Shown here: piece after piece, positions 1 through 38,438 of the stretch
Numbering within the stretch: the first letter of the stretch is position 1
Layout of the letters: every line of letters begins with the position of its first letter
IMG/VR virus record: IMGVR_UViG_2648501437_000025
DNA length: 38,438 bases
Source of the DNA: a virus
Taxonomy: Duplodnaviria; Heunggongvirae; Uroviricota; Caudoviricetes
Strand: one strand, 5' to 3'
Notes under the pieces: generated by a model
What the model saw: the letters and a program-made list of their open reading frames with translations, nothing else
Databases searched by the model: none
What the model was told of the DNA's origin: nothing
Program-made: the position numbers and the translations under genes

Positions 1-1980
1 GGCATTTACGGGAGAAAAAATCGGCTCAAACATGAAGAAATGAAATGACTGAGTCAGCCGAGAAGTATTTCCCCGCTTATTCGCACCTTCCCTAGCTCTC
101 TGCTGCTCCCGGGTCTGATATTGTTTTGAAAAAGCATCTGCTCTCTGTCTGAGTTCAATTCCTTCCTGTTGTCGCTTGTTGTAATCGTTTATTGATGAAT
201 TTAGTACGTCCTGAGCAATTTTTTCTGCTTGAAGTATGCCCAATTGCTGCTTTAATCGTGCCAGCTTTTTATTTTGAGCTCCGCCATCTCCAATGCCACC
301 TAACCCGAAAACTCCGGGTCGGATATTTTTTTCTATTTCATCAATTTGACGGAGAACATCTGAGATTTTTTGATCAAGGGAGGCCTCACGGCCAATATCC
401 AGCATGGAATCCCATGCCCATTTTGCGGAGTCTGCGACAGCTTTCCATGCAGTCTCAAGATAACCAAGATTTTCTTTAATCTGGTTGGTGCGCTGGATCA
501 TTGAGGATGAGTATGCTTCTGTCGCAATGCGGGCGGCCTCCTGCTGGTTCCCTTCATCCTGTAGCGCCTTAATCTGGTTATAAATCGCAAGTGTCAGAAA
601 ATGGTACTGATCATTAAGTTTTGATATAGCACTGACAGGATCCTTTGCAATTTCATTGAAGTCATTAACCAGTTGTTCGGTTGATATTCCTGTTACTTCG
701 CTCGTTTTTACTATCGCTGTCGTCACTTGCTCCAGCGAACTGCTCGCTACCTTTCCCGAACGCACAAGCTGGTTTAATACTGCCGCCGCAGCGCCAGTTG
801 TCGAATCAGCCGCATTCCCGGCACGTTGAGCTATATCGGCCAATTGCCCGCTGGTTGTCCCCAACTGATTTCCGGTAAGAATAAGAGATTTATTAAATTC
901 GTCCTGCTCCTGAGAGCCTTTATAGTAAGCCAGCCCTAAGACGCCAACGGCTGCTGCGGCCAGGGTAAAAGGATTAATTAATCCCAGCACATAAGAACCT
1001 ACACCTTTGATCGCCGGGCCAATCCCACCGAACATATCTTTTAGCTGGCCGCCCTGCTGCATTAACACCATAAATGGCGACTGACCAGTGGACAACCCAA
1101 CAACAATATCCGTCATTTGTGCAGGCAACATGCGCATAGCAAAAGCCGTTTGTTTTGCCGACATTCCGGTTTTGCTTAATTGCGATTGAGTAACCTCAAG
1201 CTCACTCCGCATAGCACGAAGTTTTCCAGAAAGCTCCTCATACATTTCAGGAGAAAGCATCCCCTTAGCTTTTGCTTCATTGAGCTGTTTCTGTTGTTCT
1301 ACCAGACGATTAAAAGCAGTTCCGACAGGATCAAGTTGAGCAATCAGACGTTGCAAAGCAGCAACCTGTTCATCATGTGCTTTTGCTGCTTCTCGCTCTG
1401 CCTGAGCCTCTCCGGTAAGCTCTCGCCGTGTTTCCTGTATTTTTCGGCTATAATTCTCAAACTGAGAACCATTTATTTTCCCGGATGCAAACGCAGCATT
1501 AAGTTCATCCTGCTGTTGTTCAAGATTTCTTAGCGCCGCAGCCAGAGGGTCGATCTTGTCCAGCATTCTTTGAAAGGCCTGAGCCTGCGCTTCCTGCTGG
1601 GCGGCAGCAAGTTTTCCAGCCTTCTCGGCTTCTCTCTGCGCTTGCGCAACCCCGCTCAATTCCTCTGTGGTTTCATTAAGTTTACGGACAAGAAATTCAT
1701 ATTCTTCTTTATCAATAAGCCCTTTATCGAAAAATTTCTTTAATTCAGAATAGCGTCGACCGACAGTATCAATTGCGGCACCAACTGGATCAATAGCTGC
1801 TTTTAATTTTGCGAGCGCGTTCTTCTCATCTTCTGTTGCCTTAGTCACTTTCCCTGCGCTATTTGCAGCAGTTTCCCCAGCCTGCGTCATTTTGACTAAT
1901 GAGGAGGTCAGATTGTCAGCATTATTTTTCGCTCCAGTGCTATCAATAATTATTGCGAGACGCGAGGTTTGCTCTGCCAT
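1..1980 (-). CDS. Tail tape measure protein, 5' part only (ORF runs off the window start)
   Basis: Minus-strand ATG at 1978-1980 preceded by AGGAG; my translation of the first ~100 codons is Ala/Leu/Lys/Glu-rich and coiled-coil-like ([40 protein letters not shown]...); position directly downstream of the tail chaperone pair. Absence from the complete-ORF track is consistent with the frame staying open to position 1; I did not translate the full length. Confidence 0.7.
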
Positions 1981-2000
1981 TTATTAAAACTCCTGACAAC

Positions 2001-2020
2001 AAAAAACCCACCGAAGTGGG
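2001..2020 (-). terminator. Hairpin with cUUCGg loop followed by U-run on the minus strand, between tail chaperone and tape measure genes
   Basis: Plus strand aaaaaa-cccac-cgaa-gtggg; on the minus strand this is a GC stem with UUCG loop followed by U6, immediately upstream of the tape measure RBS. Confidence 0.45.
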
Positions 2021-2143
2021 TTTCAGGCGACATAATAGTAGAAATAGCGATTACGAGGCCACGCAATGCTTTTCTCCAGGAGCATCATCGATTTAATTAA
2101 AGACACCATCACATCTCTGTAACAGAGTGTACGTAATTAACAA

Positions 2144-2466
2144 CTACACACACTGCTCCTGAAAATACTGGTCATCCAGTGCAAAGATCACTGCTTCAAA
2201 TTCATCGCGCTCAATCAATACCGGATGAGTGGCTAAATATTCATTTATCTCTGTCAGAGATAAAGGCAAAGGCACCCCAGTCATTCCAGCATAACGTCGG
2301 GCACGGGATATTACCGAATAGGCGTACAACAATTCCTTAAGCACCGGGTCTATTTCTGGTTCCGGTATCGGTGGCAACCTGAGTTTTTCTCGCTTCCATC
2401 TTGCCTTTTCCCCCCTTTCTCCCCCGAACTCCGATAACCACCGTTGGGCGGCTATGGCTTTTTTAT
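2144..2466 (-). CDS. Tail assembly chaperone -1 frameshift extension (T portion of a G/GT pair)
   Basis: Frame open from the slippery site at the end of the upstream chaperone ORF through 2144; -1 frame relative to 2452..2913; no independent ATG or RBS. Confidence 0.6.
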
Positions 2467-2913
2467 CGTATCCTGCTTCTGCTGCTCTTTACCCTGGGCG
2501 ATGCTGGCTGCTTCTGCAAGGATCTGCCAGTACAACTCTGGATTCTGCTTAAGCAGCGCGATCCCTCGTTCTGGCGTATATTCCAGTGCAACCTCAACAC
2601 CATTAACCAGTTCACCAACCCCTTTCCAGTCTTTCAGCAGATAACGAGCGGCATTATCAATGAGTAAATCATCAACAGAATCCACCTCGGAAACCTTTGA
2701 AATATCAAACTCCTTCGTTCCGACGTGCAAACTGGCATCCATTTTCTCAATGTGGCGACGGATTAATGCATTACGGGAGCGATACTGATCGTTATCGCTG
2801 CTTGCCACCAACAGTTTTAACCCGTCTACAGGTTTTAAGTCCTTCATTGGCGTAAACCAGCGTTCTCCACCGATGATAATTTTCTGATTAAGAATAAACA
2901 TCCATAACCTCAT
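2452..2913 (-). CDS. Tail assembly chaperone (G-like)
   Basis: 153-aa ORF between major tail protein and tape measure; ends ...ATA AAA AAG CCA TAG, with the heptamer A AAA AAG in frame. Confidence 0.65.
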   Translation of the reverse strand: MRLWMFILNQKIIIGGERWFTPMKDLKPVDGLKLLVASSDNDQYRSRNALIRRHIEKMDASLHVGTKEFDISKVSEVDSVDDLLIDNAARYLLKDWKGVGELVNGVEVALEYTPERGIALLKQNPELYWQILAEAASIAQGKEQQKQDTIKKP

Positions 2914-2961
2914 TCAATGCGTCCCCCTGTAGTGCAGTACCACAGGGGGAATAACGGAAAA

Positions 2962-3924
2962 TCAACTAATCGCCTCAGCACTGGCTTTTGCGATCACGGC
3001 AGCCGGGGAGTTTTTTTTTCTGGTTATCGTAGGTGCTTCATCTGCTGCGGTAATGCTCAGTTGAACCTGGATAATGTCAGTATTACCACCGTCAGGCCAT
3101 TCACCTGACACCTGAACCTTCGGGAAACTGAAAGTGTATGCCCCCTCTCCATTCGAAAGCGTGAAGCTGAACGGAACTGTTTCTCCAGTCAGTGTTTTAC
3201 TCCAGATTTCCCACGCGGCTTTAGACCATGAAAGCGTCACCGTACCGGACGGTGTAAAAGTAGTCGGAATATTTGCTCCTGCATAAGGCGAGCCAGTCCC
3301 GATACAACGCTGTGTCTGGAGTTTGTTATCGAACTGAATATCAAAACTGTCGATACAAAAACCGTTACCTCCGGCAACACCATTCAGGCTTACTGCTGAA
3401 ACCTCCTTAAACGAATAACGTAGCTTTCCTGCACTATCCACAGGTTCGCCTTTGATAAAATTCGTATCATCGGCCTTTGATTCCCAGTCCAGTCCGGCAA
3501 AGGTTACGGTCGCTGTAATATCGCCGTCGTTAGGGATCTGCATTTTCCATGAGCCAACCTGCGCTCCTCTGACGACAGAGGCAATTCCGACATCGGACGC
3601 ATAGGTCGCCAGAGAAAATGTTATTCGCTCATTCCCCATTGTCAGAGAATCGCCTGACCATTCCGCGCCGAAACAGGATGCAAGAAAATCATCATGTTGA
3701 CCCCAGCGAAATTTGGTACCAACATCACCGCCGACATCCACAGTGCCAGGCGTCGCCCCCTGAGCCATCCGGGAGCCACCAATCTCATTATTTTCGCCTT
3801 TATTCTGGGTGGGTTTTACTCCCCAGCTTGTGCGTTTTAATAAACTCCAGTCACCACTTGCTGGCGTAGTGCCTGCAACCGTCTCCCGGATAAATGCCGA
3901 GATAACCTTTGCACCTGAACTCAC
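2962..3924 (-). CDS. Major tail (tube) protein
   Basis: 320-aa Gly/Thr/Ser-rich ORF upstream of the chaperone/tape measure genes; canonical siphovirus position. Confidence 0.6.
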   Translation of the reverse strand: MSSGAKVISAFIRETVAGTTPASGDWSLLKRTSWGVKPTQNKGENNEIGGSRMAQGATPGTVDVGGDVGTKFRWGQHDDFLASCFGAEWSGDSLTMGNERITFSLATYASDVGIASVVRGAQVGSWKMQIPNDGDITATVTFAGLDWESKADDTNFIKGEPVDSAGKLRYSFKEVSAVSLNGVAGGNGFCIDSFDIQFDNKLQTQRCIGTGSPYAGANIPTTFTPSGTVTLSWSKAAWEIWSKTLTGETVPFSFTLSNGEGAYTFSFPKVQVSGEWPDGGNTDIIQVQLSITAADEAPTITRKKNSPAAVIAKASAEAIS

Positions 3925-3950
3925 AGGAGCCTCCTATGTCATTAATTGCG

Positions 3951-4343
3951 CTAGAGCGCGCGATATGGAATTTGAAGATTAAGCTGGAACCAGCCATTCT
4001 TTTCGCCAACGGTTATTGAGGAAACAGCCTGGTAACTGAGACGGTCGTCATCCTGAAACTCAAACAGTTCCCGCAATTTATCGGCTGTCTCAGTAATGAG
4101 TTTTGAACCAGAACCTGCGGGGACAAATAACTGAATAATGATTATCCCCGTGCGATAAACAACCGGCCCCGCGCCAATTTCATTAACTCCAGCCTGCCCG
4201 GGAATATTACTTAACCGCGCCCAGATTAACTTACCGGAAGGATCGAACGTTGGCCCGTTCGGATACAATACGTCTTTTCCATTAATAACCGTCTGTGCCG
4301 TCATTCTGGAAATGACCGTATTTCTGATTTCAGTAAACGTCAT
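3951..4343 (-). CDS. Tail completion / tail terminator-like protein
   Basis: 130-aa ORF immediately upstream of the major tail gene; assignment by gene order. Confidence 0.4.
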   Translation of the reverse strand: MTFTEIRNTVISRMTAQTVINGKDVLYPNGPTFDPSGKLIWARLSNIPGQAGVNEIGAGPVVYRTGIIIIQLFVPAGSGSKLITETADKLRELFEFQDDDRLSYQAVSSITVGEKNGWFQLNLQIPYRAL

Positions 4344-4720
4344 TTGTAAGCCTGTAAAACACCATGAAAAGCGTTGGCATACACGCCAGTTGGCGCTTGT
4401 TGTGAATGACCGTTTTCAAGAGCCTCTGCATAAGGAAGGTTATTCTGGATATAAATAATTCCGTAATTTGCAGCTTTCGAAATAACCCCGATCCCACGCT
4501 GAACCGCAATCGTACCGTTCGGATCCACGTTATCAGATATACCAAAATCGGGATGCTGTAACGACACCATGTTGTTATTTCTGAAACGCCCGGTATCAAC
4601 CGGAGCAGCAATATCGATAGCAGTAAGAATCTGAATAGCGATGTAGCGAATTTTCAGCCCCACATCTTCCTCAATCATCCCGGCAAATATTGACGGTTCG
4701 ATATCCCATGCCTTTGCCAT
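4340..4720 (-). CDS. Head-tail joining / minor tail protein
   Basis: 126-aa ORF, stop/start overlap with neighbours in the structural operon. Confidence 0.4.
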   Translation of the reverse strand: MAKAWDIEPSIFAGMIEEDVGLKIRYIAIQILTAIDIAAPVDTGRFRNNNMVSLQHPDFGISDNVDPNGTIAVQRGIGVISKAANYGIIYIQNNLPYAEALENGHSQQAPTGVYANAFHGVLQAYK

Positions 4721-5107
4721 TTACGCTCTCCTTAACTGGATTGAGTAAACTGATGCGGAAGGATCTACACTCGCTGTAATTACCTCGTATCGTTGCAACT
4801 GCCTTGATACAGGATCATAAATCTCAATAATATGGCCGACAGCGGGTTTATCCGTAACCTCGCATACCAGAGCTGTTAATTTAAGGTCACCATGCAAAAT
4901 ATTAATCCCATCAATTCTGCCCAGCTTATAACGCGTCAACACGCCTCGCCCGGTATAGGTTGCTGTGGATTCGCCGCCAGTTTCCGTCACAGGATCCCAG
5001 TTCCGGTGCGTAACGTAAGAACCAGAAAAATCACTCACGGCGTCTGCTAAATCCTCATCAAAAGCAGCGGCAACCTCTGACTGAATCTCTTCACGAAGCC
5101 CCATCAT
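4721..5107 (-). CDS. Head-tail adaptor / head closure protein
   Basis: 128-aa ORF, tightly packed with flanking genes; assignment by gene order. Confidence 0.4.
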   Translation of the reverse strand: MMGLREEIQSEVAAAFDEDLADAVSDFSGSYVTHRNWDPVTETGGESTATYTGRGVLTRYKLGRIDGINILHGDLKLTALVCEVTDKPAVGHIIEIYDPVSRQLQRYEVITASVDPSASVYSIQLRRA

Positions 5108-5499
5108 CCCCCCCTCACAACCCTGACTTGTGAGCGACTAAGTCCGTACGGTTTCAGCAGTGCTATCGCAAGCTGTAAATCGGGTTCAAGCAATGCAGTG
5201 CTGTTTGCTGGCAATTCAGCAAATGATTTCGATACACTGACCCCGTCAGCCGACACGGTTTTACTGATAACAACGCCAGAATCATTTTTCTGCTGAAACA
5301 ACTTACCGACAGAGGCAATTCTGGCTGCATATGCTCCCGCAAGTTTTACCTCTTCCGGAATACGGGATGGGTTAATTTTCAGGCCGAAGCCATTAAGCCA
5401 GGCATTAGCCATTAAAACAGCTTTATTTTTAGCGTTCTCACTCGTCCAGGCGTTCCCAAACGCATTATCAACGTCATCACAGGTCACGTAAGTGATCAT
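5104..5499 (-). CDS. Head-tail connector protein (gp6-like)
   Basis: 131-aa ORF downstream of the capsid gene; N-terminal region resembles gp6-type connector proteins from memory. Confidence 0.45.
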   Translation of the reverse strand: MITYVTCDDVDNAFGNAWTSENAKNKAVLMANAWLNGFGLKINPSRIPEEVKLAGAYAARIASVGKLFQQKNDSGVVISKTVSADGVSVSKSFAELPANSTALLEPDLQLAIALLKPYGLSRSQVRVVRGG

Positions 5500-5502
5500 G
5501 TG

Positions 5503-5727
5503 TTACTCCTGAGTTTTCCAGCCCAGAGCCTTCCAGTTGTCAACTTCATCAGGATGAACATTAGCGATAGTTGGTGCGCAGGGAAACATCTGATAATCGG
5601 TCACCATAACCACTAACTCAATTTGCGTTTTTTGTGGCTCCTGAATTTGCTCCACATTTTGCTCCACCACTGCATTTTTTTGCGCGGCTTCACGCTGTGC
5701 TCTTTGCTCTTTAGTTAATCCGGCCAT
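5503..5727 (-). CDS. Small head-associated protein (function unknown)
   Basis: 74-aa ORF directly downstream of the major capsid gene. Confidence 0.35.
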   Translation of the reverse strand: MAGLTKEQRAQREAAQKNAVVEQNVEQIQEPQKTQIELVVMVTDYQMFPCAPTIANVHPDEVDNWKALGWKTQE

Positions 5728-5769
5728 ATACCCTCCATTAAAAATGGGGCCGAAGCCCCGTTTGGATGT

Positions 5770-6909
5770 TTAACCAAGAATCAGACAACCATGTGCCGGT
5801 TTCACTGACGAAACACCCCATGCCAGTCCAACTTCATAGCGCACCTGGCGATACTGACGATACAGTGCAATCTGGAACGTAATCCCTGAAATCGGGTCCG
5901 TAACATTCATTACATCATCAGCATTATCGCCACCTTCCGGCATTGCCGGAGTACGGGATGCCAGCAGAAACGCGTTGCGATCAAACGCCATATTTGCAGT
6001 AAAGGAGCCAACAACTGTGATTGCAGTATCATCGGCCAGATCCTGACGCAGTCCCGGTGCTGCAAGAGTAATCAGATTGCTGGTCGCTGCTGCCACAACA
6101 TACTGATTCGGATCGCCAGCGAACGTAACAATCTGACCTGCAGAAATACTCCCCGAACCTGTATCAATGGAAATAAGAACATCGCCTTCTTTTTTCTCGC
6201 CATTCACGAGATAACCAGTTGCTGCAACCTTTGGCGCTCGTTTTACACCTGCCGAACTGTGAATATTGAATCCCTCCAGACGCCCCAACACGCCCTCACG
6301 CAGTAGCTGTTCAGTGCCGGATTCATTCACTTTAAACAATACAGACTGTTTTCCGCGCAAATTAGCAATGGCAGTGGAACCAAGCACCATCTGCAGATCT
6401 GTTGTCGGTGCGCCGTTATCCTCCAGAACCTGACGAGCCAGAGCAGCATCAGAAAGATCATCTTTAACACCAAACGGCGTTGTCCCTGCGGTTCCCACGG
6501 CGCGGGAAGCACCGAAATACAACGCACCAAGATCAGCCTCAACCTCGTTTGCAAGGGCGCGAAAAGCCTGCTTGAACTGATCAGCCAGAATGGTGTTGTA
6601 AGTCCCTGAAGGGCCAAGAGCCAGTTGTTCTTCACCATTCCATTTAACCGGCGCCATTTTGGATTTAGTAATTTTTACATCAACAGTGCCAATATTTTGA
6701 TCACCGGTATTCGGAGCTGACGGCCCCGGTACGATATCTTCGGTTTTCGCCTCAGGCGCAACTGGCGCGGTTACCGTCTGATCTTTTGCTGCGGCGTCAG
6801 CTTTTGCGTTTTTTGCTACCGCAGGGATAAAACCTACCTGCTCACGGGATACAACATCCAGGGCGGTGTAAATAGTCGGGATCAACCCGGTCAGGGTATT
6901 TCCAGCCAT
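5770..6909 (-). CDS. Major capsid protein
   Basis: Long ORF in capsid position; start placed at ATG 6909 (MAGNTLTGL...) with AAGGA upstream; the ORF track extends to 7002. Confidence 0.6.
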   Translation of the reverse strand: MAGNTLTGLIPTIYTALDVVSREQVGFIPAVAKNAKADAAAKDQTVTAPVAPEAKTEDIVPGPSAPNTGDQNIGTVDVKITKSKMAPVKWNGEEQLALGPSGTYNTILADQFKQAFRALANEVEADLGALYFGASRAVGTAGTTPFGVKDDLSDAALARQVLEDNGAPTTDLQMVLGSTAIANLRGKQSVLFKVNESGTEQLLREGVLGRLEGFNIHSSAGVKRAPKVAATGYLVNGEKKEGDVLISIDTGSGSISAGQIVTFAGDPNQYVVAAATSNLITLAAPGLRQDLADDTAITVVGSFTANMAFDRNAFLLASRTPAMPEGGDNADDVMNVTDPISGITFQIALYRQYRQVRYEVGLAWGVSSVKPAHGCLILG

Positions 6910-7007
6910 AATTAAATATTCCTTAAAAATTTGCGTAATTGTGAATGGATTGAGTAGTGAGCTATCCAGCCCTGACACCAACTCCCATCCGGAAGCTGGC
7001 AAATGTA

Positions 7008-7772
7008 TTAATCAACGATTGTGATACCGTCTTTCAGTGCGTTTTGCTTACCTGCAACATCCAGTGCATCAAAAGCAGAGCGTTTCATCGTTTTCTGACC
7101 AATATCATGCTGTGTCGGACGGGAACCGCCGCCATTGTTGCCACTGGCTTTCAGGATGTAGTCTTTCTGAGGGTAATTTTCGACGAGGAACTCCAGCGCC
7201 TCATCAAACTGCGCCAGTTCTCCTGGCTTCGCGCGGGAATAAATTTTGTTGCCGGAAGCGTCATAAGCAACGATCTTCCCTTCTTCCACTTTGAATGCCT
7301 GTCCGAAGCGGGCTTGTAATAAATCTGCCGGGATCGCAATTTTATCGGCAATATATTTTGAACCTGCAAAACTACCGCCAATCATAGAATCGTAAAGCTG
7401 CTTCTCCAGCATCTGAGAGCGTTGCTTTTCTTCATCTAATTGCTGCTGAAAATTTTTCGTAATTTCTGCCTTAACCTGGTCAACCTGTCCCGCATCGATC
7501 AGCTTTTTCTGGTCGATTTTTGACAGCATTTCCAGTGCCTCAATCGCCTTCTTCGGGTCTTCGATAGCGGCAAACTTAGCCAGTTTTTCCTCTGCAGCTT
7601 CTTTAGCCAGGCGATGATTTTTTGCCTCGCCATTAAGCTCTGTAATTTTTTTTGTCGCCAGCGGTGCATCGAAGCCGATTTCTTTACCATCGTCGTGCAC
7701 ATAGACTGGCAGGCCAGCAGTATCAATTTCTGCGTATTGTTTTCCGTTAATCTCGACCGTTTTCAGTTTCAT
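7008..7772 (-). CDS. Putative head scaffolding protein
   Basis: ORF between the Mu-F-like head protein and the capsid gene; charged central region; start placed at ATG 7772 (MKLKTVEING...), alternative 7817. Confidence 0.4.
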   Translation of the reverse strand: MKLKTVEINGKQYAEIDTAGLPVYVHDDGKEIGFDAPLATKKITELNGEAKNHRLAKEAAEEKLAKFAAIEDPKKAIEALEMLSKIDQKKLIDAGQVDQVKAEITKNFQQQLDEEKQRSQMLEKQLYDSMIGGSFAGSKYIADKIAIPADLLQARFGQAFKVEEGKIVAYDASGNKIYSRAKPGELAQFDEALEFLVENYPQKDYILKASGNNGGGSRPTQHDIGQKTMKRSAFDALDVAGKQNALKDGITIVD

Positions 7773-7832
7773 ATTAGTACCTGGTTTAAGTCTTCCGACA
7801 GTTGCGCTGCTCACCATCCGGATCGCAGCAAT

Positions 7833-7856
7833 AAAAAAGGCCCCCCGAAGGGGGCC
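7833..7856 (-). terminator. GC-rich hairpin with UUCG-type loop plus U-run, between head morphogenesis and scaffold genes
   Basis: Plus strand aaaaaa-ggcccccc-gaag-ggggcc; on the minus strand a GC stem followed by U6. Confidence 0.45.
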
Positions 7857-7876
7857 TGTTGTAATAAATGATTTAT

Positions 7877-8992
7877 TTAAATCCCTGCTTTTCTGAATGC
7901 CTGTGCATCACGCTCTCGGAGTTGCTTCAGTGTCAGCCATTCGCCTTTATCGGTGTAAAATTCATCTGGCGACATACCGCCATCCCGAATCAGCTTTGCC
8001 CGGGTTTCCCCCACAATCTGTTTTTGTCTGGTGTAAGGCTGGCGCAAAAACCATTCCCTGTAGGTTGTATCTCCGGCCACCACGCCATCCATGCTGGCCC
8101 GCTCAGCCGGGGAAATATCACGAACATCAATACCCAGTTCCTTCGCTGATTTCAGAATGAACGTTTCCGTTGAGCGGCAGCAGAAATGAATTTTTCCCGG
8201 CCCCTGCAAATAAGGCACGCTGTGACCTACAGGTTTATTATCCAGCGTATATTTGAGGCGATCCCTGATTCGACATTGTGGCGTAGTACGATTATCAAGC
8301 GTTGATAACCATTGCTTACCCTTAATCAAATCATTATTCGCGCGTGCAAAACTCTCACGAGCAGTAGCAGCAAGATGTCCAACCGCTGTTTTTGCAATGC
8401 TGGCCGCATTAGCCCGGCTCATCTGCAATGCACCATCCTGAAATCCCTTACTGACATGTCCCCGAATTTTTCTTGCGATCTGCTCATTGGTATCCCCCAG
8501 CAAAAAACCCTGACGCACCGTATTTGTTATGCGTCTGAGCCGATCCGCCTCAAGATCTGAGGCCCACTCACTGAGCAGTCGTCCCTGGAATGGTCGCGCC
8601 ATTGCAGCGGCGTAAAGTGCATCAGAAGAGATACCAACCAGAGGGTGAACATCAGCAACAAAATCAGGTAGCAGAGAATTAAACAGACTTAACTGATAAC
8701 CAGCCTCATAAATTGCCAGCTCGTTCAGCTCTCCGGAGAGACTGGTAAACATGCTGTTAATAGCAGCGCGGTTAACTTCTCTGACACTCGCCAGAAGTGA
8801 CTCCAGGCGCGTAACGGTAAAACTACCAGGATCGAGGCTGTCCAGTGCTACCAGCAGGCGAGCTGTAAGCTCCGCATCGCTGTCATTCAGTATTTTCACC
8901 ATTCTGGCAGCCACACCAGTGCTATAGCGGGATATCCAGACTGCATGAGCAATTGATTCATCACGCAGCCGTTCATTCACGGTTTGCATCAT
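7877..8992 (-). CDS. Head morphogenesis protein (Mu gpF / SPP1 gp7-like minor head protein)
   Basis: 371-aa ORF immediately after the portal gene; C-terminal region with a Cys pair (...HFCCRS...) that I associate with this family. Confidence 0.7.
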   Translation of the reverse strand: MMQTVNERLRDESIAHAVWISRYSTGVAARMVKILNDSDAELTARLLVALDSLDPGSFTVTRLESLLASVREVNRAAINSMFTSLSGELNELAIYEAGYQLSLFNSLLPDFVADVHPLVGISSDALYAAAMARPFQGRLLSEWASDLEADRLRRITNTVRQGFLLGDTNEQIARKIRGHVSKGFQDGALQMSRANAASIAKTAVGHLAATARESFARANNDLIKGKQWLSTLDNRTTPQCRIRDRLKYTLDNKPVGHSVPYLQGPGKIHFCCRSTETFILKSAKELGIDVRDISPAERASMDGVVAGDTTYREWFLRQPYTRQKQIVGETRAKLIRDGGMSPDEFYTDKGEWLTLKQLRERDAQAFRKAGI

Positions 8993-10379
8993 TGATTTCC
9001 ATCAGCATTACACTCTGATTTTTTAATTCATCGATCACTTCCTCTGGACGGGAATCCTGATCGATAAATTTCAACGCCTGCAACACCCGAACCGCATCAA
9101 TCTGACGTATATCACCGCCCTGACGCAATGACTGAACAGCCAGCGCGGAGGATGAGTCAAACACCTGGGCAGATACATCCAGTTCAGTGCGCACATCCAC
9201 ATTGCCACCGCAACTCTCTCCGCTCCATTCCGCCATTATCTGGAGAATATTATCGAGGGCATCTTCGAGGGAGTTCGCCATTGTATAAAGCGGCGAGTGT
9301 TCCTGCATCCGCTCTTCATTAGTCTGATCAACAGATTTGGTGGATGTATTTTCAGCCCGCAGAAGTTTAGCGCCGGCATGACGCATCTGATTTTCCAGCT
9401 TCTCAAGTGATGTTTCGCCAGATTCTATCGCTGCGCCACTATGTTCAACATATTCGAGGCCATTTTTTGTTCTGTCCTCAAAAATTGTAGCGGTGGATGC
9501 ACCAACCGTCAGTTCTTCATTCCTGTCCAGCCCGTAGGCCACCAGCAATGGAACGCGGGCAACATGAAGAATATTGTCCTGCTCGCTCTGGCTTTGCCAG
9601 TGCTTGATATTCAGCAAGCCAAGATTAAGCAATGGCGGTGTACCACGCATAAACCCTGTTTTCTTCGTATACAGTGTTACCAGAGGAATATCATCACGGC
9701 TGGTATTCCATGACTCATGAAGCGTCCAGACAGATTCGCCATTAGTACCTTCGCTGCGTCGATAAATTTCAACTCGACGGGGCATAATATGGCGGATCTG
9801 CTCCACCTTCTTCTGCCCGAAATCATCACCATCAATAATGATGACCTCTTTTATACGCAAATCAGTGAGAACAACTTTCCCTTTTTCAACTTTCGATTTC
9901 CATCCAATAACCTGGCGTGGATTCAGCATCGTAACGTACGGGCGACCACCGGCCGCGTTTTCATCGGCTTTTGTCCGAATCTCTTTCATATCCGTTCGTG
10001 GATAGTCCACCAGCGCATGTGCCACACCATACTGAAATGCGAGACTGAAAAATTGCTGCGCCCACACATCCAGTCGGCTCCCCTCCATGTCGATATTTTC
10101 TGCATATTCCCTGATTTTTTCCGGCGTTTCCTCACTCAATACTGTCGGCTCTGCAAATATGCGCCCAATATTTTGTTTGATGCTTTCTTCATACACAGGA
10201 AGTAGCGTAGCCACAGACAGGCGTTTTTTATAAGCGTCTTCATCTTCATTAGGCCATTTGGGGAGATAATTTTCCCCCTGCCTGCGCATTTCAAGCGTAC
10301 CGCCCATCAATGCGTCGTTAATATCCCACGCCTCCAGCATATCGTTATAGTCGAGGTTGGGTGTTGATATATCAGCCAT
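8973..10379 (-). CDS. Portal protein
   Basis: 468-aa ORF directly downstream of the large terminase gene; size and position typical. Confidence 0.75.
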   Translation of the reverse strand: MADISTPNLDYNDMLEAWDINDALMGGTLEMRRQGENYLPKWPNEDEDAYKKRLSVATLLPVYEESIKQNIGRIFAEPTVLSEETPEKIREYAENIDMEGSRLDVWAQQFFSLAFQYGVAHALVDYPRTDMKEIRTKADENAAGGRPYVTMLNPRQVIGWKSKVEKGKVVLTDLRIKEVIIIDGDDFGQKKVEQIRHIMPRRVEIYRRSEGTNGESVWTLHESWNTSRDDIPLVTLYTKKTGFMRGTPPLLNLGLLNIKHWQSQSEQDNILHVARVPLLVAYGLDRNEELTVGASTATIFEDRTKNGLEYVEHSGAAIESGETSLEKLENQMRHAGAKLLRAENTSTKSVDQTNEERMQEHSPLYTMANSLEDALDNILQIMAEWSGESCGGNVDVRTELDVSAQVFDSSSALAVQSLRQGGDIRQIDAVRVLQALKFIDQDSRPEEVIDELKNQSVMLMEINDANRE

Positions 10380-10381
10380 AA

Positions 10382-11689
10382 TTAAATCCGAAGTGATGTG
10401 ACTCTTCCGGTCGGTTTGACAATAGGGAATTGCTTAACGATGAAATAACCTCCGGCATCATTCGGGTGATCATTGCCAGATTTTTTATCAGGCTCCCCCT
10501 TATCATCCCAGACCTGTTGCTCCAGAGATTCGGCATATACCGGACAACGCTTCACATTAACTTTATAGCGACGCTCACCATTGGCATTGCAGAACATTGC
10601 ATTCATTGAGTTAACGCGATCTTTTACTGGCGGGTTCGAGCTGTTCACCACAACGTTAAAACCAGCCTGCTTAAGCTGGGCTATATCCGTCGTACTTGCG
10701 TTACTTGATTTTCTGGAATCTCCGGAAGCATCTGGATAAATATAAATCTCCCTCACTTTCCGGTAATCATTCCCGTCATACAGCCAGAAGCGTTCTTTAA
10801 TGATGCGGATCATATCCGGCGTATCGTAGGCATTGATGATTTCAGTTACCGCACATGGAAGCCCCAAACGCAGCACATGGACGATCCCCGCCATCTTTCC
10901 AACGTTAAAATCCATCCCAATATAAATCGGCTCCCCTGGCTGCTCCACTTCTTCGCAATTATTCAGTTTCCGGTCAAACTGATGGTAAACAGTACCACTT
11001 GTCAGGTTAGTAAACTGTCCTCGAAGATAGGCTTTAATCAGCTCTGGAGGGTATGATTCAAGAAGCGAAGGAATGTAATCTGCTGGCAGGTTCTTTTCAT
11101 TATCGAAAGTAGATGCCTGCACCAGACCATACAGTGAGGCCAGCTCTGTTTTTTCACGCACGGCTTTAACAAACTGCTCGTAGACAAATTTGAATCCTTC
11201 CGGCGTGGTTGTAACGTCAATACCGTTGCGAAGTCCATCAATCTTATAACGCATACGCGCAATTATCTTGCGCCACGCCGTTCTGGCTTTTTCCTTCGGC
11301 AAAATGTCCAGTTCATCCACCAGCGCATTACCAATTTTGAAACCGACGATCGTTTGTGGCTTCTCCATCGATCTGCAGATAGTGGTTCCCCGATACTGGC
11401 GTCCGTAATAAAAGTGAACCTCTTTATTTCCCTCATTAATTTTTACGTTCAATCCCCAGTCAGCAGCAACTTCTTCCACTGTAGGGTAAAAAATATCGCG
11501 AATTTGGGGATACGTTGGCGCAAAATATCCCTGATTTATACCTGGATGCTCCCAAATCCCCTTGCATATGCCGCCACACCCAACCCATGTTTTGCCCGAG
11601 CCAAAACCAGCAATATAGGCTTTAAATTTATGGGGCATTGAAAGAAATCGCGCCTGAGGCACATTAAGCGTCGGAGAGATCATCTTCAT
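10382..11689 (-). CDS. Terminase large subunit
   Basis: Walker A-like GFGSGKT near the N-terminus, acidic nuclease-type C-terminal half; ATG at 11689 preceded by AAGGAG (track start 11692 is GTG). Confidence 0.85.
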   Translation of the reverse strand: MKMISPTLNVPQARFLSMPHKFKAYIAGFGSGKTWVGCGGICKGIWEHPGINQGYFAPTYPQIRDIFYPTVEEVAADWGLNVKINEGNKEVHFYYGRQYRGTTICRSMEKPQTIVGFKIGNALVDELDILPKEKARTAWRKIIARMRYKIDGLRNGIDVTTTPEGFKFVYEQFVKAVREKTELASLYGLVQASTFDNEKNLPADYIPSLLESYPPELIKAYLRGQFTNLTSGTVYHQFDRKLNNCEEVEQPGEPIYIGMDFNVGKMAGIVHVLRLGLPCAVTEIINAYDTPDMIRIIKERFWLYDGNDYRKVREIYIYPDASGDSRKSSNASTTDIAQLKQAGFNVVVNSSNPPVKDRVNSMNAMFCNANGERRYKVNVKRCPVYAESLEQQVWDDKGEPDKKSGNDHPNDAGGYFIVKQFPIVKPTGRVTSLRI

Positions 11690-12758
11690 CACTCCTTACT
11701 CTGGCATCAACCACATTAATATTGATCGCCACAGGCTGGGGATGTTCATTATCTTCCACCGTTTCGATCTCTTTGCGCAGCTTCTGGTTTTCCATTCTGC
11801 GTCGTTCAATTTCCAGTTCCTGTAGCCGCTTATCTGCACATAAAGCCCCGCCAGCAGAAAGCAAACGCAACAATTCACGCCGGGCGGCAGCCTTATCCTC
11901 CAGCAGGATCTCAACGCCGAATTTTCCGAGTTTTGCCCCTGCATATAATTGCCGCGCATCCCCATCAAGCAGAGTGGTATCAGCCATATAAAGCTGTCCC
12001 GTTCCCTCACCGCAGCACTTCGGGCAGTCCGGATTGGGTATGGCGTTATCAACAAAGCCGAGGCCTCCATATTCCGGTTCGGGTTTGCCATCTCTGGAAG
12101 CCTGCGCCGCTGCCTTGTCGAATTCTGCTATATCGCGCCACTGGTAGAGATGATTCTCGCCCCAGCAATAACGGCAGTTAACACGGCGAAATTGTGCAAG
12201 CTGATTGGGGTCGGCCAGGACAATGGCCATCAACTGACTCACCAGTAAATCCAGGTCTGCGGTATAGCGTTTCTGGTACTGATTGCGGAAGTAGCTGATA
12301 GCGCGAAAAACCCTGGCATTTCTAAGCATACGACTGGCGTTGCTGTTAGCTGTCGCACCTTGCCCCTCATAACCGGCTAGTCGGTACGCCTCTGTCGGCT
12401 TTTTCCCCTGAGCAACAAGCATCGCAAACTTAGCCTGCTGGTCAGAAATGCCGAATTCATCGGGACAGAACGAAAATTCCTCCGCGTCGCCCTCATTCAG
12501 GCCCGCATCGAATACTGGCTTTTTTTCCTGAGATTTTTCGTTCCGCTTTTGTGCAGTCTGCGCAGATTTTTTCTGCGCACTTTTTTGCGCAGTTTTGCGC
12601 ATTTCTGTCTGCGCATTTTTCGGAGGTTTTTTGATGTAACGACGGGCTGTTGCGTAATTCAGTCCCCTTGCTTCACACCATGCCACCGGAGATATACCGG
12701 AGCGGGTGTATTCAGCAATATACTCCTGCTGCAACGCCCCCCAGTCCGGTCTGCTCAT
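11664..12758 (-). CDS. Putative terminase small subunit / DNA-recognition packaging protein
   Basis: 364-aa ORF immediately upstream of the large terminase; basic N-terminal HTH-like segment and Cys cluster (CPKCCGEG). Confidence 0.5.
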   Translation of the reverse strand: MSRPDWGALQQEYIAEYTRSGISPVAWCEARGLNYATARRYIKKPPKNAQTEMRKTAQKSAQKKSAQTAQKRNEKSQEKKPVFDAGLNEGDAEEFSFCPDEFGISDQQAKFAMLVAQGKKPTEAYRLAGYEGQGATANSNASRMLRNARVFRAISYFRNQYQKRYTADLDLLVSQLMAIVLADPNQLAQFRRVNCRYCWGENHLYQWRDIAEFDKAAAQASRDGKPEPEYGGLGFVDNAIPNPDCPKCCGEGTGQLYMADTTLLDGDARQLYAGAKLGKFGVEILLEDKAAARRELLRLLSAGGALCADKRLQELEIERRRMENQKLRKEIETVEDNEHPQPVAININVVDARVRSDEDDLSDA

Positions 12759-12761
12759 CAG

Positions 12762-13013
12762 TTAGTCCTGATTTTTATCCACCCTGAGTAGTTCGCGCAG
12801 AGCAAAGGCATCCCCTTTTCTGGCAAGCTTAAACAATGCCGCTCGTAACTCGGCTTCACCTTTCGCTCTGCCCTTACGGATGGCCGCATAAAAATCTGTC
12901 ATTGCTTCCCGATTTTCTTTCAGTCGGTTCAGATCAACATCCAGAACGTCAGCGATTTGTTGTGCAGTCATCCGGCACGCTGCCAGAGACTCGACTTTCG
13001 AATACGGAATCAT
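12762..13013 (-). CDS. Small HTH-like protein upstream of the terminase genes
   Basis: 83-aa ORF with AGGGGTGA RBS; segment MTAQQIADVLDVDLNRLKE looks like a helix-turn-helix; overlaps the 3' end of the upstream gene by 65 nt. Confidence 0.4.
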   Translation of the reverse strand: MIPYSKVESLAACRMTAQQIADVLDVDLNRLKENREAMTDFYAAIRKGRAKGEAELRAALFKLARKGDAFALRELLRVDKNQD

Positions 13014-13881
13014 TTGTCACCCCTATTGATATGCAGGGTGTCTTCTTCCTGTATTTTTCGTGAAGGATTTTTACTGCAGCGTTGTTCCAGGTGACCTGAT
13101 GGTGAATGCGTTTATGGCTGGCACCCATCAGTGAGATTTTTACGCACGACGGCGCATACATGACGGAGTAAAAACTTTTAACGTAGGTTCCGGAATCCAG
13201 ATACAGCTCGGTCATTCCGCCGCTGTTTTTCTGCGTCTGTTTCTGCCCTAACTGGACAGCACCGATCGTCATAAACAATTCACCACAGCGACCGAGATTC
13301 GTGTACGTATTCACATCCTCGTTAATGCGCCCCATGAATGAGAACGGTCGATCAACCGAACAGATAAAGCTGTTCATTGCCTTGCGTTTCACCCACGAAG
13401 CATGGCCGCCATTGTCACCAAGAAAATCCCCGCCCTGCGACATAGCGATGGAAAGAGCAGGTATTGATTCGTAGTACGCCAGCATTTCAGAAAGGATCGC
13501 ATCCAGTTTCCTTATCGGAAAATAGGCCTGGTCATAGTTGCGATCCACCCGAAACTGGAACTCGTGATAATCATCATCGAGCTGAATGAAGTATTTACAC
13601 CCGACCAGTTTTGCCAGGTCGAAACAGGCATTACGGGCGTAAAAAATTGAGCGGCGGTCACCGAAATTATCGGCTTCGTCAAAACGACTGGCGATATCGG
13701 CTTTGGAAAACACCAGCACCTGTTCACCAAATTCAGCCATGTACTGATGCCGTGTCTTATCTTCATCATCAACAACGATAAAAATTTTCCCGGTATAGCC
13801 AGCACGACGCAACGTCCGGTAAGTCAGAACTTTGTCCGGTCGCCCGTGAGTCAGAATAAAGGCGCAAAAATCATCACGCAT
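12949..13881 (-). CDS. GT-A fold (family 2-like) glycosyltransferase-like protein
   Basis: N-terminal pattern FILTHGRPD...KIFIVVDDEDKT followed by LDDDYHEF (DxD-like) resembles GT2 signatures; ATG 13881 with GAGGAGGAGG RBS lies inside the end of the ParB-like gene. Possibly the intact counterpart of the K-12 Rac ydaY remnant (from memory). Confidence 0.5.
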   Translation of the reverse strand: MRDDFCAFILTHGRPDKVLTYRTLRRAGYTGKIFIVVDDEDKTRHQYMAEFGEQVLVFSKADIASRFDEADNFGDRRSIFYARNACFDLAKLVGCKYFIQLDDDYHEFQFRVDRNYDQAYFPIRKLDAILSEMLAYYESIPALSIAMSQGGDFLGDNGGHASWVKRKAMNSFICSVDRPFSFMGRINEDVNTYTNLGRCGELFMTIGAVQLGQKQTQKNSGGMTELYLDSGTYVKSFYSVMYAPSCVKISLMGASHKRIHHQVTWNNAAVKILHEKYRKKTPCISIGVTNDSVFESRVSGSVPDDCTTNR

Positions 13882-14665
13882 ATTCCTCCTCCTCACCACC
13901 ATGCATGATCTCCACCATGCGCTGCGTCATCCGGACAAATCCATTTTCAATAGCCTGCTGATAATCAATGATCACCAGCGCCGACTCCTCGAAAAAACAC
14001 TGAATTTCAGCGGGGGCGTGAGCGTAATAGTCCGCAATTCTGCTGAAATTAAACACCGTGTGACGTTCTGCCGCACACAGGAGGAATTTCTCAATATCAG
14101 GCTCAAGAGACGCCGAACGTATCCGGCTGATCAGCTCCTGAGTTTTCGTATCGTCGTACAGTTCACTGATATCCGGTTTACCGCCCGACGGCTCATAAAC
14201 AGGCGTATCAATTTTCGTCGTATACGGCTCCTCCTCATTTTCTGTACCGGGCAAAACATCCGTCAACAGTTCATCAATTTCTGTCGGGCTGAAGCCTGTC
14301 AGGGAGACATCAAAATCAGCATTGATTAGGTCCGACAGCTCCATCCGTAACAGATCTTCATCCCAGCCAGCATTCATCGGCAGGCGATTATCTGCCAGGC
14401 GGTACGCCTTTTTCTGATCATCCATCAAACCAGACAGAACGATGACCGGAATGGAATCCATTTTGAGCACTTCAGCCGCCATAACGCGACCGTGACCAGC
14501 AATAATTTCGCCCTTTTCATCAATCAGCACCGGATTAGTCCAGCCGAATTGCTTAATGCTTTCTACCAGTTGTGCCACCTGCTCAGGGCTGTGTGTCCTG
14601 GCGTTGTGTGCATACGGAGACAGTTCTTGTAAAGGGCGATAGACGATCTTCAATTTCTCGCTCAT
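13874..14665 (-). CDS. ynaK: ParB-like nuclease (ParB N-terminal / sulfiredoxin-like) domain protein
   Basis: N-terminal VYRPLQELSPYAHNARTHSPEQVAQLVESI...GEIIAGHGRV matches the ParB-N motif; acidic C-terminus; symbol by remembered similarity to the K-12 Rac YnaK fragment. Confidence 0.65.
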   Translation of the reverse strand: MSEKLKIVYRPLQELSPYAHNARTHSPEQVAQLVESIKQFGWTNPVLIDEKGEIIAGHGRVMAAEVLKMDSIPVIVLSGLMDDQKKAYRLADNRLPMNAGWDEDLLRMELSDLINADFDVSLTGFSPTEIDELLTDVLPGTENEEEPYTTKIDTPVYEPSGGKPDISELYDDTKTQELISRIRSASLEPDIEKFLLCAAERHTVFNFSRIADYYAHAPAEIQCFFEESALVIIDYQQAIENGFVRMTQRMVEIMHGGEEEEYA

Positions 14666-14802
14666 ACAGCCTTGCTTTATGAATAAAACGCACCCCAGCA
14701 GCCAGTGCTACTGGGGGCGGAGGTGTTGCTGGTAAAGTTAGGTATTGGATCAATGAGTGAGTCAATATAATATTAAACTCACAATTATAAATCAGCCATA
14801 TA

Positions 14803-16260
14803 TTAGGAGCGCCAAAAAAAACCTGAAAACAATATAATAACAGGATAAATTTCAAGGCGACCAAGAATCATAGCTATGCACATTAAATATTTTGCAATGT
14901 CATTAAGCACTCCGAATGACGATGCAGTAGCCCCAAAACCTAATCCCATATTATTAATACATGCAGCCACTGTTGCAAATGATGTAAGAAAATCATATCC
15001 CATACCATTTAACACCAGTATAAAAAACACCGTGAAGAGAGTATAAAGAAAAAAGAAACTCCATACAGACCTCATTACACGATCTGTAACTATCTTCCCT
15101 CCTACATTTACACTCAACAACGCTCTGGGATGAGAAAGCTGGTTTATCTCGTGTTTGCTTTGTTTGAAAAGTATAAGAAATCGAAGTGACTTAATTCCAC
15201 CACAAGTTGAACCTATACATCCCCCAAAGAAACTTGACAACAGCAAAAACACTATCGTGTGCGTGGGCCAGTTTGCATAATCCTGCGTAGCTAAACCATT
15301 ATCAGTGAGCATGGAGCTGGCAAGAAAAAACGAATGAATAAAACTTCCAGGCAAGTCATACATACCTATATGCCAGACCTGGAAAGAGGTAACAATGATC
15401 ACCCCTAAGGCTATTAACAGAAAGAAACGAAGTTCAATATCTCTGATTAAAGGTTTTAACGTTTTCCTGCTAATAACAATATACCAAAGGGTGAAGTTGA
15501 AAGCCGATAGCAGGGAAAAAGAACCAGCCACCAGCTCAACCAAATAGTTATTAAAATATCCGATACTCTCGCTATGAGTTGAGAAACCACCAAGCGAAAC
15601 TGTGGATATCCCGTGACAAATAGCATCAAACAAAGGCATTCCTGCAAGTCTATAACAGACAATACAAGCAATACCTAATAAAGAATAAGTTATCCAAAGT
15701 GTCCGTGACGTATCGGCCAGGCGGGGAGTAAGTTTGTCATCCTTAAATGGCCCTGGCATTTCTGACTGATAAAGCTTTGCACCACCAATACCCAATAATG
15801 GCAATACAGCAACCGCCAGAACAATAACTCCTAAACCACCTATAAAATTTAACTGCGACCGATAGTACAAATATGCCCGAGGTAATGAACTAACATCATC
15901 AATTACAGTTGCTCCTGTTGTTGTTATTCCAGAAACCCCTTCAAACAGAGCATCAATGAACGTTAAATTAAGTTCTGAGTCAATCCATAAAGGGAATGCA
16001 CTAATAACAGAAAACAAAATCCAAAACATTACAATTATAATAAACCCATCACGGGTACGTAATTGAATGCCAGATTTCTTAGTTGTATACCACGCTCCGC
16101 CACCAATGCAAAAAAATATAACGAAAGTTATAAAGAAAACGAACAGGCTTTTTTCTTTATAAAACAATGCTACAACCATTGGTGGCAACATTGAAAGACT
16201 ATAGAGCCAAACCAGGAACCCACACATATGAGTAACAACTCTTACATGAGATGTATTCAT
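14803..16260 (-). CDS. trkG: Trk-system potassium uptake protein TrkG (TrkH family)
   Basis: Polytopic membrane protein with repeated Gly-rich selectivity-filter-like segments (GITTTGATV, GGLGV, GLGFGAT); AT-rich gene between the lysis cassette and packaging genes as in K-12 Rac; ATG at 16260 (MNTSHVRVV...). Confidence 0.9.
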   Translation of the reverse strand: MNTSHVRVVTHMCGFLVWLYSLSMLPPMVVALFYKEKSLFVFFITFVIFFCIGGGAWYTTKKSGIQLRTRDGFIIIVMFWILFSVISAFPLWIDSELNLTFIDALFEGVSGITTTGATVIDDVSSLPRAYLYYRSQLNFIGGLGVIVLAVAVLPLLGIGGAKLYQSEMPGPFKDDKLTPRLADTSRTLWITYSLLGIACIVCYRLAGMPLFDAICHGISTVSLGGFSTHSESIGYFNNYLVELVAGSFSLLSAFNFTLWYIVISRKTLKPLIRDIELRFFLLIALGVIIVTSFQVWHIGMYDLPGSFIHSFFLASSMLTDNGLATQDYANWPTHTIVFLLLSSFFGGCIGSTCGGIKSLRFLILFKQSKHEINQLSHPRALLSVNVGGKIVTDRVMRSVWSFFFLYTLFTVFFILVLNGMGYDFLTSFATVAACINNMGLGFGATASSFGVLNDIAKYLMCIAMILGRLEIYPVIILFSGFFWRS

Positions 16261-16397
16261 ATCTAAATATTCTTTCAATTATAACCACCTTGCTGCAATA
16301 TTATGATTATACTGTATAAAATTTAACTCCTCTTAGATCTTACTTCACTGTTCCTTATGAAACAATCATCAAAATGAATCATATTGTAGTTAAGATT

Positions 16398-16862
16398 TTA
16401 CTTTAAACACTGTTCGGTTATGTATTGCTGAGCACCTTCAAGTTGGGCCTGCATCATTACCAGTCGTTCCCGGAGGGTGAAATAATCCCGTTCAGCGGTG
16501 TCTGCCAGTCGGGGGGAGGCTGCATTATCCACGCCGGAGGCGGTGGTGGCTTCACGCACTGACTGACAGACTGCTTTGATGTGCAACCGACGACGACCAG
16601 CGGCAACATCATCACGCAGAGCATCATTTTCAGCTTTCGCATCAGCTAACTCCTTCGTGTATTTTGCATCGAGCGCAGCAACATCACGCTGACGCATCTG
16701 CATGTCAGTAATTGCCGCGTTCGCCAGCTTCAGTTCTCTGGCATTTTTGTCGCGCTGGGCTTTGTAGGTAATGGCGTTATCACGGTAATGATTAACAGCC
16801 CATGACAGGCAGACGATGATGCAGATAACCAGAGCGGAGATAATCGCGGTTACTCTGTTCAT
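16398..16862 (-). CDS. Rz-like i-spanin
   Basis: N-terminal TM segment then coiled-coil periplasmic domain; ATG at 16862 overlaps the endolysin stop (ATGA). Confidence 0.8.
16457..16642 (-). CDS. Rz1-like o-spanin lipoprotein (embedded in Rz, +1 frame)
   Basis: Signal peptide with lipobox VVGC, proline-rich mature part (PPPPPAW...PPPDW), fully nested within the Rz gene. Confidence 0.7.
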
Positions 16863-17356
16863 TGCTGACCCCACAAACAGATTTCACGCTCAATCTCACG
16901 ACGAGTCATGAGACCTTTCCATTGCTTACCGCCAGCATATGTCCAGCGACGTAGCTGATCACATGCGCCTTTGATATCGCCCTGGTTTATTTTGCGAAGA
17001 AGCGTCGATGTTCTGAAATTGCCAGCACCCACGTTGTAAACGAATGAGTAAAGAGCGCCGCGCGTTGTTTCCGGTATATCGACTTTGATGTACGGGTTAA
17101 TTTGTCTGGCGACAGTGGCAAGGTCTTTATTCAAGAGTGCTTTGCATTCTGCTTTGGTATACGTTTTACCGAGCATGATGTCTTTTCCTGTATGCCCGTG
17201 ACATACAGTCCATACACCAACAATATCTTTGTATGGTATGTAGCTGACACCTTCCAGACCATCGTTACCACTTGGGCCAGTGATTAACACTGATGCTATA
17301 GCAATTGCTCCGCCACCAATAGCAGCAGCAACGGCTTTTCGTAATGATGGAGGCAT
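16859..17356 (-). CDS. SAR endolysin (phage lysozyme)
   Basis: N-terminal Gly/Ala-rich weakly hydrophobic segment ([18 protein letters not shown]) typical of signal-anchor-release endolysins, followed by a lysozyme-like domain; start overlaps the holin stop. Confidence 0.85.
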
Positions 17357-17571
17357 TATTCACCTCTCGCAGCCTTGCGCTTATCTTCTTTAATCTTGAA
17401 ATAAAGGTTTGTCAGGTACGTCAGCAGGCCAAAAACCAGACTACCCAGCACACCGATTGCAGCCCACTGTGACGGAGTTACTCTATCGAGCAACTGTAAA
17501 AACCAGTAGCCAGCACTGCCTGCGGAGGTGCCATAGGCGACACCCGTTGTTAACTTATCCATGGATTTCAT
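17356..17571 (-). CDS. Pinholin (phage 21 S-like), dual start
   Basis: [26 protein letters not shown]... closely resembles the phage 21 S pinholin from memory; two in-frame ATGs (17571 and 17562) as in holin/antiholin pairs; GAGGTGGGGG RBS. Confidence 0.85.
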
Positions 17572-17842
17572 AACCCCCACCTCGCAGATGCGGGCGCTGT
17601 GTAATGGAAACAAAAAATGGCCACCAGCGGCCCGTAAAAAACACCCCGCCAAAAGCACCGGCATCCGCAGATGCCCTTTGCGTGGCGTTATTTGATGCGC
17701 GCCAGATGTGGCGCAAAGAAATGAAATAAGACTTACCTGAAATTAAGGTTAATCTGAGGATTTAAACCATTTTTAAAGCTTAGTAATATCAACTCGTCTC
17801 CCGGAGGAGACCGATACTTACTCTTCTTCACGGACTTTGTCC

Positions 17843-17876
17843 CGCGGCGTTAATCCGACGGCCGCGCTTTTTTTTT
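17843..17876 (+). terminator. Plus-strand hairpin followed by T9 (intrinsic terminator-like) inside the non-coding leader
   Basis: cgcggc...gccgcg inverted repeat followed by nine T; no plus-strand ORF upstream. Confidence 0.4.
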
Positions 17877-17958
17877 GCGCCATATTCATCGCTAACTTAC
17901 ATGGCATTGCCACACGGGCATTATCAGTGTCCGTGTTTCTTTTTTTAGGGTTCAGAAT

Positions 17959-17984
17959 AAAAAAAACCGCCCGGTGGAGGCGGT
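17959..17984 (-). terminator. Minus-strand intrinsic terminator-like hairpin in the late leader
   Basis: Plus strand A-run then accgcc-cggtgga-ggcggt; on the minus strand a stem-loop followed by a U-run. Confidence 0.45.
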
Positions 17985-18251
17985 AAAGGATGTATTTCCA
18001 GGTTTTGCTTAATATATGATTAATCTCAATGTCATGGTGTTATTTACAACACCAGAATGATGCATCACCGACCCTGCCAGGAAATATAAAATCTCCGCCG
18101 AAAATGCACCATTCTGCTGCCGTAAAAAAATCAGCACTGCGGCTACACCCGACCCCAAATCATAGCCAGAGAACAGAATGTTTTTAACAATCTACCCCCA
18201 CGTAATAAAAAAATACGTCAGTGCCGTCACTATAAGGCGTATTTCAAATGT

Positions 18252-18326
<75 letters not shown>

Positions 18327-18332
18327 ATATGA

Positions 18333-18405
<73 letters not shown>

Positions 18406-18407
18406 AA

Positions 18408-18484
18408 TGGACCGTCACCGGGGACTCGAACCCCGCGCCATCAACTTCGAAGGCTGATGCTCTATCCGGATGAGCTAGTGACGG
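18408..18484 (-). tRNA. tRNA-Arg (anticodon TCG)
   Basis: Acceptor CCGTCAC/GTGACGG, D-arm GCTC...GAGC, anticodon stem TCAGC/GTTGA with loop CTTCGAA, T-arm CGGGG-TTCGAGT-CCCCG, encoded CCA. Confidence 0.8.
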
Positions 18485-18612
18485 TTTTATTGCCACATCC
18501 GTAACGACAGCCAGCGGGAATAATATGCATTCAGAATCAGCCGCCTTAGCTAATTGTGCAACCATCTGCTCTTTGCAAGTGCACTTAACGTCCTGCGCCA
18601 CTTTTCAGGCAT

Positions 18613-18635
18613 AAAAAAACCCGCAAAAAGCGGGC
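18613..18635 (-). terminator. tR'-like intrinsic terminator downstream of the Q gene
   Basis: Minus strand cccgc-uuuuu-gcggg followed by U7, about 100 nt downstream of the Q stop and upstream of the tRNAs and lysis genes. Confidence 0.55.
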
Positions 18636-18695
18636 TCTTTCAAATATCCATGTCTGCTATTCGCCTCGCGATACAGCTTTGCGAAGCGTACTGGA

Positions 18696-18724
18696 ATTAA
18701 AGCAGTTTGTTGCTCATTTTGCAA
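18696..18724 (-). promoter_or_regulatory. Candidate late promoter (pR'-like) between Q and the tR'-like terminator
   Basis: Minus strand TTGCAA, 17-nt spacer, TTTAAT, placed just after the Q stop codon; sequence-only prediction. Confidence 0.35.
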
Positions 18725-18731
18725 TGATTTT

Positions 18732-19268
18732 TTAAGCATAATCGAACGCTTCTCTCATAGGTGAATACAAAATGAACTCTGCAACACGCAACCACTGATC
18801 AACACGACGTCGGCATGTAATCAACGCCCACTCTGGGTACTGTTCGTTTAATAACTCGGCCATCCTTCTCTTACTCATCCCTCGCCCCACATAACGCTGA
18901 CTCAGGACATTTAGTAGTCCTGGATGATCCGCCAGAACTTCACCTATAACACTATCAATTTTTAGTGCCTCTGCATCAGTGCAGTGAGTTAACCAGCTTT
19001 TTTGCTTTCCTTCGATCATCTCACGCAAAAATGCTTCCAACTCTGGTTTATCAATTCCCGCTTTTTTCAATCTGCGCAGGGCTTCATTGATGGCTGTTTT
19101 TGTCATTTTTTGGGATGCCAGCAACTGGTTAAACATATTCCCTGACCTGCCGCCGCCAATATACGACCAGCGCCCCCACATACGTAGTTTTCCCTGAATC
19201 CAGACACTTTCCAGCGTGGTGAGACGAAGGTGTTCTCCGCTTTTTCCTGTATTCGTTGGGTAAATCAT
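18732..19268 (-). CDS. Late-gene antitermination protein Q-like
   Basis: Last gene of the nin block, directly upstream of the promoter/terminator/tRNA/lysis arrangement; ATG 19268 with AGGAGGG RBS (track ORF extends to 19388); family assigned by position and size, not a confirmed motif. Confidence 0.6.
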   Translation of the reverse strand: MIYPTNTGKSGEHLRLTTLESVWIQGKLRMWGRWSYIGGGRSGNMFNQLLASQKMTKTAINEALRRLKKAGIDKPELEAFLREMIEGKQKSWLTHCTDAEALKIDSVIGEVLADHPGLLNVLSQRYVGRGMSKRRMAELLNEQYPEWALITCRRRVDQWLRVAEFILYSPMREAFDYA

Positions 19269-19555
19269 AAATATCCCTCCTTTCTCCAGATTTCTTGTGT
19301 GCGAAAAACACCTTCTGCATGCATCAGGCGTAATTCTTCTTTGGTGTAATCGCTGGTTTTTACCCGCCCGTCGATTAAATCGTGGCACGAGCTACAGGCA
19401 ATTGCTGCCTGCATATCGTGTGGCTTTATCGCTGTTCCGCACGTACCCGCCAGTCGGTAATGAGCCAGTACAGACGTTTCAGGATTGTGATTGCAGTAGC
19501 CTGGGATTCTGACCTGGCACATCTGGCCCTGCGCCGCTTTACGTAAATTCACCAT
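19265..19555 (-). CDS. ybcO: YbcO-like (DUF1364) nin-region protein
   Basis: 96-aa protein with Cys pattern CQVRIPGYCNHNPETSVLAHYRL...CSSCHDLIDGR, closely resembling E. coli prophage YbcO as I remember it. Confidence 0.7.
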   Translation of the reverse strand: MVNLRKAAQGQMCQVRIPGYCNHNPETSVLAHYRLAGTCGTAIKPHDMQAAIACSSCHDLIDGRVKTSDYTKEELRLMHAEGVFRTQEIWRKEGYL

Positions 19556-20154
19556 TACGCAAACTCCAGCAGCTGCGCGGCCACATTTTCGACCTCCTCC
19601 GGAGAGGAAAACTTACGACACAGGATCCAGTTCCACAGTACGTTGAGTACTGCTTTATAAACCTGCTGAAACTCGGTTTCGTCCATATTCGCAAACGCGA
19701 TGGATTTCGCCCTGCGCCCACGGCTACCGTCCGGATAAAAATGCTCGGTGTAAAATCCGGCCTGAATGGTTACCCACTCGCGGAAAGCCTCAAACGACTT
19801 TAGCAATGCCGTATCCCGGGTTCTGCGTGTCGCAACGGTATTCAGATATTGCTCTGCGGCATCACTCAGGGCTGGAGTATGTTCCCGACCTACTGATTCG
19901 CACAGGTAATCAACGAAACCGGACACCAGTTCTCGTTCGCGAGGCGTGATCGCCCCACCGGCCGGAGTCCAGTAATCGAATCCCAATTGCAGGAGTTTGA
20001 AAAAACGCTTGTGGAATGCGTAGTTACGAACACGCTTAAAGTCAGCGTGTATCCACTCGCCTATTTTGATTTGATGCAGAAAATCGCAACTCTCCGGCGT
20101 CGCCGGGAGAAGTAATCCGGAAGAGGTTTGTTTGACCAGTTGTATATGCGCCAT
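19555..20154 (-). CDS. Nin-region protein (DUF1367-like)
   Basis: 199-aa ORF directly upstream of ybcO, one-nucleotide stop/start overlap; family from memory, low certainty. Confidence 0.4.
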   Translation of the reverse strand: MAHIQLVKQTSSGLLLPATPESCDFLHQIKIGEWIHADFKRVRNYAFHKRFFKLLQLGFDYWTPAGGAITPRERELVSGFVDYLCESVGREHTPALSDAAEQYLNTVATRRTRDTALLKSFEAFREWVTIQAGFYTEHFYPDGSRGRRAKSIAFANMDETEFQQVYKAVLNVLWNWILCRKFSSPEEVENVAAQLLEFA

Positions 20155-20225
20155 CGTAGTTCTCCGCTGGCGCAGTAGAATGGGTGTTCAGCCCGTTATG
20201 TAGTATATCAGAATTAATGCCAATA

Positions 20226-20477
20226 CTAACAGGATGCTCTGACTCGCAATTCATCCAGCAGTTTATCATTTCCCATAATGTCACTTACCCTCATCGGTAA
20301 AAAAATTGCCTTTCGACCATTACGATACATCATTGATTTTGGGGTTTCAGGGAAGTAATCCATTTCGACTATAACTGACAGGTCATCACGACGTATGACT
20401 GCGTATTTGCTACTAAATAGTTTCTTTATTTTTTCCACGATGCCTCCAGGTTTATAAGTACAAAAGGTTATATCCAC
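20226..20477 (-). CDS. Hypothetical 83-aa protein in an AT-rich segment
   Basis: ORF in a visibly AT-rich stretch between the Doc cassette terminator and the nin genes; no recognisable motif. Confidence 0.4.
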   Translation of the reverse strand: MDITFCTYKPGGIVEKIKKLFSSKYAVIRRDDLSVIVEMDYFPETPKSMMYRNGRKAIFLPMRVSDIMGNDKLLDELRVRASC

Positions 20478-20623
20478 ATAGAGACAAAAATATTAATCTG
20501 AAAAATATTTATTTCACGTCGTATATTTGATTGTTTAATGTGCAGGTACAATGACTTTTATTTTTGGCTGTGTATATAATCAAATATATGGTTATTTTTC
20601 ACCCTGCATATTCAGCACGCAAC

Positions 20624-20643
20624 AAAAAACCCGCCGAAGCGGG
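20624..20643 (-). terminator. Intrinsic terminator (cUUCGg-loop hairpin + U-run) after the Doc cassette
   Basis: Plus strand aaaaaa-cccgc-cgaa-gcggg; the same 22-nt element recurs at 21464. Confidence 0.6.
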
Positions 20644-20661
20644 TTTTCATTAGAAGCATCT

Positions 20662-21156
20662 TTAGTTTTGCTGTTCTATTTTAAGCTTGATAGTTTCATA
20701 CAAAACAATAGTTGCGCCTGTTTTACATAATTCCCGACTGTCATACGCACGAGACCAATAACACAACCAATTTTCAAGCTCTTCTCGTGTATAAATTTTA
20801 CAGGCCAGCCCCTCAGCCATCTCCACAACTTCATCGCCTGGTGCGGTTAATTCGTATCCATTTAACAATAAAAAAACCGCACCAGCCATCATTGCTGTGC
20901 GCTTGTTTGCATTGGCAAATGGATGATTCTGAATCAGACTTTCAATCAATACCGATGCCAGTACAAACATGTCGTTGGTTTGCTCATACCATCGAACCAT
21001 ACTGGGACGAGACTGAGAAGAACTTAAATTATCAACACTCAGCACACCAACAGGTTCATCTGGTGTTTGAAGCTCAATTAAAAGGCGATTAATTTCAGTA
21101 AGATCATCAACCGAAAGGTAGTGCACTCCTTCAACAATCTCAGCCATAGAGCACAA
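20662..21156 (-). CDS. doc: Doc-family toxin (Fic/Doc fold)
   Basis: Contains HPFANANKRTAMMAG, a variant of the Fic/Doc HxFx(D/N)(A/G)NKR active-site motif; preceded by a small partner ORF. Confidence 0.8.
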   Translation of the reverse strand: MCSMAEIVEGVHYLSVDDLTEINRLLIELQTPDEPVGVLSVDNLSSSQSRPSMVRWYEQTNDMFVLASVLIESLIQNHPFANANKRTAMMAGAVFLLLNGYELTAPGDEVVEMAEGLACKIYTREELENWLCYWSRAYDSRELCKTGATIVLYETIKLKIEQQN

Positions 21157-21167
21157 TACCCATCATT

Positions 21168-21344
21168 ACACTTTTGAAAGATCTTCCATTGCCTTCTCGT
21201 AACGAGAAAAACCGAAATCGAAAGCATTTTTCACCTGCTCACGATGAGTGCAATTTTCATCGATAGCCGGGCGCGGAGCTGCCACAACGCTTTTATCGCG
21301 AGGGGGAATAGTCAATCGCGGGTGTTTTTTTAGTGCGTAGCTCA
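21168..21344 (-). CDS. Putative antitoxin partner of Doc (58 aa, family not recognised)
   Basis: Small ORF (MSYALKKHPRLTIPPRDKSVVAAPRPAIDENCTHREQVKNAFDFGFSRYEKAMEDLSKV) with AAGGG RBS, ending just upstream of the Doc start; below the 60-aa track cutoff. Confidence 0.5.
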
Positions 21345-21463
21345 TTGGTGTACCCTTACTTCTCCGTCCTGTTCTTTAACAAAAATTAAGTCAATACAAA
21401 ATTAGTCAGGCTAATGTTGTTAGCATAGCCTAATACCAATCGTATTCACAACCACAGTACGTG

Positions 21464-21483
21464 AAAAAACCCGCCGAAGCGGG
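21464..21483 (-). terminator. Intrinsic terminator (cUUCGg-loop hairpin + U-run) at the 3' end of the hok locus
   Basis: Identical core to the 20624 element: aaaaaa-cccgc-cgaa-gcggg. Confidence 0.6.
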
Positions 21484-21553
21484 TTAAGTGCGGGTGCGTT
21501 GAGGATGCCTGACATATCAGAGGTGGCGGGAGATTACTCTCCCGCCCGGTCTC

Positions 21554-21709
21554 TTACTCCTCAGGTTCGTAAGCTGTGAAGACAGCGACCTCCGTCTGCC
21601 CGGTTCGGATTCGTACCTCGCAGAGGTCTTTCCTCGTTACCAGTGCCGTCACTATGACGGTTAAACAGATGACGATCAGGGCGACTAACATCGCCTTTTG
21701 CTGCTTCAT
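21554..21709 (-). CDS. hok: Hok/Gef-family type I toxin
   Basis: MKQQKAMLVALIVICLTVIVTALVTRKDLCEVRIRTGQTEVAVFTAYEPEE is near-identical to E. coli HokC/Gef as I remember it; AAGGAG RBS. Confidence 0.85.
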   Translation of the reverse strand: MKQQKAMLVALIVICLTVIVTALVTRKDLCEVRIRTGQTEVAVFTAYEPEE

Positions 21710-21766
21710 AGCCTGCATCTCCTTGACCTTTCGGTCCGTAAGAGGCAATCTATATGTGACGAGCAT
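21554..21766 (-). CDS. mok: Mok (in-frame N-terminally extended reading frame over hok)
   Basis: 70-aa ORF MLVTYRLPLTDRKVKEMQAMKQQ... matches the MokC-style extension; GAGG RBS upstream of the ATG at 21766. Confidence 0.6.
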   Translation of the reverse strand: MLVTYRLPLTDRKVKEMQAMKQQKAMLVALIVICLTVIVTALVTRKDLCEVRIRTGQTEVAVFTAYEPEE

Positions 21767-21806
21767 ATAGGGGCCTCACTTCGATTTATAGTCGGGTGGG
21801 GCTTTT
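21745..21806 (+). ncRNA. sok: Candidate Sok-like antisense RNA (approximate bounds)
   Basis: Plus-strand hairpin gcctcac...gtggggc followed by TTTT at 21773-21806, antisense to the mok translation-initiation region; 5' end not determined. Confidence 0.35.
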
Positions 21807-21949
21807 ATCTATCTGCCGTTGGTGTTCATGCCCGAGGCTGATAGCCTCAAGCACCCGCAGCAATTTTACTTAATTTCCCTTTAGTCAGAAATCATTTTTT
21901 AATCTATCTTGAAACAAGACTCAAATTCACAAATAAATTAAATATAAAA

Positions 21950-22852
21950 CTAAAACTCTATTTTTTGTGCCGGACGTGAGTTTAAAATCCAGCACTCCTG
22001 ATGTGTATGATGTATAGTTAGTAGATTGTCAAACTGAGATTTCTTAGCGTCAAATTCCATTTTATTTTTAAAGTCAACATTAAAATCTCCTGTTTCAATA
22101 GAGGCAAGAGCTTTGAGTCTATTGCATTCAGCATGCATATCAATTATATCGCTAAAACCTTCGCTTTTAATTCTTTTATTAACATAGTTCGTATAAATCC
22201 CTGCATGTTTATAAGAATCCATCACAGTGTATAATCCATCACCATCAATATCTGTAGGAGATGACATCCATTTAAAAACATGTAGAAGAAAAATATTTGC
22301 TGACCAAGGAAACACCACCCCATTAGCAAATGTTTCTGAAGTACCAGAACTAAGACTTTCATTAAGATTAGTCGCACCGATTAAGATCACATCGGTTTCA
22401 AACTCGTTCCGTTTACCAGCACCTACAAAATTAAAGGTCCCGGCATAGCATTGCCCAAGATAAACAACAGCATTTTTAAGATTTGGGGCTTCCTTCAAAG
22501 CCTTCAGTAATTGGCTTGGTGGGATAGGTTTCTGTGCATCAAGTCCATGAGGGCCACCATGACCAGTTACAAACATAACTATGTTATCATATGTATTATC
22601 ATTTAAGTCATTAAAAAAAACTGCTGATGGTTTTGACTTAAAAGGATATCTAGAAGCGAGTGCAAAAGCACCATCGTAATTCATTGAAGGGCTATCTATA
22701 TATATCGAAATATCATCTGGATTGATACCTGCCTTTTCGAGGCACATCACACCAAAGACTAAATCGACAACATGACGAAATTCCACTGCAGCTTTCGAAC
22801 AAGGCAAAAACATCACCCACCTTGTGCGTTCAGACCTAAGACTCATATACAT
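21950..22852 (-). CDS. Clan CD (legumain/caspase-like) cysteine peptidase-like protein
   Basis: Motifs NIVMFVTGHGGPHG and NAVVYLGQCYAG, 37 residues apart, follow the hydrophobic strand + His-Gly ... hydrophobic strand + Cys layout of legumain/caspase catalytic dyads; AT-rich gene; alternative start at 22813 with AAGGTGG RBS. Confidence 0.55.
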   Translation of the reverse strand: MYMSLRSERTRWVMFLPCSKAAVEFRHVVDLVFGVMCLEKAGINPDDISIYIDSPSMNYDGAFALASRYPFKSKPSAVFFNDLNDNTYDNIVMFVTGHGGPHGLDAQKPIPPSQLLKALKEAPNLKNAVVYLGQCYAGTFNFVGAGKRNEFETDVILIGATNLNESLSSGTSETFANGVVFPWSANIFLLHVFKWMSSPTDIDGDGLYTVMDSYKHAGIYTNYVNKRIKSEGFSDIIDMHAECNRLKALASIETGDFNVDFKNKMEFDAKKSQFDNLLTIHHTHQECWILNSRPAQKIEF

Positions 22853-22877
22853 CCTTGGTGGTTCGAAATGTACTTAA

Positions 22878-23174
22878 TTAAAGATTAAAATTATATCCAG
22901 AGAACACTGTATTACTGAGTGATGATGGTCTTGGTAAATCACTAAAATAAAACACTTCATCAATACTCAAGTGTTCGGTAATTTTTGTGGGCATAATCTG
23001 CCCTCGCTCATTCATGCCAAAGATATCATTACCGGTTTTTAGAAAAAATGTTATTTCCACGGTAATCCTGTAACTATTGGATTTGAAAAGCATCCATTGC
23101 CCAAGATTCACACACTCTTTTACTGCATCAGAGGTATCAGGCAACTCAGAAGATTGTAACCCCGTGAATTTCAT
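22878..23174 (-). CDS. Hypothetical 98-aa protein, first gene of the AT-rich island
   Basis: ORF with AAGGA RBS 8 nt upstream of the ATG at 23174; 25 nt upstream of the peptidase-like gene; no recognisable motif. Confidence 0.5.
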   Translation of the reverse strand: MKFTGLQSSELPDTSDAVKECVNLGQWMLFKSNSYRITVEITFFLKTGNDIFGMNERGQIMPTKITEHLSIDEVFYFSDLPRPSSLSNTVFSGYNFNL

Positions 23175-23302
23175 TTTCAGTCCTTATAGCTGCTTATGTA
23201 CTGAATTGCACTAAGCAACCTTTAATACCATTGCGACGAACAACAACCGTGTGATCGCTACCACGACCACACTGAAAATATAACTTTACATATTCATTAT
23301 CG

Positions 23303-23386
23303 TCAACCCCAGCGGCAAATCGAATACACCACCAGCGCCACCGCCATCGCAATTCCTACCGTAGTGAATGCCTCAGGCCAGGTCAT
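23303..23386 (-). CDS. 27-aa hydrophobic micro-ORF, translationally coupled
   Basis: MTWPEAFTTVGIAMAVALVVYSICRWG; ATG overlaps the stop of the upstream gene (ATGA) and is preceded by AGGAGGTGA at 5-nt spacing. Confidence 0.4.
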   Translation of the reverse strand: MTWPEAFTTVGIAMAVALVVYSICRWG

Positions 23387-23778
23387 TGATTCACCTCCTG
23401 CTCAATATTTTTCAGATCATTTTCCGCATACAGTATTGCTGTCCTGGCTGCTCGTAACCGGGCTTTGGCATTTTTCTCTTCACGTTCAAGTTTTGCCACA
23501 GCTTCACGAAGAGCATCCCGCTTTGCATAGAGTGATTTAATCTCAGTCACGATGTTTTCACCGTTTCTCGCACGGTCAAGAACAAGCTCGAACGGATCTA
23601 AAGCCAATCCACACCGTTTGCAGGTAATCGTACGATTCACTTCTGAAATTGTTGTACGGATATGCTGACAGCATTTTTGCTCGACACTTTTTTCGTCGGT
23701 TATCACAACGTTGAGGAGTCCTTCCTCCTCTGATTTTGGCTGCACCAGGGTGATAACATTGTCGCCTTCATTTTTCAT
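23383..23778 (-). CDS. Zinc-ribbon + coiled-coil protein (paralog A)
   Basis: CCQH...CKRCG...DPF followed by a charged coiled-coil (EREEKNAKARLRAA); shares this architecture with the ORF at 25529..25927. Confidence 0.5.
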   Translation of the reverse strand: MKNEGDNVITLVQPKSEEEGLLNVVITDEKSVEQKCCQHIRTTISEVNRTITCKRCGLALDPFELVLDRARNGENIVTEIKSLYAKRDALREAVAKLEREEKNAKARLRAARTAILYAENDLKNIEQEVNQ

Positions 23779-24290
23779 CAGTTCACCTCCTGCGGTGGTT
23801 CCGGTAGCGGCATCCAGTGAGTTGCCTGCTCAATACCATTACCCGGCTTAATCGTTGCTTCCCCTCGCCGGAATGTGCTTCCTGTATAGCGTGCGGAGCA
23901 TATTAGCGGTTCAACCAGAGAGCTATCGAAATTCACCGAAATAAGCACGTTCTGATTCTTTTCCGGCATTCGCTCACTACAGCTTATCCATGCATCCGGA
24001 GTTGCCGGCACTGGCTGGGCGGTGTAAAGTGGAACAACTCGCCCTCCCCATTGCTTAACACTACTCTCAGCGAACACTAAATGCTCAGTCCGATAATACC
24101 CAGGGGCATCAATATCTTTTCTTTCGCTATCCCACATGTAAACCACCGGCTCTGCTTCCAGCGATGCCAGTGCGATACGAAACACATTGGCAAGCAGGCT
24201 GTCTGAAGATTGGTTATCGTGCGCCGGGTCGCTCAGGAAACCAGTGATGAATGATTTAATCTCCGCTTTTTCTCTGGTAATAGTGGTCAT
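23778..24290 (-). CDS. DUF551-domain protein
   Basis: C-terminal segment WISCSERMPEKNQNVLISVN...THWMPLPEPP resembles the DUF551 signature from memory; start placed at ATG 24290 (MTTITREK...), 1 nt after the upstream stop. Confidence 0.6.
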   Translation of the reverse strand: MTTITREKAEIKSFITGFLSDPAHDNQSSDSLLANVFRIALASLEAEPVVYMWDSERKDIDAPGYYRTEHLVFAESSVKQWGGRVVPLYTAQPVPATPDAWISCSERMPEKNQNVLISVNFDSSLVEPLICSARYTGSTFRRGEATIKPGNGIEQATHWMPLPEPPQEVN

Positions 24291-24291
24291 T

Positions 24292-24510
24292 TCAGCTTTC
24301 CTTATATGGGTTGATTTTGTTGTGCAATGTGTTGAACGACGCCCATACCACGTCGTTATACAATTCAATAACTGGCTCAATTATTTTCCCGATTGCCCAG
24401 ACAAAAATTAGCGGGGATATCGGTATCATCAACACGATAAACAGAATGAGAAACAAAAATTCTGTCGCTCTACTTTTTCGCGGATATTCTTTTCTGAATA
24501 ATGTAGGCAC
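24292..24510 (-). CDS. Small membrane protein (72 aa)
   Basis: Hydrophobic core FLFLILFIVLMIPISPLIFVWAIG; stop immediately before the DUF551 start. Confidence 0.45.
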   Translation of the reverse strand: MPTLFRKEYPRKSRATEFLFLILFIVLMIPISPLIFVWAIGKIIEPVIELYNDVVWASFNTLHNKINPYKES

Positions 24511-24511
24511 A

Positions 24512-24727
24512 TCACTCTCCTTTGTTGCTTCTCAAAATTTTATGCCCTGGCGCAAAAGCACGCGTTTTGTCGACGCTTATTCGCCACCCATCTTTACGTG
24601 CCTCTTTTGCACTGCCAGCCCATGACGTACCGATATACTCACCAAAATCTGGCGACTGATATTTGCCATCCGTACACTGGCGGCAATCACAATAGAGATG
24701 CATGGTGTAACTTGCGGCAATACTCAT
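24512..24727 (-). CDS. Hypothetical Cys-rich 71-aa protein
   Basis: ORF with CDCRQC motif, packed in the nin operon. Confidence 0.4.
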   Translation of the reverse strand: MSIAASYTMHLYCDCRQCTDGKYQSPDFGEYIGTSWAGSAKEARKDGWRISVDKTRAFAPGHKILRSNKGE

Positions 24728-25087
24728 TCAGCCTCCTTTGATGCCTGTGTTTACAACCAGGCAGGCTTCCTTGAGTACCCAGTCAATAGCGTCTTTCCAT
24801 GCTCCGGTTTCAACTGGCGGATTCTCACGCCGTACCTGTTCATAAAAGCGCACAGCTTTAACCAGCCCTTCTGATGACACCGGGGCTGGCGGGGCCGTGA
24901 ATAACGCCTGAATTTCATAGTTCGGTCTGTCGTTACAATCTTCTTTTGTCGGGGCATATTTCCAGTCACCAAACCACGACTTACCCTGAGAGTCCGTAAC
25001 GCCTTTTTTCACGTAGCGATACCGCCATGCAACTGGTTTTGCCTGCCCTGCCGTTTCATGCCCTTCCTGATAATTAATCTCACTCAT
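24728..25087 (-). CDS. Hypothetical nin-region protein (119 aa)
   Basis: ORF with ATGA overlap to the upstream small ORF. Confidence 0.45.
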   Translation of the reverse strand: MSEINYQEGHETAGQAKPVAWRYRYVKKGVTDSQGKSWFGDWKYAPTKEDCNDRPNYEIQALFTAPPAPVSSEGLVKAVRFYEQVRRENPPVETGAWKDAIDWVLKEACLVVNTGIKGG

Positions 25088-25260
25088 TCATCGCCCCACT
25101 CATCACAATATGCTTCGACCGGAGTTTTTCCTGCTTCATAATCATCACGCCATGCTTCAGCATCAGCGGCACTTCCACCGCGTAACTCTGCATAATCCAT
25201 TAACAGTTCATGCCATTCTTCAAAACTGGCGTTATATTTAGTTGAACCAAAATCAGCCAT
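25084..25260 (-). CDS. Small acidic protein (58 aa)
   Basis: MADFGSTKYNASFEEWHELLMDYAELRGGSAADAEAWRDDYEAGKTPVEAYCDEWGDE from my translation; stop overlaps the next start; below the track cutoff. Confidence 0.4.
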   Translation of the reverse strand: MADFGSTKYNASFEEWHELLMDYAELRGGSAADAEAWRDDYEAGKTPVEAYCDEWGDE

Positions 25261-25435
25261 TTTGCTCTTCCTCTTCGTCTTTTATTTCGTGATATGAGTA
25301 ATTGCAGTAGTTAAAGAAAATTTCTTTTGCTTCGTCCTTTATTTCATCTGGTGTCGCATCATCATCCACTTCGAATACATCTTCAAAATCTCCACCAGCT
25401 ATTCCCGTTTCAATAATTATTTTGAACTTTCGCAT
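25253..25435 (-). CDS. Small highly acidic protein (60 aa)
   Basis: Asp/Glu-rich (FEVDDDATPDEIKDEAKE...KDEEEEQNG); a GC hairpin sits between a GGAGG element and its ATG. Confidence 0.45.
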   Translation of the reverse strand: MRKFKIIIETGIAGGDFEDVFEVDDDATPDEIKDEAKEIFFNYCNYSYHEIKDEEEEQNG

Positions 25436-25528
25436 TTCATTACCGCCCTTTCGGGCGGCCTCCTGATGTTCTGAGGGTGCAGAAATCCCTCCGGTTAAGG
25501 ATTAAATTTTTAACACTACTAAATTTAA

Positions 25529-25927
25529 TTATTCAGTTCTGGATTTTGTCGCTCTGCGTATCCGCGCTTTCGCGTTACGCTCAATCTGAATTAACTTTTC
25601 TATATTTTTCCGCCTTTCCTGTTCCTCCTGGCGCAATAGCCTTACATCATCTGCCAGTCTGGTTTCTCTTTTCGCCACTGAGAGCATCCAGTCAAACGGC
25701 TCCACAACTGCACCGCAGTTTTTACAGCGGACCTGACGCTCTTTTTCGTCAACCCGGACAGAAGCGTGATGGCAGTATGGTCTTTCCGATGGCTCATAAA
25801 GAAAATTAACCTGATTACGTGGGTCATCCTCTTTTACCGGAAATAAAACAATATTACTTAACTCATCTTCTGGATTTATTTCCACGTCACTCTCCTTTGA
25901 TGCGAATGCCAGCGACGCGTGGCACAT
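25529..25927 (-). CDS. Zinc-ribbon + coiled-coil protein (paralog B)
   Basis: YCHH...CKNCG...EPF then coiled-coil ERNAKARIRRA; start placed at ATG 25927 (track start 25966 is TTG). Confidence 0.5.
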   Translation of the reverse strand: MCHASLAFASKESDVEINPEDELSNIVLFPVKEDDPRNQVNFLYEPSERPYCHHASVRVDEKERQVRCKNCGAVVEPFDWMLSVAKRETRLADDVRLLRQEEQERRKNIEKLIQIERNAKARIRRATKSRTE

Positions 25928-26309
25928 TAACTTCCACAATGCGCACAGTTGGTTTGTACATCTCAATTGCTGTCAGCCAGTCAGCGCCAGTCATGCGCTT
26001 TTCTGCATCGCCATTAGTCCACTTAACCGGTACACCAATAGCCTTCATCGCGATTTCTATTTCCCCGGCAATGGCGCTTTTTCCACAACCAGTAAAACCA
26101 GAAACAACGACAAGAACTTCGCCTTTGGCTGGTTTTATTTCCCGTGCTTCCAGTTCTGCAATGCGCTTCTCTGCGGCTTCCAGCTCAACACGCAGCTTCC
26201 CTACCGTTAGCGCAATTTCCTCGTTCTCCTGATCGCGGCGTTTTATGTATTGCTGGTTTCTTTCCAGTTCATCCAGTAATGCCAGCACAACCTGAGGTGT
26301 GACCTTCAT
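25887..26309 (-). CDS. Hypothetical protein with P-loop-like GFTGCGKS segment
   Basis: Coiled-coil N-terminus, then VVVSGFTGCGKSAIAG; start uncertain (ATG 26309, or TTG 26426 per the track). Confidence 0.4.
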   Translation of the reverse strand: MKVTPQVVLALLDELERNQQYIKRRDQENEEIALTVGKLRVELEAAEKRIAELEAREIKPAKGEVLVVVSGFTGCGKSAIAGEIEIAMKAIGVPVKWTNGDAEKRMTGADWLTAIEMYKPTVRIVEVNVPRVAGIRIKGE

Positions 26310-26382
26310 ACGAAATGCCAGCAATTTTTGTGGTGTGGCTGCTATTTTTATTGCTTCTGCCGCCCCACGCAGTGCCTGATAG

Positions 26383-27126
26383 TCAATCTTGCTCACTGGT
26401 TGCCTCCTGGCAAAGTTGGGCGACAATATCGCGATATTTATTCAGCTCCCGCAGCGCGGCACATACTCGCTCCCATTTCCGGATATCACTTTTCGCCCGA
26501 CGCAGTTCGCGGTTTGCCTGTCGCAGCGATGGCAGAACCAGATTATCCACTCGCTTCTCAAGCGGCTGCACAATGCCCGCCACAGTTTCTGTTTTAATAT
26601 CTTCCTGTGTTGCAGCTTCCTGTACTGGTAACGCAACACATGCAGGCTGAGGAAAGGCTTTACCATCAGTTTCCGCTACCGATGCCGCTTTCGGCTCTGC
26701 TGGTAAATTACCGCCCGGCATGCAGTAACGAAATTTACCGTTCTGATTAACACGAATCAGACGACCTTTGCTGATTGCCATTGCCAGCGTTGAAGCCACT
26801 TTGCGTGATGTGGTGCCGAAAAACGTAGCCAGTTCATCCGCCGTTTGTGGGCCACGTTGTTCAATCGTCGCGGTTAAATCGCACTCTGAGATTTTCGCTA
26901 CTGTTGCCATGGTGGTTTCTTCCGGCAGCTCTGCCGGCGCTGGCTGTTCCTGCTGAACGTTGTTATCAGCCACGCGCCAGGTGTATACGCTTTTATCAAC
27001 GAAGCCAGCCTTTTTCAGTTCCCACAGCTCGTTCAGCACTTCTTCTCGACTGATATCAAGTCGCGTAGCCAGTTCTACCGACGTGGCTTTTCCCATCGCT
27101 TTCAGTGCGTCAAAAACGGTCTCCAT
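26383..27126 (-). CDS. Winged-helix DNA-binding protein (two WH-like segments)
   Basis: Repeated pattern of the [30 protein letters not shown] type; ATG 27126 with GGGAGGAAA RBS. Confidence 0.5.
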
Positions 27127-27148
27127 TAAAATTTCCTCCCGGTAAAAA

Positions 27149-27895
27149 TTACTTCTCAATACCTGGCTGACCAACATTCGGGCGCCAGCTCTCCCAGTTA
27201 AAATTCACCCAGCGCCCGCCGTTCATGGTCATGCGATCCATAATCCGCTCGCCGAGCAATGTTTTCATGGCCTCATAGTTCAGGTTTGTCAGCATCCCCA
27301 CGCTGCGCATCGACGCTGTCCGGCGATCAACAATCTGGTGCAGTACCACCTGCTCGTTTTTCGTCTCGCGCTGAATACCAATTTCATCAAGAACCAGCAG
27401 ATCAACTTCGCACAGTTCCCGCAAAAATTTTTCGCCTGACTGCCCGTCGTCATAGCTGGCGTGCAGGGCGCTCATAACATCAGCCACGGTAACCACAATC
27501 ACTGTCTGGCCATCTTTCAGCAGGCGATTCCCGATAGCCGCCGCCAGATGGTTTTTTCCGGTACCAGGTTTTCCGCTGAACGCGAAATTTGTGCATCCGG
27601 TAACCAGTTCGTCAGCGATAGATTTCGCCTGACTCAACGCGTATCGCTGGCCGTCGTTCTGCACCTGGTAATTCGCAAACGAGCATTTGCGGTGCAACGG
27701 CTGTATGCCGGAGCGATTCAGGATTTTTTCCACCCGCAACTGACGATTCTGACGGTTGATCTCCTCACAACGTTTCTGGCCTTCTGCAAGTTGCCACTCG
27801 CGCCACTCCGCCACCGTCCTGAATGGCGCGGTTACATGTGGCGGGGCCAGTCGGCGGATGCGTTCCAGAACGCCGCCTGTCGCAATATTTTTCAT
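27149..27895 (-). CDS. ydaV: DnaC-like replicative helicase loader (IstB-like AAA+ ATPase)
   Basis: Walker [16 protein letters not shown] and Walker [10 protein letters not shown]; position after the initiator-like gene. Confidence 0.9.
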
Positions 27896-27901
27896 GGTTC
27901 G

Positions 27902-28759
27902 TTACCCCCTGAAGCCTGGCGGGATCGCACTGTCCGGCAACGAGACGGTGTTAACCTGTCTGAGCAACGTCTCAGGCCGAACACCTTTCGGCGCGAACAA
28001 GCCCTGGTATTCATTGGCGATGCTATGTCGAATCACCTGCTCAGGGGTAAAACCCTGCTGGCGGAATTTTTCCAGCTCCCGTATCGCCCCGTTAGCGCCC
28101 TGCTCCGTTCGAATCGGTTTACGCAATGCATGGCGAAATTCAACCCACTCACGCCAAAGCGAGACAGAAATCCAGTTCGGCAAAGCAATATCCAGAGGGT
28201 CAAACTTTTTGACACCTCGATTCCCCCGGGGGGGATTTAGGGGGGGATCTGTTTTTAGATCTTTATCTGTATCTTTATTAGTTGCCTTTGTGTTGACATC
28301 ATGTTCAAACACCACTTCAACATCTGTTTGAACACCTGTTAAATTTCTCTCTTGTTTTGTTTGAACATCTGCTTCCTTTCTGCTTCTTCTGGCCTGAACA
28401 GATGCTTTTCCTGCGGCTGATTTTTTGGTTAATTTTTCCCTGACTGATGCCAGATCTTCCTCAATCCGAAGATGCACCCATTCCTCGCCGTTATCGCAAA
28501 AAAACTCCCGCAAGGATGGTTCAACATCAGCCCATCGCTCGTTAGTCAGACGGGCAATTTTTGCCAGCCTGTTTTTGGGTATTGGCTTTCCTGTTTGCCA
28601 GTAATTGAACATCAGCAACAAATACGCACCGTGCTCCTCTGCTGACAAATGCATGGTGTCAGCCAGGTAATCAGCTATGTACAGTTGCATGTATGGTAAT
28701 GCGGCCATAATTGCCCCGTATGATGCTGCCCGGTTGCTTAGAATAAGCACAAACAGCAT
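27902..28759 (-). CDS. ydaU: Replication initiation-associated protein (YdaU-like, DUF1376)
   Basis: N-terminal YIADYLADTMHLSAEEHGAYLLLMFNYWQTG pattern; 285 aa; located upstream of the DnaC-like gene. Confidence 0.7.
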   Translation of the reverse strand: MLFVLILSNRAASYGAIMAALPYMQLYIADYLADTMHLSAEEHGAYLLLMFNYWQTGKPIPKNRLAKIARLTNERWADVEPSLREFFCDNGEEWVHLRIEEDLASVREKLTKKSAAGKASVQARRSRKEADVQTKQERNLTGVQTDVEVVFEHDVNTKATNKDTDKDLKTDPPLNPPRGNRGVKKFDPLDIALPNWISVSLWREWVEFRHALRKPIRTEQGANGAIRELEKFRQQGFTPEQVIRHSIANEYQGLFAPKGVRPETLLRQVNTVSLPDSAIPPGFRG

Positions 28760-28771
28760 GAAAACTTTTGC

Positions 28772-29194
28772 TTAATGAACAATGACAGAATCGTCGGAAG
28801 ACCCGCCACCGCTGAAATATGCTTTACGGTAAACGGCCTGGACTGCATCATCATGCGCATCAATTGCCGTACTCAACGCTTCCTGCGCCGCCAGTAATGC
28901 ACGGCGTTCCAGGGTATCGAAGATGCAGAGTCGGTGACGCAGCTCGCGCGGAAGAATTGCCAGAACCGCAGGGATCAGTTTCTGAATTTTTTCCCTTTGC
29001 GCTTTCGTTTCACCTTTCAACCAACGGTGATAGATATTCTGCTGATTGTTCCAGTCCTTGCCTGGTACCAGGGGCAATTCGCCGCCCCCCTGGCGCAGAT
29101 ATTCTTCAGTAATTGCGTTAGCAACCCACGCCTGCCCTTTTTCGGCTGCTAGGGCTAACAACACTGATTCGATGTGCTCATGCCTGATTTTCAT
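28772..29194 (-). CDS. ydaT: YdaT-like protein
   Basis: 140-aa protein MKIRHEHIESVLLALAAEKGQAWVANAITEEY... closely resembles Rac YdaT from memory; start overlaps the Cro-like stop (ATGA). Confidence 0.7.
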   Translation of the reverse strand: MKIRHEHIESVLLALAAEKGQAWVANAITEEYLRQGGGELPLVPGKDWNNQQNIYHRWLKGETKAQREKIQKLIPAVLAILPRELRHRLCIFDTLERRALLAAQEALSTAIDAHDDAVQAVYRKAYFSGGGSSDDSVIVH

Positions 29195-29433
29195 GAATCA
29201 ACCGCTCCTATGCTGTTTTCGCTATGCTTACCGTCTGGGGGGAATACATCGTCAAGTCCACAATGAGCACCAAGCCGATTAAGGGTGGAAACAATTTTTC
29301 TGCACTCCTCTAGCCCAGGGGTACGAAAATTTGCTTCGTAATTTGCCAGTCGGCTTTGTATCCACCCTAGCTGAACAGCGAGTTGTCTTTGAGACAGACC
29401 AAGTTGTTTTCGATATGTTGAAATTTTGTTCAT
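29191..29433 (-). CDS. Cro-like XRE-family HTH regulator
   Basis: HTH segment LGLSQRQLAVQLGWIQSRLANYE; first gene of the leftward operon, GGAGG RBS; divergent from the repressor gene. Confidence 0.7.
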   Translation of the reverse strand: MNKISTYRKQLGLSQRQLAVQLGWIQSRLANYEANFRTPGLEECRKIVSTLNRLGAHCGLDDVFPPDGKHSENSIGAVDS

Positions 29434-29529
29434 TAAAAACCTCCGACGACAATTTTAAACACACCTTGTGTTTTACGGTCAAGCTATTTTGTGTTTTATA
29501 TAAATCACGATTCGTGATACAAGGACGAA
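29434..29529. promoter_or_regulatory. Divergent promoter/operator region of the immunity switch
   Basis: Two copies of TTGTGTTT(TA), a 15-nt perfect palindrome ATCACGA-T-TCGTGAT just upstream of the repressor RBS, and a minus-strand TTGACC/17 nt/TTTAAA promoter-like element. Confidence 0.55.
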
Positions 29530-29949
29530 ATGGAAAAAGAAAACGAAAAAATTGCCGCTAGTAGGCTCAATGACAAAATTGCAATGCGTCTTAAAGAGCG
29601 CAGGCAGAAGCTTGGTTTATCTCAAGGAAAACTTGCTGAAATCTGCGGATGGACGCAATCGCGTATAGGTAACTATGAGGCGGGCAGCAGAAATGTTGGA
29701 GTGCATGATGCTGTCGTCCTGGGAAAGGCGCTGGGCATATCTCCTCCTGAGCTCCTCTTTGGGGAAAAAGACTCTTCTGAATTGTGGTTAAATGAATCCC
29801 AACGAAAACTTCTTGAGTTGTTTAACCAGCTACCGGGCTCAGAACAACAACGAATGATTGAGCTATTTGAAGTCCGGCTAAAAGAAATCGACGAGTATGT
29901 AGAAAAATATTTGAGGGGCAGGCTTAAAGATACCCCCCCACCGGAGTAA
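29530..29949 (+). CDS. Prophage repressor (CI-like XRE HTH, no peptidase domain)
   Basis: HTH segment LGLSQGKLAEICGWTQSRIGNYEAG; divergent from the Cro-like gene; followed by its own terminator. Confidence 0.7.
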   Translation: MEKENEKIAASRLNDKIAMRLKERRQKLGLSQGKLAEICGWTQSRIGNYEAGSRNVGVHDAVVLGKALGISPPELLFGEKDSSELWLNESQRKLLELFNQLPGSEQQRMIELFEVRLKEIDEYVEKYLRGRLKDTPPPE

Positions 29950-29970
29950 TGATCTTGCTATCACAGTAAT

Positions 29971-29994
29971 ATGCCAATCAGCCCGCTATCAGCG
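29971..29994 (+). terminator. Intrinsic terminator after the repressor gene
   Basis: gcccgc-tatca-gcgggc hairpin followed by T7. Confidence 0.6.
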
Positions 29995-30041
29995 GGCTTT
30001 TTTTGTACCATCATCATATGACACGCCACCATAAAAACACA

Positions 30042-30076
30042 TTTTGTGTTGACATACAAAAACCCTTTGTGTTTAA
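30042..30076 (+). promoter_or_regulatory. PL-like early-left promoter with operator repeats
   Basis: TTGACA, 17-nt spacer, TTTAAT, overlapped by two TTTGTGTT repeats also present in the 29434-29529 region. Confidence 0.5.
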
Positions 30077-30251
30077 TAAGCATATCCAAACAACGCCCCA
30101 CCGGAGAACGGCAGGACAATACCTCGAGTTATCCAGCCACTGAACAGGGCTAAGTAGCCAGCCTGAGGCATACGAACATGACGGCAGTTGTTGATTGATA
30201 CAAAGCGCAGTAGATAAAACGTTCCGCCACCCGGCGTTAAGGGGAAAAAAG

Positions 30252-30386
30252 ATGGTGCATTACGAAGTAGTTCAGTATTTGATGGATTGTTGCGGTATCA
30301 CTTACAGCCAGGCTGTGCAGGCTTTACGTAGCAACGACTGGGATCTCTGGCAAGCAGAAGCCTCTATCCGCAACAACAAGATGTGA
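30252..30386 (+). CDS. ydaG: YdaG-like small protein (44 aa)
   Basis: MVHYEVVQYLMDCCGITYSQAVQALRSNDWDLWQAEASIRNNKM; ATG at 30252 with AAGGGG RBS; matches Rac gene order. Confidence 0.55.
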   Translation: MVHYEVVQYLMDCCGITYSQAVQALRSNDWDLWQAEASIRNNKM

Positions 30387-30396
30387 GGTGCGAAAA

Positions 30397-30552
30397 ATGC
30401 AAAAAATCGACCTCGGCAATAACGAATCCATGGTGTGCGGCGTGTTCCCCAACCAGGATGGAACGTTCACCGCCATGACTTATACCAAAAGCAAAACATT
30501 TAAAACCGAAACTGGTGCGCGCCGATGGTTGGAGAAGCACACAGTAAGCTAA
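30397..30552 (+). CDS. ydaF: YdaF-like small protein (51 aa)
   Basis: My translation: MQKIDLGNNESMVCGVFPNQDGTFTAMTYTKSKTFKTETGARRWLEKHTVS; RBS GAGGTG; below the track cutoff. Confidence 0.5.
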   Translation: MQKIDLGNNESMVCGVFPNQDGTFTAMTYTKSKTFKTETGARRWLEKHTVS

Positions 30553-31004
30553 CGATTAAAACGTCTACTCCTGCTGTTCCAGAATAACTTCATAAAATGG
30601 GAGTATTTTTCGGTGACGAGATAATAAGAACAGTTTGCGCTATCACTCTGATGTTGAATGATGCCCTTCCGTTCTAATTTTTTCATAACCGGGTTACGGC
30701 AAGGAGAAGTGATAATAAGATTTCCTGTTTTAAGGAAATCTTTAAATACAGCGATTTCTTTCTCAGATAAACGAAGCAACACTCGTTGCTCTGGTAGTAA
30801 TGAATAATGCTTTTGAATATGTGCTCGCAATCTTGAGAAGGAAATGGCGACCACGAAAGAAAAGGCAAAAACGATAATCTGAAAGAGCCAAGGTATTTCA
30901 GTATAAGCATTGAATGCGACAGTAAACTCTTTCGGTATCAGCCAGAGAGTGAGACCAAAAATGATAATCGTATACATAAGTCTTTCGATGTGGCTCGTTA
31001 GCAA
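30549..31004 (-). CDS. sieB: Superinfection exclusion protein SieB-like (membrane)
   Basis: Two N-terminal hydrophobic segments, opposite orientation to the flanking early genes as in Rac. Confidence 0.55.
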   Translation of the reverse strand: MLTSHIERLMYTIIIFGLTLWLIPKEFTVAFNAYTEIPWLFQIIVFAFSFVVAISFSRLRAHIQKHYSLLPEQRVLLRLSEKEIAVFKDFLKTGNLIITSPCRNPVMKKLERKGIIQHQSDSANCSYYLVTEKYSHFMKLFWNSRSRRFNR

Positions 31005-31468
31005 AAAGTTTCAACAATGGAGTAAATACATCCAACATATCAATAACTCTCAACTGTAAGGGTATTGAAATGTTAACACAAGCTCTCGCTGTAGGGGTAT
31101 AGCCGAGACCACCGAAGCCCGGAGGTGGTGAAATAAAACTGGGCGCAACACGAAGGCGCATTTCCGATATCCATAAAGAGTCGGTCTTGTCTGTTAAATT
31201 TAAATGGTGGGAGTGCGCCTCCGGTTGTAAATAACGACATTGCTGTGTGTAGTCTTGGCGGCATCAGTTTTTTCTTGAAGTTCGGCTGATGTCCGCCCTT
31301 TTTAAAGTGAATTTTGTGATGCGGTGAATGCGGCTAAGCGCACGCGGAACAGTTAAAAGCATCAGTGTTATGGGTGGATTATCCGGCGTTAATTGTTAAC
31401 TGGTTAACGTCACCTGGAGGCACCAGGCACCGCATCAACAAAGTTCATTTGTGAAAATGGAGATAATT

Positions 31469-31690
31469 ATGATTGCTCATCACTTCGGAACTGATGAAAT
31501 ACCTCGTCAGTGTGTGACTCCTGGTGATTATGTTCTTCATAACGGCCGGACATATATTGCCTCGGCAAACAATATTAAAAAGCGAAAGCTTTATATTCGT
31601 AACCTGACCACAAAAACATGCATTACTGACTGCATGATTAAAGTCTTCCTCGGTCGTGATGGTTTACCTGTAAAGGCGGAGTCATGGTGA
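31469..31690 (+). CDS. kilR: KilR cell-division inhibitor
   Basis: [46 protein letters not shown]... near-identical to Rac KilR as I remember it; GGAG RBS. Confidence 0.8.
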
Positions 31691-31860
31691 TGACTAAGAA
31701 AATAAAATGTGCTTACCACCTTTGCGATAAAGAAGTTAAAGAAAGCAAAAGCATTAAAAGACCACTTCATTTCATGCGTGGAGTTATCCCAACGACGGAA
31801 ATGAAAAAATATTGTAGTGAAATATGTGCCGAAAAAGACCAGATGGCACACGAACTTTAA
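31684..31860 (+). CDS. ydaE: YdaE-like small Cys-rich (zinc-binding) protein
   Basis: My translation: [58 protein letters not shown]; overlaps the kilR stop. Confidence 0.55.
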
Positions 31861-31934
31861 TTAACTGACTATGCGAAACTGAATTTATGCCAGCAATGGC
31901 AGGGATTCGCTCAACCTTAATTAAGGAGAAAAAC

Positions 31935-32210
31935 ATGATTACCAGTTATGAAGCCACTGTTGTAACTACTGATGACATTGTTCACGAAGTTAATCTGGAA
32001 GGAAAGCGTATTGGCTACGTGATTAAAACAGAAAATAAAGAAACCCCATTCACTGTGGTTGATATCGACGGTCCATCAGGCAACGTTAAAACACTTCACG
32101 AAGGTGTCAAAAAAATGTGCCTGGTGCATACCGGAAAGAATCTGCCCGCAGAAAAAAAAGCCGAATTTCTGGCAACTCTAATTGCAATGAAATTAAAAGG
32201 TGAAATCTGA
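31935..32210 (+). CDS. racC: RacC-like protein
   Basis: MITSYEATVVTTDDIVHEVNLEGKRIGYVIKTENKETPF...; AAGGAG RBS; directly upstream of recE as in Rac. Confidence 0.65.
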   Translation: MITSYEATVVTTDDIVHEVNLEGKRIGYVIKTENKETPFTVVDIDGPSGNVKTLHEGVKKMCLVHTGKNLPAEKKAEFLATLIAMKLKGEI

Positions 32211-32311
32211 AAGAAATAGCCTGCGTATGGCGCAGGCTATGAACAGTGTGTATCCGGCAAGATCATTCACTGAACAAAACGAATTTTAATCTGAGTTGAG
32301 GTTAAAAAACA

Positions 32312-35300
32312 ATGAGCACAAAACCACTCTTCCTGTTACGGAAAGCGAAAAAATCATCCGGTGAACCTGACGTCGTCCTGTGGGCAAGCAACGATTTTGA
32401 ATCGACCTGTGCCACTCTGGACTACCTGATCGTTAAGTCAGGTAAAAAACTGAGCAGCTATTTTAAAGCTGTTGCCACGAATTTTCCTGTCGTTAATGAC
32501 CTGCCCGCTGAAGGTGAGATCGATTTTACCTGGAGTGAACGCTATCAACTCAGCAAAGACTCCATGACATGGGAACTAAAACCGGGAGCAGCACCAGACA
32601 ACGCTCACTATCAAGGCAATACCAACGTCAACGGCGAAGACATGACTGAGATTGAGGAGAATATGCTACTCCCAATTTCTGGCCAGGAACTGCCCATTCG
32701 TTGGCTTGCTCAACACGGCAGCGAAAAACCGGTAACGCACGTTTCACGCGACGGACTCCAGGCATTATACATTGCTCGGGCTGAAGAACTACCGGCTGTT
32801 ACTGCCCTGGCTGTTTCCCACAAAACCAGCCTGCTCGACCCGCTGGAAATTCGCGAACTCCACAAACTGGTTCGTGACACTGACAAAGTTTTCCCTAATC
32901 CTGGTAATTCAAACCTGGGACTGATAACTGCTTTTTTCGAAGCATACCTGAACGCTGACTACACCGATCGAGGACTGCTGACAAAAGAGTGGATGAAGGG
33001 TAATCGTGTTTCACACATCACTCGCACGGCTTCCGGTGCTAATGCTGGCGGCGGAAACCTCACCGATCGCGGCGAAGGTTTCGTACACGATCTGACGTCA
33101 CTGGCGCGCGACGTAGCCACTGGCGTACTGGCCCGTTCAATGGATCTGGACATCTATAACCTTCATCCGGCACACGCTAAACGCATTGAGGAAATTATCG
33201 CTGAAAATAAACCGCCCTTTTCTGTTTTCCGCGACAAATTCATCACCATGCCTGGCGGGCTGGATTATTCCCGCGCCATCGTGGTTGCGTCCGTAAAAGA
33301 AGCACCAATTGGGATCGAGGTCATCCCCGCGCACGTCACTGAATATCTGAACAAAGTACTGACTGAAACCGATCATGCCAACCCTGATCCGGAAATCGTG
33401 GATATTGCCTGCGGTCGCTCCTCTGCCCCGATGCCGCAGCGAGTAACAGAAGAAGGAAAACAGGATGATGAAGAAAAACCGCAACCATCTGGAACAACGG
33501 CAGTTGAACAGGGAGAGGCTGAAACAATGGAACCGGACGCAACTGAACATCATCAGGACACGCAGCCGCTGGATGCTCAGTCACAGGTAAATTCTGTTGA
33601 TGCGAAATATCAGGAACTGCGGGCAGAACTCCATGAAGCCCGAAAAAACATTCCATCAAAAGATCCTGTCGATGCCGATAAATTGCTTGCTGCATCACGT
33701 GGTGAATTTGTTGACGGAATTAGCGACCCGAACGATCCGAAATGGGTAAAGGGGATCCAGACTCGCGATTGTGTGTACCAGAACCAGCCAGAAACGGAAA
33801 AAACCAGCCCGGATATGAATCAACCTGAGCCAGTAGTGCAACAGGAACCGGAAATAGCCTGCAATGCCTGCGGCCAGACTGGCGGGGATAACTGCCCTGA
33901 CTGTGGTGCGGTGATGGGCGACGCAACATACCAGGAAACATTCGATGAAGAGAGTCAGGTTGAAGCTAAGGAAAATGATCCGGAGGAAATGGAAGGCGCT
34001 GAACATCCGCACAATGAGAATGCTGGCAGCGATCCGCATCGCGATTGCAGTGATGAAACTGGTGAAGCGTCAGCTCCTGTAGCAACTGAAATCATGTGGC
34101 CGTCATATTTCGAGCCTGGCCGCTATGAAAACCTCCCGAACGAGGTTTATCACTCCGCCAACGGAATAAGCAGCACGATGCTGAAGGATGCCCGTATCAG
34201 CCTGATGTATTACCATGGACGGCACATTGCCGGAACTATTCCGAACGAGGAAAGTGATGCACTGCTGCGTGGGCGGATCATTCACAGCTATGTTCTGGAA
34301 ACGGATAAATTCGCTGATGAATATGCCATTCCGGTACCGGTTCCTGAATATGTGGTTACTACTTCTAACGAACTGATCGCCATCATTAAAAAACACAATG
34401 CCAGTCTGCCAGCACTGATGACACCAGAGCAGATGAAAGAGTGGATCGAAAGCTACAACAGCACTCTTATACAGCCACTGTCTGTAAGTGCCGGGGCCGA
34501 AGAAACAGGCATCCTTTACGGTTCGCTTCCGGTGGAATTTCGGCGTATTCCTGAGGGGGAAAAACACACAGCATCAGCAATGAAAGCCTGTATTAAAGAA
34601 TACAACGCAAGCCTCCCTCCTCTGTTGAAAACCAGTGGAGCACGGGAGCAGCTTCTGGATCAAATTGAAACTGTAGCCCCAGAACTAGCAAAAAAAGAAC
34701 GTGCTAAATCTTTGCCTTACAACATCAGTGGCACAAAAGAGCAATTAACCGAAATCGCACGGCAAATTCGCCCGGAACTGGTGACTCTGGAGGACTGGCA
34801 AAAACGCCAGCAAGAAGAAAACGCCGGGAAAACGTTTATCAGTCCGGATATGTATGAACAGGCAAAAAATATTCACGCGGCACTACAAAACAGTACCGAT
34901 GCAGCAAGGTTACTCAACCACCCGGATCGCAAATCTGAAATCAGCTATTTCGGGTTTGATGAAGAAACCGGGCTGGAAATCAGGGTCCGTCCTGATATCG
35001 AAATCCGGCTGCCATACGAAAGCATTTGCGCTGACGTGAAGTCAGTCAGCCTCGGTTATGTGCGACAGGAACGACTTAAAGATCGCCTGCACCGTGAAAT
35101 TATTGAACGTGATTATCATCTCAGCGCCGCAATGTATTGCGATGTGGCAAACCTGGACAAATTTTTCTGGATCTTCGTCAACAAAGATGCTGGCTATCAC
35201 TGGGTGGCAGTCGTGGAAGCCTCGCAGGAACTCCTGGAACTTGGTCGACAGGAATATCGCCGGACGCTACGCCAGATAAACGAAGCCCTGGAGACAAACA

Positions 35301-35383
35301 ACTGGCCAGCACCGATTACCGAAAGTTATACCGACGAATTAAACGACTTTGATCTTCGTCGTCTTGAAGCACTGAGCATCTGA
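32312..35383 (+). CDS. recE: RecE-like exonuclease VIII (long form, 1023 aa)
   Basis: C-terminal part carries acidic/hydrophobic segments consistent with a PD-(D/E)XK nuclease domain of RecE type; acidic low-complexity middle region; followed by an annealing-protein gene. Confidence 0.8.
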
Positions 35384-35394
35384 GGAAGGACACA

Positions 35395-36447
35395 ATGAAC
35401 GAATTAACTCAACAAGAAAATATTAACTCTAATGTTGCGGTTTTCAGCCCTCAGTCCCTGGCTGCAATTCAGACATTTTCCCAGGTAATGGCTTCCGGCA
35501 TGGCTACTGTACCGGAACACCTCCGGGGAAATCCATCAGACTGCATGGCCATCACCATGCAGGCGATGCAGTGGCAAATGAACCCTTACGCAGTAGCTCA
35601 GAAAACTTTCGTTGTGAATGGTGTGCTCGGATATGAAGCGCAACTGGTTAATGCCGTAATCAGTACTCGTGGGCCGCTAACCGGGCGTATTGAATATGAC
35701 TGGTTCGGGCCGTGGGAAAAAATTATCGGGAAATTTGAAATCAGGAAGAGCGACAAAGGGAAAGAATATCGTGTACCTGGCTGGAAGCTGGCCGATGAAA
35801 ACGGGATCGGTGTTCGTGTCCAGGCAACACTACGCGGCGAAAGTAAACCACGCGTACTGGAATTACTTCTGGCGCAGGCCAGAACACGTAACTCAACGCT
35901 ATGGGCCGACGATCCTCGCCAGCAGCTTGCCTATCTGGCGCTGAAACGCTGGGCGCGCCTTTATTGCCCCGAAGTGATTCTTGGAGTGTACACCAGGGAC
36001 GAACTGGACGAGCCACAGGAAAAAATCATTAATCCGGTTCAGGAACATAAAAACACTTCCGCTTGCCGCGCTGAACGTGAAACAACAATTATTGAGCAGG
36101 ATGCCGGGGAAAACTGGATCGATGCTTTCCGTGAACGTATTGAGCAGGCACAAAGCACCGGGGAAACAACAGCACTTCGCCAGGAAGTGGAAGATCATAA
36201 AAATACACTTGGCGCTCTCTATACGGAACTTAAAGGAAAAGTGGTTCAGCGTCATCACCGTCTCAATGCTATTGCCCGTATCGAGAAGATGATAAATGAC
36301 CTACCTTCTTCAGGTGATCCAGAAGCAGAACAAAAATTTACTGCTCTGGAAAATACGCTGAATGCTGCCCGGCCACATCTGGGTGAATTATATGAGGCGT
36401 ATAAAACGACACTGACAGATATGAAACCAGAATATATCGGCTCCTGA
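35395..36447 (+). CDS. RecT/Redbeta-family single-strand annealing protein
   Basis: N-terminal region (AITMQAMQWQMNPYAVAQKTFVVNGVLGYEAQLVNAVI) resembles the Redbeta/RecT annealing-domain layout; paired with recE. Confidence 0.6.
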   Translation: MNELTQQENINSNVAVFSPQSLAAIQTFSQVMASGMATVPEHLRGNPSDCMAITMQAMQWQMNPYAVAQKTFVVNGVLGYEAQLVNAVISTRGPLTGRIEYDWFGPWEKIIGKFEIRKSDKGKEYRVPGWKLADENGIGVRVQATLRGESKPRVLELLLAQARTRNSTLWADDPRQQLAYLALKRWARLYCPEVILGVYTRDELDEPQEKIINPVQEHKNTSACRAERETTIIEQDAGENWIDAFRERIEQAQSTGETTALRQEVEDHKNTLGALYTELKGKVVQRHHRLNAIARIEKMINDLPSSGDPEAEQKFTALENTLNAARPHLGELYEAYKTTLTDMKPEYIGS

Positions 36448-36510
36448 TATTGACTTTGGCGGTGTAGCCTCACCGCCATCACAAAATTTTATTTTATGAG
36501 AGAAAAGACA

Positions 36511-36705
36511 ATGCGGTATGAAAAAGTCAAACCATGCCCTTTTTGTGGTTGTCTATCAGTAACGGTAAAAGCCATTTCAGGATATTACCGCGCGAAGTGT
36601 AACGGATGCGAATCCCGAACCGGCTATGGTGGAAGTGAAAAAGAAGCACTCGAACGATGGAATAAACGAACCACTGGAAGTAATAATGGAGGTGTTCATG
36701 TATAA
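36511..36705 (+). CDS. ralR: RalR (Lar) restriction-alleviation protein / type I toxin
   Basis: MRYEKVKPCPFCGCLSVTVKAISGYYRAKCNGCESRTGYGGSEKEALERWNKR... matches Rac RalR from memory. Confidence 0.75.
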   Translation: MRYEKVKPCPFCGCLSVTVKAISGYYRAKCNGCESRTGYGGSEKEALERWNKRTTGSNNGGVHV

Positions 36706-36886
36706 AATTACCGCCACTATTGAAAAGGAAGGTGGCACTCCTACTAACTGGACAAGGTACTCAAAAACAAAATTAACCAAATCAGAATGCGAAAAAATGC
36801 TCTCAGGTAAAAAAGAAGCAGGCGGTTCCAGAGAGCAGAAAGTAAAACTGATAAATTTTAATTGCGAGAAACTTCAGTCGTCGTGA
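36698..36886 (+). CDS. ydaC: YdaC-like protein
   Basis: MYKITATIEKEGGTPTNWTRYSKTKL...; ATG overlaps the ralR 3' end, preceded by GGAGG. Confidence 0.55.
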   Translation: MYKITATIEKEGGTPTNWTRYSKTKLTKSECEKMLSGKKEAGGSREQKVKLINFNCEKLQSS

Positions 36887-36985
36887 ATTGCATTGTATTC
36901 AAATTAAAACTTCATAGCTGATTATTAATAATCAACATCGGGCGTCAATTTCAGTCTAACATTGGCGCCTGCCAGAGGTGATGCG

Positions 36986-37201
36986 ATGGCACAAGTAATC
37001 TTTAATGAAGAGTGGATGGTTGAATACGGCCTGATGCTTCGCACTGGTCTGGGGGCCAGACAAATTGAAGCATACCGCCAGAACTGTTGGGTGGAAGGCT
37101 TCCACTTCAAACGAGTATCTCCTTTAGGTAAGCCAGACAGCAAACGAGGGATTATCTGGTACAACTATCCAAAGATAAATCAGTTTATCAAAGACTCATG
37201 A
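36986..37201 (+). CDS. xisR: Excisionase
   Basis: [66 protein letters not shown]; directly upstream of int with 1-nt spacing. Confidence 0.75.
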
Positions 37202-37202
37202 T

Positions 37203-38438
37203 ATGTCTAAATTACCAACAGGTGTCGAGATTAGAGGTAGATACATTCGCATCTGGTTCATGTTTCGAGGAAAACGATGTCGGGAAACATTAAAAGGCTG
37301 GGAGATTACAAACAGTAATATTAAAAAGGCCGGAAATTTAAGAGCGCTGATAGTTCATGAAATAAACTCCGGTGAATTTGAGTATTTAAGACGTTTTCCC
37401 CAGTCCAGCACTGGGGCAAAAATGGTGACAACGAGAGTCATAAAAACGTTCGGAGAGCTTTGTGATATCTGGACAAAAATTAAAGAGACAGAGTTAACAA
37501 AAAACACAATGAAGAAAACGAAATCACAATTAAAAACACTCAGAATAATAATTTGTGAAAGTACCCCGATATCACATATTCGTTATAGCGATATCTTAAA
37601 CTACCGGAATGAACTGCTGCATGGAGAAACGCTTTACCTGGATAATCCAAGATCCAACAAAAAAGGAAGAACCGTGCGCACAGTTGATAACTATATCGCC
37701 CTGCTCTGTTCGCTGTTGCGTTTTGCGTATCAGTCGGGATTTATATCAACCAAACCATTTGAAGGAGTAAAAAAATTACAGCGAAACAGAATAAAGCCTG
37801 ATCCGTTATCTAAAACAGAATTCAATGCATTAATGGAAAGTGAAAAAGGACAGAGCCAGAACTTGTGGAAATTTGCCGTTTACTCAGGACTTCGTCACGG
37901 GGAACTGGCAGCTCTGGCGTGGGAGGATGTGGATCTCGAAAAGGGAATAGTGAATGTCAGAAGAAACCTGACGATACTTGATATGTTCGGTCCCCCAAAA
38001 ACAAATGCCGGGATCCGAACAGTAACACTACTGCAGCCTGCTCTTGAAGCACTGAAGGAGCAATACAAACTGACCGGGCATCATCGCAAAAGCGAAATCA
38101 CCTTTTATCATCGGGAGTACGGCAGAACCGAAAAGCAAAAACTGCATTTTGTTTTCATGCCCAGGGTGTGTAACGGAAAACAAAAACCTTATTACTCGGT
38201 AAGCAGTTTGGGGGCAAGGTGGAATGCAGCAGTAAAACGTGCTGGTATTCGCCGCCGTAATCCGTACCATACGCGGCATACTTTTGCCTGCTGGCTGTTG
38301 ACGGCAGGAGCGAACCCGGCATTTATAGCCAGCCAAATGGGGCATGAAACTGCGCAGATGGTGTATGAAATTTACGGTATGTGGATTGATGACATGAACG
38401 ACGAACAGATAGCCATGTTGAATGCGCGGTTATCGTAG
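37203..38438 (+). CDS. intR: Tyrosine integrase (lambda Int family)
   Basis: 411-aa ORF with C-terminal catalytic region (...RHTFACWLLTAGANPAFIASQMGHETAQMVYEIYGMW...); stop codon is the last triplet of the window. Confidence 0.9.
   Translation: MSKLPTGVEIRGRYIRIWFMFRGKRCRETLKGWEITNSNIKKAGNLRALIVHEINSGEFEYLRRFPQSSTGAKMVTTRVIKTFGELCDIWTKIKETELTKNTMKKTKSQLKTLRIIICESTPISHIRYSDILNYRNELLHGETLYLDNPRSNKKGRTVRTVDNYIALLCSLLRFAYQSGFISTKPFEGVKKLQRNRIKPDPLSKTEFNALMESEKGQSQNLWKFAVYSGLRHGELAALAWEDVDLEKGIVNVRRNLTILDMFGPPKTNAGIRTVTLLQPALEALKEQYKLTGHHRKSEITFYHREYGRTEKQKLHFVFMPRVCNGKQKPYYSVSSLGARWNAAVKRAGIRRRNPYHTRHTFACWLLTAGANPAFIASQMGHETAQMVYEIYGMWIDDMNDEQIAMLNARLS

Follow-up and report, generated by a model that had tools for sequence, protein, structure and literature searches.

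What is known of legumain-type peptidases (MEROPS C13) comes mainly from the lysosomes of eukaryotes, the vacuoles of plants and the machinery of GPI anchoring. The peptide asparaginyl ligases (PALs) and GPI8 of this family act on substrates in which Asn or a small residue is followed by a short C-terminal leaving peptide. We found no description in the literature of a role for C13 enzymes in bacterial mobile elements. In clan CD the catalytic histidine (in a His-Gly motif) precedes the cysteine, each coming after a hydrophobic strand, and C13 enzymes are specific for Asn or Asp at P1 (PMC12445089).

Here we analyse a two-gene cassette in a 38,438 nt stretch of viral DNA (the window). It encodes a putative legumain-type peptidase and a 98-aa partner that has an Asn residue close to its C-terminus.

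The cassette and its setting

The host element is a Rac-type E. coli prophage, and the insert is a rare one. The limits of the cassette (Table 1) are taken from an O157:H7 prophage in which the slot is empty (L055); positions 21482-21882 and 23307-23401 of the window both match it, with just 18 bp between the two matches. The two prophages differ here by a clean indel, at an accessory site next to hok/sok and doc. The first-pass annotation had described an AT-rich two-gene island, and no other 1.4 kb of the window is in fact as rich in AT: 21883-23306 has a GC content of 0.359 against 0.464 for the window, the lowest for any 1424 bp segment. The island had been placed between the nin genes and hok. 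The hok side of this is correct, but on the other side there is a block of DUF551/phrog_1621 genes, and the nin-like genes (DUF1367, YbcO and DUF1133/Q) are situated past hok and doc. The cassette is contained within a delayed-early transcription unit and is co-directional with its neighbours, with no clear terminator on either side.

The two open reading frames are as originally listed, both on the minus strand and 25 nt apart, the larger being read as 300 aa at 21950..22852. However, translation of the large gene almost certainly begins at its third codon, the ATG at 22846, giving a protein of 298 aa and an intergenic gap of 31 nt. The reasons are that the first ATG is overlapped by the AAGGA ribosome-binding site (22852-22856), which is 5 nt upstream of the third codon, and that most of the aligned homologues start with the third-codon Met (MSL, MGL or similar); P0001 is 298 aa in length.

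The non-coding stretch upstream of the small gene is real and 128 nt in length. It is bounded on its upstream side by a 27-codon reading frame at 23303-23386 that was absent from the list of open reading frames. Scanning with a promoter consensus gave nine sites where 5.2 +/- 2.2 were expected, so that the TTGACG-18-TATATT element is a weak candidate. The element is kept in a 74%-identical variant in the same slot and is not kept in other lineages. We do not claim an independent promoter for the cassette from a consensus match at a site density near to chance.

Table 1. Positions of the cassette and its features, numbered along the window.
Feature	Coordinates	Strand	Basis or remarks
Whole cassette, AT-rich insert	21883..23306 (1424 bp)		Comparison with the empty site
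Promoter-like site TTGACG-18-TATATT	23306-23277	-	Consensus scan, 10/12 matches
Upstream non-coding region	23175..23302	-	Promoter-like site, stem-loop and AAGGA ribosome-binding site before the small gene
Stem-loop	23272-23249	-	Read from the sequence
Small partner gene, 98 aa, phrog_30138 (unannotated PHROG)	22878..23174	-	Predicted core of one helix and five strands, both termini disordered
C-terminal motif P83-S-S-L-S-N88, Asn88 the proposed P1 residue	22911..22928	-	Conservation in homologues
Variable tail T89-L98, proposed leaving group or prime-side residues	22881..22910	-	Tails unalignable between relatives
Predicted legumain-type (C13, clan CD) cysteine peptidase gene, 298 aa	21950..22846	-	Pfam, HMMER, AlphaFold, Foldseek
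Arg26-His27, counterpart of the S1-pocket Arg-His after strand 1 of legumain	22772..22777	-	HMMER alignments, aligned with Arg-His of legumain N-Y-R-H-Q-A-D
Predicted catalytic His98-Gly99	22556..22561	-	Invariant in 114 homologues, aligned with legumain H-G, after strand 90-95 of the model
Predicted catalytic Cys135, motif L-G-Q-C-Y-A-G	22448..22450	-	Invariant, aligned with the legumain catalytic Cys, after strand 127-132
Loop D201-x-D-G-D-G206 between helices	22235..22252	-	Loop position from the model

The large protein and its relation to legumains

The large protein had been proposed to be a clan CD peptidase homologue. This is borne out by sequence and by predicted fold, and both support a more specific assignment as a legumain-type (C13) enzyme. 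The protein scores 27.4 bits with Pfam PF01650 (curated threshold 22.8; E 2.9e-6), the match covering only residues 83-140; most of its homologues have no precomputed match to PF01650. The sequence matches in the PDB are plant legumains, and the HMMER alignments span the R-H, H-G and C motifs. The AlphaFold model (pLDDT 95.5, pTM 0.91) matches C13 folds. In a Foldseek comparison with the PDB, ranks 1 to 32 were all legumains, peptide asparaginyl ligases or GPI8 (E 9e-10 to 7e-7), followed by caspases, MALT1, C11 and a metacaspase. The relationship to the legumains is a distant one, with 12-18% identity and a TM score of about 0.45-0.50.

The motifs FVTGHGG and VVYLGQCYAG that had been singled out earlier are both present, with His98 and Cys135 37 residues apart. 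H98, G99 and C135 are invariant in alignments of 28 and of 114 homologues; in the latter R26 is also invariant and H27 is kept in at least 90% of the sequences. Two of the outcomes that the first-pass annotation had named as refuting it, a model lacking the clan CD fold and a His/Cys pair that varies between homologues, were thus looked for and not observed. D201, D203, G204 and D205 of the loop between helices are invariant in the homologues too. The DxDGDG sequence resembles the DxDxDG calcium-binding loop, and from this motif we infer that calcium might be bound there. The last 100 residues form a long helical hairpin in the model, and the protein ends in the conserved sequence HQECW.LN..PAQ.IEF. 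No sensor domain is visible in the model. No signal peptide or other secretion signal is evident in the protein, which is conserved to its last residue. The acidic residues of the S1 pocket in human legumain, which we take to be Glu187 and Asp231, appear not to be conserved, so that specificity for Asn is not assured.

The small protein, its linkage and its relatives

The first-pass annotation treated the 98-aa protein as a partner of the peptidase, and it is a true and strictly linked one. Upstream DNA is available for 50 loci, and in 49 of these the small gene immediately precedes the peptidase gene in the same orientation, with gaps of -13 to +61 nt. In the sole locus that has no small gene (L027) the peptidase gene is frameshifted. 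Both genes are under purifying selection, with dN/dS of about 0.09 for each, and pN values of 0.14 for the small protein and 0.16 for the enzyme.

The small protein is acidic, soluble-looking and of alpha/beta type. Its N-terminus (M-K-(F/L)) is nearly invariant, and it has a conserved core (LP...VKECVN.GQW.LF), which suggests that it has a function beyond plugging an active site. It shows no DNA-binding domain, no gasdermin or other known effector fold, and no membrane segment. A weak profile match to a 1081-aa Gram-positive surface protein (P0232, with five Cna-B-like repeats; E 8e-5) is probably an artefact driven by the repeats.

The most distinctive feature lies in the C-terminal region, which is predicted to be disordered. 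P83, S85 and N88 are invariant in homologues of the small protein, with L86 and S87 nearly so, and the sequence S-(L/F)-S-N is present in all 28 distinct linked partner sequences. An apparent exception in L026 (P. reidholzensis), where the Asn motif seems to be missing, is explained by a +1 frameshift within a run of seven T, and the other frame gives ...SDIPRPQSLSNSFP before the stop codon. The tail that follows the Asn is 3-17 aa in length in the linked partners (with a median of 6 aa and a range of 1-15 across 56 family representatives), and it is unalignable even between relatives that are 70% identical. It had been suggested that the small protein is a cleavage substrate of the peptidase, and the pattern of an invariant Asn followed by a variable tail, which that annotation had not noticed, is specific backing for such a role.

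More remote homologues of the small protein differ at the motif position. Where this is Asn or Asp the next gene is legumain-like in three of three cases (L059, L062 and L063), and where it is Glu there is no legumain-like gene next in four of four (L056, L057, L058 and L060/L061), although one or two events in evolution may be all that underlies this contrast. The candidate P1 residue is Asp rather than Asn in L062. In the remote pairs the small and legumain-like genes overlap by 4-10 nt, and a type ISP restriction enzyme is encoded next to the L063 pair. Two of the Glu-type loci (L056 and L057) have as their next gene one for a 90-aa two-helix membrane protein, with a 4 nt overlap, and one Glu-type homologue adjoins an anti-Pycsar Apyc1-like gene. 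Such alternative downstream genes for one family of small proteins are what would be expected of a regulator whose effectors can be exchanged. We note that P-x-S-L-S is retained in homologues that have no peptidase partner, so that some of the motif must serve another purpose.

The linked pair is found in Gamma- and Betaproteobacteria, including Escherichia, Klebsiella, Vibrio, Pseudomonas, Burkholderia, Bordetella, Xanthomonas and Pandoraea, and also Raoultella, Kluyvera, Enterobacter and Duganella, as well as in environmental metagenomes; some of the hosts are STEC or ETEC. Its distribution is sporadic. There are 26 copies on predicted viral contigs, others lie in non-phage islands beside integrases or resolvases, and one is in a satellite-like element. 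The cassette is a self-contained two-gene module that is horizontally mobile between prophages and genomic islands. A Drt8 gene lies 88 bp away in L024 and a PDC-S26 gene is nearby in L006, but the association with such defence genes is modest, a handful among 132 neighbouring ORFs by raw count. The other neighbours include methyltransferases, PrimPol, integrases, resolvases and phage structural genes.

Searching with tblastn gave no homologue of the peptidase in 50,697 sequenced phage genomes or in 72,556 plasmids. There was no phage relative in BFVD (only a giant-virus ORFan), and no match to the peptidase in PADLOC, PHROGs or NCBIfam. No model in PADLOC-DB v2.0.0 (2023) matches the pair, with only a chance-level match to the small protein (E 0.028) and none to the remote pairs, and we did not find the pair in the searched literature on legumain/C13 peptidases in prophages, anti-phage defence or immunity. 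This agrees with the original view that the pair lies outside the described systems.

Possible functions and comparison with known systems

The explanation that we prefer is that the two proteins are a dedicated enzyme-ligand pair, forming a toxin-antitoxin-like or abortive-infection cassette in which the small protein is a lock. We give this a probability of about 0.4. The effector would be the cytoplasmic C13 peptidase, with its intact Arg-His, His-Gly and Cys active site. The flexible tail of the small protein would present Pro-x-Ser-Leu-Ser-Asn to the peptidase and be bound with Asn88 in the S1 pocket, so that the small protein would hold the enzyme much as an antitoxin does, as a lock that resembles a substrate. 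The lock might be lost by cleavage after Asn88, by turnover of the small protein or through a phage trigger, and the freed peptidase would then cleave proteins of the cell or of the phage on the C-terminal side of Asn or Asp, leading to a stop in growth. The module would thus work in addiction or in abortive infection (anti-phage), as a prophage moron. The sixth-ranked Foldseek match is legumain with the inhibitor cystatin E/M at its active site (PDB 4n6o), where the contact presumably runs through an Asn loop. Antitoxins usually drift faster; the slow evolution of the small protein, like that of the enzyme, and its lack of a DNA-binding domain speak against an antitoxin role. What speaks for defence is context, in that the cassette is mobile and patchy, occupies accessory sites of prophages and is at times next to known defence genes. 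Toxin-antitoxin (addiction) and phage-serving roles fit the observations equally well.

The Asn followed by a tail of free length and sequence, as for a discarded leaving group, would also be expected if the peptidase activated the small protein as an effector by removing the tail after Asn88, following the logic of the bacterial gasdermins, which a neighbouring caspase-like protease sets free. The order of the genes (substrate then protease) and the conservation of the core of the small protein as well as of the enzyme are consistent with such maturation. On the other hand this partner is just 98 aa and soluble-looking, with neither a membrane segment nor a gasdermin or known effector fold, the peptidase has no visible sensor domain to time the activation, and the Glu-type homologues keep the motif without any protease partner; we regard this as somewhat unlikely. 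If instead a thioester were formed at Asn88, the 88-residue protein could be passed to an amine, and the enzyme would be a transpeptidase. Its closest structural relatives include butelase-1, VyPAL2, OaAEP1 and PIGK/GPI8, and many members of the family have tails of no more than 1-4 residues. The amine might be on a phage or host protein (i.e. ubiquitin-like or sortase-like tagging), or it might be the partner's own N-terminus, closing the protein head to tail; both of these we consider doubtful. The nearly invariant M-K-(F/L) N-terminus and the predicted disorder of both termini are in keeping with ligation. However, nothing in the neighbourhood suggests an acceptor or target, ligase and hydrolase character cannot be told apart from sequence, and homologues of the Glu type do without an enzyme of this kind; we take transpeptidation to be decidedly unlikely.

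The cassette could alternatively serve the phage during the cycle of the prophage itself, the peptidase cutting a host or rival-phage protein (in counter-defence, host takeover or superinfection exclusion) and the small protein being a chaperone or timer. We consider this unlikely. Its co-directional position inside a delayed-early unit lacking clear terminators, the copies on viral contigs and the Glu-type homologue beside the Apyc1-like gene would all suit it. Yet a core phage function would be lineage-wide, where the spread of the cassette is sporadic, some copies are in non-phage islands, and there is neither a homologue in the sequenced phage genomes nor a phage relative in BFVD. The encoding of a small acidic alpha/beta protein just upstream of the enzyme, together with the STEC and ETEC hosts, might recall a type III secretion effector protease and its chaperone, such as are found on other STEC prophages. 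This idea was set aside on host distribution and is very improbable. The pair is present in Klebsiella, Raoultella, Kluyvera, Enterobacter, Duganella, Pandoraea and environmental metagenomes, and to our knowledge type III secretion is missing from several of the genera. Moreover the location is not an effector exchange locus, and the enzyme is conserved as far as its final residue with no evident secretion signal.

A compact C13 enzyme tied to a tiny partner that shows the preferred residue of the family on a flexible tail makes a crisp and cheap hypothesis, with one candidate cut site and one catalytic cysteine. If the toxin-antitoxin or abortive-infection reading is true it would add a new class of protease to bacterial immunity, and the parallel between bacterial and eukaryotic cell-death proteases would extend from caspases to legumains (the vacuolar processing enzymes of plants). 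Were ligation to be true, this would be the first C13 ligase chemistry in prokaryotes and a new kind of protein marking during infection, and biotechnology might draw on it for small cytoplasmic ligases specific for Asn. Since its partner can be a peptidase or a two-helix membrane protein, the family of small proteins also points to a wider set of undescribed modules.

The peptidase shares with legumain (PF01650) the alpha/beta fold, and the order and context of Arg-His, His-Gly and Cys. Its partner offers Asn (Asp in one remote pair) at the candidate P1 position, the residues after which C13 enzymes cut. It differs from legumain in being bacterial and cytoplasmic, in having G-Q-C where legumain has E-A-C, and in its invariant DxDGDG loop; the helical hairpin at its C-terminus is presumably different in structure from the legumain prodomain. 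The PALs and GPI8/PIGK are relatives by fold in the same Foldseek list, and the S-L-S-N of the partner with its 1-17 following residues resembles their substrates at the level of sequence. By contrast those enzymes are eukaryotic and secretory or located in the ER, and the putative substrate in the cassette is a single dedicated, co-encoded protein of 98 aa. The complex of legumain with cystatin E/M, in which a protein inhibitor sits on a C13 active site, provides a model for the proposed lock.

Among bacterial systems, the gasdermins with their caspase-like proteases, Csx29 of Craspase and the caspase-like Thoeris effectors likewise place a clan CD protease beside a presumed substrate in mobile or defence loci, and the cut proposed here would remove a short C-terminal segment, as in the gasdermin systems. 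The cassette enzyme is however C13 rather than C14 or CHAT and has no sensor or repeat domains, and its partner has no gasdermin fold. In comparison with type II toxin-antitoxin systems no DNA-binding domain can be recognised in the small protein, its rate of evolution is as low as that of the enzyme, and we know of no toxin family that is a C13 peptidase. Yet as in those systems a small gene lies upstream of a larger enzyme gene, co-directional and close or overlapping, and the two are inherited together. The cassette is likewise mobile and patchy and adjoins hok/sok and doc, its small-protein family has varied downstream partners, and where the small gene is missing, in a single locus, the gene for the enzyme is broken.

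The two genes and the legumain-type peptidase

The first-pass annotation described two ORFs, of 98 aa and ~300 aa, separated by 25 nt, and both are found where it placed them; they are on the minus strand, with 98 aa at 22878..23174 and 300 aa at 21950..22852. The two-gene layout stands, but the start of the larger gene has to be moved. The DNA has an AAGGA ribosome-binding site at 22852-22856 that runs into the first ATG and stands 5 nt ahead of the third codon, and methionine at this third codon is the start in most aligned homologs (MSL, MGL and similar; P0001, a homologous protein, is 298 aa). The protein therefore has 298 rather than ~300 aa, and the gap becomes 31 nt. The non-coding stretch upstream of the small gene (23175-23302) is present as described, its far edge being a 27-codon ORF. 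This ORF shares its ATG with the end of the preceding phrog_1621 gene (stop overlap ATGA), and its own stop overlaps a -35-like TTGACG. The GC content of the cassette is 0.359 compared with 0.464 for the window, the lowest of any stretch of that length (1.4 kb).

Features of the cassette and of the surrounding prophage, in window positions
Feature	Position	Strand	Basis
TrkH-family potassium transporter gene, 491 aa	14803-16278	-	Pfam 1.8e-143
Doc-family toxin and 59-aa gene	20662-21345	-	TIGR01550 4e-35; Fic/DOC Pfam
hok/sok type I toxin-antitoxin locus	21554-21856	-	Rfam sok 99.9 bits; 70-aa ORF containing Hok
Peptidase gene, 298 aa	21950..22846	-	ORF with start at third codon
Small gene, 98 aa	22878..23174	-	ORF
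27-codon ORF, single hydrophobic helix, MTWPEAFTTVGIAMAVALVVYSICRWG	23303-23386	-	Unlisted; read from the DNA
RalA antitoxin sRNA	36704-36882	-	Rfam RF02694, 212 bits

The larger protein had been proposed to be a clan CD peptidase homolog on the basis of the motifs FVTGHGG and VVYLGQCYAG. Both are present, with 37 residues from His98 to Cys135, and the predicted fold is that of C13/clan CD. Pfam PF01650 (Peptidase_C13) is matched with 27.4 bits (cut-off 22.8), over residues 83-140 only. In HMMER comparison with PDB sequences 'RTRWVMFL...EFRHVVD' aligns with 'GTRWAVLV...NYRHQAD' of plant legumain, and the stretch from His-Gly to Cys likewise aligns to plant legumains. An AlphaFold model built from a 114-sequence alignment has a pLDDT of 95.5 and a pTM of 0.91. 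Searching the PDB with Foldseek returned exclusively C13 enzymes at ranks 1-32 (including Arabidopsis and human legumain, jack-bean AEP, butelase-1, VyPAL2, OaAEP1 and the GPI transamidase subunit), with caspases and other clan CD enzymes ranking after these. R26, H98, G99 and C135, and thus the His/Cys pair, are invariant in the 114 sequences, and H27 is kept in at least 90%. Taken together these data support the clan CD and legumain assignment well, and make the enzyme a new bacterial branch of the legumain family. Of the findings that the first-pass annotation had named as refuting its proposal, two, the lack of a clan CD fold and of a conserved His/Cys pair, were checked, and neither proved to be the case. 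Some automatic annotations had already given a hint of the fold, naming homologs 'Peptidase C13 family protein' or 'caspase family protein'.

Beyond the catalytic domain the model has a long helical hairpin (predicted for residues 210-250 and 257-282), and a C-terminal HQECW.LN..PAQ motif is mostly invariant across homologs. An invariant D-x-D-G-D-G loop (residues 201-206; 22235-22252, minus strand) lies between two helices, and its sequence resembles the DxDxDG calcium-binding loop. Some other clan CD enzymes are calcium-regulated; if the loop is real, the peptidase may be so too.

The partner protein and its C-terminal asparagine

The sole match of the 98-aa protein is an unannotated PHROG, and a structure search found no match to it. 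Its core is predicted with modest confidence to be one helix and five strands with disordered termini; the N-terminal half is strongly conserved (LP.....VKECVN.GQW.LF). When the six-frame ORFs of 55 sequences (54 fetched loci and the window) were searched with a profile, the small gene lay immediately upstream of the peptidase gene, and in the same orientation, in 49/50 sequences with upstream DNA. In the lone exception, from Caballeronia, the peptidase gene is frameshifted. The pair occurs in Enterobacterales, Vibrio, Shewanella, Pseudomonas, Xanthomonas, Burkholderia, Bordetella, Pandoraea and Duganella. Purifying selection is equally strong on both genes (dN/dS ~0.09; pN 0.14 for the small gene and 0.16 for the peptidase).

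Every peptidase-linked partner has P-x-S-[L/F]-S-Asn near its C-terminus followed by 3-17 residues, and these vary freely even between close relatives. The one partner that seemed to deviate, from Pseudomonas reidholzensis (L026:7900-7960), shows a +1 frameshift at a homopolymer of seven T, due to a sequencing error or else to a natural loss of the tail; the adjoining peptidase gene is intact. Specificity for Asn or Asp at P1 is what defines C13 enzymes (PMC12445089).

Among 1.84 billion representative proteins, searched exhaustively with a profile, the family of the small protein has only 93 representatives, almost all of 87-115 aa, with Asn at the motif position in 56, Glu in 8 and Asp in 5, and a median of 6 residues beyond the Asn. 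One weak match (P0232, 1081 aa; E 8e-5, in five stretches) is a Gram-positive surface protein with repeated Cna-B-like domains, and is probably repeat-driven. Cna-B domains form Lys-Asn isopeptide bonds.

The downstream gene was looked up for seven remote family members. Where the motif ends in Asn or Asp (L059, L062 and L063) a legumain-like gene overlaps or lies a few nt away. With Glu, two high-GC metagenomic contigs (L056:3014-3624 and L057:4001-4644) encode a homolog with ...PPSLSE and then a longer tail bearing a Cys-Cys pair, and downstream, with a 4-nt overlap, a 90-aa membrane protein of two transmembrane helices; neither locus has a legumain-like gene, and the arrangement resembles a sister module of two genes. 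In the other Glu cases (L058 and L060/L061) different short genes follow, again not legumain-like. Over all loci, Asn or Asp accompanies the peptidase in 53/53 and Glu its absence in 4/4, which ties the Asn to the enzyme; the Glu group may stem from just one or two evolutionary events. We note that two genes downstream of the small homolog in L061 (261-1686) is a metallo-beta-lactamase-fold gene matching the anti-Pycsar Apyc1 family, a hint that the setting is a phage genome.

Genomic location and mobility

The window represents a lambdoid prophage of the Rac type, with RalA sRNA (marking the RalR/RalA system and a prophage of this type), sok and three tRNAs, together with genes for S21 holin, lysozyme, Rz, DUF1133/Q-like, YbcO, DUF1367 and a TrkH-family protein. 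The last, the second most AT-rich block in the window, is reminiscent of trkG of the Rac prophage. The order of transcription is DUF551, phrog_1621 gene, 27-codon ORF, small gene, peptidase gene, hok/sok, 59-aa gene and doc, nin-like genes. Thus of the two neighbors originally assigned to the cassette hok is correct, adjoining directly at the 21883 boundary, but the nin-like genes lie past hok and doc.

In an O157:H7 prophage the same two flanks are just 18 bp apart, so that the insert is 21883..23306 (1424 bp); the empty site there retains the 27-codon ORF. Among 5,426 complete E. coli genomes the cassette is present at 99% identity in one, a variant ~74% identical in DNA occupies the same slot in 10 more at full length and 2 in part, and >1,700 match the flanks only.

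In this prophage the cassette has hok/sok and doc, two further toxin-antitoxin loci, next to it. The 59-aa gene ahead of doc (phrog_2208, no known function) probably encodes its antitoxin; strain SC418 has a near-identical cassette-bearing prophage without this pair. In two Burkholderia loci (L008 and L009) a Fic-domain gene lies ~1.3 kb upstream of the cassette, perhaps by coincidence. Downstream of doc, 20250-20700 is very AT-rich (GC 0.31-0.34) with no convincing ORF.

Elsewhere the context is no more than suggestive of a defence role. A Pseudomonas copy lies at a prophage end beside an integrase, and one in a Vibrio prophage is two genes away from a PDC-S26 candidate. Burkholderia copies lie in islands with integrase and resolvase, and in one case a Drt8 reverse transcriptase is 88 bp away; another copy adjoins a type ISP restriction enzyme. 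A 50%-identical E. coli version (seven loci: L013-L016, L044, L045 and L054) is on the opposite strand to flanking ClpP-capsid fusion genes, in an element that also bears a D5-type primase and DUF1441; from this gene content it may be a capsid-forming satellite or small phage. The family was absent from 50,697 phage genomes and 72,556 plasmids searched by tblastn with the peptidase. No PADLOC model matches either protein and a literature search found no relevant paper, in agreement with the initial view that the pair fits no described system.

Possible function of the pair

The two genes form a module that is real, conserved and mobile, and as yet uncharacterised, in which the partner carries what looks, from its sequence, like the recognition site of its own enzyme. 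The two proteins would form a dedicated enzyme-ligand couple, the tail docking with Asn88 at P1. We favor a small protein acting as a substrate-like lock on a peptidase effector, with a probability of roughly 40%. Against this, the small protein evolves slowly, lacks a DNA-binding domain, and keeps P-x-S-L-S in homologs without a peptidase. That the small protein is instead matured by removal of its tail seems unlikely, and transpeptidation, i.e. ligation or circularisation by C13 ligase chemistry, is less probable again; this minority chance would make the module something more novel. The proposed role of the Asn tail is specific and easily tested.

The lock on a peptidase effector is favored by comparison with known systems. 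Toxin-antitoxin and many defence systems combine a regulator with swappable effectors, and one small-protein family here precedes either a peptidase or a small membrane protein. This choice of partners, taken with the order of the genes, their mobility and their patchy occurrence, fits that pattern, and we class the module as a putative member of the protease-based toxin-antitoxin or defence modules.

Follow-up and report, generated by a model that had tools for sequence, protein, structure and literature searches.

In a lambdoid prophage sequence of 38,438 nucleotides (IMG/VR record IMGVR_UViG_2648501437_000025, the whole of which is called the window here), a gene for a 131-aa protein is directly followed by an ORF of only 27 codons. 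This arrangement raises the question whether the short ORF is a gene at all and, if so, whether it forms a unit with the gene in front of it. The original prediction regarded the two as a translationally coupled pair of a zinc-ribbon/coiled-coil protein and a small hydrophobic peptide. Both ORFs exist as described (Table 1) and are located on the minus strand, which had not been specified. With 71 ORFs of 20 aa or more overlapping the surrounding 4 kb, an ORF of 27 codons means nothing when taken alone, and the case for a gene therefore rests on comparative evidence.

Table 1. Positions of the features discussed in the text, counted from the first nucleotide of the window.
Feature	Position	Strand	Description
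27-codon micro-ORF	23303-23386	-	Translation MTWPEAFTTVGIAMAVALVVYSICRWG; predicted single-pass membrane microprotein
Shine-Dalgarno sequence of the micro-ORF, AGGAGGTGA	23391-23399	-	Lies inside the final codons of the upstream gene (QEVNQ)
Junction repeat copy 1, GCAGGAGGTGAATCAATGA	23383-23401	-	5' boundary of the mobile micro-ORF module; contains the ATGA stop/start overlap; direct repeat D1
131-aa gene (phrog_1621)	23383-23778	-	Cys/His zinc-ribbon-like module and 69-residue helix (predicted)
Junction repeat copy 2, GCAGGAGGTGAACTGATGA	23775-23793	-	DUF551 tail and Shine-Dalgarno sequence ahead of the 131-aa gene
DUF551-domain gene	23778-24380	-	Pfam DUF551, 79.2 bits; elsewhere the commonest upstream partner of the micro-ORF
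Terminator-like hairpin	23249-23272	-	30 nt past the micro-ORF stop; from consensus scan and MFE fold, a pattern match only
mok/hok toxin ORF and sok antisense region	21554-21856	-	Separate neighbouring module; Rfam sok, 99.9 bits at 21707-21856
Divergent HTH repressor gene	29530-29949	+	Start of the early-operon gene order

Genomic setting and translation signals

The minus strand of the window represents the rightward early operon of a lambdoid prophage. Following the repressor gene, genes for YdaT-like, DUF1376, DnaC-like and DUF1627 proteins are succeeded by an array of small accessory genes, which ends with the DUF551-domain gene, the 131-aa gene and the micro-ORF. Past the micro-ORF, two additional ORFs, mok/hok with sok, Fic/DOC, DUF1367, YbcO and a Q-like DUF1133 gene are found. 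The closest relatives share this layout. In 933W, VT1-Sakai and others, the equivalent array is located in the exo-xis (pL) region, ahead of hokW or xis-int. The terminator-like hairpin behind the micro-ORF is specific to the downstream junction of this window.

The ATG of the micro-ORF (23386-23384) overlaps the TGA stop codon of the 131-aa ORF (23385-23383) as ATGA. In the original prediction, AGGAGGTGA was taken as the element that supplies this stop codon; the ATGA overlap is real, but AGGAGGTGA is not the stop, as the TGA it contains is out of frame. It constitutes a 9-nt Shine-Dalgarno sequence positioned 4 nt before the ATG (7 nt from its GGAGG core), and its duplex with the 3' end of the 16S rRNA has a predicted energy of -17.3 kcal/mol. 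No sequestering or otherwise significant RNA structure was predicted over the Shine-Dalgarno sequence and the micro-ORF (fold z = -1.1). When positions 21000-25000 were scanned against Rfam, no known RNA family was detected over the micro-ORF, the only match being sok at 21707-21856, which belongs to hok. A consensus promoter scan yielded no promoter-like site on the plus (antisense) strand at or near the micro-ORF. With neither a promoter of its own nor a sequestering leader found, the micro-ORF has the appearance of an ordinary coupled cistron in the early operon.

A programmed frameshift that joins the upstream protein to the peptide was also considered. The micro-ORF is indeed in the -1 frame, but the sequence AAT CAA TGA at the junction is not slippery and this candidate was rejected. 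True in-frame fusions, generated via indels, occur in a few lineages.

Comparative evidence for a coding sequence

Copies of the micro-ORF were collected with a degenerate DNA pattern in which only codons 1, 3-6 and 21-26 are fixed, and for which 0 chance matches are expected in the window. The scan yielded at least 120 IMG/VR contigs and 7 genome contigs, with 137 copies among the matches listed. As the pattern forces conservation at codons 1, 3-6 and 21-26, invariance at these codons is judged from pattern-free blastn and tblastn matches; neither the stop after codon 27 nor a TGA at +2 to +4 was imposed by the search. Among the matches listed, exactly 27 codons were found in 136 of the 137 copies and an internal stop in none (0/137). 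A TGA at +2 to +4, and with it the stop/start overlap, is kept in 137/137 of the listed copies; in one subgroup it takes the form TGATG, a one-base overlap. In nearly all of the 137 copies among the matches listed, a GGAGG/GAGG-type element precedes the ATG by 7 or 10 nt, and the predicted duplex energies across copies range from -17.3 to -6.5 kcal/mol. The coupling signals emphasized by the original prediction are thus conserved among the matches listed, the overlap in all 137 copies and the Shine-Dalgarno sequence in nearly all.

The copies among the matches listed comprise 55 distinct DNA variants and 33 peptide variants. In codons 7-20, which are unconstrained by the pattern, entropy was 0.44 and 0.25 at the first and second codon positions and 0.74 at the third, and pN was smaller than pS in most pairwise comparisons. 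Substitutions were counted along a minimum spanning tree. Single-base changes in codons 7-20 were synonymous in 52 cases and non-synonymous in 45, with 29% synonymous changes expected (p = 5e-7; as the copies are short and phylogenetically related, these statistics are approximate). The control frames gave 17/81 and 16/85 and showed no synonymous bias. Even the most divergent blastn matches, obtained free of the pattern at 75-79% nucleotide identity, are intact 27-codon ORFs, and one divergent intact micro-ORF is located behind a pseudogenised DUF551 gene.

These patterns have to be compared with the view that the conserved stretch of ~95 nt is not a gene but a recombination linker of mosaic lambdoid genomes, in which the ORF is incidental. 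Homology blocks begin and end exactly at the borders of the micro-ORF and the junction sequence is repeated, both of which a linker would explain. A linker would not explain the frame-specific substitution pattern, nor that length and stop codon are conserved at 75% nucleotide identity and that all 33 peptide variants remain hydrophobic, and we consider this view barely credible. On the comparative evidence the micro-ORF is a genuine coding unit and not a chance ORF.

A phmmer search with a 31-residue query returned only 24 close relatives among 1.84 billion cluster representatives; because of this small number, the micro-ORF family is regarded as narrow and, by its known members, is confined to enterobacterial phages. 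Among the relatives are variants in which hexanucleotide repeats expand the helix core in frame, variants with a short basic extension at the C-terminal end, and a few in which the peptide is fused in frame to an upstream soluble protein (P0187, P0190, P0180). An apparent clustering of the peptide with DUF551 proteins was traced to contig-edge partial gene calls (GGESMTWPEAF...) and is an artefact, not a real fusion.

A mobile module and its relation to the 131-aa gene

Conservation in related prophages, on which the original prediction had made its case depend, was found on a large scale. Of 5426 complete E. coli genomes, 1604 (~30%) carry the 99-nt module consisting of Shine-Dalgarno sequence and ORF, and the micro-ORF also occurs in Salmonella. 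In E. coli the module occupies 2893 places, with up to 7 per genome, and 161 of these places are on plasmids. Plasmids of ~90-100 kb that carry the module, mostly non-mobilizable, number 181 and belong to E. coli, E. albertii, E. fergusonii and Salmonella. By tblastn the micro-ORF was detected in 94 phage records, including 933W, VT1-Sakai, VT2-Sakai, BP-4795, Min27 and ArgO145. One truncated micro-ORF remnant was found as well.

Homology with ~1600 genomes starts at copy 1 of the junction repeat. A megablast search with the pair of 131-aa gene and micro-ORF matched only 54 genomes, with homology reaching no further than 23307, where the micro-ORF ends. The genes that precede the micro-ORF are of at least four unrelated kinds, namely DUF551, a family ending in ...RNGLISVEDILR, a dATP/dGTP pyrophosphohydrolase and phrog_1621. 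DUF551 is the most frequent of these, and the class with the tail ...PLPEPPQEVNQ is the largest in the 137 copies among the matches listed. In many relatives DUF551 is joined directly to the micro-ORF. On the downstream side there are at least 10 unrelated junctions, each of which begins at the stop codon of the micro-ORF; among the sequences found there are the hok promoter region, a gene that precedes xis-int, a toxin-antitoxin pair in convergent orientation and several hairpins. A hok gene lies within 1500 nt downstream in 64 of the 137 copies among the matches listed. By this distribution the micro-ORF is an independent and widespread mobile module.

The variety of downstream junctions also bears on the idea that the ORF is translated but its peptide irrelevant. 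Acting in cis, such a coupling, leader or arrest ORF would regulate ribosome traffic, access of Rho or the fate of the mRNA where the array ends. The micro-ORF often ends a transcription unit and is then followed by hairpins or the hok promoter, and the C-terminal residues beside the stop codon are conserved, as such a function would suggest. However, purifying selection acts along the whole peptide including its N-terminal end and core, and some variants are extended at the C-terminal end or expanded in frame in the core. The at least 10 unrelated downstream junctions leave no common regulated target, and they distinguish the micro-ORF from arrest and leader peptides of the TnaC and SecM type, for which a constant downstream gene would be expected. 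Moreover, a chain of 27 residues lies wholly within the ribosomal exit tunnel, which excludes force-sensing arrest. A function in cis is therefore, in our judgement, very improbable.

The 131-aa protein belongs to a separate family. It matches phrog_1621, a family without an assigned function, over its full length (E = 4e-48, residues 1-130 on profile positions 5-134). In total 117 homologues were found across Enterobacteriaceae, with Salmonella, Raoultella, Klebsiella, Enterobacter, Citrobacter, Kosakonia and Atlantibacter among the genera. Residues C37, H39, C53 and C56 do not vary among 47 homologues, which also show high conservation in the segment LEREEKNAKARLR...AENDLKN. An AlphaFold2 model (mean pLDDT 85.8) consists of short beta strands at residues 42-45, 50-53 and 59-60 and a single helix from residue 62 to 130 (69 residues). 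A Foldseek search of this model against the PDB gave nothing significant, the best matches, all at E ≥ 0.84, being zinc ribbons, with that of TFIIB first at E = 0.84. In Pfam no zinc-ribbon profile matched the protein significantly; Cas12f1-like_TNB reached 16.5 bits with a cut-off of 26.3. PADLOC returned nothing meaningful for the 131-aa protein and its neighbours. The zinc-ribbon assignment is thus owed to the invariant C/H/C/C residues and the AlphaFold2 model, not to a significant fold or Pfam match, and with this support the original label still holds: a predicted zinc ribbon with a long, probably coiled-coil helix is a fair description of the protein.

A specific pairing of the micro-ORF with this protein, as implied by the original prediction, was not borne out. 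The micro-ORF is also found behind at least three other unrelated genes, and homologues of the 131-aa gene in Raoultella, Klebsiella and Citrobacter lack it. Of five genera checked, the micro-ORF follows the 131-aa gene in E. coli and Salmonella loci only; no micro-ORF was found at the Raoultella, K. aerogenes and Citrobacter loci of 131-aa homologues. In addition, the junctions of the 131-aa gene form a 19-nt direct repeat that is 84% identical, with 12 nt exact (GCAGGAGGTGAA) and a spacing of 392, and its two copies bracket the gene (Table 1). The 131-aa gene therefore resembles a cassette inserted at the junction of DUF551 and micro-ORF. Such an insertion between the two may have occurred by recombination in the linker that bears the Shine-Dalgarno sequence.

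The same observations weigh on the view that the 131-aa protein and the peptide belong to one dedicated two-gene system, for example a toxin/antitoxin pair or a membrane anchor with its effector. The ATGA coupling in the window and the recurrence of the pair in E. coli and Salmonella fit this view, as do the rare natural cases in which the peptide is fused in frame to a soluble upstream protein (P0187, P0190, P0180). The fusion partners, however, are an Ea22-like protein and a 119-aa family and not the 131-aa protein. Other genes precede most copies among the matches listed, the 131-aa homologues of Raoultella, Klebsiella and Citrobacter exist without the micro-ORF, and the repeat brackets the 131-aa gene like an inserted cassette. 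We thus hold a dedicated system to be highly unlikely. The object of interest is the micro-ORF itself, not a pair with the zinc-ribbon protein.

A predicted single-helix membrane peptide

The single hydrophobic helix assigned to the peptide in the original prediction was supported by our analysis. It comprises residues 6-24, with a 19-residue Kyte-Doolittle mean of 2.11, which is in the membrane-spanning range; in five variants this mean is between 2.07 and 2.62, and the hydrophobic character is kept over the 33 peptide variants. Residues W3, P4, A6, G11, A15, Y21, S22, R25 and W26 are invariant. Conservation is highest at the interfacial caps, which are formed by aromatic and polar residues (W3-P4-E/D5 at the N-terminal end and Y21-S22-x-x-R25-W26 at the C-terminal end), and the core contains the small residues G11, A15 and A17. 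Rare longer variants gain basic residues at the C-terminal end (RWGKNVRRD). We infer an N-out/C-in orientation in the inner membrane because the N-terminal end is acidic (position 5) and the C-terminal end basic (R25, with further basic residues in some extended variants); this would place the aromatic residues at both membrane interfaces. A single conserved helix face was considered but is not supported: the conservation moment of 0.137 was reached by 40% of shuffles, so no helical periodicity is apparent.

No family for the peptide was found in Pfam, NCBIfam or PHROGs, where three variants gave sub-threshold noise only, and the three variants matched neither Hok/Gef (PF01848) nor any other toxin family. 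In none of the RefSeq/PGAP loci inspected is the micro-ORF annotated; in a few GenBank submissions the exact 27-aa sequence does appear, labelled as a hypothetical, bacteriophage or prophage protein. A full-text literature search for the peptide strings found no mention, and the peptide was not found in the supplements of EHEC and enterobacterial small-ORF and Ribo-seq studies, including PMC11188072. Because prophages are repressed under the conditions of these studies, the absence is weak counter-evidence. In Stx phages an ea22 variant with a DUF551 C-terminal domain has been described (PMC10834534); the passages of that paper matching our search terms mention no membrane protein and no ORF after ea22. 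A term search of the svsR prophage sRNA paper for 'hok', 'small protein' and 'DUF551' gave no matches. The catalogue of Fesenko et al. (2024; PMC11188072) contains comparable genes, namely those for hydrophobic microproteins that are subject to purifying selection and are passed over by annotation pipelines; it considered intergenic ORFs, whereas the micro-ORF overlaps the upstream stop codon.

Taken together, the explanation we consider best, and probably correct, is that the micro-ORF is a real coding gene and an independently mobile module whose product is a single-helix membrane modulator or effector, with the 131-aa gene being a separate cassette. The module would consist of a Shine-Dalgarno sequence in the last ~5 codons of the upstream gene, the overlapping stop and start codons and the 27 codons, with homology ending at the stop. 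In Escherichia, Shigella and Salmonella it would be carried by lambdoid prophages and phage-plasmids, within or at the end of early accessory arrays of the Ea22/DUF551 type. These arrays occupy one of two places, the exo-xis (pL) region or the nin-type region that separates the replication genes from Q (pR), the latter being the case in the window. Translation may be carried out by ribosomes finishing the upstream gene, or by new ones recruited via the very strong Shine-Dalgarno sequence. From such coupled or direct initiation it would follow that the peptide is made whenever the early operon is expressed. The product is predicted to form one transmembrane helix (residues ~6-24) and may act through helix-helix contacts inside the membrane, the partner being a membrane protein of host or phage or the peptide itself.

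That small hydrophobic peptides of this size are membrane-active toxins or regulators was part of the original prediction, and for the micro-ORF this class remains plausible. Under the first alternative the peptide would be a membrane-damaging toxin, either type-I-toxin-like or a Kil-like peptide of early host shutoff whose action depolarises or permeabilises the inner membrane as the early operon fires. In size, hydrophobicity and its single helix it resembles TisB, DinQ, ShoB and Ldr, which like Hok/Gef are very small hydrophobic single-helix peptides of the inner membrane. The hok/sok locus is a frequent neighbour, with hok nearby in 64/137 copies among the matches listed, and a toxin could be silent in lysogens if only pL or pR drives the micro-ORF. 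Known type I toxins, however, are subject to tight translational repression. The micro-ORF, in contrast, has a very strong and exposed Shine-Dalgarno sequence, is coupled inside an operon, and showed neither a promoter of its own nor a long structured leader. No antisense RNA family or other Rfam match was found over it, and no match to Hok/Gef or another toxin family. Conservation peaks at the interfacial caps and not in generic hydrophobicity, and up to 7 copies per genome are tolerated. We therefore regard a toxin as rather unlikely. A small modulator or effector is favoured over a classical toxin because no antisense RNA, own promoter or repressing leader was found, conservation is centred on the caps and many copies per genome are tolerated.

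Several small modulators of the inner membrane in E. coli and Salmonella, such as KdpF, AcrZ, MgtS, CydX, PmrR, MgtR and SgrT, have 20-50 residues and one transmembrane helix. These are often missed by annotation, bind a larger membrane protein and in several cases are co-transcribed with larger genes. The peptide has no homology to them (KdpF TIGR02115, 14.7 bits versus a cut-off of 26.85), and unlike them the micro-ORF is phage-borne and mobile and has no fixed partner gene. Small ORFs of the same general class, that is, hydrophobic microproteins that annotation pipelines skip, were reportedly also catalogued by Fremin et al. in 2022.

With the exo-xis/nin accessory genes ea22, orf60a, orf61, orf63, orf73 and ea8.5 the micro-ORF shares the neighbourhood, being located directly after Ea22/DUF551-type genes, and like them it is shuffled in the mosaic and presumably early and non-essential. 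The exo-xis proteins characterised are soluble, whereas the micro-ORF product is far smaller and hydrophobic. A more far-reaching proposal, which we put forward as speculative and on balance unlikely, is that lambdoid phages append, through translational coupling, a portable membrane module to the last gene of an Ea22/DUF551 array. Expressed early, the module would then bind one particular target in the inner membrane and modulate it, candidates being a DNA-entry or transport protein, a divisome component and Hok, or it would tether the upstream soluble proteins to the membrane. In both cases it would contribute to lysis-lysogeny, exclusion or host-takeover phenotypes that have so far been ascribed to the exo-xis/nin region of Stx phages. 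If this were true, the rare in-frame fusions to upstream proteins would be 'Rosetta-stone' hints of tethering.

The micro-ORF belongs among the phage-encoded small membrane proteins, and its product is a candidate phage microprotein that targets the membrane. Its gene is carried, often more than once, by close to a third of complete E. coli genomes, is present in the reference Shiga-toxin phages 933W, VT1-Sakai and VT2-Sakai, and is missing from all RefSeq records inspected. The phenotypes of exo-xis/nin deletions in Stx phages, such as effects on prophage induction and lysogeny bias, are now credited to annotated genes only; constructs in which ea22/DUF551-type genes are deleted or replaced may also remove or uncouple the peptide. 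The micro-ORF thereby illustrates how conserved mobile genes are hidden by annotation length cut-offs.

Length variants and fusions of the predicted membrane peptide

Two relatives of the 27-aa micro-ORF peptide, P0174 and P0176, were found to carry tandem in-frame hexanucleotide expansions within the helix core, which leave the frame intact and are predicted to lengthen the transmembrane segment (…GIAMAMAMAMAMAVAL…, 35 aa; …GIAVAVAVAVAL…, 31 aa). Natural in-frame fusions in which the peptide forms the C-terminal tail of a larger protein were also detected (positions 1501-1932 of the related loci L149/L150; proteins P0190 and P0180). One carrier is an Ea22-like coiled-coil protein of 143 aa, in which the stop was lost through a 1-nt indel in the junction, and in the other cases the peptide is joined to the N-terminal portion of proteins from the family to which the window's 119-aa ORF (24728-25087) belongs. 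These fusions could be accidents, or they could hint at membrane tethering.

Protein-collection clusters 1-3 group the 27-aa peptide with DUF551 proteins of 121 and 185 aa, and in NCBI records contig-edge partial calls (e.g. GGESMTWPEAF...) are named 'DUF551 domain-containing protein, partial'. A domain relationship between the peptide and DUF551 was rejected as a clustering and annotation artefact that stems from such partial calls. Exact matches to the micro-ORF pattern were also obtained in Xanthomonas pisi (L012, a 431-bp contig) and Acinetobacter idrijaensis (L015, a 369-bp contig). Both contigs are very short and belong to assemblies of unrelated genera; contamination of those assemblies with E. 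coli or phage DNA is the most likely source of the matches.

Genes downstream of the micro-ORF

In about half of the relatives a hok/mok/sok locus lies directly 3' of the micro-ORF, and the presumed hok promoter begins just past the micro-ORF stop. The window harbors a complete type I toxin-antitoxin locus of this kind, with a Mok/Hok ORF of 70 aa and an Rfam match to sok of 99.9 bits. A Fic/DOC-family ORF of 164 aa follows hok within the nin-type region.

Features of the window around the micro-ORF
Feature	Position	Strand	Basis or location
Fic/DOC-family ORF	20662-21156	-	Pfam E = 1.7e-11
hok/mok/sok locus	21554-21856	-	ORF and Rfam sok
Two-ORF insert	21950-23174	-	between micro-ORF and hok
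Shine-Dalgarno-bearing junction repeat	23383-23401 and 23775-23793		both ends of the 131-aa gene

Whereas the gap between micro-ORF and hok measures only ~200 nt in most relatives, it is occupied by two ORFs here. One (98 aa) matches phrog_30138 in PHROGs; the other (300 aa) matches Pfam Peptidase_C13 (legumain/caspase-like) with 27.4 bits, passing the family cut-off of 22.8 bits via one short stretch. PADLOC gave no match for either ORF. The insert is scarce: a search of 5426 complete E. coli genomes recovered it at ≥80% coverage in 10, and just one of these copies is near-identical. It looks like a moron or defence-type cargo at the micro-ORF/hok junction.

The repeated junction around the 131-aa gene

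The junction GCAGGAGGTGAA...TGA/ATG is present twice, flanking the 131-aa gene on either side. The C-terminal QEVN(Q) tail, common to otherwise unrelated upstream proteins, is part of this mobile junction, and the repeated junction itself is a probable example of linker-sequence recombination in mosaic lambdoid genomes.

Follow-up and report, generated by a model that had tools for sequence, protein, structure and literature searches.

Two small acidic proteins behind a portable Shine-Dalgarno-hairpin leader in a lambda-like Escherichia coli prophage, candidate inhibitors from catalogued but uncharacterised families

The window analysed here is a stretch of 38,438 nucleotides (IMG/VR virus record IMGVR_UViG_2648501437_000025) whose source element is a lambda-like E. 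coli prophage with Rac-type immunity. Two reading frames of 60 and 58 codons, hereafter p60 and p58, belong to its rightward early operon and lie in a part of the window in which all genes are on the minus strand (Table 1). A sequence-only reading had described them as adjacent, strongly acidic proteins with overlapping stop and start codons, and both are indeed present: the p60 stop and the p58 start share eight nucleotides, ATGGCTGA, and the p58 stop overlaps the start of p119 as ATGA. Their assignment to a nin operon holds for position, since the genes sit between the replication genes and a Q-like gene as in the lambda nin region, but no nin-family genes flank them. E. coli P13-6 is annotated with an identical order, a "DUF7167 family protein" followed by a "hypothetical protein".

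The accessory block that holds the pair is bracketed by two zinc-ribbon and coiled-coil paralogues, both assigned to phrog_1621. Further along, the stretch from the DUF551 block to the Q-like gene holds three cargo-like open reading frames, namely a 300-aa protein with a weak match to peptidase C13 (caspase-like), a 98-aa protein without a match and a Fic/DOC protein; none of the three has a match in PADLOC, and they could represent prophage-borne toxin or defence cargo.

Table 1. Features of the p60-p58 locus and its surroundings, listed in minus-strand order with positions in the window
Feature	Position	Strand	Description
cI-like HTH gene	29530-29949	plus	
YdaT-family gene	28772-29194	minus	
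DUF1376 replication protein	27902-28759	minus	
DnaC/IstB-like loader	27149-27895	minus	
DUF1627	26383-27177	minus	
Ead/Ea22-like protein	25887-26426	minus	
Zinc-ribbon protein (145-aa ORF)	25529-25966	minus	followed by a 93-nt intergenic region, then p60
AT-rich element	25508-25528	minus	CTGAATAATTAAATTYAG, after the stop of the 145-aa ORF
Leader	25436-25507	minus	about 72 nt; UCCU, hairpin 1, AGGAGG, GAAA-loop hairpin 2
Hairpin 1	25473-25491	minus	GAGGG-AUUUCUGCA-CCCUC, within the leader
GGAGG Shine-Dalgarno (SD)-like element	25459-25463	minus	23 nt 5' of the p60 ATG
Hairpin 2	25442-25459	minus	(G)CCGCCC-GAAA-GGGCGG(U); core 25443-25458, between SD and ATG
p60	25253-25435	minus	60-aa acidic ORF; DUF7167 (PF23768) / phrog_1997
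p60 stop/p58 start overlap	25253-25260	minus	8 nt
p58	25084-25260	minus	58-aa acidic ORF; unnamed family phrog_519, without Pfam
p119	24728-25087	minus	119-aa ORF 3' of p58; phrog_660, function not described
71-aa ORF (p71)			
DUF4014			
DUF551			
Second zinc-ribbon paralogue	23383-23778	minus	
98-aa ORF	22878-23174	minus	
Peptidase-C13-like ORF	21950-22852	minus	300 aa
Fic/DOC ORF	20662-21156	minus	
DUF1367			
Q-like antiterminator	18732-19388		

Both p60 and p58 are real genes under strong purifying selection, because their dN/dS ratios (NG86) are 0.07 and 0.08, respectively, and because homologues occur in distant phages and plasmids. The ratios derive from 84 related loci (IMG/VR and genomes), which contain 32 distinct p60 and 36 distinct p58 alleles, with a mean dN of 0.016 and a mean dS of 0.20-0.22. 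Among 5426 complete E. coli genomes, the 424-nt segment comprising the leader and both genes is matched in 2557, and in 1745 of these 5426 at a coverage of at least 80%; the pair picked out by the sequence-only reading is therefore well conserved in related prophages. A scan of genome contigs returned two loci only. The pair is intact in 83 of the 84 loci of the E. coli module, a linkage that reflects recent common descent of the module and not an obligate partnership; direct binding of p60 to p58 is unlikely, given their combined net charge of -25.

Altered DUF7167 alleles are found in many E. coli genomes (P0072, P0077, P0123, P0125 and P0141). Some are 87-aa forms that start at an upstream ATG and read through the hairpin, the usual ATG being lost in one, and others are frameshifted or truncated, such as P0125 on 107 contigs, a pattern pointing to alternative starts or to decaying cryptic prophages. 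The frequency of truncated and frameshifted alleles and the high mosaicism of the region are what one would expect if the two genes had no function and rode along, neutrally or selfishly, in a cassette prone to recombination, but that explanation is hardly credible given a dN/dS of about 0.07 and relatives in unrelated phages that, at 39-55% identity, have kept their length, fold elements and charge.

The acidity of the two proteins is extreme. p60 contains 19 Asp and Glu against 6 Lys and Arg residues (net charge -13, pI 4.06), and p58 contains 16 against 4 (net charge -12, pI 4.05). With acidic fractions of 0.32 and 0.28, they rank first and second among the 201 ORFs with a length of 50 aa or more in the six frames of the window, the next standing at 0.19. 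Five distant DUF7167 relatives carry net charges of -10 to -14, and 35 representatives of the p58 family have a median of -10 (range -15 to +1). Acidity is thus a trait of both families, including relatives in phages of Gram-positive bacteria.

Residues 2-53 of p60 align to the full PF23768 model (positions 1-60) at 52.5 bits (E 5.4e-14; Pfam gathering cut-off 24.4), and the protein also matches phrog_1997 at E 1.1e-29. By these profile matches p60 is a member of DUF7167 / PHROG 1997, and near-identical relatives bear the NCBI label "DUF7167 family protein". Along its whole length (residues 1-58), p58 matches phrog_519 at E 8.5e-23, covering only positions 76-137 of the 143-position profile, whose members include Vi01_151c, phiKDA1 gp27, R721_90 and the IncI2 protein WP_000753050. 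The motif common to p58 and PHROG 519 is F-E-E-W ... G-G-S-A-A-D-x-D-A-W-R-x-D-Y-D-A-G-K-T-P-x-E-A-W-x-D-E-W-G, and the family alignment displays a conserved aromatic and hydrophobic skeleton (F13, W16, L20, A24, W37, Y41, G44, P47, W/F/Y51 and W/Y/F55) set amid acidic residues. No Pfam or NCBIfam family was found for p58, and Pfam scans of 36 diverse relatives revealed no common family. A p58 profile search of 1.84 billion representative proteins recovered just 75 clusters, nearly all of them stand-alone proteins of 50-65 aa. Both proteins accordingly belong to catalogued, uncharacterised families, which E. coli prophages very often carry.

Monomeric AlphaFold2 (AF2) models predict a beta-beta-alpha-beta arrangement with a short acidic C-terminal helix for p60 (pLDDT 78) and a three-helix bundle for p58 (pLDDT 75). 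Fold matches of the p60 model are generic, with RAM/ACT/PurS modules at the top. Foldseek comparison with BFVD gave none at E ≤ 0.001, and its matches are all uncharacterised small phage proteins; PDB sequence searches with single sequences and a 36-member profile yielded nothing below E 0.6. The predicted p60 fold type is that of several small phage inhibitors, the comparison set comprising T7 Gp2 (an inhibitor of host RNA polymerase), T4 Dmd (an antitoxin) and the anti-CRISPR proteins AcrIIC3, AcrIC9 and AcrIE2, but it is too common for a function to be assigned from it. Homology of p60 to T7 Gp2 was considered and rejected, the hhalign profile comparison being non-significant (E 0.28) with a Gp2 query identical to PDB 2WNM. 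Gp2 residues R56 and R58, which we take to be the arginines that contact the beta-prime jaw of RNA polymerase, have no counterpart in p60.

The minus-strand sequence 5' of p60 reads ...AAUCCUUAACCGGAGGGAUUUCUGCACCCUCAGAACAUCAGGAGG-CCGCCC-GAAA-GGGCGG-UAAUGAA-AUG. A GC hairpin between GGAGG and the ATG had been proposed as a translational control element of p60, and this anatomy is confirmed, with the ATG 7 nt past the stem, but the arrangement is not specific to p60. The leader is conserved behind differing upstream genes, and identity collapses immediately 5' of it. Its 36 distinct variants have a mean column identity of 96%, and its mean pairwise difference of 0.086 compares with 0.158 at four-fold sites of p60 and p58 and 0.52 just upstream. 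Within the GGAGG element, G45-G48 are invariant and the final G is replaced by A in some variants. The AT-rich element that precedes the leader overlaps the stops of several different upstream genes; it recurs 5' of the leader, lengthening the conserved junction, and forms a perfect inverted repeat in some variants (L040).

The 87-nt stretch containing the leader folds at -25.4 kcal/mol, with a z-score against shuffled sequences of -1.67, and hairpins 1 and 2 are both found in the minimum free energy (MFE) and centroid structures. Across variants, 98.3% of cells are paired in hairpin 1, in which one pair is changed on both sides, and 93.7% in hairpin 2, which has one double change from G-C to A-U and eight variants unpaired at that same pair. 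Several G-U changes and further unpaired variants occur as well. The covariation score is attained by 83 of 500 shuffles and so lacks significance, the variants being 96% identical.

Several other roles for this region were considered and set aside. Function as a terminator or promoter is unsupported, because a search for intrinsic terminators came up empty and promoter-like sites occur at chance level, and an Rfam scan returned no families. A coding role, as in the 87-aa forms (e.g. P0072), was rejected in view of an in-frame TAA 66 nt 5' of the ATG (25499-25501) and the non-synonymous nature of the hairpin changes. A nut-like boxA/boxB site, suggested by a GAAA-loop hairpin after CCUUAAC, was likewise set aside, its position being atypical and an N-like gene for comparison being absent.

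A gap of 23 nt between GGAGG and AUG is too long for a normal SD element, but it shortens to 7 nt when the 16-nt hairpin is excluded. In T4 genes 38 and 25, a hairpin reduces the SD gap from 22 to 5 nt and from 27 to 11 nt, respectively, and enhances initiation (PMC3014915). The p60 leader resembles these split ribosome-binding sites in its distant, strong SD element, its stable spacer hairpin and a residual distance of 7 nt, within the 5-11 nt range of the T4 cases. It differs from them in being a mobile cassette placed before several unrelated genes of lambdoid prophages, and in that its SD element can also pair with an upstream UCCU. By this analogy, the arrangement looks more like a translation-enabling split ribosome-binding site than a repressing structure; an alternative, repressing structure may nevertheless form, since the predicted MFE fold contains the pairing of the SD element with UCCU.

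The same 72-75 nt leader precedes DUF4014 in E. coli O157:H7 DEC4E, and in strain AR_0006 it lies before a 135-aa ORF and an HNH gene. Among 120 SD-hairpin loci in IMG/VR, the gene that follows encodes DUF7167 in about 60, DUF4014 in about 21, a 123-187-aa family in about 20-30 and a 158-196-aa family in 5. The leader is therefore found before members of four or more unrelated ORF families, and the start codon follows the final G-C pair at a distance of 6-9 nt in every case. To judge from this recurrence, the leader is a portable cassette that marks a module junction in lambdoid prophages. (Examples elsewhere are L093, 2501-2574, L094, 2501-2573, and the IMG/VR loci L095-L213.) Compared with the O157 order of leader, DUF4014 and DUF551, the window carries p60-p58-p119-p71 between leader and DUF4014, which by gene order is what the exchange of an accessory cassette would produce.

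Beyond the E. coli module the two families part company. Phage records with a p58 relative number 219; some 195 belong to Ackermannviridae, whose copies are 55-60% identical. The Vi01 homologue (Vi01_151c) lies after the major capsid gene, and in the KP34-like podophage phiKDA1 it is gp27. They also occur on 561 plasmids, 516 of which are conjugative, mostly of the IncI2 type. The IncI2 homologue, 86% identical to p58, lies behind an unrelated DUF1187 gene with the identical ATGGCTGA overlap, and its operon continues into SPFH, NfeD and type IV secretion genes. On a large MOBH plasmid of Klebsiella, the homologue is part of a long array of small, co-directional, uncharacterised genes and has an 8-nt start/stop overlap at its 5' end, by coordinates alone. 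Because the DUF1187-p58 junction of IncI2 has the same overlap, the TGA is built into p58 codons 2-3; the overlap is intrinsic to the Met-Ala-Asp start of p58. DUF1187 was considered as a relative of DUF7167 and proved unrelated on comparison. As side observations, P0148 (127 aa) is a DUF1187-p58 fusion protein, and the overlap lies at 1793-1800 in L005 and at 7001-7008 in L214.

DUF7167 relatives, with identities of 39-68%, are found in Klebsiella, Serratia, Enterococcus and Pseudomonas phages. The gene follows replication genes and precedes DUF551 in a Klebsiella temperate phage, lies immediately 5' of an exonuclease gene in Guernseyvirinae and immediately 3' of one in Enterococcus Herelleviridae, occupies the int-proximal early region of a Serratia prophage five genes downstream of an Rv2179c-like exonuclease, and in phages of about 150 kb belongs to a Ter-gene cluster. 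No p58 relative lies beside DUF7167 in any of these five contexts. On this evidence, the DUF7167 and phrog_519 families are unrelated, independently mobile modules. In Escherichia phage phiWec190 (L217), DUF7167 lies between TerC, TelA, vWA-TerF-like and TerD genes; in Pseudomonas phage PsgM04F (L007), just one "tellurite resistance protein" is annotated near the homologue. Sequences 93-95% identical to this E. coli prophage region in the record of Actinobacillus phage vB_Apl-pPE4 and in a Collinsella sp. MAG (L010) likely represent host mis-assignment or contamination.

The sequence-only reading had gone on to propose the two proteins as DNA mimics or anti-defence factors. Three general features fit an inhibitory or anti-defence role: acidity is conserved, p58 is common to temperate and virulent phages and to conjugative plasmids, and the genes occupy mosaic early accessory regions. 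The specific attribution has no support, as no match ties either protein to restriction or DNA mimicry and the fold matches are generic. Neither Ocr, ArdA nor any other named anti-restriction family was matched in Pfam or NCBIfam at E ≤ 0.1, or in the PDB by sequence; PADLOC, a defence-system library, and NCBIfam gave no p60 or p58 match, and the EVADES supplements searched mention none of PF23768, DUF7167 and the WP accessions. No known anti-defence gene adjoins the homologues in the roughly dozen contexts examined. Source names of the relatives are all "hypothetical" or "DUF7167", and literature searches returned no functional study of DUF7167, the WP accessions or either PHROG.

In its narrow form, that p60 and p58 block type I restriction-modification enzymes as DNA mimics in the manner of Ocr and ArdA, the proposal is quite improbable. 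The charge composition of p60 and p58, with its extreme excess of Asp and Glu, is comparable to that of Ocr, whose 116 residues include 34 acidic and 6 basic side chains (PMC3439906). As for Ocr and ArdA, a strong negative charge is conserved across the family, expression is from an early region, and carriage extends to phages and conjugative plasmids, a distribution that p58 has in common with ArdA. The IncI2 homologue is approximately the 24th ORF from mobC/oriT, on the presumed leading side (the direction of transfer being inferred), and the leading regions of plasmids are reported as sites where anti-defence genes cluster (PMC11541004). Neither the Vi01 nor the IncI2 position is nonetheless a typical early or leading anti-defence position. 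Unlike Ocr and ArdA, which are elongated dimers imitating bent B-DNA, p60 and p58 have no sequence similarity to them, are half their size or less, and are predicted to form compact globular units and not elongated arrays; a type I enzyme grips a stretch of DNA much longer than any monomer of 58-60 aa. Moreover, lambda-like phages already carry other restriction-alleviation functions.

A further alternative is that p60 and p58 modulate the element's own replication, recombination or lysis-lysogeny decision through a basic, phage-encoded partner, as do proteins of the lambda exo-xis region. The two genes directly follow the replication genes, amid Ead/Ea22-like and basic zinc-ribbon proteins, and Ea22 has been reported to favour lysogeny (PMC10834534); the proximity of DUF7167 to exonuclease genes in Guernseyvirinae, Enterococcus phages and the Serratia prophage points the same way. 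Yet no single neighbour is conserved across contexts, and the elements that carry p58 (Ackermannviridae, IncI2 and MOBH plasmids) replicate and recombine by quite dissimilar machinery, which argues for a target from the shared host. A role confined to the element's own functions is thus rather unlikely.

Our best guess, held tentatively and a little short of an even chance, is by analogy that p60 and p58 are acidic, stoichiometric inhibitors of a host or competitor nucleic-acid-binding protein. The points that make such inhibition the most likely reading are circumstantial, namely a conserved extreme charge, small and stable single-domain folds and a mosaic early accessory position, and we infer the mode of action from them. 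Phages and conjugative plasmids that share a host range both carry p58, which further suggests that the target is supplied by the host. Each protein would be a small, stably folded acidic molecule that blocks a positively charged nucleic-acid-binding surface, acting stoichiometrically through charge mimicry like other small phage inhibitors. Its target would belong to the host or a rival element, and might be a defence nuclease or sensor or a housekeeping DNA- or RNA-binding protein. Translation of p60 would start from the portable leader, its GC hairpin with the GAAA loop shrinking the gap to about 7 nt, and p58 and then p119 would be translated by coupling. It is a bolder and unlikely proposition that the p58 family and, separately, DUF7167 are new broad-range counter-defence proteins, with the leader a mobile cassette for swapping such genes; the p58 family would then neutralise, by acidic mimicry, nucleic-acid-targeting immunity that is common in Enterobacterales.

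In kind, p60 and p58 are an ordinary small phage accessory pair, for which the spread of p58 across elements and the leader raise interest slightly. As inhibitors of DNA-binding or defence proteins of the host they are reasonable candidates, plausible but unproven. If either protein is an inhibitor, the small acidic proteins of counter-defence or host takeover would gain a new family. The p58 family would then matter most, because it is carried by about one third of complete E. coli genomes, by Vi01-like therapeutic phages and by the IncI2 plasmids that spread mcr-1; a common target, if there is one, would have a bearing on the transfer of plasmids as well as on phage therapy. If it acts as proposed, the portable SD-hairpin leader would be a natural translation-initiation module reused by unrelated genes.

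Follow-up and report, generated by a model that had tools for sequence, protein, structure and literature searches.

Ea22 is described as an N-terminal segment and a coiled coil that carry swappable C-terminal domains, DUF551 among them (PMC10834534), and another study reports a pro-lysogenic role for it (PMC7093339). The TraR homologs offer another comparison: they act through RNA polymerase binding (PMC9239242; PMC8614690). Closest of all to the two proteins described here are the profile phrog_1621 and the protein L0139 of the Stx phage 933W. Both of our proteins match the profile over nearly their full length, L0139 belongs to the A subfamily, and there is no difference in kind.

We analyzed a stretch of 38,438 nucleotides, referred to as the window, which is a Rac-like lambdoid prophage of Escherichia (E. 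coli). We found that it encodes two members, ORF A and ORF B, of a catalogued but uncharacterized phage family, and that A and B represent old subfamilies which module exchange between phages has made neighbors. Both belong to the delayed-early rightward operon of the prophage (Table 1).

Table 1. Coordinates of the two family members, their parts and the surrounding genes in the window
Feature	Position	Strand	Remarks
ORF A, 131 aa, A-type	23383..23778	minus	ATG overlaps the DUF551 TGA by 1 nt (TGATG)
A zinc ribbon, residues 35-64	23587..23676	minus	C37, H39, C53, C56; DPF turn
A basic motif E101-K-N-A-K-A-R-L-R109	23452..23478	minus	From sequence and alignment
ORF B, 118 aa, B-type	25529..25885	minus	Likely start GTG 25885-25883; stop 25531-25529
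5' extension from ATG 25927	25886..25927	minus	Overlaps 3' end of Ea22-like gene
B zinc ribbon, residues 36-65	25691..25780	minus	Ligands C38, H40, C54, C57; EPF turn
B long helix, residues 63-117	25535..25699	minus	Leu heptads L84/L91/L98
B basic motif E102-R-N-A-K-A-R-I-R-R111	25553..25582	minus	Invariant motif
Direct repeat GAAATAAA[A/T]CCAG, 13 nt, upstream copy	26129..26141	minus	Codons E-I-K-P, in Ea22-like gene
Direct repeat GAAATAAA[A/T]CCAG, downstream copy	25870..25882	minus	Codons E-I-N-P, at start of B
Integrase	37203-38438	plus	Leftward early gene
RecT	35395-36447	plus	Leftward early gene
RecE/exonuclease VIII	32312-35383	plus	Leftward early gene
cI-like HTH repressor	29530-29949	plus	Leftward early gene
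YdaT-like	28772-29194	minus	Rightward early operon, first in the listed order
DUF1376 replication protein	27902-28759	minus	Rightward early operon
DnaC/IstB-like	27149-27895	minus	Rightward early operon
DUF1627	26383-27177	minus	Rightward early operon
Ead/Ea22-like gene	25887-26426	minus	Immediately upstream of ORF B; PF13935 match 4e-20
DUF551 gene	23778-24380	minus	Immediately upstream of ORF A; its pairing with A-type genes is conserved
Hok/Mok-type host-killing ORF, 70 aa	21554-21766	minus	From sequence reading
ybcO-position ORF	19265-19555	minus	Placed by position: relatives carry DUF1364/YbcO there
DUF1133/Q-like antiterminator	18732-19388	minus	Further downstream in the rightward early operon

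An earlier note on this DNA had placed both ORFs in the nin region, and the flanking genes support that placement. ORFs A and B lie between the replication genes (DUF1376 and DnaC-like) and the DUF1133/Q-like antiterminator, and therefore in a nin-equivalent region. Several small genes, DUF4014 among them, separate ORF B from the DUF551 gene, and a DUF1367 gene follows ORF A and hok in the minus-strand operon. Megablast resolves the region into a mosaic whose segments are common in E. coli, and the whole 4.4-kb arrangement is absent from every complete E. coli genome. Promoter and terminator scans of positions 21000-30500 stayed at background level.

The same operon carries other accessory DNA. 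An AT-rich insert at 21950-23174 on the minus strand separates ORF A from hok; its GC content is 0.30-0.39, while that of the window is 0.46. Of its two ORFs, one (21950-22852, minus) encodes a protein of 300 aa that gives a Peptidase_C13/caspase-like match (2.9e-6, 27.4 bits), and the other (22878-23174, minus) has 98 aa. In relatives, hok comes directly after A. PADLOC returned no match for the ORFs of the insert, which looks like a moron or candidate defense cargo. In another AT-rich patch (20662-21345, minus), between hok and the DUF1367 gene, a Fic/Doc-family ORF (164 aa, Pfam 1.7e-11) lies just downstream of a 59-aa ORF, and the two are a possible toxin-antitoxin-like pair.

Where does ORF B begin? 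The earlier note had it extend over 25529-25927, from an ATG at 25927. We found that the GTG at 25885, which gives a protein of 118 aa, is most likely the real start. An AAGGAG Shine-Dalgarno sequence at 25892-25897 lies 6 nt upstream of this GTG, and the TGA stop of the upstream Ea22-like gene falls at 25887-25889. The phrog_1621 profile match begins only at residue 16 of the 132-aa form that the ATG would produce. Moreover, relatives have an ATG exactly where B has the GTG, RefSeq annotates 357-nt genes for them (WP_001296187.1 is 118 aa), and in an alignment of 33 sequences the homologs from other genera start at the equivalent residue. Together these observations moved the start to the GTG. 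The 5' extension probably lies outside the translated B protein; its frame stays open because it is coding in a different Ea22-like fusion, the relative P0377.

The corrected start leaves a gap of 1 nt between the upstream stop and the GTG of B. Such spacing, like the overlap at the start of A, suggests translational coupling of B to the Ea22-like gene and of A to the DUF551 gene.

The relatedness and common architecture of A and B, which the earlier note had read from motifs, held up in the pairwise alignment, structure prediction and family search that it had proposed. BLASTP aligned A and B with 32/109 identities (29%) and 50% positives (E=1e-13, the value for this one comparison). Both proteins match phrog_1621, ORF A at 4e-48 (residues 1-130 on profile positions 5-134) and ORF B at 2.5e-55 (residues 16-131 of the 132-aa form on positions 2-120). 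AlphaFold2 gave A and B one architecture. A low-confidence, flexible, acidic N-terminus leads into a small zinc ribbon of three strands (at about 43-46, 51-54 and 60-61), and the rest is one long helix, residues 62-130 in A and 63-117 in B. Mean pLDDT was 86 for A and 75 for B, and the long helix exceeded 90 in both monomer models.

The alignment locates the conservation precisely. Both window ORFs have the zinc-ligand pattern C-x-H...(13 residues)...C-x-x-C followed by (D/E)PF. Across 33 sequences from both subfamilies, the invariant columns are, in B numbering, C38, H40, C54, C57, F64, L84 and R92, and then E102, N104, K106, A107, R108 and R110. A shared ERNAKAR core had been proposed; NAKAR is indeed common to both proteins (IERNAKARIRR in B, EEKNAKARLRA in A), whereas the full ERNAKAR string is confined to B, since A reads E-E-K-N-A-K-A-R. 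Thus A and B both carry the defining features of what we call the NAKAR family, namely the zinc ligands with (D/E)PF and a long helix containing E-[RK]-N-x-K-A-R-x-R-R.

Could one or both ORFs be functionless remnants in this prophage? Many phages can do without the family, and phage vB_EcoM-606R7 has a disrupted B copy, which would be compatible with decay. However, both ORFs in the window are full length and retain all the invariant residues, their ribosome-binding sites and apparent translational coupling are intact, and comparison with four relatives gave dN/dS values of 0.06-0.27, indicating purifying selection on both. We consider the chance of decay close to negligible.

The family is large. 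An exhaustive profile search recovered 2010 cluster representatives (50% identity) at E<=1e-3, and 577 at E<=1e-10. These include high-GC and low-GC members and one group that is longer, at about 180 aa, owing to an additional C-terminal extension. In word-indexed searches, the A-type and B-type proteins come out as two separate subfamilies, and every match is labelled either 'hypothetical protein' or 'putative bacteriophage protein'. B-type genes occur in Escherichia, Shigella, Klebsiella, Kluyvera, Yokenella, Salmonella, Erwinia, Serratia, Pluralibacter, Yersinia and Morganella, and A-type genes in Escherichia, Salmonella, Raoultella, Enterobacter, Citrobacter, Klebsiella, Kosakonia and Atlantibacter. 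The Stx phages 933W (whose L0139 is an A-subfamily member), VT2-Sakai and ArgO145 carry the family. Distant members lie on metagenomic phage contigs of 43-50 kb, two of them with a gene for an integrase, portal or resolvase, and another is found in a Solirubrobacterales MAG.

We calculated column statistics, in B numbering, for 88 diverse family members. The three cysteine ligands are present in 88/88 and the histidine in 84/88, within a ribbon consensus of V-D-E-x-x-R-x-[VLI]-x-C-x-x-C-G-A-x-[LIV]-D-P-F-D. The helix motif E-[RK]-N-A-K-A-R-x-R-R is almost invariant (E in 75 members, N in 75, K in 78, A in 71 and R in 79). Hydrophobic residues recur every 3-4 positions from 77 to 116, with leucine at the heptad d positions 84, 91 and 98 in 60, 55 and 81 of the members, respectively, and a conserved glutamate at the a position 102. 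Positions 98 to 112 are all conserved, including the outward-facing N104, K106, A107, R108, R110 and R111. Among these, N104, A107, R108 and R111 share one face of the helix (i, i+3, i+4, i+7), and K106, R110 and a Lys-rich tail contribute more positive charge.

The acidic and hydrophobic N-terminal part has a motif of its own, [DN]-[VI]-[IV]-x-[FL]-P (B residues 10-16). Its variable position is proline in 12/88 members, and P0284 and P0272 read D-N-V-V-P-F-P. The C-terminal tip of SSB, DDDIPF, resembles the D-N-V-I-P-F-P form of this motif. Further resemblances that serve as leads are the arginine-rich motif of P22 N (N-A-K-T-R-R) and YabA.

No Pfam, NCBIfam or PADLOC model matched A or B above threshold, and a Pfam scan of the 88 diverse members and 10 long members (175-241 aa) gave zinc-ribbon and coiled-coil noise only. 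Neither protein matches a known anti-phage defense component: against the defense models of PADLOC-DB 2.0, B had no match and A only marginal ones of coiled-coil or zinc-ribbon type (LmuB 1.1e-3, Cas12f 2.9e-3). Profile searches of the PDB with both family alignments (A1 and A2) returned weak coiled-coil matches and no relative (best, mitofusin 1, E=0.0043, for A2), and among solved and predicted viral structures no relative emerged beyond generic zinc ribbons and coiled coils. The related PHROGs are phrog_4865 and phrog_8538; phrog_1621 itself is labelled 'unknown function', and the RefSeq member is WP_001296187.1. Our literature search found no paper on the family, WP_001296187, phrog_1621 or L0139, and a review of exo-xis modelling mentions neither L0139 nor L0140.

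How did two such divergent genes come to lie in one operon? The earlier note had suggested a duplication within the prophage followed by specialization. On this reading, one gene was copied here or in a recent ancestor and the copies diverged toward different targets, and the position of two homologs 1.75 kb apart, in one operon and one orientation, speaks for it. However, the divergence of A and B reaches the root of the family. Over the conserved core they are 30% identical. Of 86 cluster representatives from the whole family, 82 resemble B more closely than A does, and 64 resemble A more closely than B does. A neighbor-joining tree has their last common ancestor at its root. Moreover, they have no nucleotide similarity (best blastn E=0.71), and each subfamily is spread across many genera with its own conserved neighbors.

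Pairing of the two is also rare. An HMM scan of 40 related loci found two copies in 2, E. coli M19 (L003) and a metagenomic contig (L020) whose second match is partial, and detected no third copy in the window. A search for related loci with family alignment A1 gave mainly close enterobacterial loci. Among 5426 complete E. coli genomes, the B allele is present in 1679 and the A allele in 76 (at >=90% nucleotide identity). Only 5 genomes, those of the related mouse isolates M6 to M19, have B and A on one contiguous segment. We therefore conclude, from the family-deep divergence, the lack of DNA similarity, the separate neighbors and the rare pairing, that A and B are ancient paralogs joined by mosaic recombination. 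As a local event, duplication is unsupported, and we judge it highly improbable.

A different reading of the arrangement is that A and B form a functional pair, for instance as the halves of a heterodimeric coiled coil or of a two-component system, and depend on each other. Both are predicted to form long helices that agree in heptad register and in the invariant motif, and B followed by A is also the order in E. coli M6-M19 and in phage vB_EcoM-606R7; in M19 (L003), both genes are intact and in the order seen in the window. This reading is hard to reconcile with 38/40 related loci that have one copy, with the very different allele counts above, or with 606R7 itself, where A is intact (97% identical) and B lacks residues 36-71, which hold the zinc ribbon. 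Since a single copy is the rule and the B of 606R7 is broken, pairing is not obligatory, and mutual dependence is quite unlikely.

Phage 606R7 (L047, ON470580.1; 4220-4527 and 2305-2697) is a third case of an A-type gene accompanied by a B-type gene. Its B copy has an internal deletion that causes a frameshift, which could reflect redundancy or a sequencing error. This single case hints at redundancy rather than distinct roles. Separately, a metagenomic phage contig (L020) has a full-length member at 5882-6232 and, about 5.5 kb upstream, a weak second match at 2-151 (E=6.8e-7) that is cut by the end of the locus, so an unrelated phage may carry a pair as well.

Each subfamily travels with its own neighbors. 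B-type genes follow an Ea22-like gene and precede DUF7167 and small genes, a cassette found in the nin region in the window, in a second locus (L001) and in E. marmotae (L042), and in the leftward (pL) exo-xis region of the Stx phage ArgO145. A-type genes follow DUF551, or an Ea22-DUF551 fusion, and precede hok in the nin regions of Salmonella and E. coli prophages. In 933W-like Stx prophages, an attR-proximal module contains AntA, the TraR-like L0141, L0140, L0139 and hokW, and L0139 shows this DUF551, A, hok order as well.

Mu-like E. coli prophages (L035-L040) carry a 135-aa A-type relative, P0169, that is 67% identical (gene 10001-10408). Its gene follows a DUF2786/DUF7168 gene in the part of the semi-essential early region that Gam and GemA/Mor flank. 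Membership of the family is thus not confined to lambdoid phages.

The association with Ea22 goes beyond adjacency. In several relatives, the Ead_Ea22 N-terminal and coiled-coil part is fused in frame to a B-type protein, with the junction ...AELEAREIKP|EDELSNIV..., and the fusions involve at least 3 different N-terminal modules in several genomic contexts (for example P0001, P0370 and P0006). The window keeps direct repeats that would give rise to such a fusion. The 13-nt direct repeat GAAATAAA[A/T]CCAG occurs at only two sites in the window, and its copies bracket the C-terminal module of about 80 aa of the Ea22-like protein together with the start codon of B. Removing the sequence between the repeats reproduces the fusion P0001. 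Relatives without the bracketed segment encode in-frame Ea22-like::B-type fusion proteins. Within the bracketed module, we also noticed a Walker-A-like GFTGCGKS (26076-26099, minus).

PF13935 (Ead_Ea22) has no match in stand-alone A or B and is present in the upstream gene and the fused relatives. Since B-type proteins are fused after the Ead_Ea22 part, the B-type module is another portable Ea22 cargo domain, and its use as a C-terminal module mirrors the described swapping of DUF551, found in the Stx-phage Ea22 variant V2, and the lambda C-terminal domain (PMC10834534). It differs from these domains in having no sequence or fold similarity to them, and in the window B is a separate gene. By adjacency and fusion, the family is in the functional neighborhood of Ea22, as judged from gene arrangement.

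What might the proteins do? We give even chances, taken as a whole, to an explanation in which they are a phage early accessory family, with A and B joined by mosaicism and each combining a zinc ribbon with a basic zipper helix. First, going by the column statistics, the long helix probably dimerizes, as a leucine-zipper-like coiled coil. Second, the basic patch, with N-x-x-A-R-x-x-R on one face of the helix, and the zinc ribbon would together form the functional surface, which may bind a polyanionic ligand, most likely DNA or RNA; we put this forward tentatively, at somewhat less than an even chance. The occurrence of distant members on metagenomic phages and in the Solirubrobacterales MAG argues for a ligand that is constant across hosts of different phyla. 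Third, the proteins would act as dispensable modulators of early development or host physiology, near Ea22. This is the least certain of the three steps.

The resemblance to bZIP proteins bears on the mode of binding. In these eukaryotic transcription factors, a basic region, N-x2-A-A-x2-[CS]-R, is followed by a leucine zipper. The B helix likewise has leucine heptads (L84/L91/L98) contiguous with a basic helix that contains an invariant asparagine and, three residues later, an invariant alanine. However, the basic segment of A and B, N-A-K-A-R-x-R-R, is C-terminal to the zipper. The helix of A-type proteins continues for about 20 residues beyond this segment, which is therefore internal to it, and a splayed, bZIP-style grip on DNA is therefore unlikely there. 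Because the placement and sequence of the motif differ, and no bZIP Pfam model matched the 88 members (E<=0.01), A and B are not bZIP proteins; by analogy, the likeness is a lead on how they may work.

Conservation all round the motif would fit a protein-protein interface equally well. The proteins might then, as the main alternative, bind a conserved host machine, with RNA polymerase or the Ea22-like/DUF551 neighbor as partner in place of nucleic acid, and serve as modulators of transcription or host takeover. We regard this as possible, if doubtful. The TFIIB zinc ribbon (PF08271, Zn_Ribbon_TF), an RNA polymerase-docking domain, gave the best resemblance in both sequence and fold: it is likewise a small three-stranded zinc ribbon, 11/88 family members match it, and the TFIIB N-terminal domain is the best Foldseek match (1pft, E=0.29). 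However, every score is under the 29-bit gathering cut-off of Pfam, with B at 7.8e-6 and 25.8 bits in its 132-aa form and 6.5e-6 and 26.0 bits in its 118-aa form, and A has no match. The first knuckle of A and B is C-x-H rather than C-x-x-C, and a single helix of 55-69 residues follows the ribbon where TFIIB has its cyclin-fold core. By score, and having no four-Cys ribbon, the proteins fall outside PF08271.

Genomic neighbors also favor a host partner. In 933W, L0139 lies two genes from the TraR-like L0141, and TraR homologs including lambda Orf73 bind RNA polymerase (PMC9239242). The fusion and apparent translational coupling with Ea22-like genes, and the all-round conservation of the motif helix, which suits a protein interface, point the same way. 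Like TraR/DksA proteins (lambda Orf73, 933W L0141), A and B are small helical proteins, predicted to bind zinc, of the same lambdoid accessory regions. In A and B, however, the domain order is reversed, with the ribbon preceding one long helix, and they lack the N-terminal DxxDxA motif, the C4 finger and any match to PF01258 (at E<=1), which places them outside the DksA/TraR family. Moreover, an invariant Arg/Lys-rich patch that persists across phyla is more typical of nucleic-acid binding, the ligand class we favor.

A broader version of the proposal would make these proteins phylum-spanning early regulators. Each would be a zinc-ribbon 'reverse leucine zipper' that presents the N-A-K-A-R-x-R-R face to DNA, RNA or the transcription machinery, either free or as Ea22 cargo, and tunes the lysis-lysogeny choice or host takeover. 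We think this unlikely. If it were true, A and B in two-copy prophages could recognize different sites or heterodimerize.

The presence of two copies in one prophage reflects ordinary lambdoid mosaicism. The more useful result is the family itself, which has no Pfam model, structure or literature and yet is large, with a nearly unvarying zinc site and basic motif, and is worth characterizing. Its recurrent fusion to Ead/Ea22 ties it to the exo-xis and nin accessory genes that influence lysogeny and the induction of Stx prophages.

Follow-up and report, generated by a model that had tools for sequence, protein, structure and literature searches.

We consider it likely that a full-length Rac-type lambdoid prophage, located at ttcA, has its immunity (lysis/lysogeny) cassette in this region, and that this cassette is laid out on the lambda plan and works through the circuit proposed below. 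The window, by which we mean the whole stretch of 38,438 nucleotides that was analysed, runs from tail genes to intR beside ttcA and is 99.9% identical to an E. coli chromosome with a Rac prophage (in the closest genome sieB and the tail-tube genes are frameshifted). An immunity switch, its Cro-like and repressor genes diverging, had been proposed in a preliminary description of this DNA and is indeed there, with a gap of 96 bp between the two genes (Table 1). With respect to the Rac prophage of K-12, racR-ydaS has been replaced by a heteroimmune cassette, YdaT and the YdaT box being kept and the flanks being 93-95% identical. In phage pPE4 and in ca. 10 E. coli genomes, a Cro identical to the one found here is combined with another repressor and with operators exclusively of the TCAC type, which makes a natural chimera; compared with pPE4, only a shorter sub-cassette differs. 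The cassette was found in 153 of 5426 complete E. coli genomes (ca. 3%), including O157:H7, O145:H28 and APEC strains, on an otherwise complete 40-kb prophage. A literature search on this allele found no paper. Many Rac prophages are cryptic or defective, so that parts of the circuit could be inactive.

Operators, promoters and terminator

The four copies of TTGTGTT(T) that were originally picked out as operator-like repeats, two between the divergent genes and two at the PL-like promoter, are all in place (TTGTGTTT exactly at 29466, 29489 and 30067, TTGTGTTG at 30044). They do look like operator sequences, but the unit is not a directly repeated 8-mer; each copy is the right half of a 17-bp dyad, AAACACA-N3-TGTGTTT. 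The 8-mer TTGTGTTT is not enriched over the window (5 copies found against 2.3 expected, with at least 5 in 9 of 100 shuffles), and for three exact copies within 610 bp the Poisson estimate, corrected for the number of such windows, is ca. 5e-4. The site closest to the Cro-like gene, OR1 (AAACACACCTTGTGTTT), is a perfect palindrome over its full length. OR2 fits the consensus in its right half only, with the left half overlapping the PR -35 and the right half abutting the PRM -35. The perfect 15-nt palindrome ATCACGA-T-TCGTGAT of the preliminary description is present at 29504-29518 and falls within a site that, from its frame and phase, we assign as the third right operator (OR3), with the variant half-site AATCAC in the same 17-bp frame. 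As such, a perfect palindrome with arms of 7 nt is nothing unusual (16 in the window, 8.9 +/- 3.1 expected). The view that the palindrome was something functionally distinct is right in that its half-site covaries with Cro and not with the repressor, but it would be an operator of the same kind as the others. The three sites are spaced 23 bp (centres 29465, 29488, and 29511), at ca. -65, -42, and -19 with respect to the start codon of the repressor, a geometry like that of lambda. OL1 and OL2 are also 23 bp apart (centres 30043 and 30066). A third OL site was not found in this allele; in relatives a half-site lies directly after the PL -10, 23 bp past OL2.

Table 1. Coordinates of the cassette, its genes and the predicted regulatory elements (positions in the window).
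Feature	Position	Strand	Remarks
Heteroimmune cassette vs. K-12 Rac (cro, OR, repressor, terminator, OL/PL)	29201..30093		blastn break-points
Sub-cassette differing from phage pPE4	29434 to about 30080		blastn break-points; cro identical in pPE4
ydaT (cII analogue)	28772..29194	-	140 aa; Pfam YdaT_toxin (PF06254), E 1.7e-11
Predicted YdaT box	29184..29201	-	TTGATT-CATGAA-AATCAG; ydaT ATG in spacer; one mismatch to TTGATT-N6-AATCAA
Cro-like gene	29191..29433	-	80 aa; HTH_3; stop codon overlaps ydaT start
Candidate rightward promoter inside the Cro-like gene	29389..29419	+	TTGAGA-19-TATGTT or TTGAGA-17-GATATG; weak consensus match
Shine-Dalgarno of the Cro-like gene	29440..29444	-	GGAGG; invariant in 32 distinct intergenic regions
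Predicted PR	29454..29482	-	TTGACC (29482-29477), 17-nt spacer, TTTAAA (29459-29454); TTGAC invariant across relatives
OR1	29457..29473		AAACACA-CCT-TGTGTTT; perfect 17-bp palindrome; over PR spacer and -10
OR2	29480..29496		CAAGCTA-TTT-TGTGTTT; 23 bp from OR1
Predicted PRM	29495..29523	+	TTTATA, 17-nt spacer, TG-a-TACAAG, then GACGAA (6 nt), ATG
OR3	29503..29519		AATCACG-ATT-CGTGATA; in PRM spacer, reaching 2 nt into PRM -10 (29518-29519)
Repressor gene	29530..29949	+	139 aa; N-terminal helix-turn-helix (434/P22 type), C-terminal helical hairpin
Intrinsic terminator of the repressor transcript	29980..30005	+	8-bp stem (6 G-C), 3-nt loop, seven U
OL1	30035..30051		AAACACA-TTT-TGTGTTG; ends in TTG of PL -35; half-sites invariant
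Predicted PL	30049..30077	+	TTGACA (30049-54), 17-nt spacer, TTTAAT (30072-77); 11/12 consensus matches
OL2	30058..30074		AAAAACC-CTT-TGTGTTT; over PL spacer and -10; only right half conserved

With at least 12 of 14 positions matching the 17-bp motif, OR1, OL1, and OL2 are the only sites in the 38 kb (0.67 expected), and a triplet of sites at 23/23 bp appeared in none of 400 random sequences. Since the motif was defined after the sites had been seen, the independent support is the conservation in relatives. Enterobacterales loci whose repressors are 55-85% identical, among them loci of E. coli, Salmonella, Citrobacter, and Dryocola, have the three OR sites at -73/-50/-27 (or -68/-45/-21) with respect to the repressor start codon. 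Phage mEp213, whose cI is related in the DNA-binding domain only, has them as well, and OR3 is kept at -27 in the relatives and in this phage. Within the type, a footprint over 87 loci consists of invariant half-sites and promoter hexamers, the N3 spacers and the linkers between operators being variable. Along similar lines, the half-sites of OR1 are invariant around a variable N3 in 32 distinct intergenic regions. No RNA family was found in the switch itself by an Rfam E-value scan.

The sequence of the PL-like promoter was confirmed as previously described, with operator sequences (OL1 and OL2) overlapping it; GTGTTTAAT is invariant in 48 distinct sequences and the bases that follow vary. 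PL would drive the ydaG/ydaF...kilR...recET...xis-int operon. At position 2, the -10 elements of PR and PL do not have the A that is nearly always present, which counts against both assignments, and it is because of the T in its place that a consensus scanner missed the two promoters; its only hit, a promoter-like match on the minus strand (29977-29949), had no support. The -10 of PR is uncertain, as TAAAAT at 19-nt spacing is a better hexamer here and in the Salmonella allele, although not in the other relatives. As for PRM, the palindrome does sit just ahead of the repressor gene, as had been noticed, but the AAGGA that was read as a ribosome-binding site overlaps the -10 in what looks like a leaderless layout, and the palindrome probably falls between the -35 and the -10 of the promoter from which the repressor is itself transcribed. 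The arrangement of -10, 6 nt, and ATG is kept in 9 of 9 aligned loci (after correction of the start codons of L004 and mEp213) and therefore predicts a leaderless repressor mRNA, by analogy with paaR2 of CP-933P (PMC8630535) and racR of K-12 (PMC9638921), for which it has been shown experimentally.

The insulation of the repressor gene by a terminator of its own was borne out, the stem (29980-29998) being followed by seven T and the hairpin being kept in relatives despite a differing sequence. An Rfam match to the Trp leader (29906-30005, 24.5 bits vs. 41) is simply this terminator. We also discarded an HK022 put-type antitermination RNA in the PL leader, for which there was no blastn similarity to the HK022 early region; the predicted fold of this leader is no better than that of shuffled sequences (z = 0.21).

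Downstream of the Cro-like gene, YdaT falls in the PHROG family "CII-like activator" (E 1.5e-36) and is 96% identical to its counterpart in K-12 Rac. The ATGA overlap of the Cro-like stop and the ydaT start (29191-29194) is as reported, but the two genes would be translationally coupled rather than co-translated. The predicted YdaT box spans this junction, and in K-12 a box (ATGATTCATGAAAATCAA) with the same position and spacer has been footprinted (PMC11879457); by this analogy, YdaT would bind here too. The preliminary description had overlooked this box, and likewise the perfect palindrome of OR1 and the 23-bp phasing of the operators. Ca. 190 bp from the box is the candidate rightward promoter inside the Cro-like gene which, speculatively, might be an analogue of PRE or of PracR4, the latter being located at a similar distance from the YdaT box in K-12 (PMC11879457). 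Concerning induction, neither CTGT-N8-ACAG nor a consensus-like LexA box was found in the 38-kb window, and the annotation of the near-identical prophage lists no gene for DinI or for an antirepressor. LexA control or a Gifsy-like antirepressor was considered and, with no LexA box in the window, set aside; an antirepressor may act in trans from elsewhere.

The two regulators and a possible sharing of the operators

The AlphaFold model of the repressor consists of a helix-turn-helix domain plus a helical hairpin. Pfam gives helix-turn-helix families only and no S24 peptidase domain, which excludes RecA-stimulated self-cleavage. The S24 self-cleavage domain, which gives SOS induction, marks the lambda/P22/434 subgroup and not the switch architecture. 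The protein aligns over its full length with DicA (30% identity over 125 aa, BLASTP E 2e-15), sharing the C-terminal LFxxLPxSEQ, and matches positions 4-131 of the 135 in the NCBIfam DicA model with 58 bits, below the cut-off of 101; by these comparisons, it is a distant member of the DicA family and not an equivalog. It has no detectable similarity to K-12 RacR (E 3.3), and a Foldseek search of its C-terminal domain against the PDB gave helix-turn-helix matches only, together with a loose SinR alignment (8 A rmsd). For the Cro-like protein, Pfam gives HTH_3 only, BLASTP against K-12 YdaS gave no alignment and there was no homology to DicC. It is 45% identical over 42 aa to the helix-turn-helix region of the repressor, and both share the recognition helix Q-S-R-[IL]-x-N-Y-E (QSRxxNYE), which reads QSRIGNYE in the repressor and QSRLANYE in Cro.

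Within this common helix Cro has Ala and the repressor Gly, and both half-sites of OR3 have T where the other operators have A. We have compared these positions in 93 distinct entries, representing roughly 6-7 independent lineages. Gly in the repressor goes with A/A in OR1 in 57 of 61 entries and Ala with T/T in all 32, while Ala in Cro goes with T in OR3 (65/65) and Ser with C (27/27). In other words, the base at position 3 of the OR3 half-site changes together with residue 5 of the recognition helix in Cro and does not follow the repressor residue, nor does OR1 follow that of Cro; a Yersinia lineage (L027) is an exception to the rule. This covariation suggests that Cro prefers OR3. It could go further, with repressor and Cro splitting the operators by a one-residue, one-base code in which residue 5 (Gly/Ala/Ser) reads position 3 of the half-site (A/T/C), a proposal that we make tentatively and would not be surprised to see fail. 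In this allele, unlike in lambda, Cro may bind OR1 and the OL sites poorly.

The circuit that we propose would run as follows. Repressor dimers would fill the AAACAC-type sites (OR1, cooperatively OR2, OL1, and OL2), shutting PR and PL, and from OR2 (centre ca. -42) the repressor would activate the leaderless PRM transcript; at high repressor concentration, OR3 would be filled as well. Cro, preferring OR3, would shut PRM first, and YdaT, on the box over its own start codon, would act like cII at PRE and increase the rightward transcription that heads for the repressor gene. That OR2 and OL2 are half-sites only counts against this circuit.

There are other possible explanations for the pattern. 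One would be that OR3 serves only for negative autoregulation by the repressor and that Cro has no preference, the A/T/C pattern at position 3 coming from a constraint of the PRM -10 or from shared ancestry. The extended -10 (GTG[A/G]TA) shares bases with the right half of OR3, so that the A/G base there could reflect the promoter and not Cro; the independent lineages are few, and YdaS of K-12 Rac reportedly does not repress racR (PMC9638921). However, the left half, which is outside the -10, also has T in 64 of the 65 entries with an Ala-type Cro, the residue-base rule holds as well for repressors at OR1, clear of PRM, and YdaS of CP-933P does repress PRM first (PMC8630535). We find this explanation unlikely.

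Less probable still, in our opinion, is that the 8-mer itself is the operator unit, four direct repeats for a single regulator, and that the palindrome is an unrelated site of some other regulator upstream of the repressor ribosome-binding site. In this case the left halves of OR1 and OL1, which are full dyads, would not be expected to be as invariant as the right ones, nor would the palindrome be expected to sit in the 17-bp frame and the 23-bp phase of OR1 and OR2 with the CAC-N5-GTG core in common. The two regulators have, besides, the same recognition helix, and helix-turn-helix proteins of the 434/P22 fold are dimers that bind dyads. What the 8-mer unit does account for is the shared orientation of the four copies, the conservation of OR2 and OL2 in that half only and the palindrome half-site that deviates at position 3 and tracks Cro.

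We give very little credit to the palindrome being a site for the cII-like YdaT, or an RNA hairpin in the repressor leader, rather than an operator of repressor and Cro. In K-12, protection by YdaT covers part of the region between racR and ydaS (PMC11879457), but this region is unrelated here in spite of the near-identical YdaT. The AATCA in the palindrome resembles the YdaT half-site AATCAA, but its orientation and spacing do not fit TTGATT-N6-AATCAA, no such site was found in the intergenic region and OR3 is kept where ydaT is absent (mEp213, with a lambda-type cII). With CGGTCA-17-TATAAA as the promoter instead, the palindrome would fall in a 5' UTR, although arms of 7 nt with a loop of 1 nt cannot fully close. 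The least credible explanation is a decayed cryptic remnant in which the repeats are relics that no longer regulate anything. Defects are common in Rac prophages and the closest genome has the frameshifts mentioned above, but the three regulator genes are intact, operators and promoter hexamers stay invariant next to bases that vary (87 loci) and the cassette sits on an otherwise complete prophage in the genomes counted above.

Relation to known switches

Taken as a lambdoid immunity cassette, the region has much in common with lambda itself: repressor and cro genes that diverge, dyad operators of 17 bp spaced by 23-24 bp and at similar distances from the repressor start, one of them ending in the TTG of a -35 and another entering a -10, a terminator after the immunity transcript (t-imm in lambda), a recognition helix that starts with Gln-Ser and half-sites of the xAxCAC type. 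The -10, 6 nt, ATG layout is also that of lambda cI, whose mRNA has been shown experimentally to be leaderless. The differences are in the parts. The repressor here is a 139-aa protein with a short helical C-terminal domain, without S24 and RecA-mediated cleavage, the Cro is of the all-helical, repressor-like HTH_3 fold (in the style of 434 and P22) and not of the lambda Cro fold, only two OL sites are evident as opposed to OL1-3, the unrelated YdaT would take the role of cII and no N gene follows PL.

Another switch for comparison is the PaaR2-YdaS-YdaT switch of CP-933P in E. coli O157:H7 (PMC8630535, PMC9986795), which also has a small repressor without peptidase domain, an intergenic region of nearly the same length (97 bp there), a leaderless repressor mRNA (shown there, predicted here) and YdaT acting at TTGATT-N6-AATCAA (here a predicted box). 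In that switch, repressor and Cro analogue act on overlapping operators and the Cro analogue represses PRM first, to which we would liken the situation proposed here. However, the operators there are 18-bp repeats of the GTTTAGTAA type, and the repressor here is not followed by a paaA2-parE2 toxin-antitoxin pair. Judging from the comparisons with YdaS and RacR of K-12 Rac, the Cro found here is not of the YdaS family and the repressor not a homologue of RacR; the proteins would be analogues in function only. The RacR-YdaS-YdaT module of K-12 belongs to the same prophage at the same chromosomal site, with the same YdaT box over the ATG, three dyad operators (N3 spacers) between the divergent genes and a racR transcript that is leaderless (PMC9638921, PMC11879457), and its PL (TTGACA-17-TATAGT) likewise carries two operators, RacR sites in that case, of which one stops at the -35 and the other lies within the spacer. 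These sites are TAGGC-n3-GCCTA, though, RacR and YdaS have no detectable similarity to the repressor and Cro found here, ydaS and ydaT are separated instead of overlapping and there is no obvious terminator after racR.

The DicA-DicC pair of Qin shares with the cassette the full-length repressor alignment and its LFxxLPxSEQ motif, and also the gene order (cro-like, repressor, DUF1391 gene ... DicF-like RNA ... division inhibitor), but the repressor falls below the NCBI DicA cut-off and DicC is unrelated to the Cro-like protein. The Gifsy-type GfoR/GtgR (PMC3121763) are likewise small non-cleavable repressors, although no LexA box, dinI or antirepressor module like those of Gifsy was found in the 38-kb window, and no Gifsy record was among the 40 of 44 records listed in a tblastn of the phage collection. 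Phage mEp213 has a cI whose DNA-binding domain is 59% identical, the same operator family and the same three-site OR layout, with three OL sites; its cI differs in having a LexA-like (S24-type) cleavage domain, and a lambda-type cII and an N gene are present.

A further immunity type among Rac prophages

The cassette defines an uncharacterised immunity type of Rac prophages, also uncharacterised in its DNA specificity. It leaves the understanding of lambdoid switches unchanged. The candidate operators, promoters and cassette borders can be used for annotation, for prediction of superinfection immunity among Rac-like phages and for reporter design. It is also a natural case of modular immunity exchange at precise junctions (the cro ATG, the start of PL and the ydaT box). 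If the residue-base code were true, the Gly-type repressor would own OR1, OR2, OL1, and OL2 (AAACAC type) and the Ala-type Cro would own OR3 (AATCAC type), making the lambda-like reversed order of occupancy almost digital. This would also explain how repressor and operators could be swapped beside an unchanged cro, as in phage pPE4, giving a new immunity without re-evolving Cro. The comparative data offer a simple candidate rule of recognition for two widespread helix-turn-helix regulators that occur as a pair, the DicA-like repressor and the Cro-like protein.

Setting of the switch and its two regulators

Over the region tested, the window is 99.9% identical to an E. coli chromosome, where it lies in a full-length lambdoid prophage of the Rac type adjoining ttcA, with the order tail genes, trkG, lysis genes, ydaW/V/U, ydaT, and then kilR, recE, recT, xisR and intR. 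The segment 29434-30076 takes in the space that separates two divergent genes, together with the rightward one (the repressor gene) and the sequence directly after it. To the right of the repressor gene lie a ydaG-like ORF, ydaF (DUF1391) and sieB. Upstream of kilR there are two Rfam matches below the gathering score, DicF (31244-31298, 41 bits vs. 48) and STnc100 (31300-31483, 42.6 bits vs. 47), and the sRNA KilS is annotated at the corresponding position in K-12.

The repressor model (pLDDT 88.7) predicts that an HTH domain of 434/P22 type, with five helices, is followed by a helical hairpin at the C-terminus. A domain search found no peptidase domain, and self-cleavage is excluded by this domain content. 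The repressor's alignment with DicA is full-length (30% identity, E 2e-15), its score falls under the cut-off of NCBI's DicA model, and no similarity to RacR was detected. The Cro-like protein (Cro), for which no relationship to YdaS or DicC was found, is a paralogue of the repressor DNA-binding domain (45% identity over 42 aa), and both carry the recognition helix Q-S-R-[IL]-x-N-Y-E. This paralogy accounts for a 23-nt inverted repeat (83% complementary, 29381-29403 / 29611-29633), which in each gene encodes the shared LGLSQ..LA helix-turn-helix segment.

Phage mEp213 has the operator family and layout of the window, and its LexA-type cI shares the DNA-binding domain alone (59% identity). In mEp213 (locus L022, 1430-1500 and 2220-2290), mEpX1 and the VT1-Sakai cI, the same domain and operator family go together with an S24 self-cleaving domain; the window's family has the same domain (residues 12-79 in the window) with a short helical domain instead of S24. 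This points to a shuffling of domains between SOS-inducible and non-cleavable repressors. The window differs from Gifsy prophages (PMC3121763) in that neither a LexA box nor an antirepressor module was found in it.

Operators and predicted promoters

The preliminary description had taken the region for an immunity switch with an 8-nt repeat, TTGTGTT(T), as operator-like unit. Its observations were all recovered: the copies of TTGTGTTT (29466, 29489 and 30067) and TTGTGTTG (30044), the palindrome, the terminator, the PL-like promoter and the ATGA overlap of the Cro-like gene and ydaT (29191-29194). The interpretation holds in part: each repeat forms the right-hand side of a longer, 17-bp inverted repeat, and the palindrome, rather than being a separate kind of site, shares this 17-bp frame and is OR3.

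Features of the switch and its surroundings
Feature	Position	Direction	Description
ydaT	28772-29194	leftward	next after Cro-like gene
YdaT box	29184-29201		TTGATT-CATGAA-AATCAG
Cro-like gene	29191-29433	leftward	80 aa, HTH_3
OR1	29457-29473		AAACACA-CCT-TGTGTTT, perfect palindrome
OR2	29480-29496		CAAGCTA-TTT-TGTGTTT
OR3	29503-29519		AATCACG-ATT-CGTGATA
Palindrome within OR3	29504-29518		ATCACGATTCGTGAT
Repressor gene	29530-29949	rightward	139 aa, HTH_3
Terminator	29980-29998		hairpin, then seven T
OL1	30035-30051		AAACACA-TTT-TGTGTTG
PL candidate	30049-30077		TTGACA, 17-nt spacer, TTTAAT
OL2	30058-30074		AAAAACC-CTT-TGTGTTT
Terminator-like hairpin	30094-30118	minus strand	10 pairs, then TTGTTTGGAT
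PL leader	30094-30251		noncoding
YdaT-box-like palindrome	36918-36935		CTGATTATTAATAATCAA

Adjacent operator centres are 23 bp apart throughout, in both OR intervals and in the single OL interval. The window as a whole shows no enrichment of the 8-mer (5 copies vs. 2.3 expected), so the signal lies in the local cluster and its phasing and not in the word itself. Matches to the 17-bp motif at 12 or more of 14 positions were limited, in the 38-kb window, to OR1, OL1 and OL2, and a 23/23-bp triplet of sites appeared in none of 400 random sequences. As the motif was derived from the very sites it was scored on, significance rests on the comparative data.

The PR candidate (minus strand, TTGACC-17-TTTAAA) has OR1 over its spacer and -10 and OR2 ending at its -35; a 19-nt spacing yields a better -10 hexamer in the window allele. 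The PL candidate mirrors PR: OL1 terminates with the TTG of its -35, and OL2 extends into its -10. K-12 Rac has the same PL geometry at the equivalent place, with RacR's own sites. Neither predicted -10 element has the A that is usual at its second position, which is why PR and PL are absent from a consensus promoter scan. The repressor promoter is, from its sequence, best read as TTTATA-17-TGaTACAAG, 6 nt and then the ATG, and the ribosome-binding site formerly supposed there was not upheld. The order of -10 element, 6 nt and ATG, shared with lambda PRM-cI, recurs in 9/9 aligned loci (after correction of the start codons of L004, a related locus, and mEp213), and leaderless repressor mRNAs have been demonstrated for CP-933P paaR2 (PMC8630535) and K-12 racR (PMC9638921). 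If the transcript starts at the ATG, OR1, OR2 and OR3 lie at about -65/-42/-19, as in lambda.

Boundaries of the cassette and flanking elements

Homology to K-12 Rac stops at 29200 (95%) and restarts at 30094 (93%), and homology to phage pPE4 stops at 29433 and restarts right after the PL -10 element; 29434-30076 thus corresponds to an immunity cassette that can be exchanged. A direct repeat of 11 nt, CCCCACCGGAG, exact in both copies (29936-29946 and 30096-30106), flanks the terminator together with the OL/PL segment. Its first copy codes for the repressor C-terminus, and its second lies where K-12 Rac homology restarts. The repeat may have been left by recombination or have arisen by chance (about 0.07 expected). 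The minus-strand hairpin at the cassette's right boundary could stop leftward transcripts (e.g., from sieB) entering the cassette antisense.

On the plus strand, the hairpin sequence is the 5' end of a leader of about 120-150 nt directly downstream of PL, with counterparts in the related loci L002 (3030-3165), L007 (3023-3160), L009, L010, L013-L016 and L028. Mostly unannotated, it is strongly conserved (consensus GTCATCAAGGCAGGACGCCCACGAAGTAGCTGCCGGCGGCATACGAAACACCGGATGAGATGAC...AACGTTCCGCCAGCCTGGCG) across prophages of differing immunity modules and phages SPN3UB, ST64B, mEp237 and SEN34; the copies in the window and K-12 Rac are diverged. The consensus folds into an enclosing stem with hairpins, with a few compensatory changes; the leader matches no Rfam family and does not resemble the HK022 put region in sequence. 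There is no N gene after PL. The leader could act in cis, in antitermination or in processing. One relative (L007, about 3165-3185) has GCTCTTTAACAA, which matches the rrn boxA core exactly, where the first ORF beyond the leader begins.

On the other side, YdaT is 96% identical to K-12 YdaT, and its box lies across the ydaT start codon exactly as in K-12, where YdaT bound there activates a reverse promoter within ydaS and increases racR expression (PMC11879457). Speculatively, a weak rightward promoter may lie within the Cro-like gene, about 190 bp from the box. About 50 bp before the start codon of xisR there is a near-perfect palindrome, CTGATTATTAATAATCAA, which departs from TTGATT-N6-AATCAA at a single position and goes unmentioned in the K-12 study (PMC11879457). 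For xis/int, it is possibly the counterpart of PI, the cII-dependent promoter of lambda.

Covariation and conservation among relatives

We surveyed 175 loci, giving 93 distinct combinations from only about 6-7 independent lineages, for covariation between the fifth residue of the recognition helix and the third base of the operator half-sites. With Gly in the repressor, OR1 has A in both halves (57/61), and with Ala it has T in both (32/32). With Ala in Cro, OR3 has T (right half 65/65, left half 64/65), and with Ser it has C (27/27). Across the 93 combinations OR3 did not track the repressor, nor OR1 Cro; one Yersinia lineage is an exception to the covariation. The window conforms, with a Gly-type repressor, A-type OR1, OR2, OL1 and OL2, an Ala-type Cro and OR3 of T type in both halves. 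The split is supported by a natural chimera: pPE4 and about 10 E. coli genomes have an identical Cro, identity stopping exactly at the cro ATG, beside a different, Ala-type repressor, and all their operators are of the TCAC type. The simplest reading is that Cro would prefer OR3 and the repressor the remaining sites, with the caveat that the right half of OR3 overlaps the -10 element. The sites would then be occupied in reversed order, as in lambda and as was measured for CP-933P YdaS and PaaR2 (PMC8630535).

The repressor family consists of 125-141-aa proteins from Enterobacterales prophages. In Salmonella, Citrobacter, Dryocola and other loci (55-85% identity) the same three OR sites lie at -73/-50/-27 or -68/-45/-21 from the repressor ATG, and after the terminator a TTGAC promoter is overlapped by two or three sites. 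Of 5426 complete E. coli genomes, 153 carry the window-type cassette. Among 87 window-type loci (32 distinct intergenic and 48 distinct PL regions) the half-sites, the PR TTGAC, the PL TTGAC and TTTAAT, and GTGATA are invariant, and the central N3 bases, linkers and OL2 left half vary. In these alignments, this is the classical footprint expected of selection on binding sites. The region is a switch of lambda architecture with a non-cleavable repressor of the DicA family, and with an operator specificity that was previously uncharacterised.

Follow-up and report, generated by a model that had tools for sequence, protein, structure and literature searches.

What kind of recombination module lies at positions 32312-36447 of the window, the 38,438-nt stretch of viral DNA analyzed here (IMG/VR record IMGVR_UViG_2648501437_000025), and in which part of it does any novelty reside? 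The original prediction, made from the sequence alone, described an unusually long RecE-like exonuclease with an acidic linker and a zinc-ribbon-like CxxC...CxxC insert, followed by an annealing protein unlike K-12 RecT, and proposed that the two might form a variant recombineering pair. We found both open reading frames where they had been placed, and matches in Pfam, NCBIfam and PHROG agree that they are of the RecE/RecT type.

Identity and context of the Rec module

The two genes and the translation signal between them are as follows:
32312..35383, + strand: chimeric recE (exodeoxyribonuclease VIII), 1023 aa (open reading frame; NCBIfam NF007259; match to E. coli L73 recE)
35384..35389, + strand: Shine-Dalgarno-like GGAAGG, immediately 3′ of the recE stop and 5 nt 5′ of the downstream start codon (read from the sequence)
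35395..36447, + strand: RecT-family single-strand annealing protein (SSAP), 350 aa (open reading frame; Pfam RecT; PHROG 561)

The locus represents the early-left Rec module of an E. coli lambdoid prophage belonging to the Rac family. The recE gene, which at the DNA level is 99.8% identical to its annotated counterpart in E. coli L73, and the directly adjoining RecT-family gene lie just upstream of ralR, xisR and intR, and the order of genes, kilR-ydaE-racC-recE-recT-ralR-xisR-intR-ttcA, matches both the 99.8%-identical L73 region and K-12 Rac. The attachment site at ttcA comes after intR in K-12 Rac and likewise in the near-identical L73 prophage; the window runs from kilR to intR and terminates inside intR, and ttcA therefore falls outside it. 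The neighboring small open reading frames encode DUF1391, SieB, YdaE-like, RacC-like, Lar/RalR, DUF1187 and Xis proteins, and neither Gam nor SSB was found among them. A nuclease and an annealing protein, accompanied by neither an anti-RecBCD gene nor one for SSB, make up the composition that defines the class of lambdoid Rec modules catalogued as Gifsy-1, or class B (PMC12315714). The pair is already public, since RefSeq genomes and phage records annotate the cassette described below and the type is known as Gifsy-1.

Taking these observations together with the comparisons that follow, we conclude, with a probability of roughly 85%, that the module is a chimeric Rac-prophage RecE–RecT pair in which a Gifsy-1-like cassette sits on a K-12-type N-terminus.

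A nuclease–annealase cassette exchanged as one unit

Comparison with K-12 Rac divided the locus into a shared part and an exchanged part:
32312..34066, + strand: RecE N-terminal region, aa 1-585 (BLASTP against K-12 RecE, ~99% identity)
34067..36456, + strand: exchanged 2.4-kb cassette of nuclease domain and SSAP gene (blastn break against K-12; junction sequences)
36458..36477, + strand: hairpin GGCGGTG-N6-CACCGCC, just 3′ of the SSAP stop and common to K-12 downstream of recT (right cassette junction)

By blastn, DNA homology to K-12 Rac spans 30094-34081, stops there and starts again at 36457, such that 1.6 kb of K-12 Rac has been replaced by the 2.4-kb cassette as one unit. At the protein level, the two RecE sequences are near-identical up to aa 585, and the replacement runs from the ...SDETGE sequence of the linker onward. 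The suspicion of a variant pair was thus partly borne out, in that a nuclease domain and an SSAP gene have been exchanged together, although the variation lies 3′ of the features that had been flagged as distinctive. Among 5426 complete E. coli genomes, we detected this cassette in 193 and the K-12 cassette in 1751.

The long RecE nuclease domain

The 5′ part of the cassette encodes the following features:
34067..35380, + strand: long (Gifsy-1-like) RecE-type PD-(D/E)XK nuclease domain, 438 aa, aa 586-1023 (Pfam DUF3799; 3H4R; Gifsy-1 RecE)
34283..34285, + strand: His658, aligned with RecE His-652 (alignment)
34334..34816, + strand: helical insert of ~150-160 aa, aa ~675-835 (gap in the K-12 RecE alignment; AF2 helices)
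34994..35041, + strand: PD...DxK catalytic motif, D895, D908 and K910 (aligned with K-12 RPD...DVK)

This domain matched Pfam DUF3799 (3e-13) and, in a phmmer search, the PDB structure of RecE (3h4r_A, E = 3.6e-6), which also ranked first when the AF2 model was searched with Foldseek (E = 1.2e-6, probability 1.00); further structural neighbors were the Cas4 and MGME1 nucleases, and a weak fold similarity to lambda Exo was also observed. Confidence in the model was moderate, at a mean pLDDT of 69.9, and low over the first 61 residues. Over 98% of its length, the domain shares 52% identity with that of the Gifsy-1 prophage RecE; the figure for K-12 RecE, leaving the insert aside, is about 27-32%. 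The RecE signature consists of PD-DXK together with His-652, the role of which has been described (PMC11611040), and in 20 homologs D895, D908 and K910 were invariant and H658 was retained in at least 90%.

That this RecE is longer than its K-12 counterpart was correctly noted, and all of the difference falls within the nuclease domain. The helices of the insert were predicted with pLDDT 80-93, and it contains an internal duplication with a unit of ~46 residues, the halves of which were aligned by hhalign with a probability of 96.8% (E = 2.2e-10). A Pfam search with the insert matched no family.

A RecT-family annealase distinct from K-12 RecT

Two regions of the SSAP were distinguished:
35482..36021, + strand: RecT annealase core, aa 30-209 (Pfam PF03837)
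36106..36444, + strand: conserved helical C-terminal domain with the end sequence DMKPEY, aa 238-350 (alignment; AF2; candidate module for partner docking)

The protein matched Pfam RecT (PF03837) at 4.6e-43, scoring 147.5 bits where the gathering threshold is 24 and covering profile positions 2-190 of 198; it also matched PHROG 561, "RecT-like ssDNA annealing protein" (1.3e-145), and is identical to the protein cluster "RecT family recombinase", which has 855 member sequences. The best BLASTP alignment to K-12 RecT was not significant (E = 0.36), and NCBIfam returned no family for the 350-aa protein, the RecT equivalog NF007351 and TIGR00616 both being missed while K-12 RecT matches both. From these two results, we concluded that the SSAP is a RecT-family member and not an ortholog of K-12 RecT; on the basis of these profile and alignment comparisons, it is placed in another Pfam RecT subfamily, which agrees with the earlier impression that the annealing protein did not resemble the K-12 one.

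The AF2 model of the SSAP had a mean pLDDT of 66.2, with values of 50-60 over much of the core and of about 77-88 in the helices of the C-terminal domain. Annealases such as LiRecT and Red-beta have a Rad52-like beta-beta-beta-alpha fold; for this moderate-confidence model no PDB fold match was significant, the best being that to the N-terminal domain of Red-beta (7ujl, E = 0.12, probability 0.57), and a profile search of PDB sequences with the SSAP found nothing. The C-terminal domain matched no family in Pfam.

Possible coupling between the nuclease insert and the annealase C-terminal domain

We compared the loci in IMG/VR that encode either element, using top-80 lists that lean toward close relatives: the insert-bearing nuclease was accompanied by an SSAP with this C-terminal domain in 76 of 76 informative loci, and the reverse held in 73 of 75, both exceptions being deletion remnants. 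In 3 of the 76 loci, the RecT core was undetectable by BLASTP or HMM, and in at least five loci the nuclease was 98-100% identical and the C-terminal domain 82-85% identical, with a core that was only 56-58% identical. K-12 RecE/RecT and the phiV10 RecE-RecT fusion lack both elements. The association concerns genes that are neighbors and are inherited together in related prophages, and is therefore not independent evidence of physical contact; nevertheless, the co-occurrence of the two elements, even across core swaps, suggests that they may be a docking pair. As a tentative proposal, which we regard as possible rather than probable, the insert and the RecT C-terminal domain could constitute a dedicated, co-transferred docking interface and, separately, a CxxC-x7-CxxC motif in the RecE N-terminal "platform" could be a real zinc site.

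The alternative that deserves most weight is that the annealase C-terminal domain has host SSB or some other factor, and not the exonuclease, as its binding partner, and that its co-occurrence with the long nuclease reflects only the linkage of neighbors. Neighboring genes are co-inherited by default, and the Red-beta C-terminal domain binds its own exonuclease and also the SSB C-terminal tail (PMC11611040). Similarly, a 2026 paper describing ETfinder notes that extended RecT C-terminal helical bundles may offer surfaces for SSB or unknown factors, and that the predicted RecE contacts are sometimes just a short element near the C terminus (PMC13490951). Against this, the C-terminal domain stayed with the nuclease (59-100%) while the RecT core was swapped repeatedly (56-58% or undetectable), and the breakpoint therefore separates the core from the C-terminal domain and not one gene from the next. 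In phiV10, moreover, a RecE-type nuclease is covalently fused to this RecT core and the C-terminal domain is absent. Finally, the hosts are all Enterobacterales or Aeromonas, in which SSB tails are presumably similar, and matching to host SSB would therefore fail to explain a K-12 RecT that lacks the domain. On balance, we consider this alternative rather unlikely.

If the docking interface is real, annealase cores would be freely swappable provided that the nuclease-matching C-terminal domain stays, which would offer a rule for designing further recombineering pairs and account for the "promiscuous" nuclease/SAP combinations seen in lambdoid phages, for which a domain-level analysis was left open (PMC12315714).

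Proposed activity of the pair

By homology to K-12 RecE and to the Gifsy type, the polarity of the nuclease is expected to be 5′ to 3′, and its processivity, its oligomeric state, which in RecE is a toroidal tetramer, and the recombination activity of the pair are likewise presumed to follow these relatives. The PD-DxK domain (His658, Asp895, Asp908, Lys910) would act as a Mg2+-dependent 5′ to 3′ double-stranded DNA exonuclease, like RecE, resecting a double-strand end to leave a 3′ single-stranded tail, which the RecT-family protein would cover and anneal to complementary single-stranded DNA. The predicted outcome is RecA-independent recombination that would serve phage replication and recombination and would normally be repressed in the lysogen. 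More speculatively, the helical C-terminal domain of the annealase may dock the exonuclease, possibly via the duplicated helical insert, and the exonuclease and annealase may travel together because a cognate contact is needed. Activated recET orthologs of the Gifsy type can suppress defects in recombination (PMC3121763).

A long nuclease with an activity different from that of RecE, whether of another polarity, endonucleolytic or as a non-toroidal monomer, could be suspected from the ~150-aa insert and the low identity to K-12 RecE outside it. The assignment by Pfam to DUF3799 and to no RecE-named family, the presence of Cas4 and MGME1 among the structural neighbors, and the low-confidence N-terminal 61 residues of the model all leave some room for it. 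Yet RecE 3H4R is the top match in both sequence and fold, the RecE-specific His and the PD-DxK signature are retained, and in the informative IMG/VR loci the SSAP gene is always next downstream, as in RecET. In addition, the same insert is present in the Gifsy orthologs, which genetically replace RecBCD-dependent recombination (PMC3121763). We therefore regard a departure from RecE activity as improbable, and favor a RecE-like exonuclease.

We also considered whether the cassette might be what is left of a cryptic prophage, decaying and without function. Rac in K-12 is a defective prophage whose recET genes stay silent unless activated. Gifsy recET is likewise repressed (PMC3121763), and three loci retain deletion remnants of the same cassette (L007, with recE′ and ′recT pseudogenes, L135 and L147). 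However, the recE and SSAP open reading frames are intact, the SSAP gene has a good ribosome-binding site, the catalytic residues are conserved as described above, and we found neither premature stops nor catalytic substitutions in the cassette genes. Both genes are under purifying selection (dN/dS 0.02-0.15), with values of 0.13 for the nuclease domain and 0.018 for the RecT core, each against locus L003, and of 0.15 for the SSAP C-terminal domain. Coverage of the cassette reached at least 80% in 159 genomes, and entries submitted as phage genomes, that of Rac-SA53 among them, also contain it. A complete set of structural genes is present in the window itself, at 97.5% identity to E. coli phage genomes on deposit. 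Decay into a relic is thus very improbable, and an intact module, under selection, is the better account.

The RecE N-terminal part and its cysteine motif

Two features of this part of RecE were delimited:
33392..34081, + strand: acidic, P/Q-rich linker, aa 361-590 (composition; identical in K-12)
33860..33904, + strand: CxxC-x7-CxxC motif, C517, C520, C528 and C531 (probable zinc knuckle or ribbon; also in K-12 RecE)

The original prediction was accurate in reporting an acidic middle region (D+E 23.5% against K+R 7.4% in aa 361-590) and a CxxC...CxxC motif, which lies in the 16 residues of aa 517-532 and contains the only two CxxC pairs of the protein. The further view that these are what makes the pair a variant, a distinctive linker with a zinc-ribbon insert acquired in the middle of RecE, has a negligible chance of being correct: the features are truly present and the four cysteines conserved, but alignment to K-12 RecE rules out an acquired insert, aa 1-585 being ~99% identical with linker and motif included, the underlying DNA being shared at 99.4% with K-12-lineage strains such as DH1 and many other strains, and the difference in RecE length being confined to the nuclease domain. 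An ordinary RecE/RecT pair with no insert had been named as the finding that would overturn the original prediction, and the alignment therefore went only halfway toward it: the N-terminal part is ordinary, while the C-terminal domain carries a real insert and the RecT is different.

The N-terminal domain of RecE has no known function according to a review (PMC11611040). Pfam Exonuc_VIII (PF06630) covers aa 2-178 (E = 6.4e-97), and the K-12-identical 585 aa contribute the bulk of the score that the window RecE obtained against NF007259, exodeoxyribonuclease VIII (1533.5 bits against a cut-off of 1269). Other exonucleases of E. coli prophages have likewise conserved the linker and the cysteine motif. 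The four cysteines were invariant in five of five N-terminal regions (the window, K-12, the long-nuclease RecE of L003 and two DEDD-exonuclease fusions), and were retained in nearly all full-length representatives of 50%-identity clusters that cover the motif; the representatives without it were short fragments, apparently frameshifted. Across homologs, the pattern C-x2-C-G-x3-G-G-x-C-P-D-C was held despite diverging flanks. As to the zinc ribbon that had been suggested, the conservation of both CxxC pairs speaks for it, whereas the curated Pfam profile Zn_ribbon_3 fell below its cut-off (E = 0.29, 11 bits against 27), which leaves these cysteines as no more than a candidate site for zinc. The N-terminal part that contains the motif may be a platform that prophages fuse either to RecE-type 5′ to 3′ or to DnaQ-like 3′ to 5′ nucleases.

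Comparison with known systems

One of the nearest relatives is the RecE/RecT pair of K-12 Rac (3H4R), which shares with the window the prophage family, locus and gene order, the RecE N-terminus with the same acidic linker and CxxC-x7-CxxC, the nuclease fold with its His and PD-DxK signature, and a Pfam RecT-family SSAP encoded immediately downstream. The two differ in that the K-12 nuclease domain has 281 aa rather than 438 and is without the ~150-aa insert, in that the window SSAP has a helical C-terminal domain of ~113 aa and no BLASTP similarity to K-12 RecT, and in the spacing of the genes, which is an 11-nt gap in the window and an 8-nt overlap in K-12.

Lambda Red-alpha (Exo) and Red-beta are likewise a PD-(D/E)XK 5′ to 3′ exonuclease and a Rad52-like annealase, and the Red-beta C-terminal domain docks both the exonuclease and SSB (PMC11611040). 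Lambda Exo, however, belongs to a separate family with PD-ExK and with Glu-85 at the position of the RecE His (PMC11611040), and is without a large N-terminal extension such as that of the window RecE; Red-beta lies outside Pfam RecT, whereas the window SSAP lies inside it, and the window has no equivalent of gam. In the RecE-RecT fusions of the phiV10/epsilon15 type, the RecT core is 61-65% identical to that of the window SSAP and the nuclease is also of the DUF3799/RecE type, but the two are fused in one polypeptide, the nuclease without the helical insert and the RecT part without a C-terminal domain of the window type.

Among phages, the recE of Escherichia phage Rac-SA53 is 98.6% identical over the nuclease domain. 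HK225, mEp237 and Klebsiella phage ST974-OXA48phi18.2 encode a long nuclease that is 51-52% identical and an SSAP with the C-terminal domain that is ~49% identical; these phages thus stand at ~50% identity, and on different phage backbones. No biochemical characterization of the pairs from these three phages or from Rac-SA53 was apparent in the open-access literature.

The nuclease of RecE from the Salmonella prophages Gifsy-1/Gifsy-2 is 52% identical over 98%, the insert included, and in the IMG/VR loci with a ~52%-identical nuclease, on which the likeness of the annealase to the Gifsy type rests, the RecT has the same C-terminal domain and is 44-52% identical. The Gifsy module consists, as in the window, of nuclease and SSAP without Gam or SSB (PMC12315714), and the Gifsy pair is functional by genetics (PMC3121763), whereas the window pair is known from sequence comparison. 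Most of the long RecE proteins in IMG/VR with a nuclease about 50-56% identical match the Rac N-terminal profile partly and are without CxxC-x7-CxxC. The window RecE, unlike Gifsy RecE with its own upstream region, joins the Rac N-terminus to a Gifsy-type nuclease.

A Rac-type locus with an exchanged cassette

The two open reading frames, the acidic region and the cysteine string described in the original prediction are all present in the window. A GGAAGG ribosome-binding site lies within the 11-nt gap between recE and the annealase (SSAP) gene, and RecE aa 361–590 are strongly acidic (D+E 23.5% vs. K+R 7.4%). The 16-residue cysteine string occupies RecE aa 517–532 and contains two CxxC pairs, with no others elsewhere in RecE.

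Features of the recE–SSAP locus (open reading frame calls and Pfam matches)
32312–35383, + strand: recE open reading frame, 1023 aa
35395–36447, + strand: SSAP open reading frame, 350 aa, starting 11 nt past recE
RecE aa 2–178: Exonuc_VIII (Pfam, 6.4e-97)
RecE aa 836–1000: DUF3799, PDDEXK-like (Pfam, 3e-13)
SSAP: RecT domain (Pfam, 4.6e-43)

The neighbouring genes are those of the Rac prophage (kilR, ydaE, racC-like, recE, SSAP, ralR/Lar, DUF1187, xisR and intR); the window stops inside intR, and in both E. coli L73 (region 99.8% identical) and K-12 the ttcA integration site comes next. The counterpart of ydaE, called a “zinc-binding protein” in K-12, is a 58-aa Cys-rich frame upstream of recE (31684–31860, + strand) whose match to Pfam Rtr1/RPAP2 stays below threshold (1.4e-7; 32.1 bits vs. 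a cut-off of 33). Neither a Gam nor an SSB gene turned up in the window's Rec module, and a promoter and terminator scan of 31000–37300 returned no more sites than shuffled sequence. The phage structural genes in the left 25 kb are 97.5% identical to GenBank E. coli phage genomes, and the prophage appears to be a full-length Rac-type element, unlike the defective 23-kb Rac remnant of K-12. Positions 88–23386, which encode terminase, coat and tape-measure proteins along with a Trk potassium-uptake gene, share this 97.5% identity with phages vB_EcoS-683R6 and vB_EcoS-666R9.

Protein alignment showed that RecE aa 1–585, including the whole acidic linker, are ~99% identical to K-12 RecE (866 aa), and that similarity drops away past “...SDETGE” (aa 585). 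Because the linker and an identical cysteine motif both fall within this stretch, the features that had been singled out as distinctive are those of ordinary K-12 RecE. DNA homology to K-12 Rac extends over 30094–34081, is interrupted, and resumes from 36457, 10 nt past the SSAP stop. Read directly from the sequence, the left junction lies in the linker-coding region immediately ahead of the nuclease domain, while the right junction is a hairpin (GGCGGTG-N6-CACCGCC) found 3′ of recT in both the window and K-12 versions. A 2.4-kb cassette comprising the nuclease domain and the annealase gene therefore stands in place of K-12's 1.6 kb. This shows that the unit of exchange is “nuclease domain + annealase”, rather than a gene or an operon, cut at the recE linker and the post-recT hairpin.

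Among 5426 complete E. coli genomes, 1751 carried the K-12 cassette and 193 the window type, the latter with coverage of at least 80% in 159. PGAP names the window-type products “recE: exodeoxyribonuclease VIII” or “PD-(D/E)XK nuclease-like domain-containing protein”, and the SSAP “RecT family recombinase”. Three related loci hold deletion remnants of the cassette: L007 (4016–5597, E. coli E300010), which has lost the 3′ part of recE and the 5′ part of recT; L135 (3834–5261), where the RecE N-terminus and RecT C-terminal domain are joined in a single frame; and L147 (4335–5330), with an N-terminally truncated recT.

The RecE N-terminal region and its cysteine motif

RecE aa 430–600 matched just 67 clusters in a set of 1.84 billion representatives at 50% identity, so this mid-region is a narrowly distributed enterobacterial prophage module. 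Its best-conserved element is C-x2-C-G-x3-G-G-x-C-P-D-C-G-x-V-x-G-x-x-T-Y; nearly every full-length representative keeps the four cysteines even as the acidic flanks diverge, and those that do not are short, apparently frameshifted fragments. The motif reached no Pfam zinc-ribbon threshold. We consider it a reasonable candidate for a zinc site of the RecE N-terminal region; it belongs to K-12 RecE and not to this variant in particular. We rejected a zinc ribbon universal to long RecEs, since 54 of 84 examined proteins have no such motif, among them the majority of the long RecEs that are Gifsy-1-like and more distantly related.

The same N-terminal region also occurs with another enzyme. In two E. 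coli prophages, at ompW (L004, 3663–6068) and rspB (L005, 3663–6125), the portion corresponding to window 32312–34066 (Exonuc_VIII, mid-region and CxxC-x7-CxxC) is fused to a DEDD 3′–5′ exonuclease (Pfam Rv2179c-like, 2e-67) in place of the RecE nuclease. The junction falls in the same “...ETGE” linker as in the window, and xis and int follow without an SSAP gene. Judging from sampled hits, this fusion or a related type appears to account for most of the 2626 records in which the best match to the recE–SSAP query reached only 80–90% identity. DnaQ-like nucleases have been mentioned in lambdoid Rec modules (PMC12315714); we came across no description of a RecE N-terminal platform common to both nuclease types.

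A Gifsy-1-type nuclease domain with a helical insert

The nuclease domain (RecE aa 586–1023) is clearly, though distantly, homologous to the RecE nuclease. A phmmer search matched it to PDB 3H4R at 3.6e-6, and its AF2 model (pLDDT 69.9) gave 3h4r as the best fold match (E = 1.2e-6), ahead of other PD-(D/E)XK exonucleases. The RecE-specific catalytic signature, His-652 plus PD...DxK (PMC11611040), is present as H658, D895, D908 and K910; the last three are invariant across 20 homologs, at least 90% of which also retain H658. The nearest named relative is the RecE of the Salmonella Gifsy-1 prophage (52% identical across 98% of the domain), which also has the insert described below, and the cassette is of the Gifsy-1 type. 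Phage Rac-SA53 carries a 98.6% relative, and relatives at ~50% occur in HK225, mEp237, a Klebsiella phage and Aeromonas phage pAEv1818.

Relative to K-12 RecE, the domain contains an insert of ~150 aa (aa ~675–835) with helices predicted at pLDDT 80–93, within which a ~46-residue unit is duplicated (hhalign probability 96.8%, E = 2.2e-10). A third copy was unsupported (probability 3%). Scanned against Pfam at E ≤ 10, the insert, the SSAP C-terminal domain and RecE aa 179–600 gave no credible match, and reading the repeats as HeH/SAP DNA-binding motifs, unsupported by these scans, would be speculation.

The annealing protein

The SSAP is a genuine member of the Pfam RecT family, also assigned to PHROG 561. 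The original prediction that it differs from K-12 RecT held: BLASTP between the two gave E = 0.36, and of the models NF007351 and TIGR00616, K-12 RecT matches both and the SSAP neither. Judged by sequence, the two proteins are not orthologs, and the SSAP lies outside the K-12 RecT equivalog. Its sequence is the same as that of a database cluster with 855 members, and full-length relatives (345–370 aa) are spread throughout the Enterobacterales. Its layout comprises a core (aa ~1–210), a variable linker and a conserved helical C-terminal domain (CTD, aa 238–350) with a DMKPEY end. No solved relative turned up in PDB sequence searches, whether run with the SSAP alone or with a 30-sequence profile, and a fold search of its AF2 model returned no significant match, which we attribute to the low confidence of the model core.

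Several close homologs (protein matches P0135, P0145, P0157, P0177, P0182 and P0232, and phage record MK448237.1) are labeled “enterohemolysin”; because the RecT domain is clear, this looks like a propagated misannotation. A 100% identical SSAP copy occurs in PP818812.1, “Actinobacillus phage vB_Apl-pPE4”, which matches ~55% of the Rac-type early region (window 25001–36935) at 95% DNA identity. Its attribution to the host A. pleuropneumoniae looks doubtful, the sequence being E. coli Rac-like.

Co-occurrence of nuclease insert and annealase CTD

Cognate contacts are needed within exonuclease/annealase pairs; in lambda, the Red-beta C-terminal domain makes them (PMC11611040). We took the best 80 IMG/VR loci by nuclease domain, a list biased toward close relatives, and found a downstream SSAP with the CTD in all 76 that had sufficient contig. 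In the reverse direction, a search with the CTD found an insert-bearing nuclease at 73 of 76 further loci; one of the other three was cut by a contig end and two were deletion remnants. L147 was considered as a counter-example and set aside, its truncated recT lying beside unrelated minus-strand genes as expected of a remnant.

At least five loci (L008, L012, L018, L020 and L031) share 98–100% identity with the window in the nuclease and 82–85% in the CTD, but only 56–58% in the RecT core, which places recombination breakpoints between core and CTD. These loci thus carry a second mosaic layer inside the SSAP gene itself (4320–5408 in L008). In L009, L035 and L081 the core, though still Pfam RecT, was missed by BLASTP and a custom HMM, while the CTD was 33–43% identical. 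In contrast, K-12 RecE and RecT lack insert and CTD, respectively. Phage phiV10 (L010, 2116–3876) encodes a 586-aa fusion of a short DUF3799/RecE-type nuclease, without the insert, to a RecT core that is 61–65% identical to that of the window SSAP and has no window-type CTD; this polypeptide is a natural “Rosetta-stone” fusion of nuclease and annealase activities.

From this pattern the CTD may be a partner-docking module, perhaps one that binds the insert, a reading to which we give somewhat better than one chance in three. Alternatively, the CTD might bind SSB or another factor rather than the nuclease (PMC13490951), and its association with the insert may reflect only the linkage of neighbouring genes in related prophages; the retention of the CTD with the nuclease even across exchange of the RecT core suits docking. 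We found no description of this coupling across core swaps in the open-access literature. Partner specificity in exonuclease/annealase pairs has been raised but left open in recent papers (PMC12315714, PMC13490951), and the insert–CTD coupling offers a testable handle on it.

Function and comparison with known systems

Both frames are intact, and dN/dS against the 91%-identical copy in another prophage (L003) came to 0.13 in the nuclease domain, 0.02 in the RecT core and 0.15 in the CTD. The recET orthologs of Gifsy-1 and those of Gifsy-2 are repressed in the lysogen and, when switched on, suppress recombination defects (PMC3121763), and a 2025 survey treats the “Gifsy-1” class, nuclease plus SAP without anti-RecBCD, as a standard lambdoid Rec module (PMC12315714). 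Together these make the classical RecET mechanism the best-supported one for the window pair: RecE would resect a dsDNA end 5′→3′, and the RecT-family protein would load on the 3′ tail and anneal it to complementary ssDNA. Homology and catalytic residues are observed here, and from them we infer activity, polarity and oligomeric state. The pair is probably a functional, natural alternative RecET native to E. coli and could be tried for recombineering.

The exact proteins are already in RefSeq and phage records, and the type is genetically characterised. We found no description in the open-access literature of the chimeric layout, a Rac N-terminus joined to a Gifsy-type nuclease and its cognate SSAP. 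The locus is a clean example of Rec-module construction. The basic picture is unchanged by these findings, and the locus would be expected to work in the same way as RecET and lambda Red.
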